Of a DNA stretch of 64,000 bases, positions 1 through 64,000 are shown in pieces. The position numbers and the translations under genes are program-made. This stretch comes from Lama guanicoe (taxonomy: Eukaryota), in contig MU053216.1 of NCBI GenBank assembly GCA_013239625.1, positions 1,390,943 through 1,454,942 of the forward strand, written 5' to 3'. The notes under the pieces were generated by a model. That model was not told the origin of the DNA and did not search any database. It saw only the letters and a program-made list of their open reading frames with translations. Position 1 is the first letter of the stretch. Each line of letters starts with the position of its first letter.

Positions 1-850
1 TTCCCACCCCCCGGCAAACCACCGCCCCCACTTCCCCGTAGGGCCCCCCTCCGCTAGGGCGGAAGGCCGTGGGTTAGGGGCTCCATCCCCCCAGCTCACC
101 CGCTGCGCCCCCGGCGCTCCCCCTTACCTGTCCCATGGAGGTCCCGCGCCGCCCGCCAGCCCCCGCGCCCCCCGCGCGCGCCTTGCAGCCTCAGGACCTG
201 CTCGTCCGGGCCAGCTGTCCTCCCCCCGCGGCTCCTCCCGGCCTCCCCTCCCCGGAGGTATTTCATTTAACTTCGGCATTTGCAGCATCCCAAATGTTAA
301 AGATCCCAAGACATCTGTCCCCTGGGGCGTACCAAGGCCCAGAGGAAAGAGGGGAAAGACGCAGGAAGGGCTCGAGATTCCGAGCCCGGAGCCGAGGCGG
401 GGCCGCGCGGCGGGGCGGGGGGGTGCCCGCGGGGGTGGGCGTCCCGCGGGGACCCGGGCGCGGGGCGAGGCCGGCCCCCTCCTCCCGCTGCCGATCGCGC
501 GCGCGGCGGGACACCCCCGCGCCGCCAGTTCCCGCGGCCCGGCGGGGGAGGCTCCTCTCGGGCCGGGGCCGCCTTCCCTCCGCGCGCTGCGGCCGGGCCG
601 GCAGCTTCCGCGCCCGGAGACCCCGGCGGAGTGAAGGGGTTGCGGGGGCGCGGCGCTCACCCCCGCGGGCGCCCCCCGCGCCGCCGCGCCCCCTCCCCCG
701 CGCCGCGGCCCCGCCGTCCCCTGGACTCCCTGCGGCCCCTCCCAGCCTCCTCCGGAGCTGGCGGACCAGGCGGGAGAGGGAGGCGCGCGCTCCAGGGGGT
801 GGCAGGGGGCGCCTCCTGCTGCGGACCGCGCGCCCCGCGCCCCGCCCGTC
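1..850. promoter_or_regulatory. CpG island / INAVA promoter region
   Basis: Extremely GC- and CpG-dense, with multiple GC boxes (GGGCGG) around the INAVA start codon. Confidence 0.85.
128..288 (-). CDS. INAVA: INAVA (C1orf106) first coding exon of the long isoform; rest of gene lies beyond the window's left edge
   Basis: ATG at 288 gives MLQMPKLNEIPPGRGGREEPRGEDSWPGRAGPEAARRARGARGLAGGAGPPWD, matching the recalled human N-terminus MLQMPKLNEIPPGRAGRREARGEGRWPGQTGPEAAR...APWD. Ends at donor AG|GTAAGG. Synteny CAMSAP2-GPR25-INAVA. Confidence 0.88.
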
Positions 851-1414
851 ATTCATTCACTCACCCAACTGAAACGCCGCCCCGCTCTCACTTGTTCAGT
901 AGAGACTGACTGAGCGCCTACTAGTGCCCGGCCTGGCGGCGGATCAAAGTTCAAGGGCCGTGGGGATCCCCGAGCAATCACTCAGCAGCAGTATCAGAGA
1001 AGACAGGCCAACGGGACCCAGGCCGAGAACTGCCCAGAGGAGGCCTTGGCAGGGCGGTGAGGAGGAACCCAACGCAGCAGTGACCGGATGTACAAAGGCC
1101 AAGTGGCGAAGGAGCTCAGGAGGTTCCAGGAGCTGAGGAATGTGGGGCTAGGAGAGGAAGAGTGGTGAGGCTGCAGCGGCCAGCCAGGGGCCGGCAGGAG
1201 GCAGAGCCGCCCTGTGTGGTTGTCCAGGTTGTGCACCAAACTAAGAGGGAAAGCTCACCCGGGCTCCGCCCACCAAGCCGTGTGGATTTCTGCCAGAGCC
1301 ACATGTGCCTAGAGGCAGTGGCTTTTTCCAATTTGTCCAGAGGCGCTGGGTAAGCTAACTTGGCTGAGGAGCCCTGTGGGTTAGCTAAGGATCTAAGATT
1401 TTTATCCTGAAATT

Positions 1415-1846
1415 GAAGAGATGCTCTGGGGAAACAGAACCAGTAGCAGATCCCTCTCTGCTCTGTGTATGTGTGAATGTGTGTGTGTCTACATATATAG
1501 AGAGACAGGAATTGGTTCACCCTATTCAAAAGGCTGACAGGTCCACAGGCTGGAGACCCAGGGAAAAGTTGCAGTCCAAAGGCTGCCTGCTTGTAGAATT
1601 CCATCTTTATCAGAAGTCAGTAGGGTTTTTTTCTTTTATTCAGGTCTTCAACTGATTGGATGTGGCCCACTCACATTCTGGAAGGTTATCTCCTTCACTC
1701 AGAGTCTACTCTTTATTTAAATGTTAATTTCATCATCATCAAAAAAAAAACCTCACAAACAAACCTTCACAGAAACATCTGGAATAACATTTGACCAAAC
1801 ACTGGGTACTATGGCCTAACCAAGTCGACACATTAAATTAACCATC
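1415..1846 (-). mobile_element. MLT2-type ERVL solo LTR
   Basis: Ends in ...ccaagtcgacacattaaattaaccatc, the reverse complement of the MLT2 start TGTGATGGTTAATTTTATGTGTCAACTTGG. Internal 'tcaactgattggatgtggcccactcacatt' is typical of MLT2. Confidence 0.75.
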
Positions 1847-4479
1847 GAATGATGAAGACCGCATCCAGGAACAACTTGGGCAGACTCCACCTTTCGGCCA
1901 CGTGGGTGTGTGAGCTATTGGAGGGGGAGAGCTGAGAAACAGGGGGACCAAGGAGAGACAGTAATCCTGGCCGGCAGTGACAGAGCCTGAATTCACGTGG
2001 CATTCGGGCTGGAGGGGAGGGAGGGGGCAGAGGCATGAAGAGTTATCTGGGAGGAAGACCTGGCCTGGCTCTGAAAGTGACTGAAGACAGGGCAGAGAGG
2101 AAGGGGAGGTGCTTCCTGGGTCTCTGGCTTGAGTCCAGGGTGAGGTGTGTTCACTTTAGGACATGGGTGTCTGGCTGGAGGAAGGGTTTGGGAGTGACAG
2201 CAGAGCTAAGGCTCAGGGACTGGGTGAGGTCACCCAAGAAGGGTGTGCAGAAGGAGATAGGACCAAGAAAGGAACTTCTGGGAACACTTAAGGGGTGGAC
2301 AGAGCATAAAGTACCTTTGAAGGTAAGCATTACTCTTTTTCATGCAATTGAATAATTGACTGAAATATTGATTTCTGTCCCTTCCCCCTCCCACTCACCC
2401 CTACCACTCCTCTGGTTGGGAGGCAGCGGCTTCCTGTAGGCCTCAGCCCAGAGTCCACTGAGACAATGCTGGGGTCAGTCCTGAGGGGCAAGGGCAGGAA
2501 TGTGGTTTTTGAGGGCCTGGAAACAGAGGTGAGGTGGACCAGGAACGGGAGAGAAGATGGTGGGTGCCCTGGGCAGCCAGGACCCCGCACACTTCCTGTG
2601 GCCTCGGGAGGGGCAAGGCCTCAGCAGGGATGGGAGAGGGGAGCAGGGCCCCAGGTTTCGGCCCCAGATTCTGGCATCGCACGTGTCCAGGAGGCAGGAG
2701 CCCTGCCTGCAAGAGACCCCTGGGGGCCAGAGCAACTAGGATGGCAGCCCTAGAGAGAAGCCCTGCTTTCTGGGCCCCCAAGCCTTCCAGAATTCTGCAT
2801 GAGAAAGTAATTTTTTGCCATCCCCGCAGGCCCAGGACAGAAGCAAACCGATTTAAAAGAAAGTAACATGCGTCTTGTGAAACTGAGTTTGTAGGTTGAG
2901 CTTTGTAGCAAGACTGTTATCTTCTTTACAGATAAGGAAACTGAGGCCTGCAGAAGCAAGTAATTGGGATAAAAGCACATAAGCAGGGACTAATGTGGGA
3001 TCGGAAGGTAGACCTTTCCGATTCCACAGCCTTGACCTGTGGCTGAAGCTTCAGACACTTAAAGGGACCAGGCAGGGCAAGTGAAGGCACAAGAGTTCTG
3101 GGGTCTATTCCAGCCCGGTCACGGCAGCCTCTGCCCGGCCTCCGTGTGTGCAGTGCATGGGGTGAGCACGGAGGGGCTGGTGGAGACCATGGCAAATCCT
3201 AAGACTCGGGCTCTGTCTCAAGGGGGCTGTCACTGCAAATGTGGCCACAAGAAAAAGGGTTCTATTTTATTTATTTTTTAATTTTTATTTGTTTATTTTC
3301 TAGGGTGGGGGGCTTCTATTTTAAAAACAAAACCTGGAAATTCAGGTTTTTCATGTGAAATCTGATTGTTACACCTTCGGTTACTTTACTACAAATTCAA
3401 CTGAATCAGGCAAAACATGTCTAGGTCCCTTGGGCTGTCGTGTGAGGTGCTGCTCCAAGTCCGGCAGCCTCACGGAGCCCAGAGCTGGAACTGGCTTGGG
3501 CAGGAGGCCCCAGGCATCTGAAGACACTGGGCTTGGAAGCAGGTGTCCTGGGAGCAGAAGCTGAGTCCCTCTGGGAACTGACTGGCTCACTGCAGAGGGA
3601 ATGGAGGGAGGGTGCAGCTCGGGAGAGACCACCAAGCCCCGGTCTGGTCACCCCCTCTCCTTCCCTTTGGCTGAAGGGCCAGCAGATGGACTTCTGGTGG
3701 CTGGGCAGTGGCCTGTCTGCACGCTGAACACCAGCCCCCCCCAGTGGAGGGGGCTTTCCCTGCCCTGGTCCCTGGGACTCGACTCCTCTGGCCCTGGGGC
3801 CCATTGGAGGGTGAGGCTCCTGGCCCAACCCCTCCCTTCCTCTGCTCCAGGGCAGACGGGCAGAGCGCGGTGATTCTGAGGCCCGACGGTGCCCTGTCGA
3901 TGCCCTCGCCAGCTCTTGGGAAACTCCAGGGTGACTCGAGCGGAGGCCCTGCATCCTCTCCTGACCACATCCTGCGGTGAGGCAGGTGCAGGAGGGGCAC
4001 TGCCCGGGCCTCCGCCTCTGTCGCCAGAACCCTCCCGAGGGCGCAGGCTGGGGCGCAGGCTGGGCCGCAGGCTGGTGAGTAGCTCTGTGAAGTGTGGACA
4101 CCCGATTTGGGGGTCAAGCCAGGGGGCTTCACTCAACCTCTTCTCCGGAGAAGGGCACCCCGACCCTGGGGCCGGACAGGAGTCAGAGCTGCTTGGAGGG
4201 CAGGGCTGACCCGTCACCGGGGCTCAGACTCCTGAGCGTGAGGCAGGAGAGTGCCAGCAACCTCCAGGCCGGCGGTTCTCACTGGTCTCTCTGCAGAGTT
4301 TAGGGTCCCGCCCCGCCCCCTCCCCGCCTAACCTCTTTCTTCTTTTCTTTCTCCTGCCCCTCCTGTCTTCCTCCTCCCCTTCCTCTCCAGCCTCTCCATC
4401 CCGGCAGCAGGGCTGCTGGACGGAGTGCCGCCTGCACGGAGCTCGGCCCCCTTCCCCAGGCCCTGCTCCCCCGCCGCCG

Positions 4480-4493
4480 CCACCAGGGGGCGA
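4480..4493 (+). promoter_or_regulatory. CTCF core motif
   Basis: CCACCAGGGGGCGA is a near-perfect CTCF consensus within a small CpG-rich patch (about 4400-4690). Confidence 0.6.
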
Positions 4494-5149
4494 CAGTGCC
4501 CGGCGGGCCCTCGAGTCTCCACGCGCCGGGAGGGAGAAAGCGGTGAACAGCCAGCGGGTCCTGGGCTCTGGTCCAGCCGGGCTCTGCCTCGCTGCCCGCG
4601 GCTGCTGCGGGGCCTGGACCCCGCCAGCCCGAGCCCCTGTCCCCTTTCTGTCTTCCGTGGGTCTGCGTGTCCAGCCGGCCCCACCGCCCTGGCCTCTCTG
4701 GCTGGTCTCTCTTTTCTTTCTGGACACCCAGTTGGAAACTTTAAGGAAAGGCCGTGAATTGTGTTAAAAATAGTACAACTGCAAAGACAAATGCCTTTTA
4801 AACACCAAAGCAGGGGACGCAGGCGTTTGGGGGTCTTTCCTCTGAGGCGGAGATGAGCATCTAGACCCAGACGACACCCGGGTGCGAGGCAGCTCCAGGC
4901 CCTCCGTGGGGCTGTGGGGTGGAGAATCGCGGGGTTGAGGGGGAGCAGATCCTGGTCCTCAGGACCCTGAGGGCTGAAGACGGGGCAGCTGGCAGGAGAG
5001 ATGGTGGCGGGGGCTGCTCTGGCCAGGCCTGGATTATGGTCAGGACGCCCTTCTTAAAGTCCTGGGCTGGAGGTGCCCTTTAAAATAGCACCTGATCCGC
5101 CTGGGGCCTTGCATGTTGAGTGGCTCAGGCAGAGAATTTAGGAGAGACG

Positions 5150-5277
5150 TTAAGAATATGTGCTTTGGAATCAGACAAACAGCCTCAGTCTCGTCATCTG
5201 TAAAATGGGGGAGACAGGGCCCACGTGTGTGGCTGGGGTGAGGGTACTGGAATCGCACACAGTAAGCTCCCAATAAA
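5150..5277 (+). mobile_element. MIR SINE fragment
   Basis: 'tgctttggaatcagac...agcctcagtctcgtcatctgtaaaatgggg...cacagtaagctcccaataaa' contains the MIR core and 3' end. Confidence 0.65.
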
Positions 5278-7707
5278 AGGTTTTTTTAAAAGGTGTTTTT
5301 TTCCCACAACCCTCATCTTAAAAAAAAAGGTTTTTCTTCTTTCTCATGCCCCAGTTCTCAGGAAAATAATAATATTTCTGCATGATAATTGTATCTTTCA
5401 TGTTCCAAACCTGTGTACTGGCGACCAAGTTTTACTTCCTGTGGTTTTAGCAGCTCGAAGCTTCAAAAGGCCAACCCCCTGCTGTGGCCAGGCCACGGGT
5501 CTGTGTCCTTGGCACCAGGGTAACTGAAAAGAAATTAGTGCCTCATACCCTTGGCGTCTCTTAACCTACTCAGGGTGATGCGAAGGGAACCTGTTTTGGA
5601 GGGAGGCTGGTTTAAATTGAGGTCAGATGCTGTTTAAAGCAGTTGAAATGGCCCATGGACCCAGCTACGTGTGACCCCTTCAGACGTCCCTCAGAGCCCT
5701 CCTGCCCCCCACCCTCGTCCGCGGCCGGGCGACTCACGCAATGCGCTTTCATTTGTTTGTGCGTAAATGCACTCACCAGCGTGTTCTAGGTGCTTTGATC
5801 ACTCTCGGGGGGGAAGTGGGGGAAAAGCCAGCTCCACGGAGCGGCCAGGGGTGACTGTGGTTACTTCTGGGAAGGGGCCTGGGCTCAGGACGGGGGGCAG
5901 AGGGAATGAGAACTTCTGGCCATGAAAACATATTCCGTATATATGTGCAATTTCTGTAATTAAATAGCTTAAAACTTTTTATTATGAAACCTTTCTAACA
6001 GCAGAAGTCAAGTGGAGTGGCGTGGAATCTCGTGCTCCACCACCTAAACGTAGTGATTGTTCGCATGTCCCCGTGTTTCCACAGATGACCTTTTCTTTAG
6101 TGAAATGTTTGAAAGAGGATTCTGGTGACCTGGTGACCTGGTGACCGGTCACGTCTCTGTTGCAGAGTACATCTCTGGAAAAGAGACTGGGCGTTTTTCT
6201 CACATGATCATGTGGCATTCACACCATAACTCTTAATGTCACCTAATACCAAGTCCACTCAAAGTTCCCGGCTCCCCAGCACTGTCTTTCAAAGCTGGTC
6301 TGTTTGTATCTGCGTCCAGTAAGGTCTACACATGGCCTTCTGCTCTCTGAGTGTCTGTGGGTCCCTGCCCTCCACCCCGATTTTTAAAATCATGTCTGTC
6401 ATTTTCAGAAACCAGGTTAGTGGCCTCTTGCAACGTCCTACACTCGGTGTTCCACCCGAGGCCTCCTCGCCGTGCATTTCACTTGCTCCTAACCCTGCAC
6501 TTCCTGGAAGTTAGTTGCAAAGGCTTAGACTAGAGATTCTGGCGTCTGTATTTAGCAAGAACACCTCACAGGTGGTACTGGGCGTTCCACCCCCCTCGCC
6601 TGTGGTGGCTCCTCTGACAGTGATGTGGGGTTAGCGGGGGTTCCGGGTGCTTGCGACCCTCCACCAGCAGGCTGTTCCCCTTTGTCACTGGACGTGACCT
6701 GTGAGGTGACGTGCCACCATCTGGCTGCCGCCCAGCTCCCATCGGCGCCCGCCCCGGGATCTTCAGGTCCGCCCCTCTGACAGACACCCAGGACGGTGGC
6801 CTGGCTCGGTTATTTTATGAGACGTTGCAGCAGGAGACTTTCTATGTCTACTTCAAATAATTTTTTCTCTTAAAAAGCAATAAACTTCATACGATGTGAG
6901 CCACTGCCTTCTTAGTGAGCTGTCTTCCACACCTAGACTGTGAAACATGAAAACCCCCAGAAGACGCCCACACTGCTTTGCTATATTTGACAATAACCTC
7001 CCTGTTTATGCCACATGCTGGGGGGCCCTCGGCGAGCTCTGCTGAGCTGTGCGCCCTGGGTTAGCGTCTGAGAGCACAGGGCGCCTGTGGCTTCTCAGCG
7101 CGGGACCCAGAGAGACAGGCTCGTCAGTGTCCAAAAGCATCCGTGAAGCGGCCTGACGCGTGGCTTCACTTGCAGACCTGAGGTAGTCTGTCCGTCTCTC
7201 TCTGGCCTCCTGCTGGTGGGCCAGCTCGCAGGGAGGGCGGCATGGTTGAGTGTGTGTGTGGACTGTTCTGCTCTGAGCCTTTCATTTTTAACTCGTGGAT
7301 ACATGCTTGCAGCCTTTTGTGTTGTTATTTTTGAGTGAACAGTTTTTACTGAGCCCTCCTGAAAAATTAAAGAGGACCAAATGGTGAGTTTGGGGACCAT
7401 GAAAGAAAATTTCACCTAACTTTAGCATCATTCACAGGAGTGAACAAACCCAAAATTCAAATTCTCATGTTATTGCTACAAGTGACTGTAAATTAGCCCA
7501 TCATTTTATCATAACCTTTCTTTAATCATATGAAGAAAGGAATTTACATGGCATAACAGAAGGTATGCAAAACACAATTCTCTTAAATTTCTGAAACTTA
7601 CTTTTATAGGATGCACTCTAAATGATTAAATGACTTCAGCTGATTTTTTTTATTGCAGACCGTTTTAACATCAGCTTAACCTCCAGGCGTGGTATTCAAA
7701 AAGAACA

Positions 7708-7843
7708 GTTTTGTTTTGCTTTTTGGGGGGAGGGGAGGAGATAATTAGGTTTATTTATTCACCTATGTATTTACTTCAGTGGAGGCACTGGGGACCTCGT
7801 GCCTGCTGAGCACGCGCCCCAGCGCTGAGCGGGCCCTCCTCCC
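7708..7843 (-). mobile_element. Degenerate Vic-1-type tRNA-derived SINE
   Basis: Carries the diagnostic 'taattaggtttattt' tail plus a decayed tRNA-like head (ggacctcgtgcctgctgagcacgcgc). Confidence 0.6.
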
Positions 7844-10800
7844 AGGAACACAGCTTCTGAATTAGAAAGATGACCTCAGTTAAAATGAGAACGTAAGTAC
7901 TGGACTTAGGAAAAGGCTGGGGTTTCTTTTGAAAGGAGCTTGTAGCCATTTGCTGAATGTGTTTCATGAAAGATTTGAAACATTTTCAAAGAGCGATAAA
8001 CTAGGTAAGTCTCCGGAGAACAGGCTGGGCCCCCGACCCCGGGCCCGGGCTCTCTGGGCTGGCGGGGCCGCGTGGGCGGCCCAGCGTCGGGCGCGGGGCG
8101 CAGCGCCTCAGCAGAGCCATCCCGTGGACGGCTCTCCGCCCTGCTCACTGCAGGGAACGCCCTGGGCTCTGCGGGACGCTCCCAGCCCAGATAGACAGAA
8201 CGCCTGGGTCTGCTCATAGCCTGTCACTGAAGGGTCCCATGATGGGCTGACCCTGGAGACCCATGATGTGTAAAAGCGACAGCGTCACAGGACAGAAGGC
8301 TTTGTATGCCTTTTAGTTTCAAGGGAAAAGAACAAGGGAAAGAAAAACACTTCACCCCAACTGGAGGTCCACGTGGCTTTACTCCGTTCTCGATGCCGGT
8401 GAGCCCACAGTCCCCAGCCTTCTCTGTGCGGGGTGGAGGCTCAGGCTGTCGGGGTTGGTCTGGAGCACTGGGAGCCTTTTTAATTTCTGCAGCCCCGTGG
8501 CCTTGCACACTGCCCGGCCCATAGGAAATGCAAAAGAAAAATGCATTGAGACCGTGAAGTTGAGAAAGAAATCCAAAACCAGGGTGGGACTCCATTGCTT
8601 TTAACAACTGTCTTTACTGGTTTTTTTAAACCCCAATAATTACAGCAAACATGAAGCTTAATTTGCCAGACGGTCCCCAGCACGCTGACCCTTTTCTGTT
8701 CCCTTCGTGATGAGGAGCGTTACCCCCGTCTTAGGATGAGGACTGAGAGGTGAGAAGAGGCCAGTACGGCAAGGGCAGTGTGGAGCCGGCTGGGGCTCGA
8801 ACCCCGGGAGCGGCCAGTGTGCGCGCCTCTGGGGCCTGGGTTATCGCTGCTGAGCACTTGGTTGCTCGGTTGCTGGGCTGCTTCCCAAGGGCTTTGTCCC
8901 CAAGCTGCTGCTGTCCCGGGAGAGGGGAGGGCGCTTCATCTCAAAGGGGCGAGGCCACGAGACTTGGCGGTCACACCAGACAGCGAGGACAGGGGCCCAG
9001 AGGAGGCCGGTGGCAGGGGGCTTGGAGCTGGCGTTCAAACCAGCCCTGCACGCAGTGGAAAAGGCGTCCCCTGCACACGTGGATCAGAGCCGGCGCCAGC
9101 ACCTTGACCGTCAGGCGGGCACCTGTGGGTTCCATGTCAGCTTCGCTGAGGCTGCCCCACAGGGGAGCCTTCAGGCGACCCCCTGACCCCTGTGGAGCAG
9201 CATAGACAACGCTTGCAGCGCGTTCTGGGGAAAAAGAATGGAACAGCAGAGCGCCTGGTGATCCCAGCGAGGTAGGAGCAGGGCGGGGAAGGGCTGGGAG
9301 GAGAAGGAAGGAACGTGAAGAGGACTGTCATTTGGGTGGAGGATCCCAAGTTATGGCCTCTGAACAGGACGTCTTCTCTCTTTATGGTGATCACGGTTTC
9401 GGGAAACTCCGAGAAGATTTAAGGCCATAGGTTGTTAGAAACAAAAACAAACAGAAACAGCGCTGAAAAGATGGGAAGAGTTCAGCGAGCCCGGGACCTG
9501 CTCGGGCCATGACGCTGTGGGCTCGGCCCCAGCCCAGGGCGACCTGCTTGTTTTGGGGAGTTTGGGTGAAGGTGAACAGGCCGGCAGTGAGGGGGAGGTG
9601 GGCGGCATGCACCGGAGACAGTCATTTTCAGAGCAGGGTGAGCTGGATTACTCACCCTTGTCTGACACGTCTTCCTGGGGCAAACCACAGCCTCCCAGAC
9701 AGGCAGCTGTCACCTCGGGCCTGCGCCCCCGGCTTCTGCCCATCAAAGCCCAGCACCTCGTCCCCCATCTGCCGGCGGGGCTGCCCGGGGACCCCTGGCG
9801 TGTGTGGGCTTCAGCACCACTTCCCCAGTCCTGGCCTCGACCCCAGCACACCCGGGAAGACCGCCGCTCCCCCTCTCAATCTGACGCCCAAACGTCGTCG
9901 TCTCCTGGGGGCGGTGGGGGCGACCCCGCTTGTGTTTGGGTTCTTCAGAGAGGCAGAGTGGATATGAAGACGTTTACTGTCAGAAAGTGGCCCGCCGCAA
10001 GCTGGGGACGCAGGAGAGTCAGGCGGCTTCCAGTCCCAGTCTGCGTCCCGAGGGAGGAGAATCTGACGCCCCAGCCCAGGCGGTCAGGCGGACAGTGGGC
10101 GCGCTCTCATTCTGCCTTTGTGTGCGTTCAGGCCTTCAGTGGGTGGGTGAGACGGAGGGCAGCCCGCTCTACTCAGTCTTCGGCGCAAAGGTTACTCTCA
10201 TCCCGAAACACCCAGAATAGTATCTGACCAAATGGCCGGGTGCTGGTGCCTCCGTCGAGCTGACTCATGAAAGTAACCATCACACTGCTCTTCTGAGAAC
10301 AAAGTGGGTCGCCGCGCGCAGGGCCGGCAATGGCGGCCTGACCCCGGGCACCCTTGGCCTTAGTGCTAACTGCTGAGAAGCAGGGTAAGCGGGGCGCCAG
10401 CAGACTAGTGGAGGTGGAAGATGGGCTCAGCGGTGGCCCAGGAAGTCCTGCCCCGCGCGTGGGACCCTGGCAGGCCCACAACGTGGGCATTTGAGTCCCC
10501 ATCTGTAAAATGGGGGCAACAACGGAAGTCCTTTAAACATTTTTTTAAAATTTTTTGTCGTTTTTCCCTTAAACGGGGTCACGGGGTTTGGTTCCCATTT
10601 TGGTACAAGGAGGTGGATCACAGAACTGCTTACAAGAGTGAAAAACTGAAGAAAAGGTGAGGGGCTTGGTGAAATAAATGCCGTTACTTTCACATGATGA
10701 GGTGATGTAACCCTGCGGAGGTGTTTTGGAACAAGATCTAATGACACAGTAAAACACGGCACATTGCCAAATGCAGGGGGCAGGCCACAACGCCGTGTAC

Positions 10801-13638
10801 GTGATACACAGGCCACACGGTCCCTGAGGGCCAGGCCGGGGCGGGCACCGGGTGTACGCCTGGGGACACAGCAGACTCAGTGTTTGGCCTCCTTTGGACT
10901 GACCTCAGTTTAGCGGGGGGAAAATGCACACGTGTGTTACTATATACGTAGATAAAGAAGGCATCGCTTCACTGTGGAGTAACGGGTGTTTTCCATGTTT
11001 TTCATTTTATTTTCCTGTAATTTACTGTTTTAAAAAATCAAAGAACCTGTATTGCTTGAATAATCAGTGGGAACCTTACACTCTAAGAGCGAGCCTGGGC
11101 CTGGGCGTCCCCAGGCGGGAGTGCGGGGCAGTGGGGAGCACCCGAGTGTCACACGGCAGCAGGGCCAGCGCCGGGCGAGGAGGGAGGGAGAGGCAGAGCT
11201 TTGGACTTCAACGCTGGCTCGCTGCCACGCGCCCAGGCCACCGTCCTCCGGAGCCTCGGGTTCATCTTCAGTTGAGTGAAGTGATCATTCCCGTTTGCCA
11301 CAGGGTGTGAGGATCAAGGAAATCACCTATGTGTGTTTTTTAAACTGTGTGCAGTGCTGCAGGGATACAGCGGTGGCTGTTACCTCAAGCAAGATGTTAC
11401 CTCCCACCCCTGGTCCTCAGTGTCCTCCTCAGAGAATGCACGCAGCCGGCCCCCAGCTCTCAAGTCCTGAGACGCCATTCAGCGGGGATCTGGCGCAGGC
11501 CTGCTCGCGTGAGAGACGCCACTGCGGTCTGCTTCGATGGTAGAGGGAGGAAGGTGGGGGCCCGTCCTTGCTCCCACGTCCCCGCCCGCCTACCAAGCAA
11601 TCTGGTCTTTGGCCACGGGGTCTTTTCATCTTCGCCCCGTTGGACTGAGGGCGGAGTCCTGACGGAGGCGGGGGTAGTGGCTTCCTGTGGGCCGAGGTGG
11701 GGTGGGATCTAGACCCCAGAAGTGCTCCAGACACCCTCACAAGTGTCCAGAGCCCTGCTCTACCCAAGTGTCACGGGGGCTGAGTCATGTCACCAAAAGC
11801 GTCTTTGCCAGCCCTGCCACTCGCCTGAACTCCCCAGATCACTCACCCAGGGACCCTGGGTCACCACACGGTGCCCTGAGAAAGAGCCCACGAGGTCGAG
11901 GGAAGTGAGAAGAAAGCCCAGAATTAGTCACAAGTTCAAATCAGAACTACACAGGCCAATGTGCCCAGACTTCTTCGGATCTTTAAAAACCCCAGAGCAG
12001 CTCCACCTGTCTCCTTTCCCGGCCACAGATTCTGGGCAAGGCGGGGCTGGCCAGGATGGGGAGGGGGCATCCTGGGGTAGGGTGGGCCAGCCAGGACAGG
12101 GGAGGGGTGGCCCGGGATCTGGGGGCAGCCTGAGATGGGGCGAGAAAAGCCAGGGATGGGGAGGGTCTGGCCGAGAAGGGGTGGGGGCAACCCTCGATGT
12201 GGGGAGGTGGCGGCATTGTGGGATAGGGGGAGCTGTGGCTGGGGAGGGGCTGGCCGCAACGGGGAGGGGCGGCCTGACAGAGGAGGGGTCAGCGGGAGAT
12301 GGAGAAGGGGTAACGGGGTTTGGGGAGGGGCTGGACCCTTTGGTCCTTTGTCTAAAACACCAATTTCCGAAATACTTTCAAGAATAGGATTTCCTTTGAT
12401 CTGTGAGGCGACTGAGCAGACTTGACAGTCTCCTCCATCCTTCAGACAAAGAAAGAGGCTCGAGGGGGTGCCTGGCAGGGCTGCCCCAGGAAAGCAGGTC
12501 AGGACGGGCTCTGCCTTGAGCACCAGCACTGGGGCAGTGTGACAGCTCTGTGTCCACTGCCCTTAAAAAACTCATCAAAAATTTCAAGACCAAGAAGTGG
12601 AGGGGGAGAGGGGTCTGCAGTGCCTCCCACCTACACAGCCGCCCTCAACTCGGACAGTATTCCCCCCAGCCTTTCCTGTGCACCACCTATAAATCGTACA
12701 TAAAGTGCCACCGCCTCCCGTTTGCCCTTCACAGTATTTCTTATCTCACATCCTGAAGACCCTTCCCTCCACGGGCGGTGGGTGCCGCAGCCCCCTGCCA
12801 GGCACTGTTCCAGGCACTGGGTACACAGCAGCCAACAAAACAGACCCTCCCTTGGTGGACGGAGCTCTCAGTCCGACGGGAAAGACAAGCAGCAGAGAGA
12901 GAAGACGGTGGGCATCCGGGCATCCGCTGGTTAACACCCACCAAGAGAGAAGAGCCCCCGATGGAGCTGGAGAGAGCAAAGAGCAAAAGGTAGTTTTTAG
13001 CCAGAGGACTTGGTGGTGCCTCGACAAAGCCCCTGCTAGTAGCTATAGTGCATCTACCCCCGCCACAAGCAGCTTTGCCGCCCTTTTTTCTTGTAGCTTA
13101 TAAGCATTTTCCAACGTCTCAGCAGCAGGAGGGAAATGCTGAGTTGTGATAACTGCCTGGGGAGGAGGGGGATGGAGACGCTTTCTTCCTGTCTGTCTTC
13201 AGGGAGCGCAATTTGTCAGCAAGCCAGAGAAGCAAGGTGGCTGGGGTAGAGCTGGGGGCTCCGTCAGAACAGCCCAGAAGGCGCCTCTGTTGTCAGCTGA
13301 GGGCGGGCCACACGCAAACCCGGATGAGAGCTGGCACCCCCGTCCTCGGGCCTCATCACAGGAAACACTCATTTCTTGCCCGGGAGAGCCGTGGTGAGTG
13401 TCCACAGTGCACCTGAGCACCCGGACAAAGTGCCTGGACTGGAGGCGGCAGCAGTGACCCCACGGGCTGCAAGGCCCACCTCTCTCAGGTGTGCTTGGGG
13501 GGGGGCCGCAGGGGTGTCTCCTCCCAGCTTGGCCCGCTATGGCGGCTGACGGGGGGGAGGGGGGTCCGCATGCACTAATCCACCAGCCCCAAAGGCTGAA
13601 GAGAAACCCAGTGGTACTGGGGGGAGGTTACACAGCCC

Positions 13639-13639
<1 letters not shown>

Positions 13640-13674
<35 letters not shown>

Positions 13675-13728
13675 AAGAGACAGACAGAGACACAGAGAGA
13701 GACACAGAGAGAGACAGAGACAGAGAGG
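13640..13728. repeat. (GA)n / GAGACA compound microsatellite
   Basis: Directly visible repeat. Confidence 0.9.
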
Positions 13729-14340
13729 GACCATGCCCAGGTTTCCGCCCCCAGCTGGGCTGAATTCCCGAGAACCTGAACTTCACGACTGGCCCGGGGA
13801 CCTGGCTGAGAGGCGGCTCTCAGAATTTGAGTTCCTTTCTGCACTGACTGACATTTTAGGCCAAGTTCTTTTAAAAATATAAACACTGAATTTCCAAACC
13901 CTCCAGAAACCTCAGAGGCTAAGTCACAGAGTCAGGAAATGGATGCTCCTCACTTTTGTACTGGATGGTCTCAAAAGGGATAGGAAAAAAGGCCCCATGC
14001 CGATTTGAAAATCACAGTGACACGTTTCCTCTTTGAAGGGACACCTGGCTGGCAGATGCCCTTCTATCTTTTTTTCTCTCCATATCCTTCAAAATGTGAG
14101 CCGTCCATTAAAATAACAAGAACAAATGATCTGCTGCCCTCCTGTGGGCCTCCTGTGCCCACAGCGGCTGCTGGCTCCCTCTGCCCCCGACGTCACACCA
14201 CATCCCCATCACTCTGAGGTCAGCCTCAACTACTGGGTTGAGTTTTGTCTGATCCAGTGTTCGACTGGCCTCCTGACACTCACTTCACTCCCGCTGTCCG
14301 AGTGAAGACAGACACGGTGGCAGGAGGGGCAGCGACAGCG

Positions 14341-14346
14341 TTTATT
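14341..14346 (-). terminator. Probable GPR25 polyadenylation signal (AATAAA)
   Basis: tttatt on the + strand about 0.8 kb downstream of the GPR25 stop; the first canonical signal I found after the gene. Confidence 0.45.
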
Positions 14347-15049
14347 GAGAAAGGGGAACTCACAGTGACGGTCCTGGCGCCCCGGCTGAGGGGCGGACTT
14401 TCCAGGTCCCTCTGCCCGGGGGAAGTCAGGATAGCTTCCAGGGTGAGTCCTGCCGCTTCGGGGGGAGGAGGGCGTAAGAAGACACAAGACCCGGCAGGCC
14501 TGGTCTTCTGGGGCAGCTGGCAGGAGACACTGGGCTGGTTCCCAGGCTTTGGAGAGCTTGATAAGCTCTGAGCTGATGGTGACTGATGACCGGTGATGTC
14601 AGTCACCGAGATGACTGCTGTAAACGGCTGTCGGTTCCACCGTCTGTAGGATTCTTCGGAAAGCGAGGGGCCAGAGGGCCTGACCTGGAGAAGATATCTC
14701 TCGAACGCGGTGCCATTGCCAGGGACCAAAGAACCCACAGCCCAAGACACGGGTGACTTCTGTGGGGTCTGGCCGGTGCTGTCGCCAACGGGGTGCTGAA
14801 GGAAGGCCCACTTCCCTTTCCCCTACGCGGTGCTCGGGTTGCTGTCGGCTCCATCTCACAGGACCTTCACTGGACTGGAGGAAATGAGCCCAGGTGTCCC
14901 GTGGGCCAAGGGAGAGAAGAGCTGGTCCCAGCGGCCTGGCTTGGGGGAAGTTCAAAACGCTGAGGCTCTGGGAAAGCTGGTGAAGGAGACCCTGAGTGCA
15001 GACCGTGCCGTCGGAGCAGCCCGCCCTCTAGCTCTCGGGGAAGCAGGTC

Positions 15050-16400
15050 CGGAGAAGCCGGGCGGGGAGGGAGGCCAGCCCACCTCGCCAAGCCTGCCGC
15101 CCGCTCCCCGGGGCCGGGCCGGGCCGGGCCGGGCGGCTACGGAATGGCCGAGGGCGCGTACGCCCTCTGGGCTCGGCCCCGACCGCGGGCCGGGCTCCGG
15201 AACGGGGAGCCGTCGTCCCCGGAGAGCGAGGAGGCCGAGCTGCCCCCGCGCGCCCCGCTGTCGGCCCGCCCGCAGGCCCCGCGCCGCCGCACCTGCGCGC
15301 GGAACGAGCGGTCCAGCAGCAGGTAGATGAGCGGGTTGGCGCAGCTGTTGACGAAGGCCAGGCAGGTGGCGACGGTGAGGCCCCAGCGCAGCGCCAGCAG
15401 CAGGCGGCAGGGCAGCGGCAGCGCGCCCAGGCTCGCCAGGTGGAAGACGGCGCGCAGGGCGCAGAAGGGCAGCCAGGAGCCCACGAAGGCGCCCTCGACG
15501 GCGAAGATGATGCGCAGCGAGCGGCTCCGGGCGCGGCCCACGTGCGGCGGGCGGCGCAGGCGGCAGGACACGCGGCAGTAGCAGACCACGGTGACGGCCA
15601 GGGGCAGCGCGAGGGTCAGCAGCAGCAGCAGCAGGCTCAGGCCCTGGAAGGCGTCCGACGGCTGCTCGCCGCACTTGGGGCCGCGGCCCCCGACCAGGCG
15701 CGCGCGGCCAGCGGGCGGCCCACGGCCAGGTAGCGGTCGACGCTGAGGCCGGCCAGCAGCAGGGCGCCGGCGCAGCGCGTGCCGGCCAGGGCGAAGCTGC
15801 TGAGCTTGCACAGGCCCTCGCCGAAGGGCCAGCGGCCGCCGCGCGCCGCCGCCGCCGCCCACAGCGGCAGCGTCAGCACGAAGCCCAGGTCGGCGGCCGC
15901 CAGGTGCAGCACGAAGGTGTCCACGAGCCGCCGCGGGCCGCGCCGCGCCGCCAGCAGCCACACCACGAAGGCGTTGCCCAGCAGGCCCACGGCGAAGGCC
16001 GCCAGGTAGAGCGCGGGGATGTAGGCGTAGCCGTAGGGCAGGTCCCGCGCCGCGCACAGCTCCAGCTCCTCCGGGGCGCCCGAGCCCGAGTAGTCCCAGG
16101 GCGCCGGCCCCGCGCTGGGGCTCCAGGGCTCGGTGGGGCGCATGGCTGGCGGGGCCCGGGCGGGCGCGGCGCCGAGTGAGCGGGCTGGCTCTTCACGGCC
16201 GGTGCCCAGCACCTCCCTTCCTGCCACCCCGACCGACCGAGGCGAAAGGGTGGGCAGGAAGGGGTGGGGGAGGAGGGGACGGAGGGGGAGGGGAGGCTCC
16301 TGCGGCGGGATCTGGGGCCGGCCCCAGAGGGAGGGGAGGGCAGGGCAGGCCGAGGGCTTCCCGGCGCGGGCCTTGGGGGAACGTCCTCAGGGCTGGGAGG
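15050..16400. promoter_or_regulatory. CpG island covering GPR25 body and 5' flank
   Basis: Very high GC and CpG density; (GGGCC)n run just 3' of the stop. Confidence 0.8.
15137..16143 (-). pseudogene. GPR25: GPR25 (class A GPCR, CXCL17 receptor), single exon, disrupted as assembled by a ~100-nt frameshifting deletion of TM4
   Basis: Frame 1 from ATG 16143 reads MRPTEPWSPS...YIPALYLAAFAVGLLGNAFVVW...LHLAAADL...SVDRYLAV (TM1-3). Frame 2 reads LVGGRGPKCGEQPSDAFQGLSLLLLLLT...FVNSCANPLIYLLLDRSFR (ECL2, TM5-7) to TAG at 15137. Span is 1007 nt, not a multiple of 3. Gene identity is high confidence; pseudogene status could be an assembly artefact. Confidence 0.8.
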
Positions 16401-19400
16401 CCGCCCTGCCTCCTGTGGGAGACTGTCCCGTCCCTCCTCCTCGCTGGGTTTCTTTGTTTATGAACCAAGAACGTGGACTCTCTCAGGGGTCTGATGGCTG
16501 CTGGCAGAAGGCGGTGAGCGCCCACAGCCCCAGTCCGTCCTCATCTCCCGCTGCTCCCCGCTGCTGCCTGTCTCTGTGACCAGGGCTGAGAGAGAGGGGC
16601 CCTACCACCTGGGCACAGCCCGTCGGGGTCGGGGCAGCCTGCCCTTGGGGGCCTGCATAGGTCAAGGATTGGCCACCAGGCTCTCAAGTGGTGTTAGCCT
16701 CCCCCGAAATACTGGGCTAAATGTCTTAACAGAGGCTTTTTTAACTAAATCATGGAGCCACACAGGAGGCTTTACTGGAGAGGGAGCAATGTGGTCAGGC
16801 TGGCCAGATGACAGGTGCAGAGCCTGGAATTCAAGTCCCAGCTCTTCCCCACGTCCCTCCATCCGGCAACACCAACGAAGTAAGCCAAACACAGGTGAGC
16901 TCAGTGCCGGGGAGGACACAGATGGTACCGACTCAGCACCAGATTCGTTGCCCTAAATCAGGAGTCAGGAGCCTAGAAGGCGGGCGAAGTCCTCTGTGGT
17001 CTGAAGGAGCCAGGGAGGGATTCGTGGAGAAGGTAGGAGACGCCTGGCCATGAAGCGGGCAGTGGGGCTGGGGAGAGGCTGGGAGACGGGGTGCAGCAGG
17101 GACACTGAGCATCTCCAGTTAGATCCAGTCTCCTCAGCAGACACCCTGCCCGGAGCTCCTGTGTTGGACCTGATGTGACAGTGTGTGCCCCGACCCCACC
17201 CCCGCCTCCACCGCCGCCTCTTCTGCCATCCTCCCCAGGAGTGAATGACCTTTGGGCAATCTGGTGTTAAAAGATTTGAAGTGGATTATTTATCCATTTT
17301 ATTCAGTTCAGTCCCATTACAGTGAGTTCCTCCCTGCGGCAGGCACTGTTTGGGGCATCGCAAGAGATGCCGTGCGTGAACTTGGCAGGTTCTTGCTCAG
17401 GCTCAGGAGACAGGTATACGTGCGGGACATGCAGTGGCTGGCAGGCTGGACGTCAGGCTTCTGTAGTGAGTGTGAACGAAATCTGCCGGAGCTCAGAGGG
17501 AGCAACTTCTGATGGGAGAGTGAGTCAGAAATCTTTCCCAGAGATGCAGTTTTCCAGAAAGGAGCTGAAGTGTGAATTTGAGCAGCAGAGCCCAGGTGGG
17601 AGGCGGAGAGGAAGGGGAGGATGCAGGGGAAACAGCGGGGGACTTGGGTGTCTGTAGCCACCAGGCATTTTGAGGAGGGGACGCTGCCAGTCTGCTTTGA
17701 GCAGGTCAGTGGGGAACTATGGATGGAGGGGAGAGGCTCCAGCCGGGGGGACCCCACCGTGGGCTGCTGCCATTGTTGGGCTGGGGGTGGGGTTGGACAG
17801 GGATGACTGGCAGTGGGGTGGAGAGGAGAGGACCCTTCGAGACAGAAGGTGGCATCCAGGGTTTCAGCAGACAGGAGTCCGATGGGCCTGGGTGGCTGGC
17901 GGGGGATGGCGTGGGTGCTGTGGGTTCCCTGAGGTGGGGACCAGGGAGGGCTATGCTCTGTTCCAGGTTGATTTGAGGTCAGGTGATGAGATAATTCATG
18001 ACCCAAACCAAGGCATTTCTGAGAACAAAAGAGGTCACATCGTAAGTGACCTGGGCCATAAACCTGGCCTGTTCTGGGCAAACTGAGACCGAAGGTCACC
18101 CTAGCTGTGGCCACTCTGGTCCGTGGAGCGCCAGGGAGTAGACAAGCTTTAGGAGAGGTGGGCAAGTGTGTCCACACCGGTCCTGTCGGGAAGTTCTCTC
18201 CTGGGCCAGTTACAAGTCAGGGAAGGCAGGAGGGGAAAGGCGGCGGGCAGGGTTGGGGGGTGGTTTCTGGCCCCACCCTCCTCCGGGTCCGGCTCCCAGG
18301 CCGGGAGTCCCTGCCCCACCCACCCAGAGGGGCTGCTGGAGACTCCAGGCCTTGGTTCTGATGTCGGACCACGTGGCTGCTGGTGAGGGCCGGCACGCCC
18401 TGGGAGGCCTGGGGCTGCAGCCTCCTTCCCTCCAAGGCCTGCAGAGGCGGCAGGAGTCTGGAGAGACCGTCAGGAAAAGGCCCTGTGCCTCCGGACTGCA
18501 CCTCCCCCGGGGGCACAGAGAGCCCCAGGGGTTCTGAAAGCTACCGCCAGGTGACAGAGGAGAATGGGGCGAGGGGAGGGCGAGGGGCGAGGGGGGAGGG
18601 GAAGTAGAAGTGGGTTGTTTATTAAAACCAGAGAATCTTGCTTCCTGGGGCTGTGGCCTTGCCCCCGGGGAAGTCTGCGGTCCCGAGCACATGGCGGACT
18701 CTCTCTGCCAGCCCTGGCTGCGGGCCTTTCTGCAGGTGTCTGGGTGGTGGGAGGCAGCACGGGCCAGAGCTGGGGACACCGCTCTGAGCCCGGCCTCCCC
18801 AGGGTTCAGCCTGGCTTCAGTGACCAAGGCCAACTCCAGGACAAGGTTCTCCCTTCTCCCCTCAGGGGACCCCCCACAGGCTTAGAATCAATGAATGGAA
18901 TAGTAAGTGGCTAGTGGAAGCAGTCGCCCGGCGGCTGAGAACCCTGGCCACTGCTGACGGGCGCACAGTGCAAGTGGCCCGTCTCCCCACTGCTCTGGGC
19001 CCCGCCCCAGCAGCCCCGCTCTGTCTGGCCGGAGCCCTGGGCAGCGGCAGCCTTGCCTTGACCGTGGGGTGAGGGGGGTTCAAGCCTGAGGTCAGAGGAG
19101 ACACTTAACAAATACACGGCCAGTGCTTTGCTCTCGATGGCTTCTGGGAGTGGGTTTATGTTCTTCTTTCCCTTTGTGGGCTATATATTTAAGCTCTTAA
19201 CACCCCCCCGCAACCCCTTACCAATTTTAATTTTTCTGTACAAATAATCACCTGAAACTTCTGGGAAAATTTTTGAAAATTATCTTGCCTCTTTCATCCT
19301 AAAAGCCACATTGAAGAATTTGGAGTAAGGAAGGTCGTCCCAGGCCTGGTCCCACAGCACAGCATCCTGGGGACATTCCTTCCAGCCCGTGAAGGACATT

Positions 19401-20877
19401 TTCAAAAGCAGAGTATCCACGCGTAATCCCTTTGTTCTTGGCTTTCTGTTTTGTCAACATTCCACGGCAGACACTGTCCACACCCATGTTTTTCACACTG
19501 CTGTTCAGTCACGTCTGTAATCTGAAGGTATGGTTTTATAGTTTGCTTTTCTCAGTGTCATGCGAATCCACGTTTTTCTATGTTGCTTAATTTTCCAGTC
19601 CCTTAATCTTGGACATTCAGGTTGCTTGCAGTATTTTTTGCTGTTGTAGAAATTTATCATAAATAACTGCACTGAGGACTTTTTCTTCTTTCACAGTGTT
19701 TCCATCCACAAGTGCCCCCACGAGGGTCAGAGGCTGTGAACGTTTTCAGGGCTTGATACCAACGCTCAGTGACCAGGAATTACGTGGCCTTGCGGGAGGG
19801 CATGGGATCAGCGCAACACGGTTAGAGACATTCATCAGTAAAATGTATTTTTCCACTTCACTAGGCAAAGAGGTAAAAGGCGACCTCAATTTAATTTACA
19901 TTTCTTTGACTACAGTAAGAATGACCGTCTTTCCAAATATAATTCCTCTTACGTGAACTGCCGAAGCACGTCCTTCAGACATTTATCTATTATAATCTTT
20001 TGTATTTATTAATTTGTGTGAACTATTTTTTCAGGATAAATCATTGTCCCATTTGGTTCCAGTATTTTTCTAGTCTTTTCTTCGTAGCTGTCTTTGATTT
20101 TTTGTTCTACGTTTTCCTAAGTTTGAATGTATTGCTCTTAGCAATTTCAGAGTTCAAAATGTTACTTTCTCTTTGATGATCCAAAAACATTCTAGTCTTG
20201 TTAAAAAATAATTTGTATCATCTTTTTTCTTCCACTTAGAGTGTAATTTTTTTCAAATTTCTAGTGAACTTTCCCAACACTATTAAATTAAAAGTATTTT
20301 AACAAATATTTTAATAAATTAAAAAGCTGGCTCTCTGTGTCAAGACGTGGAATTTGTCACGTCCCTGACGCCTCACACACCGGGTCAGGGTGTCTGCTTC
20401 TGAAGAAACAGGTTGGTTGCCACCGCGAGAGGCTTCCACCTCAATTTCATAACCTGACGGTTGTGTGTTGTGGTGCTAGTTTCCACACTTAGAATGGATG
20501 TGAGAGTGTCTCCCTGAATGGGTGTGGAGAGGGTCCTGTTAGACAGTGGGGACTGGGTCCAGGGGACACGCCCCCCAAGAAGCTTCCAGACTCTAATGAC
20601 CCCTCCCGACATACACACCCAGGACACGGTGCTTCCTGTGCCCGTCGTGGGAGGAGGGCAATGATTTGCAATCGCACTGGGACTCTACAGAGACCACCCC
20701 CATCTAGGGGGCGTCCAGACTAGGCCACCGCACGTCACCAGGCCTGCTGTCACAGGGGTGCTGTGTCCCACTGGCTGAGGGGTCTTCGGGGCTGAGGCAC
20801 AGACGGATGGTATTTCGCTGCCCCTGCGGGAGGAAGACCATGCAAAGCCTCTCCCGGGGGCCCACAGCCCCGTCTGT

Positions 20878-20989
20878 TTTATGGGGGGATTAATTAGGTT
20901 TATTTATTTATGTAATGGAGGTGCTGGGGACCGAACCCAGGACCTTACACATGCTGAGCACACGCTCCACCAAGCTCCCCCCTCCCCCC
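20878..20989 (-). mobile_element. Vic-1-type tRNA-derived SINE
   Basis: taattaggtttatttattt...ggaggtgctggggaccgaacccaggacc...catgctgagcacacgctccacc. Confidence 0.8.
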
Positions 20990-21969
20990 ACGGCCCCTGT
21001 GGTGATGCGTAGGGGGCCGGGAATGGGGGCCTTGGTTTGCTCTCCGCCGCTGCCTGGCTGCCAGGGTGGGTTTTCACAGACCACACCCCTGCGTCCTGCG
21101 TGTGCACACGTGTGCCTGCGGAAGGCAGGGAGGTGACAGTGGCTCTGTCCCTGCCCTGCAGCCTCTGCACCCAAGGGTGGTGGGCACACACCAGGGACAG
21201 GGCCCCACCCTGGGTGCCAGGGGCTGAGTGGTGTGTTTCAGATGCTCAGCTTTTTCGGAAACCTTCAGGGACTGAAGCGGGGAGGCTGGGAAAGGCACCA
21301 CCTGGGCCAGAGCAGCGTTCGGGCTGTGGTGACTCAGAGCGAAAGGCTGCGGCCGGGGCTGGGCGCCGTCTTGGGGCCTGGCCTCCTGGCAACCCTGGGA
21401 ACGGAGGGCGAGGGGCAGAGGGCGGCTTTCAAGGAAAGTGAGACTCCCATCCCCTCCATCCCGGGGCCTCCATCCCAGGGCCTCCATCCCGAGGTCAACG
21501 CAGATGCTTCAGAAACCGTACAGACAAGCGGCAGGGAAGTCCCTCAGCAGGAAAACGGCCCCAGACTCTGGGAGGAAGTGACAGCTCTCAGCAGTGACTC
21601 CTCTGCCCACACGAGCTTTTGAACCAGGACCTGCCATTCTTTTTCAGTGATTTCACAGAAAGCTAGTGTGGGAAAGTCGTGCACGTTTCTAGTTATTAGC
21701 AGCAGGAAAGGGCATCACTCCCTCTGCAGCGGGGGAGGGGACGCCAGGTAACAAACAAGGAGAGAGGACAGGCAGGCAGCCCCCACCCCTGACCTGCTGT
21801 CCTGCCCCGGGGGAGGGTCGGCACAGGCCTGCCTTGCCAGGAGCGGTCCGTGTCCGGGGGCAACGTGATAAACAGCGCATGGTCCGCTGGCGGCCCCAGC
21901 GCTGGGGAGGTGACAGTCAGTCACCTGGACACCCTCTGCACTCAAACACAGAAGCCGAAAAGACACACC

Positions 21970-22075
21970 GGACATATGTCTGTATATGGATGACTGGACG
22001 GCGTGCTGTGCACCAGAAACTGACACAACATCCTAAACGGACTAGACTTCAATTTAAAACAAAGAAACAAAACAA
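21970..22075 (+). mobile_element. Short L1 3'-end fragment with A-rich tail
   Basis: 'tgctgtgcaccagaaactgacacaacat...ttcaatttaaaacaaagaaacaaaac' matches the L1 3' end seen at 55730-55800. Confidence 0.6.
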
Positions 22076-25000
22076 GCAGGGGAGCGTCCTTACGGCTGGG
22101 TCGTTGTCACAGCTACGCCGATGAGTTGTCCTGAAACACCAGCCTTTCTTAGTTTTGCTGTCTGTTGGGTATTCCCCTGCCTGAAGCTCTGACCCTGCTG
22201 GAGAGTCCGTGGCGGCCGGAGGGCTGGGTGCCCACGGCAGGGCTGCGACGAGGTGGCACCGGGCTGTGTGACTGGCGGGGACGGCGCACTACGTCAGGGA
22301 CGATGAGTCCCACTGTGGGAGAGGCGCCCTGGAGACCCCGGCAGGAACTGGGAAGAGGTGCACACCGGACGGGTCTCTGCACAGAGGAGGACCAGGTACC
22401 CTCGAAGGTTTTGGCCTTGGTGGTTCAAAGGGTGCTGGGAGGGCGTGGGTTTCCAGCAGGCTGAGCAGAGAGTGGCGCCAGCCCCCTGGGGAAAGGCCGG
22501 GATGATGGCTAGACACACAGTGGAGCCAGGAGCCTCCGGGGCTGAGATGCAGGCGGTGCGGGGAGCGTCCACGCAGATGCCCAAAGGAGGGCGGAGCCTT
22601 GAGATGGCCCCTCGCTCATGGGGGAGAGAAGGGAGGAAGGGGCTTGGGGCCTCACCGTCACAGGGACTGGCAGCTTGGGATTCTGGGTCCAGGGAGCTGC
22701 CCCCGCGGCCCATGGAGCGTGTGTGAACCAGACGGGGTCAGACCAGGACGCCAACTCGGGGTTCATAATTTGAGGGCAGAAGTATCAAAAGTAGGAAGTA
22801 GAGGGTGCTCAGCAGAAGCCAGGCCGAGCCTGGGTCTGATTTTGGAATTTGGAACAGGACTAGGCAGCCCTCCTTTCACACATACATTTGGCAAATATTA
22901 ATTGAACACGATTGTGTTCAGGCACCAATTAAGAATAAAGAATCCAAGCACGATCTTCCAGTGTCCAGACACGTCCGTGTGCTCCCCGCGTGGAAGTCAG
23001 GATGACGCAGTTTGCAGACGCGCCTTTGCTGATCGCCGTGACTGACGTCTCTCCAACTCAAAATCCAGGTGTGAGCAAAAGTAGCATGTGGCTCCCTCCC
23101 CCTGTGCACGGGGCTTAGTCTCGTGTTCCTCACGAGGTCGGCCCTAAGACTGATCTTGCTGGGCGCAGCAGAAGAGGGCTCGCCTCCACGCCCCCTCGGT
23201 CCGCACGGCCCTCGCGGCGCAGACCATCAGTCGGCTCACGGGTCTGGCCGCACCCGCCTCGACACAGCTGGGCTCCTGGATGGAACGGGCCCTGCTGCTG
23301 TGACCCTTGCACCCGGTGGCTGCTTCCTCGATACCTTTAAGCAACCTGTGAGCAGGATCGGTTTCTTCTCAGTACATCCACAGCCCCCACTTCCCATCTT
23401 TGTGAACCCACATGTTCCAGGTGCGGGACCCCCTGTTGGGCTCGGGCTGAGGCTGTGCTGCTGGCTCGAGTCCCGGGGAAGACAAGCAAGTCCACTCCGG
23501 CTGCATGTGCGTTACATGCGTCTCCGTCCACGGAGCCTGCGTTCCCACCCAGAGCACCTGTCAGACTCAGTCTCTCCACCGTGGGGCCCAGGGAAGGGGG
23601 TTTGGAATCCAGGGGCTCACGCTCCGGCCATGCTGCAGGCCCTCCCCAGCTCTGGGCCCCTGGACACTGTGACCGACTTTTTAAGGCCTGTGGATGGAGA
23701 CGCTCCTGCTCAGCTCCCCGCAGGGAGCGAGTCCAAAGACCTCCTACATCATGAGGCGATGCTAAAGTTGGTGGTTTCCATTTGTTTCAGGGTTGAGAGC
23801 CACGTTCCTTCCTCCTGTAGACGTGCAAATCCCGGAGCACGAATCACTGGTGGGGGGACCAGGACCGCGCAGTTGGACCTAACTGTCAGCCACACACGTC
23901 GGCTGCCTGGAGTGTCTGTAGCCCCGAGATGCTTCTAAGGGAGAGTGCTGTCACACCGAAAGTAACAGCCCGGGGAGCGGGGTGGGGTGGGGGGCGCAGA
24001 ACAAGAGACTGCCGGAGTTGCGGCAGCGCACCGCCTTGCGTAACGGGTTTAAAACAAAAACAAGGACAAAAACAAAAAAACCTTAGTGGGACTTTGAACA
24101 TTTATTTAACTCAATTGCTTTTATCCTCTTCAATGGAAGTCATTTTTTTCTTTCTGAGGTAAATATAAGCCACTGTGGATGGAGGTGGCTTATTGACAAA
24201 TGTCACAATGTTGCTGAACACATCCAGGAGACCTTGTCGTCGGGGCATCTGGACTGGGAGCCGGGGTCGCTGGCAGACCCCCGGCGTGGCGAGCCGCTCT
24301 CACAAACCATCCGAACGACCCAAGTAACTCTCTCACTTGTTTCTCTTAAAAGCAGAAGTGCCACCTCGAGAAGCTGGAGACGGGCTTTTTCCAGGCTGCT
24401 GAGGGATGATGAGGTGTCCTCCCACTGCCTGGGTCCCCGGGCAAAGCTCCTCTGCCACTGTCGCTCCATGCAGACGGGCGGGGACACGGGCCTCTGTCCC
24501 TCCGCCCCATGAAGGCCTACAGTCCCCAGCCAGGCGCACGCTCCCGCACAGGGTGCCCCGCAGGGCCCTGCGGTCTGGGTCTGTCTCTGGTTCTGCCTGA
24601 GCCTCCCGGTTCACACCCTGAGGCTGAAGTTATAGGTCTGAGAAAGGAGAGCGGGAGCCCCACGTGGCCGGAGCCCAGCCCCTCCCAGGACCCGCAGGCG
24701 GCAACACACCTGGCTGGCACCTGCAGCTCTCTCTTCAGACACAGGGTCATGTGTGAGGATTTCCTTTGTTGTTAAACTGTTTTTTGATTCTTTCTTATTG
24801 CTCTGGTCTGAACGAGGCGAATCAGCAAAATCAGAGTGAACCGTCCAGAGTGATAGCCGAGAACTGGCTTCCGTGGCCACCACCGTGGGCTGTGCGGCCA
24901 CTCAGGGTCAGGGCACAGAGGGTGGACGCCAACACGGTGGGCCGTATCTGGTGATTCACCAGAAGGCAGGGAGGACACATGGACGCGAGGCGAGCGCAGC

Positions 25001-25205
25001 GTCCACTCCGCGGTGCAGGCCGTGTGAGCTCGGCACAGAGCAACGCGCTTGCCACCAATGCCACCCGAGGCCGGGCTCAGACGACAGCGCGTGCTCGTTA
25101 CTCTCATGACTTGTATCCAAAGCGTCCAACTTAAACACAGCTTCAGAGAAAGGAAGACCATATGATGAGTTTGCCCAAGCTCAAATGAAGTAACAAGAAA
25201 CACGT

Positions 25206-25251
25206 TTTATTCAAGAAACAGACAGGAGTCACTGGCTGCCATGCTTTTATT
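25206..25251 (-). terminator. Tandem CAMSAP2 polyadenylation signals
   Basis: AATAAA on the minus strand at 25246-25251 and 25206-25211, at the end of an AT-rich 3'UTR-like block. Confidence 0.7.
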
Positions 25252-27761
25252 CAAACGAAAGGGGAAAGCTACATGGTACCAGGAAGCAGCAGACACGACC
25301 CAATTTACAGCATCTCAACCAAGCCTGCCAGCAGTGCTCTCGAGCGGACAGGGGAACACTCCGCAGGCCGCACGCTGCCCAAAGTGTCCATGAAGCCACC
25401 ATCTGGAAGCTGAATTCGGCTTTCAACAGCCACATAAAAACTGTAACAGTCTTTCTAAAACAAAACCGAAAAGCTGAGAGGAATTAAAAGCTTTCCCCAG
25501 CTGTGTCAAGCAGCAGACTTCGACAGCTGCACCGGTAACCATGACGAGCGTTCGGCAAGCTGAACTGAATAATTATCCTAAGAATTTGACCTCCAATGAT
25601 GAGAAGCACCAGTGGGTTTCAATGAAACTCTCCAGACTTTATGAAATAGCATAATTTTCATTGGTATAATTTTTAAAACATAATTTTTAAAAAGCTGCCC
25701 CATAATAAAAAAAAATCTGCAGACTTAAATAACTGTCCGTATTCTTCCTGCATTAGTAGAGTGAAACATTACACTGAGAGCAGGGACTTCCGTGCGATGT
25801 TCACGTCCTACCTGTTGGGACACACACACGTTTAAGGATAAAGGGTGGTCCTGACTGGTTTTAATTACTTCCTCCATTGTCTTGCATCCAATTTTTAAAA
25901 ATTTAATGGCCAAGTAATATCACAATGATTGCTTTAGGTAAGGGAAATTTAAGTGACTGAAAAGAACAAATTTAGTAACGTAAAACGCTTCTTAATTCTC
26001 CTTTTGACTTTCACCACATTTTGTTTAGATTCACTTACTTTTTTTCAGTCAATCTAAACATGTTTTTGAAAATCGTTTCCTGTGATAGAAACTGTTGTCT
26101 GAAAGGTAAAATGTGCAATTCCCCATTTTTAATCTTCATACATTATATACACAGTATGTATACACTTAAAATATAAGAGTTACATATCCTGGTCTCCTAC
26201 ATGCAAACAGTAGATCACAAATAGTTTTGAGCTACACATGTATCTTGCACAGGAATTGGAAAAAAATCTGTGAAAATTTTTTTACAGTTTAAACAAATAT
26301 ACATAAATATAAGAACATAAATTACAGTAAAATATTGACAACACTTGAGAAAATGTCGATAACCCAGATGCACTGATGCCTCATGGCCTCATAGGAAAAG
26401 GAAAGTGCAGCTCAGCGACATCTCACTCCTACTTCTTTAAAAATAAGTAAATACATCATACGAGATACTAGTCATTTCTCCAGACAACTCATTAGAGAAA
26501 TGGGTCTATTTCAGTCTCTACTTCCCGTGAAAGAAAGCCAACCACGCACCTCGTACAGGTACAACACTGTCCTCCCCTCTAGCTACACAGCCACCACAAC
26601 ACTGAAACATGACAGGGCCAAGCATCATTCAAGTCTTTTCCTGAGAATGAAGGTCCCCCACTAGCCCTCTGGTACACACGGTTAAAGATCACGTAGAGAA
26701 GGGTTCAAGCATGGACGTAAATCCAAGCCGTCCCACTTGAGAAGAATAAAAAGGAAGAAAAACTCAATATAAGTAAAATAAGGTGAAGCTATTTTAAAAT
26801 TAAAATGTAGCCCTTTGTACATGTTTAAAAATTCTAAATATAATTTTTATATCAGTTATAAATATAATGTAAAGACCTCTTGAGAACTTGTGGCAGGAAG
26901 TCTCCCATCCTCAGACTCAGAGACTTCTCTCAAAGTGCCATCCACTTCTGCCAGCTTATAAAGTGACAGACTTTAAAAGAGATAGAAAGCCTTTTTGTTA
27001 AAAGAACAATCTAACCTATTCTGAGTTGGCCAGAAGTGGTGTGAGACCAGCACTGATTTAATCAGCAACGTCGGTCAGCATGTCCTGCGTTAAGCTCACG
27101 TGGCTTCAGCGACCCTATAGCAGCTCTCTCCTCACAAGTCCTCCTCTTACCCAATGGAGAAACGTTAATACTTGAGTGAATAATAAATACAGGATTGTAA
27201 ATACTGAGCAGAGCAATTCTTGCAAATACTCTAACACCATCAAAACATGAGGGTCACTGTAAAACTCAACACTAGTGTTCCTCGCAGCCTCGCGGGAAGG
27301 TGCGCGTGACTCCGAGGGCCTGCTTCCTACTCTCCTGATCGTGAAACCAGACACCAAGGACCTCAGAGCAAACCCCCAGGGGAGGAAACAGTGAAACAAA
27401 GTGCCCGCAGACGAGCACACACATCAGAAAGGTGAAAACAGAAGCAACAAGTAAGACACGTAATTCACAATCTCAGCCGTACTTCAATCCTGGGTCCAAC
27501 TCGTGTCCGTGAGAACTCAGCGCTTCAGCGCCGAGCACACCACCAGGAGGACCCGGCGACACAGCCTCCACCGCGCGTCCAAACGCCTCTCCGTCACCCG
27601 CTCCCACCCCAGACACCGGGCTACATTCCAGTTGTCATGACCACAGAGCTGAATGTGCAGTCCAATTACTAAAAGCCTGCTGGCAATCAGAAAGGCTTCT
27701 ACAGGCAGGAAAGATGACGTGCAAACTTACCACAAGCGTCTGAAGCGAGCACCCCCAGCCC
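25225..27761 (-). other. CAMSAP2: CAMSAP2 3'UTR (~2.5 kb)
   Basis: Lies between the stop codon and the poly(A) signals; AT-rich, no repeats recognised; Pumilio element TGTATATA at 26144-26151. Confidence 0.7.
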
Positions 27762-28067
27762 CTACGCTTTTGCGGGTAAGAGTTTTTTGGGGGTCACAGG
27801 CCTCCTGGTCTGCCATAAGTGGCTGTGGATGGTGATCGCGTCGACACTGGCGGATAAGGTTTTAGCAGGTATGTGGCTAAACTGCTTCCTGTCGGAGTTG
27901 TATTTGTAAAGTCCCTCGATCATCTTCTTAGTGATCGCCCTGGGGCCTATCCCAGTCAGCTTGCTAATGTCCTCAGTCTCCGGGCAGTATGTGTACAGAG
28001 ACCTGAACTGGCAGCCCGAGTCCCGGAACAAGATCAGGAAGTTGTTGGCGTCCGACTTCTCCATCTC
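27762..28067 (-). CDS. CAMSAP2: CAMSAP2 last coding exon (CKK domain C-terminal part)
   Basis: CTGCAG|GAG: EMEKSDANNFLILFRDSGCQFRSLYTY...VTPKKLLPAKA*; 306 nt. Confidence 0.96.
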   Translation of the reverse strand, partial: EMEKSDANNFLILFRDSGCQFRSLYTYCPETEDISKLTGIGPRAITKKMIEGLYKYNSDRKQFSHIPAKTLSASVDAITIHSHLWQTRRPVTPKKLLPAKA

Positions 28068-28660
28068 CTGCAGGACGAGGGACAGAAGCAGAGACTCAGC
28101 AACCGCAATGGAGTCGACTTGCGCCACCGGGTCGCGCCTCATCAGCTGTAGGGCACGGGGCTCACAACACAACTCCTAGCGGCCGAAACGAGCCGCCCCC
28201 ACAGAAGCACAGCACGCTGCGCTAGACCCGCGTGCTGACAACCGAGCACGGAGGCCGCTGGCCCTGCGTGGCTGGCACAGCCCGCACAGTCCTGCGGGAA
28301 GCCTGAGACCCGAGCATCCGCTGATCTTCTCAACTGTCTCCATCGCTCACACCAGCACTGACACCCTCCTCTGCAACACAGCTTCGTTTTTAAAAGGCAA
28401 ATTATGTTACCTACATTTTGCAACATGAGTGAGTGACTCCGGGCACGAAAATGATTTGTAGCTTTCCGGTACCATCTGAAATCTGTCCCTAGCCTTTAGC
28501 GAAATCTGCAGTCCTTCAGATTCGCACTTGAAAGGGACACACTCTAACAGCGAGAACACGGTTACAGACCCTTCACGAGCAACGTGTCCTCTGAGCCGAC
28601 AAAGCAGTGACCTCCCGCCAGTTCACTCTGTTGTCACTTCTGTCAGGCAGGTGTGCTTAC

Positions 28661-28779
28661 CTCCAGTATTTTTTTCTTCTGACCTTCATTTACTTTTCCA
28701 GCCAAACAGCAGTGAGCTAACGCGTTCTGTATTATGTGCTTATTGGATTTTGCACTGGGTTCTTTGTAGAGCTTTGGTC
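28661..28779 (-). CDS. CAMSAP2: CAMSAP2 exon (CKK domain start)
   Basis: CCACAG|GA: (G)PKLYKEPSAKSNKHIIQNALAHCCLAGKVNEGQKKKILE|GTAAGC; 119 nt. Confidence 0.95.
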
Positions 28780-30048
28780 CTGTGGTAAGAATTTAGTAAC
28801 AATAATAAAGATAACATTCTTAGGTCAGAAACACCACTACGCTTCGATGAGGTCACTGTTCCTGCACGGATGAAACACAGTAACAGAAACTGAAGTCCGT
28901 GTCTGACGGCCCCTGGCTGGCTGTACTCCAGGCTGAGCACCGTTACCCACAGGGGCTGCCCTGGGGCCGGGGCACACGGTCTGTTTCACCAGCTTTCTCA
29001 AGTCTGTGAGGTTACTGGTGAGCAAAAGAGGACCTTGAGGACTTTAAGCTTTTAAAAGGCAAGAGAAAACTCCCTTTTTCTTCCTCCACACCTCTGTTTT
29101 GTAAGCCTTTCTTTCCCCAATGATACTCAATCCACAAAGCACAGAAGCAGGTGCCCGGGACATCGCACAGGCTCCCTCCTGCCTCACATTAACCGAAGTG
29201 CATCCTGGAAACTGTGCTCTGTGAAGGAAGGAAATCAGCCCTGATTTGTGTATTTACTGTTCTGTGGCGAAAATTACCCCTACCGTGGCAGAGCCCAAGC
29301 TATGATGGTTCTAGAGTCTGCATAATTCCTGAAAAATTTAACAGCTGGTCCAAGAGCTGGTGTAAGCTGGTCAGTGAACACCGAAGCCCGCAGTTCCAGG
29401 CTCACGGCAGCAACCGTGACTGTCAGCTGGCCTTGAAGGCGGTCAGACGGGCGGGGGAGGCTGCATGAAAAGCCACAGACAGGGCAGGGGAAGGCGCGGA
29501 GTGAAGCGGAGCCCTTGGAGGGCACGGGCTCCGGGCACCGGCGGGCCTGCCCCCACCCCGGCCGCTCCTCTGGACGCATCCTGACCTACACCCTGCTGCC
29601 TGCTCTGCCTGGATGCCGCCGACCCCACAGAGGCCGCCAGCCCTCAGGGATCCAACTCTGTCCTCAGTCGTTGCAGCCTCTCCACACTTGCTGCAAACGC
29701 ATGAGCCCAGGCACCAGAGACCCCAGGGACAGGGGACGTGGAGCCAGCCCTCGCGGTCCCCAGGAGCCTCTCTACAACTGCGTCAGACCCAAACCACGAC
29801 AGAGGCGGCCAGCATTCCCCGTGGGAAGTAGAGGGGTGAGGTGGACGCGGGGCTGCTGTGCTTTGGAAACCACCTCAATCTACACGGGACCAGTGCCACC
29901 TCCGAGTGGCGCCGTGTCACTGACACTGACCCACCTGGAAGCAACCACCGGCGTCACCATCACTGGGCAGTGAGGCGTCCCCGGCACAGCCGGTGCCTGT
30001 CCTCAGCCCCATGTCGCTCTGCTCCCCTAAAACCGTGCGGACACTGAC

Positions 30049-30164
30049 CTGTGTACTCCGCCCCGGAGGCCACGGACGACGTGGTGGACGCGTTCTCCCA
30101 GTCCTTCTCCCCGTTCCGACTGCCGCAGCGGCCGGGGGACAGAAAGCCTTCCACAGACTCCGAT
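30049..30164 (-). CDS. CAMSAP2: CAMSAP2 exon
   Basis: CTTAG|A: SESVEGFLSPGRCGSRNGEKDWENASTTSSVASGAEYT(G)|GTCAGT; 116 nt. Confidence 0.95.
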
Positions 30165-30853
30165 CTAAGGCACAGACAAAGTATTTTTTATGTCTTAAAT
30201 GGAGGAAAAACATTCGGGGTCAGAAGGGTATATGTGAGTGCCAACCAAAATCGACCTAGACTCTTAAAAAGAAGACGAGGGAGGCATGTCCACGTGCCCA
30301 GAATCCGCAGGCGCCCCACAACATCTGCTGAACGACAATGAACGTGCTTCCACGTGAAAACCGGCAATTAATGCAACAGGACAGGCACAGAGATGAGCGC
30401 TCAGAGCTGACGACTGTCACTTTTTCTCACGGGGGTTACAGTGTAAGACCGTGAAATGCTGGTCTTATTTCTAGCGTCTGTCCTAATAAAGAGAGCACGC
30501 ACAAGAGGCCCCGCCTGAGGGGCAGGCAGCCTGCTGGAGGTGCTCCAGGGAGGGAAATAAACCAGAGAGGCTGGCACTACACAGACGAGGGACCTCCCAT
30601 TCCTGCAGACCGTGATGTCTGTCACAACCCTGTCAGCAATGGCTGAGGCACAGCTACAGTTAGCATCTCATCAAGGTCACAGTTCTAAAATTCCAAAAAA
30701 CACTGGAAGATGAATAGGCCTCTTTATGTACAAATTCTTTTAACAGAAACCCAAACGGTCCTAGTCAGAACAACTTATGAAAATTTGTGGTCATGACTCA
30801 TTTGCTGTAAGACATAAAATGATGTTTCCTCAAGAGCGCGCACTGTGACTTAC

Positions 30854-30926
30854 CTTGGGGTCCTCTTGCCTGAGAGCACGCTCTCGTTATCCGCCGTGTT
30901 CAGTGACGCCAGAGAAAGGCTAGAGA
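30854..30926 (-). CDS. CAMSAP2: CAMSAP2 exon
   Basis: TTTCAG|TC: (V)SSLSLASLNTADNESVLSGKRTP(R)|GTAAGT; 73 nt. Confidence 0.93.
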
Positions 30927-31168
30927 CTGAAAAGACATGGTAAATTCATGATCCTGAATAAAAACAAAATGACAAGTTTAAACGGAGCAACTAGAAGGGC
31001 CTGCTCCTCGGCACCAGCATGCGGAACTCCCGCGCACGCAGTTCCACCCCCTTTCCTCTCCGGTTCGACCTGTGCGCACAACATGCTTGCTGCACACACG
31101 TGTCAGCTGTTTAAAGTTAGCAAGGAACCTACTTCTGAGAGATAATGAAGTGGGCGAGGGACAGAAAA

Positions 31169-31300
31169 GGGTGCACCTTCCAGTGAGAGAACAAGGGGGC
31201 GGCGGGACGGGACGGGGTGCACCTTCCAGTGAGAGAACGAGGGGGCGGCGGGACGGGACGGGGTGCACCTTCCAGTGAGAGAACGAGGGGGCGGCGGGAC
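31169..31300. repeat. 46-bp tandem repeat, ~2.9 copies
   Basis: Unit gggtgcaccttccagtgagagaacgagggggcggcgggacgggacg; 'gtgc' recurs at 31171, 31217 and 31263. Confidence 0.92.
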
Positions 31301-31439
31301 GTGACGCAGCTGGGGTGTCGTCAGTAACTGCGCCGCCTCCGCATGGGACGGCAAGCCGAAGCAGACCGGTCGTGACAACCGGTCTGAAACGCACAGAAAC
31401 CCGAGTCACTAGGCCGTACACGGGAACTGACACTGCTGT

Positions 31440-31830
31440 AGGTCAGTCATATTTCAAAACACAGACACAGAAAAAGAGATGGATTCGTGGTCACCGGGGG
31501 GGTGGGGGCGAGAGGGAATGGATGAAGGTGGTCGAAGGCGCAGACGTCCAGGTGTCAGACAAACAGTGCTGGGGTGTCAGGTGCACTGCTGACTGCAGCT
31601 GACCCCGCTGCGGGCCACACCGCCTGAGAGCTTCAAGAGAGTGAACCCTAAACGTTCTCATCACGAGGAGACGTTTTCTCCTTCTATTTCGTGTATGAGG
31701 TGGTGGGTGTCAGTAAGCTCACTGCAGGCATCATCTCATGACGTAGGCACCTCAGCTCACTCGGCCGAGCTGCTGTGCACCTTAAACTCATACAGTGCTG
31801 TGTGTCGATTACATCTCAATTAAACTGGCA
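31440..31830 (+). mobile_element. Old L1 (L1M) 3'-end fragment
   Basis: 'gagagtgaaccctaaacgttctcatcac...tgtgcaccttaaactcatacagtgctgtgtgtcgattacatctcaattaaactgg' is a typical L1M 3' terminus. Confidence 0.7.
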
Positions 31831-32567
31831 GGAAGAAGAGGAAGTAATGATAAAACTAAGTGCTGTTAGGATGTATTCCAGAAACAAAGTGAGCTAAGAC
31901 ACCGTGATTATTTTAAAAAAAAGTTAACGAAAAGAAAATTAAGAAAAGAAACTAACAAAAAGAATAACATACTTAGGAATACCTAATACTAGAACATTAA
32001 TTTAATTTCAGCCAATATTGTGTATCAAAAAATGTAACTGACTAGAAAAGGGAGAGTTCTCTTCAAGCAGGCAATCTGTTAGGTTATTTTCCTTTAGTCT
32101 TAGAATAAGTGTAAGAATTCTCTAAAATTTTCCATGGCATTTAGTTTTAATAAAATGAGTACAAAAAAAGAAATGAGTATGGATGTTCAATTAAAAAAAA
32201 AGATACTCTGTCTACTCTAGAAATGACGAACTTAGCTTTTTGACCATCTCCACCCTAAAGGAGGGACTCCTGCCCTCTTGGGCCCCGGACTCCTCACGTG
32301 GCTTCCTGTCCACCTGGTGACACAGCGCCTACCCTGCCATCACGGAGCAGGAGGGCTCAGCACTCCAGAGACTCTGGGTGGGGCACAGCGCCCCGCGCCA
32401 GCGGGTCCTCCGCAGACCGGATCCCTGAGGCCACGCCTGCTCTGCCGGGCGCACAGGCCGTGTCTGAGCCAGAGAGCCTCCCGTGCTCATCCTGGTCCAG
32501 CAGGGCTCCGGCAGCCGGCGTGACACAGGCTGCTTCCTGAACAGACTCTTCACCACGAGCACGTTAC

Positions 32568-32788
32568 CTGGGGGACCCTTCACGGGCGTCCTGGGGGACT
32601 CGACGTGGTCCCTGTGAATGGACTTTGGCCGCTGCTTCTTGGGCCGGGCCGGCTGCGGCCGGGCTTTGAGGACCGTGTCCATGTCCTCCATCAGCTTCAG
32701 CTGCTTGCGCCGCAGATGCTCCTGCCGGATGAACTCCCTGCGCGCCCGCTCGTCCTCCTTCCTCTGCCGCTCCTCCTCCGTCCTCCGC
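32568..32788 (-). CDS. CAMSAP2: CAMSAP2 exon (CC3 coiled coil)
   Basis: TGCAG|G: RRTEEERQRKEDERARREFIRQEHLRRKQLKLMEDMD...SPRTPVKGPP|GTAACG; 221 nt. Confidence 0.95.
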
Positions 32789-33212
32789 CTGCAGACCGAA
32801 AGCAGGGGTCTCAGCGCGCCCGGCCAGACAGGCCCTGCAGGGAGTGCTTACATGGTGGGGGGACTCTCACTTCAGCGCCTGGGAAACGGTTCCTTTAAAA
32901 TGTCCTGGGGGTGACGTAGGTCATTTGAATGTACCATTAGTAAATAAAATAACTACAAAAAACGTGTGTGTGTGTAAAACCCAGGGAAGTTACTTAAAAT
33001 TACTGTTTCTGGAGAACTTTAAGATGCCTCCAACTTGGGATAAAAATATGCAATCAAGCAACACTATGGGAAAATAACTTTACAAGGCACTCCAAGTCGG
33101 CATCAGTCCAGAGGTCCCCACACGCGCAAACTCTGAGAAACCTGCTGATGAGGACTTGACGGGAACCCACCCTGCCGGGCCCTAGTCCCCACATCTGTGC
33201 CCCATCTGCTCT

Positions 33213-33446
33213 AGGCCCCCGTCTCTTGCTCTGGGCCCCCGTCTCCCGTCTGGGCCCCCGTCTCCTGCTCTGGGCCCCCGTCTCCCGCCTGGGCCCCGCC
33301 TGCTCTGGGCCCCCATCTCCCGTCTGGGCCCCCGTCTCCTGCTCTGGGCCCCCGTCTCCCGCCTGGGCCCCGCCTGCTCTGAGCCCCCATCTCCCGTCTG
33401 GGCCCCCGTCTCCTGCTCTGGGCCCCCGTCTCCCGCCTGGGCCCCG
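33213..33446. repeat. GC-rich minisatellite (16-20 bp variant units, core ctgggcccc)
   Basis: Alternating units ctgggcccccgtctcctgct / ctgggcccccgtctcccgc / ctgggccccgcctgct, roughly a dozen units. Confidence 0.92.
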
Positions 33447-33456
33447 CCCGCCCCAC

Positions 33457-33593
33457 CGGGTCTCCTCCTTCTTGTGCTCCAGCTCCGCTTCCAGCTGCTG
33501 CTTCCGCAGCTGCGTCTCCTTTTCCCTCCTCAACCGTTTCTCCAGCAAAGCTGCCCGCTTCATCGCCATATCATTTTCTGCTTTTTGATCATC
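33457..33593 (-). CDS. CAMSAP2: CAMSAP2 exon (CC3 coiled coil)
   Basis: TTTTAG|GAT: DDQKAENDMAMKRAALLEKRLRREKETQLRKQQLEAELEHKKEET(R)|GTGGGG; 137 nt. Confidence 0.94.
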
Positions 33594-35394
33594 CTAAAAA
33601 CGAATTTCATGAGAAAGATGAGATGTTTTAGGTGCCAATATTCTCATTTTCAACGGCTGTAGTCACGTTTGGTAGTTACTCTTCTAACTGAAAATCTGAG
33701 TATGTTCACTCCAACCTTACCACAGAAGGACACGACCCAGAAATTACAAAGGAAAAAAGAATTCTAACGGTGACACGTTTACCAAACTTACTCAGTTACA
33801 TGTTTTTAAAACCCAGGAAATTAGCAAAAAGCAACATAAAAAAGGAAAGAAAAAGAACAAAGGTTTTTGGACCTTAATAAATAACTTGGAGTGGGGAGTT
33901 TCCTCAGTTTTAAAACCTGCATTTAAGTTGTATTTTAAATACATGCTCAATACAGAAAACGCAAGTAAAAGCACCAGAAAAGTCAGCTGCCCAGACTCGC
34001 GTCACATGAAGCAAAACGAATCGCACTGAAGGTCTCTCCTTCAGACAGAAGGCGGGCGTGTGACACCTCGCACCCACCCAGAGCCAGCCCACGGTCCGCA
34101 GCCCTCCCGGGCCTGCCCCAGCTTCCACCCGGCCCTCGGGGACAGGGTTCTCAGACGGCTTTCCTACTCCCGCAGTCAGGAAAGTGACAAGCTGGAGAAG
34201 AGGCTCACTGCCGTAGCGACTCCTTGTCGCGCTTAACTCTGAGTGTTTCGCAGCACAGCGTCAGGCGCTCCAGGGAGCTCCGCAGGGCAGCTTAGCGGGA
34301 GGGGAAGGGGACCAAACAAGGTGCTTTGCACAGAAACCCCGAGAGAGATGCGCTCTGGATGGAGAAGGTCAGAGGAGAGCAGTCAGTCCAAACACACACA
34401 CATCTGTATCTTTGCAGTCTTCCAGGCCTTTGCTCTGGGGCTAAAAAGACGCAGCACCGCTAGCAGCTCACAGGCTAAGAGGCACCTAACGTAAGCAGCT
34501 CACAGGCAGCCGAGAGCCCCGGGTCACCAGCACCGCCTGAGTACGTTCCGGACACAAAAGCAGCGTTCTATGAAAAACAGCAGTCCTGCCTAGTTGAGAG
34601 ACAACACACGACTCACATTCAAACGCCTCAACGTTCAGAAGGGCCTAAGGAGCCATCTCTCTGAGTCACGACCCAAAGGGAAACCAGCAACCGTGATCAC
34701 TGCAGCATCTTGGTTCTGACTACAGTGGGGCTGCGTCCGCTGCATTTAAAGTCTGGGATGCTGGGTTCTGTGCCGTCGAATGCTGTCCTTTCTACCTGAT
34801 TCCAACCTGTGGAGCTGCTCAGGGTCACAAATGATCTACTCCAGCCCCTTAATTTACAAAAGCAACATGAGCAGCACACACACACGCTTCTGATTATTAA
34901 AAACCATCTTCTACCCTACAGGTAATTTGGAAGACACTGAAAAATATGAAGATGAAAAAAATGGGTGATAATTAGGAGAAAAGTTTTTAAACTTTATCGG
35001 GCTTTCCTTATTCTAGCATCTAAGATAAATTTCAGGACTTACGACCGAGAGGGGACACTGCCCAGCACCTGTGTCAGGTGGCTGCGGCACTGTTTAAACA
35101 CGTGCCCTGCCCAGCCAAGGCTGAGACGGGGGTCACGCACTGCACCCCAGGGCTGTTGAGGGGCCAGCTCCATGACAACCGCAAAACTATGTATTTTACA
35201 ATGTTTCGCCTTGCCAGCTTCACCTGGTCAATTTTTAAAAGACTTCAAACAAAACATAAGAGGGAGGATGGCCAAGACTAAGAAAACAAACTCAGACAGA
35301 CTTACACGCAGTGCCAAGTTAGGAGCTTTTTGCAAACTGGCAACAACTTTTTGAAGACATCTGGATCACTTAGTTTTTAAAAGACTTTTGTGAA

Positions 35395-35395
35395 A

Positions 35396-35443
<48 letters not shown>
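35395..35443. repeat. (GT)n(GA)n microsatellite
   Basis: Directly visible. Confidence 0.92.
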
Positions 35444-35445
<2 letters not shown>

Positions 35446-35703
35446 AGGGGAGAGGGCGTGGAGGCCAGACACGCACCTGACGTGACGAAAGGAAGCCGGA
35501 CCCTGAGGTCAGTGAGCCTGACCGGCCGGTACCGCAGGCCCCACGAGAGGGGGGCGGGCGGGGGGGGTACAGTGTCACTAAAACGTGCCTGGGGAGCAAA
35601 GGCAGGCCTGGAACAGAAGGGACGCGCTGAACGAAGCCAGCGCGCCACCTCAAAAAGCCCACCAGTGAAGACGCCTGGAACTGCGCAGATTCTACCGTTT
35701 TAC

Positions 35704-37879
35704 CTTGAAGAAGAATCCGCAGCACACTTTCTGGTCATCATCAAATTGCTCTTTATCACTTTCTCCATCGTACTTTTCAACAGACACATCAGCCTTTTCA
35801 GGCGGTTTCAGATCTGAGAGGGAGACTTCAATCAGACTGACATTTCTGGGAGCAGCAGGTGGGAACACTGGCTTCGAAGGCGGCTCTGCAGGGTGCGTTG
35901 GTGGGTCCCCATCAGGGGAGGGGCCCGCGGGCTCGGGGACAGGCTGCATCGGGCCCTCAGGGGCGGCCAAGGGCAGAGGCTGGCTCTCCCCTCCCTCCGC
36001 GCTGTGTCCACACCCTGCGGACCCCGGCTCCTCCTTTCTACCCTCCTCCTTCCGCCTGGGCTCCTGTGCCTGAGGCTCTCCATCGTCCCCCAGACACACA
36101 AACGACCTGGTCTGAATGGGGACCTGACTGGGCGAGAACCTCCTCAAGCGGGGAAGACTGTCCACGGAGCGCGGGGCCGTCAACGTCCGGTTCAACGGGG
36201 TGATTTTTAACTCATTTGGCCTGGGAGTCCTCTGACTCTTAGCAGAGAAAGATGCACTCTTCCTGGTATTAGACTGGGGAGACGGGTGGCCAGGACGCGG
36301 GGAGTCCGTGGAGAATGGGGCGCCGGCCTGCCGGGGGGCTCTGCAGTCCCGCGGCTGCTTCTGCGGGGAGGGCTGGGGCGGCGAGATCACCCAGGCCTGC
36401 TGCTCCCGCATCTGCATCAGCAGCTCCTGCTGCAGGGACAGGCGCTGCATCTCCTGCTGCAGGAAGTGCAGGGAGGAGTTCAGCCTCTCGATGGACCTGG
36501 TGTACTCCAGGAGCTCCCCTTCGTTCAGAGTGTCTTCCGAGGGGCTGGCCAGGCCCCACTGCTTCTCAGGGTCCACGGGGGCGGCAGGTGACTTCAGCCA
36601 CCCGCCCTGAGGGTTCTCCGCTCCCTCCTTTATGTCCGCCAGAGACTTGCTCCTCTGCCCGTGGGCTCGTGGTGGCCCCTTCTCCTTGGCCCGGTCGGTG
36701 AACACCTTCTCGTCCTCAGCACCGGCCGCCTCCTCGCGAAGAGGGGAGGCCCCGTCCCCTTTCTTCTTCACTACCGTGAGGAACGCCGTCCGACCCATCT
36801 TCTGCCTTTGTTTCGTGAAAGCGGCCTCCATCTTCTTCTTCTGGGCCTCGATAGCTCGCCTCTTTTCTTCCAGTTTCATCCTGAGATGCAGCATCTCGGA
36901 GGCCAGCAGCTGCGTGGTGTCCCGCCCCTGCGCCAGGCCCGCTTCCTCCGGGATCTGAGCCCAGGCCACCACGTGAGGGATGTTGAGCTCCGAGCCCTCG
37001 GGCGTCGTCTTCTGGGAGCTGCCTCCGCTGCTCTTCCCGTCGGCATGGTGCAGCTTCCGGAACTTCTGCTCGGCAAAGCTGGTCATCTTCACGCCGGAGC
37101 TGGAAGAAGCGCTGCTGCCGGGCTGCGACCTGGTGCTCACGGTGCTGGGGCAGGGGCTCAGCGCATCTCTGGGCTGGCCGCCTCGCACGTCATAATCCGG
37201 AAGGAATTTAGAAGCGTCGTCCATGTCGGAGTCCAGACTGACAGTGTAGTCTCTCAGGGAGGAGTCCTCATCCATCGTCTCGGGGATGTCTTCGGAAGGG
37301 ACGTGGATCCCAGTGTCCACCTCGGTGTTGTCAGTAACGGGGCTCAAGGCGCCCTTCCCATCGGTCGTGCTCTCGGGGCTGGGCCGGCCCAGCGGGCTGC
37401 TGGAGCGCAGGACGCTGGCGTCCTGGCTGTGAAGGAAGAAGCCATTAGCGATGTGGTCCGTCTGGGGTGGGCGGGGCGTCTTCTCGGTGTCGTGGATTAT
37501 CTGCAGAGCCTCCTCAATGCTCGGGGTCCCGATCTGATTGCCAAACTCATCCAGAAGCACTCGGTTCTGTAAAGCTCCATTTGGAAGCTTATAATGCAGG
37601 TTCTCATCAGAATTCAGTTCGTCTGTGTTCAGGGGCAGGTAGGCCGTCAGGTCGCCGTGAGAGCCCACGTTCAGCTCCTCCTCAATGCCTTCTGCTTCCT
37701 CCTCCCCGTTGACGGGCTTGAAGGACAAGTTTTTCCTAATGTTCTTAGACACACGATTGTTGTTCAGGGTAAGTCCCTCGTTACTGATAGAACGGGTGAT
37801 TCCTCGGTTTAGAGTGGATCTCTGTACAGTATTTTCTTTATCAAAAGAAATGTCAAATGAAACTCCATGCACTGATGAT
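35704..37879 (-). CDS. CAMSAP2: CAMSAP2 large central exon (CC1, CC2, proline-rich region)
   Basis: TTTTAG|A: SSVHGVSFDISFDKE...KMTSFAEQKF...LRMKLEEKRRAIEAQKKKMEAAF...DDDQKVCCGFFFK|GTAAAA; 2176 nt, open throughout. Confidence 0.97.
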
Positions 37880-38147
37880 CTAAAAAAAAAAAAATTAGAG
37901 AGAGAGTCCCCAAACAAGCTCAGAGAAGAACGTCTGATGCCGCTGAGCAACAGTTCTCTGAAGCCACACCGCCTTCTTTCCGCTCCCCCTAATCACAGTC
38001 CTCAGGGCAAGGCGAGGGCTGCCAGGACCCCCGCTACCCTGGCCCCTGTGGCCTCTCTCACCTGCCTGTCTTCAAATGTGGGTACTAATTAAAAGTCTAC
38101 TGGATGTGGCCAACAAGGGGGGCCCCCACGAGACCTCCCAGGGTTAC

Positions 38148-38217
38148 CTCTTCTCCTTGGGCCAGGTCCCGACGGAGCCATCAACGTAAGACATGGATGA
38201 AGACCTTCTTATTCCTC
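38148..38217 (-). CDS. CAMSAP2: CAMSAP2 exon
   Basis: CTGAAG|GA: (G)GIRRSSSMSYVDGSVGTWPKEK(R)|GTAACC; 70 nt. Confidence 0.93.
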
Positions 38218-38486
38218 CTTCAGACGCATAAAAGAAAGTCATTGAAATCACATAAAAAACATTAACTTACAACAATTTAACGGATTTCACATATTTGAGG
38301 ACTCACTAACAACAGCATTAAAGGCAAGTGGGTGCATATGGAGAAATAAAGGTCGTTTTATAAGAGAAGCAAGCACAGGGAAACAGATCCACACTTCTTA
38401 GAACAAAGGCTGGGTATTTCTGTGTATTTACATCTCCCAGTCCACCACCTAAATGACCTCGTCCTAGGCTTTTCCAGACGGATTAC

Positions 38487-38569
38487 CTGGGGCAGAAGCA
38501 GGAGCCTGGGCACGTGCGCGTCTGGTGGGCACGTGGTGAGGCGCGTGAGTGAAGGCCGCGCCCTCCCCC
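38487..38569 (-). CDS. CAMSAP2: CAMSAP2 exon
   Basis: TTGCAG|G: GEGAAFTHAPHHVPTRRARAQAPASAP|GTAATC (human GEGATFTQSHHHLPSRYSRPQAHSSAS); 83 nt. Confidence 0.9.
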
Positions 38570-40537
38570 CTGCAAAGGAACAGACGGGGCAGGTTACGGC
38601 GCCCTGGCCTCTCAGCCGTGCGCGAGCGGCTCAGGCGGAGCTGCATGGTCGCTCCTGAGTCCCCATCTTTAGCAGAAAGGAAGTTGGGGAAACACTGACA
38701 CAGTGTTTAAACCAAAGAACGGCTGGGGCTACATGGATCTCTACGTATTTTATGTCTCAGCCAAAGAGCTGGAACCCCTACCTCCATGTATAACTCAGTG
38801 TCCTGGGGAGACAAAATACAGAGCACCGTTTTTACTTCACAAGCAGAAAAACTGAGAGTTAAAGAAGTTAAAAGAAAGTCACCAGTCTGAAATATTTTGG
38901 TCAAACTAAACCTCTCACGTAACCGGTCCCTGTAAGAGCCTGGCAGCCCGGCGCGTGGCCCCCGCACTCACACCAACATCAACAGAGCCCTCCGGGCCCA
39001 TCAAGACGGGCAGCTTTCCTGCAGCTTCTTTCTGTTGACTTTCACCCCATCCCAATCAGTGCGGGGCGGACTGGACAGTCTATTTCTCAAATTATAATGA
39101 CATTCGGCCAAAGTTTACCTTTTCCTCTTCTAAGCCTCCAGCCTGCCCCGGCCCGCCTTGCGGCAGGGAGGCATCCCCACCCCTGCTGCGTGAGAGGAGC
39201 CGGGGCAGCAGGACACAGTCCCTTCTCAGACCACACCACCCGCACCATCTGGCTGATGCGCACTGAGAGGACCAGCCAACTCAGGAATTCAAAGGTAAGG
39301 AACAATATCATATTCTTACTGTTTAACAAAAGCCACATTCGTTAGCTCTGCAAAAGCAACGACCCCTGAAGCACTGACACAAAGCTGCTGCCTCACCTCC
39401 CCCCGCAGGTGAGTCGTCCCCCCCCCCCGCTGTCCGCAGTGCTTTCTCAGGTGCTCGCACTGCCCCACCCCGTGTCCCTTCCAAAGTCTCTGCTCTCCCA
39501 CGTCTGTGACCAGAGGGGAATCCCAGAGATGCAGGTCAAGTTACTCGAACACGTGCCCTTTCTCCTTCTCCAGCAGCGGCTCGGCACCCGCGCTGAGGAC
39601 GTGGCGTTCACTCCCAGAGGGAGCAGCAGGCCAGGGCACGGAGCAGCTGCTGGAAATGTCCTCTGCTTTGCCGCCCCCTTCCTTAGTTTTTTTTCCCTCA
39701 TAAGATCATTATTTAGGAGTAATATATTTGTAGTGCTGACTGCATTATTCTCAGAAGGGCAGAAATTCTTGAGTCCTTCCTCCAAAGTTTTCCAGCAGGA
39801 GAACCACGAACGGCCCACATGGAAACTCACAGAAATGAGAGGATTACACAACGGCTCTTCAAGGAAAATAGCTGAGACGTCCACCTCGCTGCAGAAGGCC
39901 CTGCTGCTGGGAAGATGGAGAAAGGGAGCCACTCGTCCAACTGGGAGACAGAAAAGGGACGAGTCTTTCAGGGGCTCTTAACGCAGTTTCCAGCGTCAGA
40001 AACGTGGACGGCTGTCCACTCGGGTGCCTGGAAGGAGCAGCTAGGGAATAACCTCACCCCTAGGTGGCAAGTTTCAGAGTTCTTAAAGACTTAACAGTAC
40101 GAGAGTAACAACCTACAGCACTGTTTCCTAAACTTCCAGTGAAGCCAAGCCAGGAAGGCACAGAGGAAACCCCACGCGGAAAAGCTTCCCAAGGCATCAG
40201 ACAGGGAGGCCCCCAGATCAGCCTCCGCCCAACCTGCTAAACCTCAGTGACAGTTTCGGAAGGGCAAACTCAGGGCAAGAAAGAAAATTCACGGCGGCGA
40301 TCAGAGGGTAGGCCAGGAAGACGCCCTCTGAACCTGCAGGAAGCCTTCACGGAGCCCAGGGAGCCGCGGGGGAGGGGGCCCGGCAGGGCTGCCCGCTCTG
40401 CTCGGCTCGCAGCCGCCGCCGGGGAACGGCTCACGTGCGGGCAGTGGGCGAGAGCTCTCTGTGTTGAGACAAGAGCTCATACCCAAAGTACTTCTAATTT
40501 CTTACTCGTATACTTTAACTGTATTTTTAATAGATTT

Positions 40538-40674
40538 TTCTTTTTGGTGAGGCGGAGGTAATTAGGTTTATTCATTTTATTTTATTTTTTTAGTGGGGGT
40601 ACTGGGGATTGAACCCAGGACCTCGTGCATGCTAGGCATGCGCTCTACCACTGAGCTATAATACACCCTCCCCC
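40538..40674 (-). mobile_element. Vic-1-type SINE with 16-bp target-site duplication
   Basis: Intact tRNA-like head (tagctcagtggtagagcgcatgcctagcatgcacgaggtcctgggttcaatcccc on the minus strand). TSD tatttttaatagattt at 40522-40537 and 40677-40692. Confidence 0.9.
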
Positions 40675-41335
40675 AATATTTTTAATAGATTTGCTTGAAT
40701 TTCTAAAAAATCCCACAGAATACATCAGTTCTAAACTTAAAAAAAATCATAAATTATTGAGTCCAAAGTCAATATACATTTCAGGTTCTAAGAAATACAC
40801 ATTAAAAGCTGCTTACAGGATCTGCTGAAAAGCATTTTTAAACAAATTAATGTCTCTATCATATTTGGGTCAGAAGTCAGGATTATCCTGATATTAAATG
40901 TTTACTTTGCTTTCAATTCACTTTCTGAGACTAAGAACTAAAGCACTGGATAAAGATTCAATATTACAATAAATATTCCATTGTGACCTCTTAATAGCCA
41001 AAGTAACCAGCAAACAAACAGTAGGAAAAACTGCCTCAAAGATTAAAAAATTGTTTTTAAAAAATTAAAAAACCCAAGTAGAATTTAAAAATTTCCCAAG
41101 GCCTAAGAGTTACCTATGACTTAAGCAGCATATAATCCCAATTATAAACAAGTTATGCAGCAAAAGTTTGGTTTTAGGCCAGTTATTTGGACCTTAGAAT
41201 ATATTCCTCCACTTCTCAGTGTGCATTTCAATTACACTGATGTTAAAATAGACTTTAATAGGGTAGGCTAATGGAAACTGATTTAGTTCAAAGTTCAACT
41301 GAAAATTTAAAAATTCTAATGCAACAAAATTTTAT

Positions 41336-41490
41336 CTCTGGGGTTTTTTGGGGGGTGGGAGTGAGGTGGGGAGGTAATTAGGTTTCTCTATTAAAAACAA
41401 TTTTTAAAAAATGGAGGTACTGGAGATTGAACCCAGGACCTTGTGCATGCTAAGCACACGCTCTACCACTGAGCTACACCCTCCTCACCC
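41336..41490 (-). mobile_element. Vic-1-type SINE
   Basis: ggaggtaattaggttt...gattgaacccaggaccttgtgcatgctaagcacacgctctaccactgagctacaccc; flanked by aattttat repeats. Confidence 0.88.
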
Positions 41491-41561
41491 TATAGAATTT
41501 TATTTTGACTCTATTAGTGAATGGGTAAAAACGGGGAACGTGCAGTCACTCTGGAACCTAC

Positions 41562-41646
41562 CCTGGACTGAGATCAGGGCTGTCCAGGGCGTGTCTCTGG
41601 GCAGCATTAAAGACGGGAACTGAAGGCGGATCGTCCACAGGCTCAG
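41562..41646 (-). CDS. CAMSAP2: CAMSAP2 exon
   Basis: TTGTAG|CT: (A)EPVDDPPSVPVFNAAQRHALDSPDLSP(G)|GTAGGT, homologous to human AEPVKDMPSIPVLNAAKRNVLDSSSDFPS; 85 nt; phases fit both neighbours. Confidence 0.88.
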
Positions 41647-43286
41647 CTACAATGAAAGACAGAATCTCAGAATTACGCATTTAGCATGTTTCCAACATTA
41701 TTTCAAGGACTCTGCACCACAAATAAATGTTTAAGTTTATTCTCAATTTCTCTTACTACTTACAGAGAATTCTTAGCATATTTAAAGTTTTCTTTTAAAA
41801 TAATTTTCAAAAGGACAAACTTTCCTTAATCTCCTCTTGAAGTGCTCTTGCTTAAAATACTCACTTGATTAAAGCTACTGGTGGGGGAGGCTTAACATAA
41901 AATAAGTACAGAATTTAAAATAAAAATAAATGTCTAATTTTGCTAAAGCTTTCGCAGAACTTCAGTTACATATAGTCATTTTTGCTTCTTTATGAAACAG
42001 CTGGCATTTTGGTAATCAATCAAAGAAAGAAACAGAATTTCACTGGTTAATAATTAAGCCTACTGGTACAGTCTACATTTTTGTAAACAACTCTGGTGGA
42101 AGACTCAATTTATTTTTTGCCTTTGAGGCCTAATGTAACAGCTGTTGAACATTCTGAATAGTGGCTTCATAGAGGAGATCGTAGGAAGCAATGTATATGA
42201 AAATTCTATGTTAATAGTAAAAAGTTGTACAAATATCGGTTACAACTGCTAGTGACCATCAATGGCCGTGGGGAAGGACTCCAACTTCTTGACAGCTATT
42301 CCTTGTGATATCATGACTGCTATGCAGCCTCCTCCTTAAGCAGCTTGGAGACAGACCAGATCAAACACTGCGTGTTTTACAGAATCCGGCCTGAGGTGCG
42401 GCGGGCTGACTGCAGTAACCTCACTCCGCTCACTAGAGCGACGCGCCCCCCTCACCCAACCGCGGATCTCCCCCTCCTTCCCGATCTCATCCTCTTCCTC
42501 GGTGTTTCCGAGGGGAGGTGGGCGCGGGGAGAAATGAGGGAGCAGCCAACTCGTTAGGATGCACAGTAGCCACATTTTGCGTCGGGGGGACACTGACGGC
42601 AGGAAGAGCCGAGTCACGCTGAAGAAAGTTCTTCAGGGGCTAAACTTGTAACGTGGGACCGTTTTCCCGTATAGAAACACACCCCTGGTTTATAATGGAA
42701 GCCAATGGAAAATCTGCTTTGAGAGAAAACGCAGGAAGACTTTCCTATTCTTTACTTCTAGAGATCTTTACAGTAACTCACCCCTTTATTTCTTACTAGT
42801 GTTCTTGTTACGTGCAATCAACAGATCATGATACTGTAATAATCACAAAACCTACTATGTTAAAAAAAATATATATACATACAAACTTTTTCACGGCTTA
42901 ATGGCAAATTCAAAGTACACATGCCAAGCCATAATCTGAGTGGACTCTGGGTAACAATATTAAAAACTTGGAATCTAAGAACAAAGGCCAGGGATGAGGG
43001 TAAAAAATGCTAAGAAAAGAGAGTAGGCAAACAGTCAGAGCTAAAAGTTCCACAACACAAGCCTTCCGACTCAGGGCTGTTCTCACCACTTCCTTCCCTC
43101 CACAGCATCTCTCTCTCCCAGAGAATTTGGTGGCTTTAAATACTAAAATGCTCAGACTTTATCAAGGCTAACAGGTGCAACATGAAACAGCAACAGGCTT
43201 CCCTCTACAAAAACAAGCAGGTGAGGCCACATAAACTTTCCACTCTGACTGTTTACAGGACACTCAAAACTGCAAAGATCCATCAC

Positions 43287-43380
43287 CTCCTTGTGCACGA
43301 ACATCGCGGGGCTGAACGAACGAGGGCTTCACAACCTCGAACCACCAGAAGAGTTCCGCCATGAACACCAAGTAATTGCT
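43287..43380 (-). CDS. CAMSAP2: CAMSAP2 exon (end of CH domain)
   Basis: CCTAG|AGC: SNYLVFMAELFWWFEVVKPSFVQPRDVRAQG|GTGATG; 94 nt. Confidence 0.95.
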
Positions 43381-43873
43381 CTAGGAGAGAGTTCAGAAAA
43401 TTCAGAGAAAAATTAGGTAGAACTTGACCAAACAGTAATGAGAAATAGAATTTTCTTCTGTTTTACCTCGCAAATTAAACGCAGCTTTAAATATCATTCA
43501 CACTTCACTAGAGTCTATCTACCATACGGTATTAAATCTAGGACAGAAAATTAGTGCTTGTAGGTAGAACTTACAACAACCATTCAAAATCTCTTTCCTG
43601 GTTTATTACAGTTTCCGTTTATCCGTCAGGCGTTAACACCTCGGACTGTGTGGAACATGGAGACAGTGTGCAAGCCGTTCCTCTTCCAAAGTCAACACAC
43701 ACAACTTAGACAGAATAATTAGGTTCTTTCCAGATTCATAAGAAATTTCTCCAAAGCGTAATCAGGTGCCTAGTTTAAAAACATTATATCTATGTGCTTG
43801 GTAATACTAAAGTCAAGAGTAATCCAGGTGCTAAATAAATAACACAAAACTCTAGACTGTTGTGGCTAATTCT

Positions 43874-43924
43874 TTTTTTTTTTTTAATTTTATTGAGTTA
43901 TAGTCAGTTTACAATGTGTCAATA
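43874..43924 (-). mobile_element. Ultra-short 5'-truncated L1 insertion with TSD
   Basis: Poly-T plus 'aattttattgagttatagtcagtttacaatgtgtca' (reverse complement of the L1 3' end), between tgttgtggctaattct and tgttatggctaattct. Confidence 0.8.
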
Positions 43925-45029
43925 TGTTATGGCTAATTCTTAATTTTGAAATGTACAAAGACACTGTTAGCACAGTTTGATATACCCACCTAGTTTTTAA
44001 AAATTATTAATAAGGATAAGTCAACCATGTCATTTGCCATTTGTTATTTATATTTGAAAATGTGAATAGTTTTTTAAATGGCTTAAAATTAAGAGAAAGG
44101 TGTAAGTGGGTCTTCAGGACCCACTTTTCTACCACAGGCTTATATTTTAAAGTGCATACATTATAAATGCTATAAACATGAAAAGTTATTTTAATTGTAG
44201 GTATTTGGTAAGTTCTAAAAAACAGCACTACAACAAAATTTGTTTATATAATATTTGAAAACAACACCACACCTTTTAACTTCTGGGTATTTGGCATCTA
44301 ACACAATTGTTGCTGTTAAATTGACTAATATCTGATGAGTAAGGTCTTATTTCATACGAAATTTCAGTTTGCAAAACCACCACTGGAAACGTGAGTGTCC
44401 CCACGCCGCGCCCACCTCCTCCTGGCTGATTATCAACGGCCCTCAGGGCCCAGAGACGGTCTCGGGGCTCCTCATCCTCTCTGTTCTCTCCTGTGTACTG
44501 AGCCGGTGACTTACAATACACATCTCTCCCCTGGCCGCTCTGGAAGGTGAAGGCTACCGTGTGTGCAGGAGTGAGGGGCAGAGCAGAATCAAGGGGGGCT
44601 CAGGTTTTCTCCAGCAATGGACAGTGCCATTTAATGAAGTGGGAAGATGGGGAAAGAGCTGTGAAAGGAATCGTGAGTTACTGGCTTTGAGAGGCTGAGC
44701 AGACACTTAAGGGGGCCTGCCCGGGCGGGTGGAGCTAAGAGTCTGGAGGGCGACCGAGGATGAGACAGCGGTGAACAGAACTTGGCAGGTTTCCTACTTT
44801 TCAGCGTTTGCTTTTAACGATAACTTCTCAGAATATTCAAACACTTGTATACAAATGCATACCATTTTAAACAGTCATTAAAATTTGTGATTTTCTAAAG
44901 AAAGAAATGAAGAATGTTTATAGTCCCTGAAGCTGTGCTGGGAGCTGGATCTCAGCCCTGCTGGCCTCGCAGGAACCTCACATTCTTATTCCATCTCCTT
45001 CTCCCGGACACTTACTCTTCCCCTCAGCT

Positions 45030-45910
45030 GAACCCTTCCTACTTGGCTTCTGCACACACTCACCTCTCTCCTACTAAAAGCAAAACCAGGCCTGCACTCC
45101 ACGGTTCACCGTCCCCCCGCTCGCCCCATCTTCCTGTGCCTCTGCAAACGTCTCTATTGTCCTCCACCCTGGCCGTCGCCACTCCAACCCACTCCAACCT
45201 GGCATTCGGGCGCCCTTCCCCTAGAACAGCACTTGCTCACGTCGCCAGCGACTGTCACTACGTCAAGCAGGTTTCAGTCGTTTTCTTGATACTCCTGGCC
45301 TGCCCCCTGCGAGAGCTGTCGCCCGTGCTCAGCAGCTGCCACACGACTCCCAACGTGCTGACGGTGCTCACACGGAGGCGGCCGACAGAGCATCCCTCCT
45401 GCACGTCTCAGAGGCACCTCGGCTGTCCGGGACTGAGCAGTAACCTTCCCACAGACCCAACCTTATTCAGTCTTGTCGCACGGAACAGCAACCACCATCC
45501 CAGCATGCAGACCAGAAACCGCAGGGTCCCCCGTGGGCCTCCTCCTCACTCCTTTCCCAGATCCGATTCACATCGGGGCCTGCAGACCTCACACCCGAAA
45601 CATCTCGGGAATCTACCCACTTCTCTCCCATCTTCATCACAATTACTCTCATTTTGTTTCAGCCAAACAAAATTTCCACACTGCAACCTGCCTCCCCCCG
45701 CCTGCCCCTGTTCTTGGGAACCGACTACAGGTTACCCGAGGATACATGATGGGGTCCTTTTTACTTTCCCCAGCTTCATCTGGTACCACATTCCCCACTC
45801 TGTGGTCTGGAAGGACAAGCTGTGCTCACCACTGCATCTTCAGTGTTTAAAGCAGGGCCTGGCACAAAGCAGACGCCCAATGACCATTTACTGAACGATG
45901 AATAATGAAG
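45030..45910 (+). mobile_element. L2 LINE remnant
   Basis: Pyrimidine-rich L2 body ending in 'gcctggcacaaagcagacgcccaatgaccatttactgaacgatgaataatgaa' (L2 3' end); left boundary approximate. Confidence 0.65.
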
Positions 45911-46189
45911 GAATAAACCTACAATGTGAAAGACTAGTGACTGGCAAAACATCAAACACTGCTAGGGAGGATCTCTGGGTGAGAAGACGACTGTGACCCG
46001 TGCTTTCTCTGTATGCTTATCTCTGCAGTATACTTTCTAAAGCCGAAGTATAAAACTACGAAGTACGGGCTAGGCGGCACTCTACTAGCACAGTTAACAG
46101 GAAGCTGTGTATGTCTTTTGGAAGGACACTGTTTAAGTGCTCGATAATTGTCTGTTGACAGAAAATTAGTCAATATTTTAAGGACCCTG

Positions 46190-47135
46190 GTGCTGGACAT
46201 CACTTATCGTCAGGGAAGTGCAGATCAGAAACACAATCTATCACTTCACACCTGCCAGCACGGCTGTCAACAAGAAGACAAAAAAGAGAAAAGGGGACCT
46301 TTGTGCACTGCTAGTGGGGATGTAAAGTGGTATAGCCACTGTGGAAAACAGTTTGGAGGTTCCACAAAAAGTTAGTAATAGAACCACATTAGACCCAGCA
46401 ATGCCTCTTCTGGGTACACGTCCAAAGAAAATGAAAACAGGATCTCAAAGAGGTATCTACACTCCCGCGTTCACTGCAGCGTTGTTCACCGTCGCCAGGA
46501 CATGGGGAACAGCCCGTCAACCAGCAGGTGACTGGATGAAGACACGGTGTGTATGTATACAAAGAAATCCCTCCATTTGAAACCACGTGGCTGGACCTTG
46601 AAGGTATTACGCTACGTGAACTAAGTCAGACAGAGAAAGACAAACACTGTATGGTGTCACCTGTATGTGAACCTAAAAAAGCCAAGCTCACAGAAACAGA
46701 GAGCACAGTGGTGGTTACCAGGGACTGGGGGGGGGGGGGGGGGGGGCGGGNNNNNNNNNNNNNNNNNNNNNNNNNNNNNNNNNNNNNNNNNNNNNNNNNN
46801 NNNNNNNNNNNNNNNNNNNNACCAGGGACTGGGGGGGGGGGCGGTGTGCAGGAGAAATAGGGAGTGTTACTCAAAGGGTACGAACTTCCAGTTCTAAAAT
46901 GAACAGGCTCAAGGGAGCTAATGACTGTGGTTAATGACACTGTATCATATATTTGAGCTCCTAAGAGTAGGCCTTAAACGTTCACAACAAAGAAACGGTA
47001 ATTACGCAATGTGATCGAGGTTTTAGCCAACACCGTGGTGGTAACTGCGCTGCAATATGTAAGTTAAATCAACACACTGCACACCTGAAACTTACACAAT
47101 GTCACATGTCGATTACATCTCAGTAAAGCTGGGAA
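46190..47135 (+). mobile_element. L1M 3' fragment (end of ORF2 + 3'UTR), contains an assembly gap
   Basis: 'gccactgtggaaaacagtttggaggttcc...gacccagcaatgcctcttctggg...gaaacttacacaatgtcacatgtcgattacatctcagtaaagctgg'. Confidence 0.85.
46751..46820. other. Assembly gap (70 N)
   Basis: Run of N, flanked on both sides by the same 'accagggactggggggggg' sequence. Confidence 0.99.
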
Positions 47136-48879
47136 CAATGTACTGTAAGCACTCTGGTAAGGTGACTGTCCTAAAACATTACTGTGTTTGGCCACAAGAT
47201 GTCAGTAAGAAATCATTTTCCCAGTAGTCAAAGCTTATGAAGATAATTTCTTTCTGAATTTATGATGATTAAACAGCTATAAATCTGCCGCCATTTTCCA
47301 GGAATGATAGCAAATTAATTTCACTAAAAGCTTCTCTTTCCTGCTCTTAGTTAAGGCAGGCAGCTGTATATGAACTTTCTCAAGCAATGTGAACAATGCT
47401 AACCAACACAAATAAAGACTGAAAAATAAGAGCAAACGTTAACACCTCTGCCCAGATCCCAGTATCACACTCAGAAGAAGCCACTGTTAGCAGTTTCGTG
47501 TTTTCTTTCCATAGACCTTTCCTCATGCATCTATGTATGCGTACAGATTTGCAAACAAATAGAGAAAGGATTTTTTAAGCAAATGCAAAGGACACCATGC
47601 TATGTACACTGTTTGCTGTCTGCTGCTTTACTCAGCAATGTCTTGGAGAGCTTTCTGCATCAGTGAAATACGTCTGCCTCCTTCCTAGAAACAGCTATAC
47701 TATATTACAAGACATTTTAATTGTGTCCCTACAAGATGAATTGCTTCCAGCTATTCGCCACCATGAACAGTCCTCACCCACCCTGCTTGTCCTTTAGATC
47801 TGTTCAGATAACGCCAAACTGCCCTCTAAAAGACCACACCGGTTTACACTTCCACCAAGAGGGCAGAGAGAGCTCGCTCCCAACATCGCCACGAACACCT
47901 GTTGTTAGTTAACAAAGCGACAGCAAGGTGCCCAACGTCATGCACTGAGCAACCTCTTGGAGGCTTGGAGTCTTAAAATACTCCACTGAAATCAAAGCTG
48001 TGGTTCTTATAATTCAGCAAAGAATATAGAAAGTGACCAAAGTCTTCTCTGCAGACAGTTATCTATTTTAAAAATGCCTGAATGAAGAAAACGTCTTTGT
48101 ATCTGGATCACGCCCGGACTATGCTGATCTAAACATCAAGGCTACGTAGTATTTACTGGAAGTCCAAGATATACAACTTAAACAAACGTAACTGATTTTA
48201 CAACTCAATATATTTAACGAGATGATTTTTTCCTTTGAGATCACAATAGTAGCGTTTAAATTTTTTAACAAGCAAGTGCCTGAAAAGCCATTAACCAGGT
48301 ATACATGGAAGTATTTCCTAACTTCCATTTCGATACAAATGTCAGAATGGAGACAGTCAGAATTAATCAAGGTTTGTCTTCTGATGTGTCAGACAGTGGG
48401 GAGGGGGCACTGCTTCGGACAACAGGAGCGGTGGCTTGTTTGGAAACGCCTTCACTGCTGGCTCTGTCTTTACGTCGTGGTGAAGAAGAACCGGGCGAGG
48501 GAAACAGAGGCACCGGAGAGCAGGAGTTGAGACCCACAAGGTGCCAGCATCACCCCGAGGGCCCCTGGCAGGCCTCCCGAGGCCGGCACCGCCACCCACC
48601 CCCGACCAGGTTCACCAGCATGTCGCCCTCACATGCATGAGTGTGGTGCCCTGAAGCCGGGGCGCAAGCAGGGTTGATGACATGGCTCTGTACTGAAAAA
48701 GAAACCTGCAGCTAACAGTGTATTTAAAAAAATCCCAAAACATAAAATCAGCAGAAAACTCAAACAAAAACTATTTTTTCAAAAGCTGCTTTGACTGAAA
48801 TCACAGCTCGTTTGCGAGCTTCACGCGGCTGGACTGCTCATGTACCTAGATGCGCAGGGCAAAGGGCGATTTACCTCAC

Positions 48880-49019
48880 CTTTATGGAGGAAGCCGCATA
48901 CAGCATATCTTCCAGGGTGAAATGGCAACACTGGTTCAGGTATTCTTGGCAAAACTCTTGAATCAGCTGCAGGTTGTACAGGCTATCAGCCAAAGACATG
49001 GTTTCTTTCAGACAAATGT
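48880..49019 (-). CDS. CAMSAP2: CAMSAP2 exon (CH domain)
   Basis: TTGCAG|AC: (D)ICLKETMSLADSLYNLQLIQEFCQEYLNQCCHFTLEDMLYAASSIK|GTGAGG; 140 nt. Confidence 0.96.
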
Positions 49020-49306
49020 CTGCAAATAGGAAAAGAGCGAGGGTTGATTTTGATAATACGCATTTTGTATCCATTTTGTAATTAGTAACTTAATACAAAT
49101 ATACAACTGCAAAGAATCTGTTTAACACACTCACGTATAAATACAGTGGTCATTCCAGACAGACCTAGAAACCAAGCACCATTTTACTCAGCTGTCCTCC
49201 TCAGAGTCACACACACGTGTCCTTTTCAGAGAAGCCTCATTACCTGTACGTGTAGTCTCAAGTGTTTGTTCCCGCCCATGGCTTGGAATTTCAGCGGAAG
49301 ACTCAC

Positions 49307-49448
49307 CTTCCAATCTGACAACACCAGGACAGTAAAAATGGATCAGGGCCGCTAACGCACAGCCGTCGGTACCATCTTTCAACAAATTTTCTACCAGTGG
49401 AATGCAAGGCAGCTGCTTCAGCAATGTTTGCTCTTTCCTATAACGAGC
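49307..49448 (-). CDS. CAMSAP2: CAMSAP2 exon (CH domain)
   Basis: TCACAG|GCT: ARYRKEQTLLKQLPCIPLVENLLKDGTDGCALAALIHFYCPGVVRLE|GTGAGT; 142 nt. Confidence 0.96.
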
Positions 49449-50159
49449 CTGTGATAGAAAAAAGAGGAAAATGAACAAGCACCAAACAACATACAGGAAA
49501 AACCAGTATTGTAGACTCTACTGTATCGGTAATAAAATACAAGTCAAGAGAAGGGAGAACTACTCACCACCGTCCTTCTTCTCTGAGCGGTACCAGAGCT
49601 CACGTGACCAAAGCTAAGCATGCAGCAACCACACCAGGGCTCTGGAGCTAAGCACTTAGGACAACGTTACACTGCTCATTTATGTAAATTCATTTAGCCT
49701 AAACACTTAAATATAAAAGCGTCACAAAACAGATTCTGAACACTCTGTATCCCAATGGCCAGTCCGCCCTTCAGTGGATGATAAAATCCGTGTAATTTGG
49801 ACTGTGAGCTCTCGGGTGGGAGGGCAAGGCCGCTCCTCCGGCCCCAAGAACCAGCAGGGTCACCAAGGCGGGAGCAGGAGGAGAACACGACCGTCACTCT
49901 GAGAATCGGGAAAATACCACGAAGGGGGTTGTCATTTGAATATTAAGAAAATAAAAATTGAGTGTAAAAACTCTGGGAAGACCCTCCCAGTTGAGGCTCC
50001 ATTAACCAGCAACAGAGCGAGTGTCAGGGCTTCCGCTCCCTCTCAGAGGAACAGAAGGAACCTTTGCTTTTACAGGCTGGCTGGCCTGACCGGACACAAA
50101 CCTAAGACAGAGCTCTGAAAGTGAGACCTGCTATACACCTTCAGCTCTTCAGTCAGGGC

Positions 50160-50350
50160 ACCTGGGTTCCGATCCCGGTTCTGCACCTCTTAGCTCTGCA
50201 ATCTTGGACAACTCACTTAAACTCTCACTCCTCAGTTTCCCCATCTGTGAAGCAGGAGACGACAGCCCCTACTTCCCAGGACCACTGGAGGGGTGAAGAG
50301 GAGGCGGGACAGAAAGTGCTCTGCACAGCGGGGCACTCAGAGGGCAGCTG
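50160..50350 (+). mobile_element. MIR SINE
   Basis: 'cctgggttccgatcccggttctgc...cttggacaactcacttaaactctc...ctcagtttccccatctgtgaa'. Confidence 0.7.
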
Positions 50351-51697
50351 TCACCAGCTGTCCGCGCTCCAGAAGCCAGGAAAAACAATGCTAAAGACTC
50401 AATGAAGTGCACACCGAAGAATTTTATCAGCTACATTTACGTTACAGTGGTTACTGATATTTAAATAGAGGGTTTAAAAAAAGGTAATCAAAACTAGCTT
50501 TTCTTCTAACTCCATCTAAACTGGTCATCTATTTCATAATTAAAATAAAATCATGAAATATAATACTTTTGTGAGAATAAAAATAGGAAAATAATTTACT
50601 GAGAGAGAAGATTTACTACTTGGTGGTAAAGTCAGAGTTCCTTTAAGTGCTGTCCCTCAGCAAGTGCACGCGGCAATGAAGGAGATGTTTATCCCTCCCT
50701 CCCTCTCACGGCTCCTCAAGAACAGATTCACGGAGCGTTTTTCTCTTGCAGACCCCAGAGGGGCTTGTTCTTATCGATCCGTGCAGACTAGACATCTGTG
50801 TTCAGTGGCATGTTCCAAACTCATGGAGTACCCAAATTCAGAAAAAATCATATATATGCACTACATAATTCTTTAATTGAGTACTGATTTTTACATAATC
50901 CCTAGAGCACGTCCTCATTTTGCTACAATCAGTTTAAAAATCAGCCATGAAAAAGGTGGAGAGAAGAGGGAGGGGAAGGGAGAGGGAAGAAAGGAATCAA
51001 GCAGGTGCCTCTCCCGGCCTTGAGCTACTTCCCTGTGTCCGGGAAGCACGCTTCCAGACCCTCACCCGCCTCTCCTCGTCCAGCTGGAAACAAAACAGTC
51101 TGCGCCTTGGAAATCCTCTAACCTGGCTGGGCTAGGTGCCAGATTCCCCAGATCTCCAGGACCAGCCTGTTTTCGGCCTACAGTCTGAGCTGGACCGAGC
51201 TTCGCGGGAAGGCTCACGGAACAAAGCACAGAGCCGTGTGACGTGTTCCAGCTGCTCTGCCAAGAGCGCTGCTCTGCGGGCACGGACACACCCCGGCCCC
51301 GGCAGCCTGCGGCCGCAGTGCCTGTGGTCAGGCCAGACAACCAGAGATCTGTTAAGTTGATGCCAAAACAAGTTCCTGAAGATTTTATCCTAGAAGACGT
51401 ATCAGGGAAACTGACTTTAAATGGTGAAGTCACATGCAGTTCCCAGGAAGTTCATCTGCAGTCTGTGAAGGTCCCAGTCTCTTACACGTGCACATGCTGT
51501 GTGCTTCACAAACCTCCTGCGTGGAAGCATTCCCTGCTCCTTCTACAAACTGAGAAATCTGGAATTTGAAAGGGGCATAATTTCTATCTTTCAACATTAT
51601 GGTGTCCTTTCTTTTCAACTGAAGTATGCTCAGTTTACAGTGTTGTGTCAGTTTCTGGCATACAGCATTTAAAAAAATATTTATTCATTAATTTAGC

Positions 51698-51815
51698 TGT
51701 GGGACGTAATTAGGTTCATTTATTTACCTCTTTTCAGTGGAGGGACTGGGGATTGAACCCAGGACCTCGTGCATGCTGAGCACACACTCTACCACTGAGC
51801 TGTACCCTGACCCCT
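51698..51815 (-). mobile_element. Vic-1-type SINE, adjacent to a short L1 3' fragment (51610-51668)
   Basis: gtaattaggttcattt...ggggattgaacccaggacctcgtgcatgctgagcacacactctaccactgagctgtaccc. Confidence 0.85.
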
Positions 51816-52360
51816 TTTATGGTACACTTTCAAGTTGCATTTCTATTTCTGAGGGTGTAAAATACTTGTTAAGTGGTCCAACCCCCAGATTTAATCCTGA
51901 AAGATCAACTCTTCAAGCAAACCAGAACTGAATGTAGTTTAGGAACACAGAGTCTGCTGCTTTTTTTTATTACATAGAAAGTGTCCTCTACAGTTCTCGC
52001 CAAAAGGAAATGACTCTTTCAAAAAGATTATTTTAAAACGTACCCACACCTACAGTTCAGACTCACTGTCACTAACGCCGTGAAAGACCGCGTGGGTCTC
52101 CGGCCGCGCCTTCTTCCCCCCAGTCACTGATGGTCTGTGACGGCTGACAGACTAGCTTATACTTCGAATTATTTTTAACGCGTCTAATCCAAACTTGGGC
52201 CAGGTTTTTAAAATCTACCTTACATTACGATCAAATACCTTAAAATCCAATCTCCACTTGTGCCCGACAATTGTACGAAATGACTATACCAGCAAGACAC
52301 AGCACACCACTGTACAGTTACACTTCTGGACAGCAAACTGAAGTAACTGGGCAAACTTAC

Positions 52361-52393
52361 TGGAACCAGTTTCCAAAACCACTTGGAAGGAGA
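52361..52393 (-). CDS. CAMSAP2: CAMSAP2 33-nt alternative cassette exon (SPSKWFWKLVP)
   Basis: Long pyrimidine tract then CTGAAG|TCT...CCA|GTAAGT; phase 0/0; the peptide is identical to the recalled isoform-specific insert of human CAMSAP2. Confidence 0.9.
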
Positions 52394-52995
52394 CTTCAGA
52401 GGAAGCAGCAGGAGAAAAGGGAGAGCAAAAGGCAAAGGGAAAATCCATCAGAATTATTGTTAATTAACCAGTTAGAGCAGAGCTTCTGATAGTGGAGCTC
52501 CAAGTTTACAGTTCTCATAACACTTAAAAAATGTTAAGACCTTAGAATTTAGTTTAAAATACAGAGGCTCCTAGCGATGAGGACCAGCACCTCCTCTTGT
52601 CCGTGTCTAGGGCACGCATGATGTGCTGCATGCTCAGAATTCCATCCCTCCGGTCTGGGATCACACACCATACTGAAGAATAAATCCGTACCACAGAGGG
52701 AGCAGAAAGATTCTACAGCGCGGTCTGCGATCGTTAAAGCGCTCAGACATCAGGAGACCAGGGCCGGGAAGGCAGCGTTCTTCCCAAAAGGGAGGGAAGG
52801 ACGCTGCCCCAGTGAATGCGCGAATGAAGCCAGCAGCGATGCTGAGCTGCACAAGACGAGCGTTTCTTTCAGCTATGTAAAGAACTTCCTTCATTAATGG
52901 GGGGAAAAGTTGGCAATTCTTACCAGTTGCTATTTTAATAGGGTCTCTAAAGCAAGCAGCTGCGAACACAGGGAGAATACAGATGTTATCAACTC

Positions 52996-53008
52996 TGCCA
53001 TCTAGTGG
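52996..53008 (-). promoter_or_regulatory. CTCF core motif
   Basis: Minus strand reads CCACTAGATGGCA(G), a canonical CTCF core. Confidence 0.6.
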
Positions 53009-55266
53009 TGACCCAAAGAACGTAATTTTACTTCTTTAAAAAGGTGAGTATGATAAACTCCCAATTTCAGAAACTATGAATTCTTATTTTGTGATTGTTT
53101 ATCTTCGTATTTCCAAGCACAATTTCCGGGCAGCCTTACATAAATATTCACTGAAGTAAACCAAACGAAATGGGGTTTGTGTTAAAATTCACATTCAACT
53201 TTTATGTAGAAATTTTTTCCTACAAAAATCAATAATAAGGATAAGATTATTTGGGAAACTAATATAAATAAGTCATTTTCAAGAACTTTGAGAATCAGAA
53301 AAATGTCATCTCAAGAATCAGAAAAACACCAGCTTCCCACGTAGAGAGAAACCTCTCTTACTGCACCGGGAAGAACGGCCCTAACAATTCTGCTGCATGT
53401 GCTTTAATCCCGGTCTAACCAAGAGCTTTCGGCAGCAGCCGCAGTTGTAGCAGCCGCAAGACGTACCAGAGCAGGAGCCCTGAGCGCGTCCGGACTCCCA
53501 GGGCACAAGAGACGTGCCAGACTCGGAGAATCCACCACACAGAAACTGACGGCCACAAGGCCCACCGTGGGTCATTCAAAACTGGATGTGCAAAGGAGTC
53601 TCCAATGGTTCAATTTACTCTGTGTTTCTTGTAAAATATTCAGTACTTGACCTTTTTGCTAATTCAGGCTACTCTGGCCTTCCTCCTGCCTCTCCACTGG
53701 CCTAAATGCGTGACAGCAATCCTATCAGAGGAAAAAGGAAAAGCATACAGACTGGCTATCTGAAGGAAATGTGACTTAAAAAGGTAAATGTACTAAAAGA
53801 ATGAATAAATATTTATACCAGCCATGCTTCAGAAAGCTCAAATACCCAGCGCAAGTTCCACGCTGAAGGTAACTGTATTTCTCAGGTGACCAGCAACTGC
53901 CCCTCCTTTTGGTTTTCAGGGAAGATCTAAGCAAATTGCAACCTCGCGTCCTGGTTCAAGATGTAAGTAATTATGAGATAAAGAGGTTTTAAAAGTCCAT
54001 GAACAACAGGTGGAGAAGCTTCCACCAAGTCCTCGCCAACGGCAGGGATGGACGCGGGCGGGCAGGTCAGGTTTTCTGGAATAGCTCTAATTTTAGGTGT
54101 TCCTCCTTTCCGCTGTCTTCATCACACATACTGGCTCATCCTAAACTTTGGTGAGTTTTAGGACTCGCTACTAATACTCCCCCAGTAGCTCTGTCTTCCT
54201 CTGGGCTCCCTACTGCCCCTCTGGGACTTGGGATAATGTCTGAACCCCTTCTAGGTGCTCTCAGGCCATACGGGGAAGATGCTGCTTTGATGTGGCCTTC
54301 GTCGGAGACCTCAAAAACATCGGCTTCTTTAAGGAGTTAATCACAGCTGTGACTGGTCACCTCATGACCGGTTAGTCTTAACAATCTTCTTCCTGTTGTA
54401 GGTCCAAAGGTTGTGACGAATGTCAGTAAGAGTGTAAAACGGTACAAAGCCCCGTGGAGGAGAATCTGGCACTAGCCACCGAACCCACACATGCATTTTC
54501 CCTTCGGTCCAGCAACCCCGTCTCCAGGGAATGTACCCTGAGAACCTGAGGACGCAGAAGGAGACACACGACATTATTCTTGCAGCATTATTTGTAATTG
54601 CGGGATGCCGCAAACTACTTAGACGCCCATGGGAAAGTGGCTGAAGAATCTTTGGTCCACACATTCAAAAGAGCACGAGGCTGCTGCAAAAAGTGCAGGG
54701 AAGGCCCCCAGGGCCTGCGTGGAGTGGCTGCTGTACTGTGACAGGGTCTCCTCATGACGACACCTGGGCTGTGCAGGAAGACCATGCGAGGTTACCACGC
54801 ACTTTCACAAACATTCTAACATGAGAAAAGGGATAAAAGTCACTTGAAAAAGAACATATAAACGCTACGTGTGTGCTAACACAAAAATGTGTGCTAATCC
54901 ACGTATCTGAAAGTGAATCACATTCATTTATTTGTTTACTCGGCAAATGCTGGTTTAACTTAACATGTGAAATTCCTCGGGGCCAAGTGCTGAGAAAGTC
55001 GGTGCTGTCTGGATTCCACACAGTTCGTTTTTCTTAAAGGTCACTCGGTCTACAGTTTGGAATACAGATGGCATTTTTTCCACAGAAACAATGTCTATTG
55101 GGTCCTAAGTCAGCACATGAAACCCCTACTTAGTTCATAGTGTGTACACACTACGACAGAATTTAATCATTATGTATAATAAACAAGACTTCTCTGGAAA
55201 TCCGGTAACGCAAGGAGATGCTTGACCTTATTCCTGATTAGATCCAGGAGCAAAACTGGGGGCAGG

Positions 55267-58200
55267 ATTACACCTAAAGCAACCAGAGAAGGAACACACA
55301 AAACCCAAAGTTGGCAGAGGAAAGAAATCACAAAGATCAGAGCAGAAATAAGTGAAATAGAGACTTAAAAAAAAACAAACCCGACAGAAATCGATGAAAC
55401 TAAGAGCCAGTTCTTTGAAAAGATAAACAAAACTGACAAACCTTTAGCCAGACTCACCAGGAAAATAAGGGAGAGGGCCAAATCAATAAAGTCAGCAATG
55501 ATACAGAACAGAAACAGACTCACAGAGAGCACAAACTTGTATTCTCTGGGGGGGAGGGGGAGGGGAAAGGACACACTGGGACCCAGATTTATGGATACTG
55601 ACAGGTGCATACAGAATAGATACACAAGTTTACACTGTACAGCACAGGGAAATATATTCAAGATCCTGTAGCAGCTCACGGTGAAAACGAATATGAAAAC
55701 GAATATATGTATGTTCATGTATAACTGAAAAACTGTGCTGCACACCAGAAACTGACACAACCTTGTAAACTGACTATAACTCAATACAAAATAAACAAAT
55801 AAAAACAAAAACAAACAAAAATAAATAAATAAAATCAGCAACAAAAAAGGAGAAGTTACAACCAACACCATAGAAACACAAGGGATCATAAGAATCTACT
55901 ATGAACAACTATATGCCAATAAGATAGACAACCTAGAAGAAATGGGACAGTTTCTTAGGAAGGTACAATCTCCCAAGACTGAACCGGAAAGAAATAGAAA
56001 CTATGAACAGATCAATCACCAGTCATGACACTGAATCAGTAATTTAAACACTCTCCAAAAACAAAAGTCCAGGACCAGACGGCTTCACAGGTGAATTCTA
56101 CCGAACATTTAGAGACAAGTTAACACCTATCCTTCTGAAACTATTCTAAAAAACTGCCGAGGAAGGAACATTTCCAAACTCATTCTATGAGGCCACCATC
56201 ACCCTGATACCCAAAACCAGACAGAGATACCACAAAAAAAGAGAATTACAGGCAATAGCACTTATGAATATAGATGAAAAAATCCTCAACAAAATACTAG
56301 CAAACTTACTCCAACAGTACGTGAAAAGGATCAGACACCACGATCAAGTGGGATTTGTCCCAGGGGTGCAAGATCTTTCAAAATCTGCAAATCAATCAAC
56401 GTGACACACCACAGTAACAAATTAAAGAACAAAAACCATACGATCATCTCAATAGATGCAGGAAAAACCTTCTGATAAAATTCAACATCCTTTATGATAA
56501 AAACTCTCCAGAAAGTGAGCATAGACGGAACACACCTCGACATAATAAAGGCCATGTACGACAAACCCACAGCTTACATCATACGCAATGGTGAACAGCT
56601 GAAAGCATTTCCTCTAAGATCAGGAACAAGGCAAGGATGCCCACTCTCACCACTTTGATTCAAGATAGTTTTGGAAGTCCTAGCCAGAGCAGTCAGAGAA
56701 GAAAAATAAATAAAAGGAGTCCAAACGGGAAAAGAAGAAGTAAAACCATCACTGTTTGCAGATGAGATGAAACTATACATAGAAAATCCTAAAGACACTA
56801 CCAGAAAACCACAAGCGCTCATCAATAAATTTGGCAAAGTTGCTGAATACAAAATTAACAACATAGAGCAATCTATATTGCATTTCTATACACTAACAAT
56901 GAACTATCAGAAAGAGAAATTAAGGAAACAATCCCATTTACCATCGTACCAAAAAGAATAAAATACCTAGGAATAAACCTACCCAAGGAGGCAAAAGACC
57001 TGAACTCAGAAAACTGTAAGACACTGATGAAAGAAACTGAAGACGACACAAACAGATGGAAAGATATGCCATGTTCTTGGATTGGAAGAACCAGTATTGT
57101 TAAAATGGCCACACAACCCGAGGCAAACAGATTCAATGCAATTCCTATCAAATTACCAATGGCATTTTTCACAGAACTGGAACAAAAAATGTTAAAATTT
57201 GTATGGAAACACAAAGGCCCCCCAAATAGCCAAAACAATCCTGAAAAAGGAGGATGGAGCTGGGGGAATCAAGCTCTCTGACTTCAGACTACATTACAAA
57301 GCTACAGTAATCAAAACAGTGTGGTACTGTCACAAAAACCAGATACACAGATCAATGGAACAGGGTAGAAAGTCCAGAAATAAACCCACGTACTTATGGT
57401 CAATTAATCTATGACAAAGGAAAAAGAATATACAATGGAGAAAAGACAGTCTCTTCAATAAGTGGTGCTGGGGAAACTGTACGGCTACAGTTAAAAGAAT
57501 GAAATTTGAAAATTCTATTAACACCATATACAAAAATAAATTCAAAATGAATTAAAAACTTAAATGTAAGACCAGATACTCTAAAACTCTTAGAGGAAAA
57601 CTCTTTGACATAAATTGCAGTAGTATTTTTTTTTGATCTGTCTCCTAGAGTAATGGAAATAAAAGCCAACATAAACAAATGGGTCCTAACTAACCTTAAA
57701 AAGCTTTTGCACATCAAAGGAAACCATAAATAAAATAGTAAGGTAACCTATGGAATGGAAGAAAATATTTGCAAATGATGCAACCAACAAGTGATTAATT
57801 TCCAGAAATACAAACAGCTCACATAGCTGAATACCAAAAAAACAAGCTCAATCAAAAATCAGGCTGAAGACTTACACATTTCTCCAAAGAAGACATACAA
57901 ATGGCCAATAAGCACATGAAAGGATGCTCAACATCACTATTAGAGAAATGCAGATCAAAACTACAATGAGGTTATTACCTCACACTGGCCGTCATTAAAA
58001 AGTCTACAAGTAATAAATGCTGGAGGAGGTGTGGAGAAAAAGGAACCCTCCTACACTGTTGATGGGAATGTAAATTTGTGCAGCCACTATGGAGAACAGT
58101 ATGGACGTTACTTAAAAACTAAAAATAGTTACCATATGATCCAGCAATCCCACTCCTGGGCATTTATCTGGAAAAAAACTCTAATTTGAAAAAACATATG

Positions 58201-58765
58201 CACTGCAATGTTCAAAGAAGCACTAGTTACAACAGTCAAGACATGGAAGCAACTTCAATGTGCATTGACAGATGACTGGATAAAGGTATGGTATATATAC
58301 ACAAATGAAATGCTACTCAGCCACGAAAAAGAATAAAATAATGCCATCTGCAGCAACATGGATGGACCTAGAGATTATCACACTAAGAAAAGTAAATCAA
58401 AAAGAGAAAGAAAAATATCATATGAAATCACTAACATGCGGAATCTAAAAAAAATACAGTAATACAAATGAACTTATTTACAAAACAGAAAGACTCACAG
58501 ATACAGAAAACAAATGGTTTCGGTAATCCCCTACAGTTACCAAGGGGAAAGCAGCAGGAGGGATAAATTAGGAGTTTGGGATTAGCAGATACAAACTACT
58601 ATATATAAAACAGATATACAACAAAGACCTACTGTACAGCACAGGGGACTATATTCAATACCCTGTAATAACTTACAATGAAAAATATGAAAGAATATAA
58701 ATACATGTGTAACTGTATCACTTTTCTGTACACCTGAAACTAACACAACATTGTAAAACAGCTAT
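55267..58765 (+). mobile_element. 5'-truncated, decayed LINE-1 (ORF2 RT region to 3'UTR), antisense to CAMSAP2
   Basis: ORF2 fragments: 'aaaagtccaggaccagacggcttcacaggtgaattcta', LFADEMKLYIENPKD (RT FADD region), [11 protein letters not shown]; many stops and frameshifts; L1 3'UTR at about 58450-58765. Confidence 0.95.
55499..55827 (+). mobile_element. Younger L1 3'-end insertion nested in the older L1
   Basis: L1 3'UTR plus A-rich tail interrupts ORF2; flanked by aataaagtcagcaa (55485-55498) and aataaaatcagcaa (55828-55841). Confidence 0.85.
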
Positions 58766-59472
58766 ACTTCACTGAAAAATTTTTTAAAAGGTCTAGTCTC
58801 TCTATGAGCACATTTCAAGTATATAATGCAGTATTAACTAAAAAAAAGTCCAAATGGAAAATAAAGTCTCTGAATAATACAATCTCTTACACCTCAACTT
58901 CAAGGCCAGGCAACATGTTCAAAGGACTCTCGTAACACATTTAAAAAGACCTAAGATGTTCTCTTGTGCTGCAGACAATGTACCTTAGGCTTTAGTATGC
59001 AACACACACAGATCTTCAAAGAAAAAAACTAAAGCCTGTTGAAGAATTTTTAAAGAATGAATCCATGTTAATGTTCCTTCTTCCTTCACAGAAAAACCAT
59101 ACGAACAACTTACAATTCCTGGAATATAATTTTAAAGGCTAGTCTTATTACAAGTGATTATAAAGCTGACACATTGAAAACTTTTCGTTTCATATATTTT
59201 ACCAAACGAAGGCAAAACCATTATTTTTGCCAAAAGAACCTCAGAAACTGAGCTCCAGTCATTAACGATTTTTTGTAAACACCATCATCCACTTAGCCCT
59301 CCTTTGGGCTTCTACTTACTTGCTATTTACGACGAGGCTGTCCAGAGTACAGTTAGTTAACATCGCGAGAAAATGATTTAATGAGCGCCACTATTAACAT
59401 CTCCCCCAACAGCACACGTGTGTCAACACAGAGTCTCATAAAGGCACCTTTCTTTTTCTTGGAAATACATAC

Positions 59473-59556
59473 CTTTTGACCTCCCGGAGCTTCAATTGTG
59501 TGGTGTTCCTTCAATTTCTGTTCTTGTTCCATGATGTCTTTCAAATGTTCATTTAC
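59473..59556 (-). CDS. CAMSAP2: CAMSAP2 exon
   Basis: TTTGAG|GTA: VNEHLKDIMEQEQKLKEHHTIEAPGGQK|GTATGT; 84 nt. Confidence 0.95.
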
Positions 59557-60274
59557 CTCAAAATATAAAAACGTTACTTTGAATTTATATTCAAAATAAC
59601 AACAAAATATCGTGCACCTTTAAAAGCGTGTTCAGATCTCTGATGTCAAATGCCAGGAGCACTCAAATGAACACCCCATCTCTCCGGGCCGCGCTCGGGG
59701 TAACTTCCTCCTGCTGACTAATCCCCCCTTCAATGATGTCTAACCTCCTGTCTAAACTTTTTATTTCAACAACTAAAATTTTAAATTCCTAAAGCTGCAT
59801 TTCATTCTTTTTCCAGTATACCCTCCACTTTGCCTTTATCTTTCCTATGGCTTTTACTCCACGTTTTCTTTTCAGCCCCTCACACATTTATTTATTTTCA
59901 TCTTTTCAAACTGTTCTCTCTCTGAAGTTCTCACGTGTGACCCTCATCCGCCACGTTCGCTGACTCTCATGAGTACCAGACTGTCCTCACGTGTTTCCTC
60001 ACCTAAAAATCATCTATTTGGAAATATGAGAAACTTATTTCATTCTTGGATTCAAAGAATACTTACTGAGCACCTGAAGCATATAGCTCCCTCCCTGAGT
60101 GCTCTGAATTCTGTACTAATCTGATATGAACTAGATTAATCATAAATGTAATTACAGATATTGTGGCATCTATGTTCCTCATTTTAACAGCATTTTTTTA
60201 AGTCAAAAGGGAAATTTTAAGAGAGGTTACACAGCTTTCGCTTTCACTTTGATTTAAGACTGAGTAGCGCAGTC

Positions 60275-60625
60275 TGTCTTAGTCAGCACAGGCTGCTCTA
60301 ACAAAAATTCCCATAGGCTGGGAGGCCTGTCCACAGGAGACATTCCTTTCTCACAGTTCTGGGGGTTGGGGAGTCCCAGATCAAGGCGCCAGCAGATTCG
60401 GTGTCCGGGGAGCCTGCTTCCTGGCCATCGTCTTGCTGCATCCTCACACGGCAGGAGGGGCGAGGGGCTCTCTGGGTCTCTCTTATAAGGGCACTGATCC
60501 CACGCATGAGGCCCAGGCCCCTGTGACCTCGTCAGCCCCAGGGGCCTCACCCCCTAACACCACCACATTGGGGGGTCTGACTGCAACACTGAATTGGGGG
60601 GGGCACAAACATTCAGTCCAGAGCA
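60275..60625 (-). mobile_element. MLT1A-type MaLR solo LTR
   Basis: Minus strand begins TGCTCTGGACTGAATGTTTGTGCCCCCCC and ends ...GACTAAGACA; internal 'tctcttataagggcac' and 'tctcacagttctg'. Confidence 0.85.
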
Positions 60626-60699
60626 GAGCCAGATGGCTAACCAAGGATGCCAGCTCCCTGGTAACGGGGCTCCGCTGGCTGGCGGGAGCACACGCCTAC

Positions 60700-60861
60700 C
60701 TTGTTCACCCAGTACATGACCGCGTCCTCGATGTCGTAGGGCAGATCTGTGGCTTGGAAAAAGGCGGAGTACTGCTGAGCACACGCCACCACCTTCTCCA
60801 CGCTGATCATCTCTACGGTGTAGGCCATCATGAGGGTATCTATCATGGCCAAGTGAGCGCT
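60700..60861 (-). CDS. CAMSAP2: CAMSAP2 exon (most 5' exon in the window; exon 3 equivalent)
   Basis: TTGCAG|AGC: SAHLAMIDTLMMAYTVEMISVEKVVACAQQYSAFFQATDLPYDIEDAVMYWVNK|GTAGGC; 162 nt. Confidence 0.96.
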
Positions 60862-61759
60862 CTGCAAACACAGAACAAAAACCCACTGGTAAAGAAACAC
60901 ACACGTAGAAGGCGCGGCTCACAGCATTTAAGCACTGATGCTTCCCGTCACGCAGCAGCAGACCTACAGGCTGCAGAAGACAAGCCGCAGAGAGCACGCA
61001 CGGCTTGTGCCGGAGACACGCTGACGGAAGCCAACGACTTGGTCAGGCCCTCGCCCAGGTCACACTCACACGCTCATCAAACGACGCGCTCTTTCCTGCT
61101 TTCCGACTCCTGACAGCGCCGTCCCCAGCCACGGGGGGCACAGCTGGCAGCCGGCAGTCACCGCGACCGCGCGTTGTGTCTGCACAGTGGACACCCGCCA
61201 CCTCTGCTTCTGAGACGTCTCCCGACCGGCCCCTCCTTCAAACCACCACCAGTTCTCACACCTGAACTGGGTAAAAACTCTGCCCGGTCTCCTGGCCCCA
61301 AGCCCCGCCTCTCCCCCTGCCTCCAGCCCAGGAACGCCGGCCTCTCCTTGGCTGGGGTTTCTGGGAGGGAGGGTTTCACACAGAAATGGTACAGGGCGGT
61401 TCTTAAAACGTCCACACATTACAACGTGTATCAAGTAGGAAGCACCCCCGCCCCTGCTCCCCAGGCAGGGCGAGCCGCTGGGATGCAGGCTTGCCAAAAC
61501 CCCGCTGCTCACCTGCGGGCAGGCCCTGCCGCTGTTTCCTGCTCCCTGGCACTGCCAACAACGCCAAACCTCTGCTTCCCTAGGGAAGGCTTCTCACTGG
61601 GGGTTAAGCTCGGATATAGAAAGGGTGCAGCAACTGACCTCCCCGCAAGAACGTCACCAAGTGTGCCCGTTCCCTCACATCTTCTGCCAGCACTCGACGT
61701 CGTCCTCTTCGCTTTCCATCCGCCATGCCAGTCTGCAGGTTGCAACACCCACTCCTGCT

Positions 61760-62230
61760 CAGGCGCTGCGCTTCTCCGATTCCTGGGGACGGACATCTCT
61801 CTGTGTGCTTAGCACTTACTTGTGTTTCTCCTGGAAACCTGCCTGCTCATGTCCTCGGCCCGTTTTTCTCTTTGGGATGTTCATCTTTCTTTCTCAATCT
61901 TTAAGAGCTCATCACACGTCAGGTACATTAGCTCTGTGTCACCCAGGCAGCAATCAGTTTTCCCTAGTCTGCCTTTGGGTTTCCCACTTTATTCAGAATG
62001 CAGCGTGCTGCAGAGAAGTTCTAAATACTTCCTTGGTAAAATCCGTCAGTCTTCAGGGTCTCCTTTATAGCTTTGAAATTCATCTCATGTTGACAAAAGG
62101 CTCCCCCTACACCCCCTCAAAATACAGAAATAACGTTCTCTACTTTTTCTATTACTGTAAATCCACCTGGAATTTATTTCTGAAGATGTTGTACACTAGA
62201 GACTAGTGATGTCTCCAAATCAGATTTCAT
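61760..62230 (-). mobile_element. Old L1 ORF2 fragment
   Basis: 'tgtgtttctcctggaaacctgcctgctcatgtcctcggcccgtttttc...aagttctaaatacttccttggtaaaatcc' resembles decayed antisense L1; boundaries approximate. Confidence 0.55.
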
Positions 62231-64000
62231 TGCATCATTCTCTCATCAAGTCTCCCTCATCTTCTTCACAGTGATGTCCAAACTCCTTAAAAAGGGTAAA
62301 GCGCTTTACCGGCTGGCCCCTCCCGACCCATGAGTCTAGCTTTATACCTCCCGGTTCCTCCCCAGTCTCCACTCCCTTCAGAACAGTCTCAGAAGGCTGC
62401 CTGCTGCTCCTAAAGCTGTCGCCAATCCACGCGCTCCCAGGCCCCTGCTGGCTGTCCCCCGTCCCCCTCGTGATGCAGACCGAGTCCTGTCTCTGGTCTG
62501 ACTGCCACCCTCCCGGGAAAGGCTTCTTCCAATTCCCTGTCCAATCAAAACGGCTCACTCCTCCTGCAGCGTGAGTACAGGCTCCTACGGAGCATCACTT
62601 AGACTTGCATTAAGCTCCTTCTCCTCCCGTTTTACTGAGACATACCGGACACACCCGCTGTCACTGAAGGTGGGCAGTGTGATGACGGGGCGTGTGCACG
62701 CTGTGAAACGATCGCCACCTTAGATCTTGTGATGCCTGCACTGAATCCTGACCGAACCATCCAGAGCCAGGCATGGGCAACAGAACTTTAAAAGCCCCCA
62801 GGGGATGCTGAGAGCAGAAGGTCTGGGGGTCACCAGCTGTCCCGCTAGTTCAAGCAGGACGGACCCCCGGGTCAGAGGGAGACTGTCGAGGTCAAGGGCG
62901 CTGTTCCAGTTGCTGTCACAGTCCCTCCACCTAACATGGCACCTGGCAACTAGCTCGCAAGGGCTGAAGCAGGGAAGGGAGTTGGTCCACTGGTCACTTT
63001 AAAGAGTGAAGAGCGAGCTTTCCTCTGCAGGTTGAGGCTGTGGGGTTTGCGCCGGAGGTGGTGGACTGGCAGCGTCTCGGGAAGGCAGGTGCTCCCTCTG
63101 AAGCAGGAAGCTTGACCACGGCCTCGTGAGCCAGCGGTGACGCCTCGTCAGGTCTACCTTCCACGCCAGCCGCCTGCCGAGCCGTCACCAGCGCCCTGGC
63201 TCTTCCCTGCAGACCTTTTCTGAAGTAAGGCTGCAGGCGACGCTCACTGTCTGCAGCCCCAAAACTCTCTGAAGGGGGCATCACGTACGCTCCTAATGCG
63301 AGGAGGCTGAAGCTCCGAAAATGCAACGGTTCGTCCAAGCCTATGGGCTCTTTCCGCTGTGCCGTGCGCTTGGCAGAAAGGAAGTCACTCAGTTTAGGAA
63401 GAAACGCGTTTTGGAGACGACAGACGTCACACGCAAGGAGGGAAACCACGCCTCGAGAGTGACGTCACGCTCCAGCCTCGCCCTCCAGTCCCACCTCCGC
63501 GGGGCTGCCCGCCCCCCGCGGCTCTGGGCCCCCTCAGCCGAGCCCCGAGCCTTCCCGCTGCGCTCCCAGCACACGTTTCAAGGGGGAAGCTCTTAGTAAT
63601 TAGTGTCTAACAGCCATGACAGCATAACTCTTTTGAACAAAAACGTGGGAAGACATTTCAAGGGCCGTAAAGCCATTCGTGTCCTCATTAAGCCTTTTTC
63701 TCTTGAATTTATTCTACAGATATGATTTAAGAGAGAAGAAAGAGCTATATGAATGAAACGGACCATTACAGTACCATACATAAGAAAGGAAGCAATGTTA
63801 CAACCACAATGAGCAATGTATGCTACCTTGAACTACTTAACAGTAGGGGGAACACGCACAACACAGTACTGAACAGAAAATCAGCACCTTACTTCAACAA
63901 CGTTTGAGACACGTATGTAAGTACTCATGCACACGTGTATGTACACACATGTACACATACACATAGCATACGTACACACACGCCTTGAACATATATATAT

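Follow-up and report, generated by a model that had tools for sequence, protein, structure and literature searches.

A 100-nt Gap in a Camelid GPR25 Gene Is Probably a Local Assembly Error

The 64,000-nt stretch of camelid DNA analyzed here (the window) carries, on its minus strand, a GPR25 gene that is broken near its middle. The gene is single-exon, and one continuous coding block extends from the ATG at 16143-16141 to the TAG at 15139-15137. Codons 1-150 (15694..16143, minus strand) match alpaca GPR25 in frame and encode the N-terminus, TM1-TM3, the DRY motif and the start of ICL2, while codons 183-368 (15137..15697, minus strand) lie in another frame and encode the ECL2 Cys, TM5-TM7, NPLIY, the C-tail and the TAG. 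Where the two meet, R148 of DRYLAVGRPLAAR ends at 15700, GC follows at 15699-15698, and CTG GTC GGG GGC ... TGC (LVGGRGPKC) begins at 15697; the junction occupies 15694..15699 (minus strand), with a break that can be placed anywhere within GCCTGG. Past A149 and W150, the ATG frame continues through 18 unrelated, out-of-frame codons and ends at a TGA at 15639-15637 (tail SGAAAPSAASSRRTPSRA plus the stop, 15637..15693, minus strand, by translation), which yields a 168-aa product (P0001). The frame of TM5-7 is open from 16192 to the stop at 15139-15137 and has no Met in any of its 351 open codons; its last 186 residues (P0002) contain TM5-7 and NPLIY. The coordinates that an earlier note on this DNA had given for these features all hold on re-reading of the sequence and its translations, which likewise reproduce the 168-aa product and the lack of an ATG in the downstream frame that it had described. 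As assembled, seven helices are not encoded in one reading frame, TM4 being absent and the frame shifted, and the GPR25 product would be at most a three-helix fragment of 168 aa. An intronless mRNA escapes EJC-dependent decay.

The proposal that this gene is GPR25 is borne out by identities to alpaca of 98-99% in each half, by synteny with CAMSAP2 and by the Pfam family 7tm_1. The N-terminal part matches profile positions 1-96 of 260 (E = 3.7e-22) and the C-terminal part positions 142-260 of 260 (E = 3e-15), leaving positions 97-141, which comprise TM4, unmatched at the locus. The N-terminal part shares 149 of 150 residues with the alpaca protein (P0003), the sole difference being T11A; in the C-terminal part the figure is 183 of 186, with P184V, S189P and Q190K as the differences. 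A search with the C-terminal part returned 67 matches, every named top match being GPR25, and 98% identity to the alpaca protein over 100% of its length. CAMSAP2 exons lie upstream (28658..60864, minus strand). They were located by tblastn of a naked mole-rat CAMSAP2-GPR25 fused model (P0068) against the window, which gave nine matches, eight to CAMSAP2 (residues 169-930) and one to the GPR25 part of the model. The order of the two genes in that fused model is the order found in the window, and CAMSAP2 is also the neighbor of GPR25 in alpaca and Camelus. There is one GPR25 locus in the 2.05-Gb, 55,231-piece assembly, and the runner-up is a paralogue with 36% identity. Judged by its sequence and setting, the locus is the orthologous, single-copy gene for this class A receptor of lymphocytes in a South American-type camelid.

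The earlier note had estimated a frameshifting loss of about 100 nt that included TM4. The loss amounts to exactly 100 nt (33 codons plus 1 nt), because the GPR25 span measures 1007 nt here vs. 1107 nt in the 368-aa camelid orthologues and a position-by-position comparison with alpaca finds the junction to be the sole indel. Missing are alpaca residues 151-183/184, that is, RTRRCALLACGGVWAAALAAGLPSLAFRGLRP plus one base, which make up the rest of ICL2, TM4 and the start of ECL2; the base-level placement of the junction follows from the protein comparison. It is because these 100 nt are absent after codon 150 that the ATG frame ends early at 15639-15637. The human segment of about 34 residues that the note had given for this interval is identical to residues 149-182 of chimpanzee GPR25 (P0019). 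Its statement that the gene carries no other disabling lesion also stands: DRY, the ECL2 Cys and NPLIY are all kept, and beyond the junction there is no further stop or frameshift.

Base composition at the locus is extreme, as had been noted: G+C reaches 77.7% in the GPR25 coding sequence and 80.2% within 50 nt on either side of the junction, where GCGCGCGC is located at 15705-15698. Just past the junction lies a perfect 14-nt palindrome, GGGGCCGCGGCCCC (15677..15690, no strand assigned), which is read directly from the sequence and contains the site of the S189P change. Folding of the region around the junction gave a minimum free energy of -35.8 kcal/mol vs. -36.7 ± 2.8 kcal/mol for shuffled sequences (z = 0.32), which gives no support for a special hairpin. 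Between 14952 and 16579, open frames of 150-350 codons occupy five of the six frames over GPR25; these are an expected by-product of stop-poor DNA of 78% G+C and not overlapping genes. The window has a second very GC-rich kilobase at 1-1000 (75% G+C), which is probably the CpG island of a neighboring gene.

The comparison of camelid orthologues that the earlier note called for finds an intact 368-aa GPR25 in all four camelids on record, Vicugna pacos, Camelus ferus, C. bactrianus and C. dromedarius. All four 368-aa proteins are among the 10 members of the 90% cluster to which that of alpaca belongs. The four models derive from chromosome-scale records of 34-44 Mb and none bears the LOW QUALITY flag, a flag that does exist in that collection, where it is kept for Crocuta. 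The alpaca protein (XP_072804354.1) shares with the window its start, its stop, DRY, the ECL2 Cys and NPLIY, and is identical at 332 of 336 comparable residues; it and its Camelus counterparts are complete, whereas the window lacks the 100 nt. Moreover, the 32-residue segment RTRR...GLRP that is missing from the window is identical across the four species. At eight diagnostic positions the window gene carries the residues of lamines, and it departs from Camelus at 10-12 residues, which places its source among llama/alpaca-type camelids. At residue 11, however, it has A, as does Camelus, vs. T in the alpaca reference, and because of this difference the window must come from an individual or species other than that reference.

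According to passages of PMC12905490 and the abstracts of other papers, GPR25 is the receptor of CXCL17, a mucosal chemokine that acts as its agonist. A check for the ligand gene in the same genome, also suggested by the earlier note, found three open exons: three exon matches to CXCL17 (Pfam PF15211) score above the cut-off on one contig, together cover positions 4-89 of 89, contain no stops and end in ...FALPL. On this sequence CXCL17 looks intact, and it does not appear to have been lost together with the receptor. A weaker CXCL17-like exon pair (L022; G000:C1236:3129172-3129243 and 3131439-3131504) lies some 47 kb downstream of the intact-looking gene. It scores below the Pfam cut-off, one match has a TGA inside, and the reading frame of the exon-3 copy opens only shortly ahead of the match; the pair may be a tandem duplicate of CXCL17 in decay.

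Three of the four residues at which the window differs from alpaca fall within seven codons after the junction (15674..15694, minus strand, from the orthologue alignment): GTC at 15694-15692 gives V for P184, CCC at 15679-15677 gives P for S189, and AAG at 15676-15674 gives K for Q190. P, S and Q are the residues found there in all eight of the full-length orthologues aligned. The probability of at least three of four differences falling in the eight named codons is 5.3e-5, and in 16 codons 4.2e-4. Three or more base substitutions so close to a join, in a stretch of about 20 nt, point to a poor contig end and not to a simple deletion; such clustering is what error-laden contig ends predict and what a clean deletion does not. 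We infer that the join is artificial, and that the 100-nt gap in GPR25 is probably a local error of a fragmented, scaffolded draft assembly, an incorrect join where coverage dropped out in GC-rich DNA. With read coverage failing where G+C is about 80%, the sequence would have broken into two contig ends, the downstream one with low-coverage base errors. The ends would then have been joined or gap-closed on the few bases that they share, (C)CTG(G), with the result that ICL2, TM4 and the start of ECL2 were skipped and the frame shifted. The real gene, in that event, would be a normal 368-aa seven-helix receptor.

Besides the crowding of substitutions at the join, the high G+C of the locus and the intact gene in independent assemblies of four camelid species, another faulty contig end in the same assembly, the one example found, speaks for an artefact. 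The only N gap in the window, 70 N at 46751-46820 (feature 46717..46845, no strand assigned), has ACCAGGGACTG(G)nCGG on both flanks, with the longer G run on the left. Probably an overlap was left unmerged here and no DNA is missing, and the duplicated flanks indicate that contig ends at G runs are unreliable in this assembly. A search of sequencing runs for words of GPR25 listed 24 runs. In 14 DNA runs from 5 organisms and 6 studies, between 0.88 and 0.93 of 150 sampled words were found and in none a higher share; these are shares only, and weak, circumstantial evidence. Three RNA runs (X15-X17) held 0.39-0.47 of the sampled words, which, as word shares only, are uninformative on the junction; they hint at transcription of GPR25. 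None of three truncated or fused ORFs was found in a collection of 15 billion proteins. Similarly, none of the 69 matches to a 306-aa fused ORF covered more than 65% of its length, and none of 14 protein matches of nearly the same length carried the tail of the truncated product; the protein collections searched may lack gene calls from lamine runs. Two exact 29-nt patterns, aimed at host-derived artiodactyl GPR25 DNA, had no match among JGI metagenome contigs.

The chief rival to a false join is that the lesion is real. GPR25 would then carry a null allele through a very recent, frameshifting loss of 100 bp, which may be private to the sequenced animal, polymorphic, or fixed in one South American camelid species other than the alpaca reference. 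Slippage in repeat-like, GC-rich DNA, or end joining mediated by microhomology there, could have produced such an allele, whose intronless mRNA would escape EJC-dependent decay and could yield a three-helix fragment of 168 aa without receptor function. Several features are as this reading would have them, and as such count against an artefact. The junction reads cleanly and contains no N, and the possible (C)CTG(G) microhomology is of a kind also seen in real slippage and end-joining deletions. Of about 110 other GPCR loci matched in the assembly, nearly all are single open frames, and the folding of the DNA around the junction is not unusual. Furthermore, the T11A difference sets the animal apart from the alpaca reference individual and leaves room for an allele of its own. 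Neither a second copy nor a stray piece of GPR25 turned up elsewhere in the assembly. A full-length alpaca query produced 113 matches, of which only the two halves at the window contig were GPR25, with the next best at 36%, and a 501-nt DNA query matched the window contig over its full length at 100% and three other places only in short stretches of 69-87% identity. A query with a 46-aa segment spanning the gap found nothing better than unrelated DNA at E = 0.68, and was insensitive to short pieces, in that the window's own 12 shared residues also went unreported.

Against a real allele, a simple deletion would not be expected to come with three further, non-conservative substitutions, all at positions that are invariant elsewhere and all within seven codons of its junction. 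The remainder of GPR25 is undecayed, CXCL17 looks intact, and the TM4 segment is the same in every camelid on record; the truncated form is absent from the public protein records searched, and no run, on word shares only, exceeds 0.93 of the sampled words. Taken together, the evidence favors an assembly error over a real allele, which we regard as unlikely, though far from fanciful. A somewhat fainter possibility is the more specific claim that the receptor gene underwent a real, recent knockout, present or fixed in one South American camelid whose ligand gene is intact. The CXCL17-GPR25 axis reportedly has a role in lymphocyte homing. Were the knockout true, a farm animal would naturally lack the axis by which lymphocytes home to non-intestinal mucosae, and would offer a test of that axis in the airway, urogenital and other mucosal immunity of a large mammal.

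A loss of GPR25 by the camelid or lamine lineage as a whole, adaptive or neutral and possibly along with its ligand, is highly improbable. The window, taken by itself, does show only the broken frame. Four intact orthologues with an identical TM4 segment nevertheless refute such a loss, both for camelids and for alpaca, and it is at odds with a gene that has one lesion and otherwise agrees with alpaca at 332 of 336 residues, as it is with the open exons and C-terminal motif of CXCL17. Our literature search, too, returned nothing linking GPR25 with alpaca, and for GPR25 together with "camel" the titles and abstracts returned concerned only ostrich CXCL17 and avian GPR25, and apelin receptor pharmacology. 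Accordingly, of the two options in the earlier note's title, "gene loss or assembly error," the first does not survive as a lineage event and the second becomes the likelier explanation, while its caveat that the event is "very recent, polymorphic or artefactual" is right. It is very unlikely, indeed scarcely credible, that the gene seen here is a duplicate or retrocopy in decay, with a working copy elsewhere, because there is one GPR25 locus with CAMSAP2 upstream on the same strand and the next match is only 36% identical; no point in its favor was found, and although introns cannot distinguish a retrocopy of a gene with one continuous coding block, synteny argues for the parent locus.

A false join is also favored by what other draft genomes show. 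Among eight partial GPR25 models from such genomes, seven are missing this central segment wholly or in part, namely those of white rhinoceros (Ceratotherium, P0094), African elephant (Loxodonta, P0080), giant pangolin (Smutsia, P0014), squirrel monkey (Saimiri, P0082), tree shrew (Tupaia, P0083), spotted hyena (Crocuta, P0086) and guinea pig (Cavia, P0096), all of which were aligned; in the eighth, from Sousa, the segment is not missing. The TM3-ICL2-TM4 center is absent, as in the window, from the models of Smutsia gigantea (327 aa), Ceratotherium simum (326 aa) and Loxodonta africana (294 aa), and the interval lacking in Smutsia is almost that of the window. Their relatives Manis javanica, Diceros bicornis and Elephas maximus, in contrast, have full-length models. 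The partial models, which come from different species, skip the missing part in frame, whereas the join in the window is gapless and shifts the frame; N gaps, and not collapsed joins, may underlie them. Draft mammalian assemblies recurrently drop the TM3-TM4 part of GPR25, a hole that could be misread as gene loss in comparative screens, and, if the present gap is an artefact, gene-loss screens should leave GPR25 uncounted unless reads support the loss. A further case is P0085, the 171-aa ORF of a Logan contig with a ruminant-like GPR25, in which two frame changes occur within one short-read contig: it begins out of frame, enters the true frame from RWPFGEGL and leaves it again after TM4, ending in ...RRTPSRA*, in the same frame as the truncated product of the window.

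The position of the gap can also be read against receptors of solved structure. For both halves of the window protein, the best PDB matches are the apelin receptor (e.g., 5vbl, 8xzf) and GPR15 (9wxm, 8zqe), with no GPR25 chain among the matches listed. Both are paralogues of GPR25, with BLAST identities of 33-36% in the genome search. In GPR15, residues 28-147 align with the N-terminal part and residues 184-315 with the C-terminal part, and the unmatched residues 148-183 between them correspond to the segment missing here.
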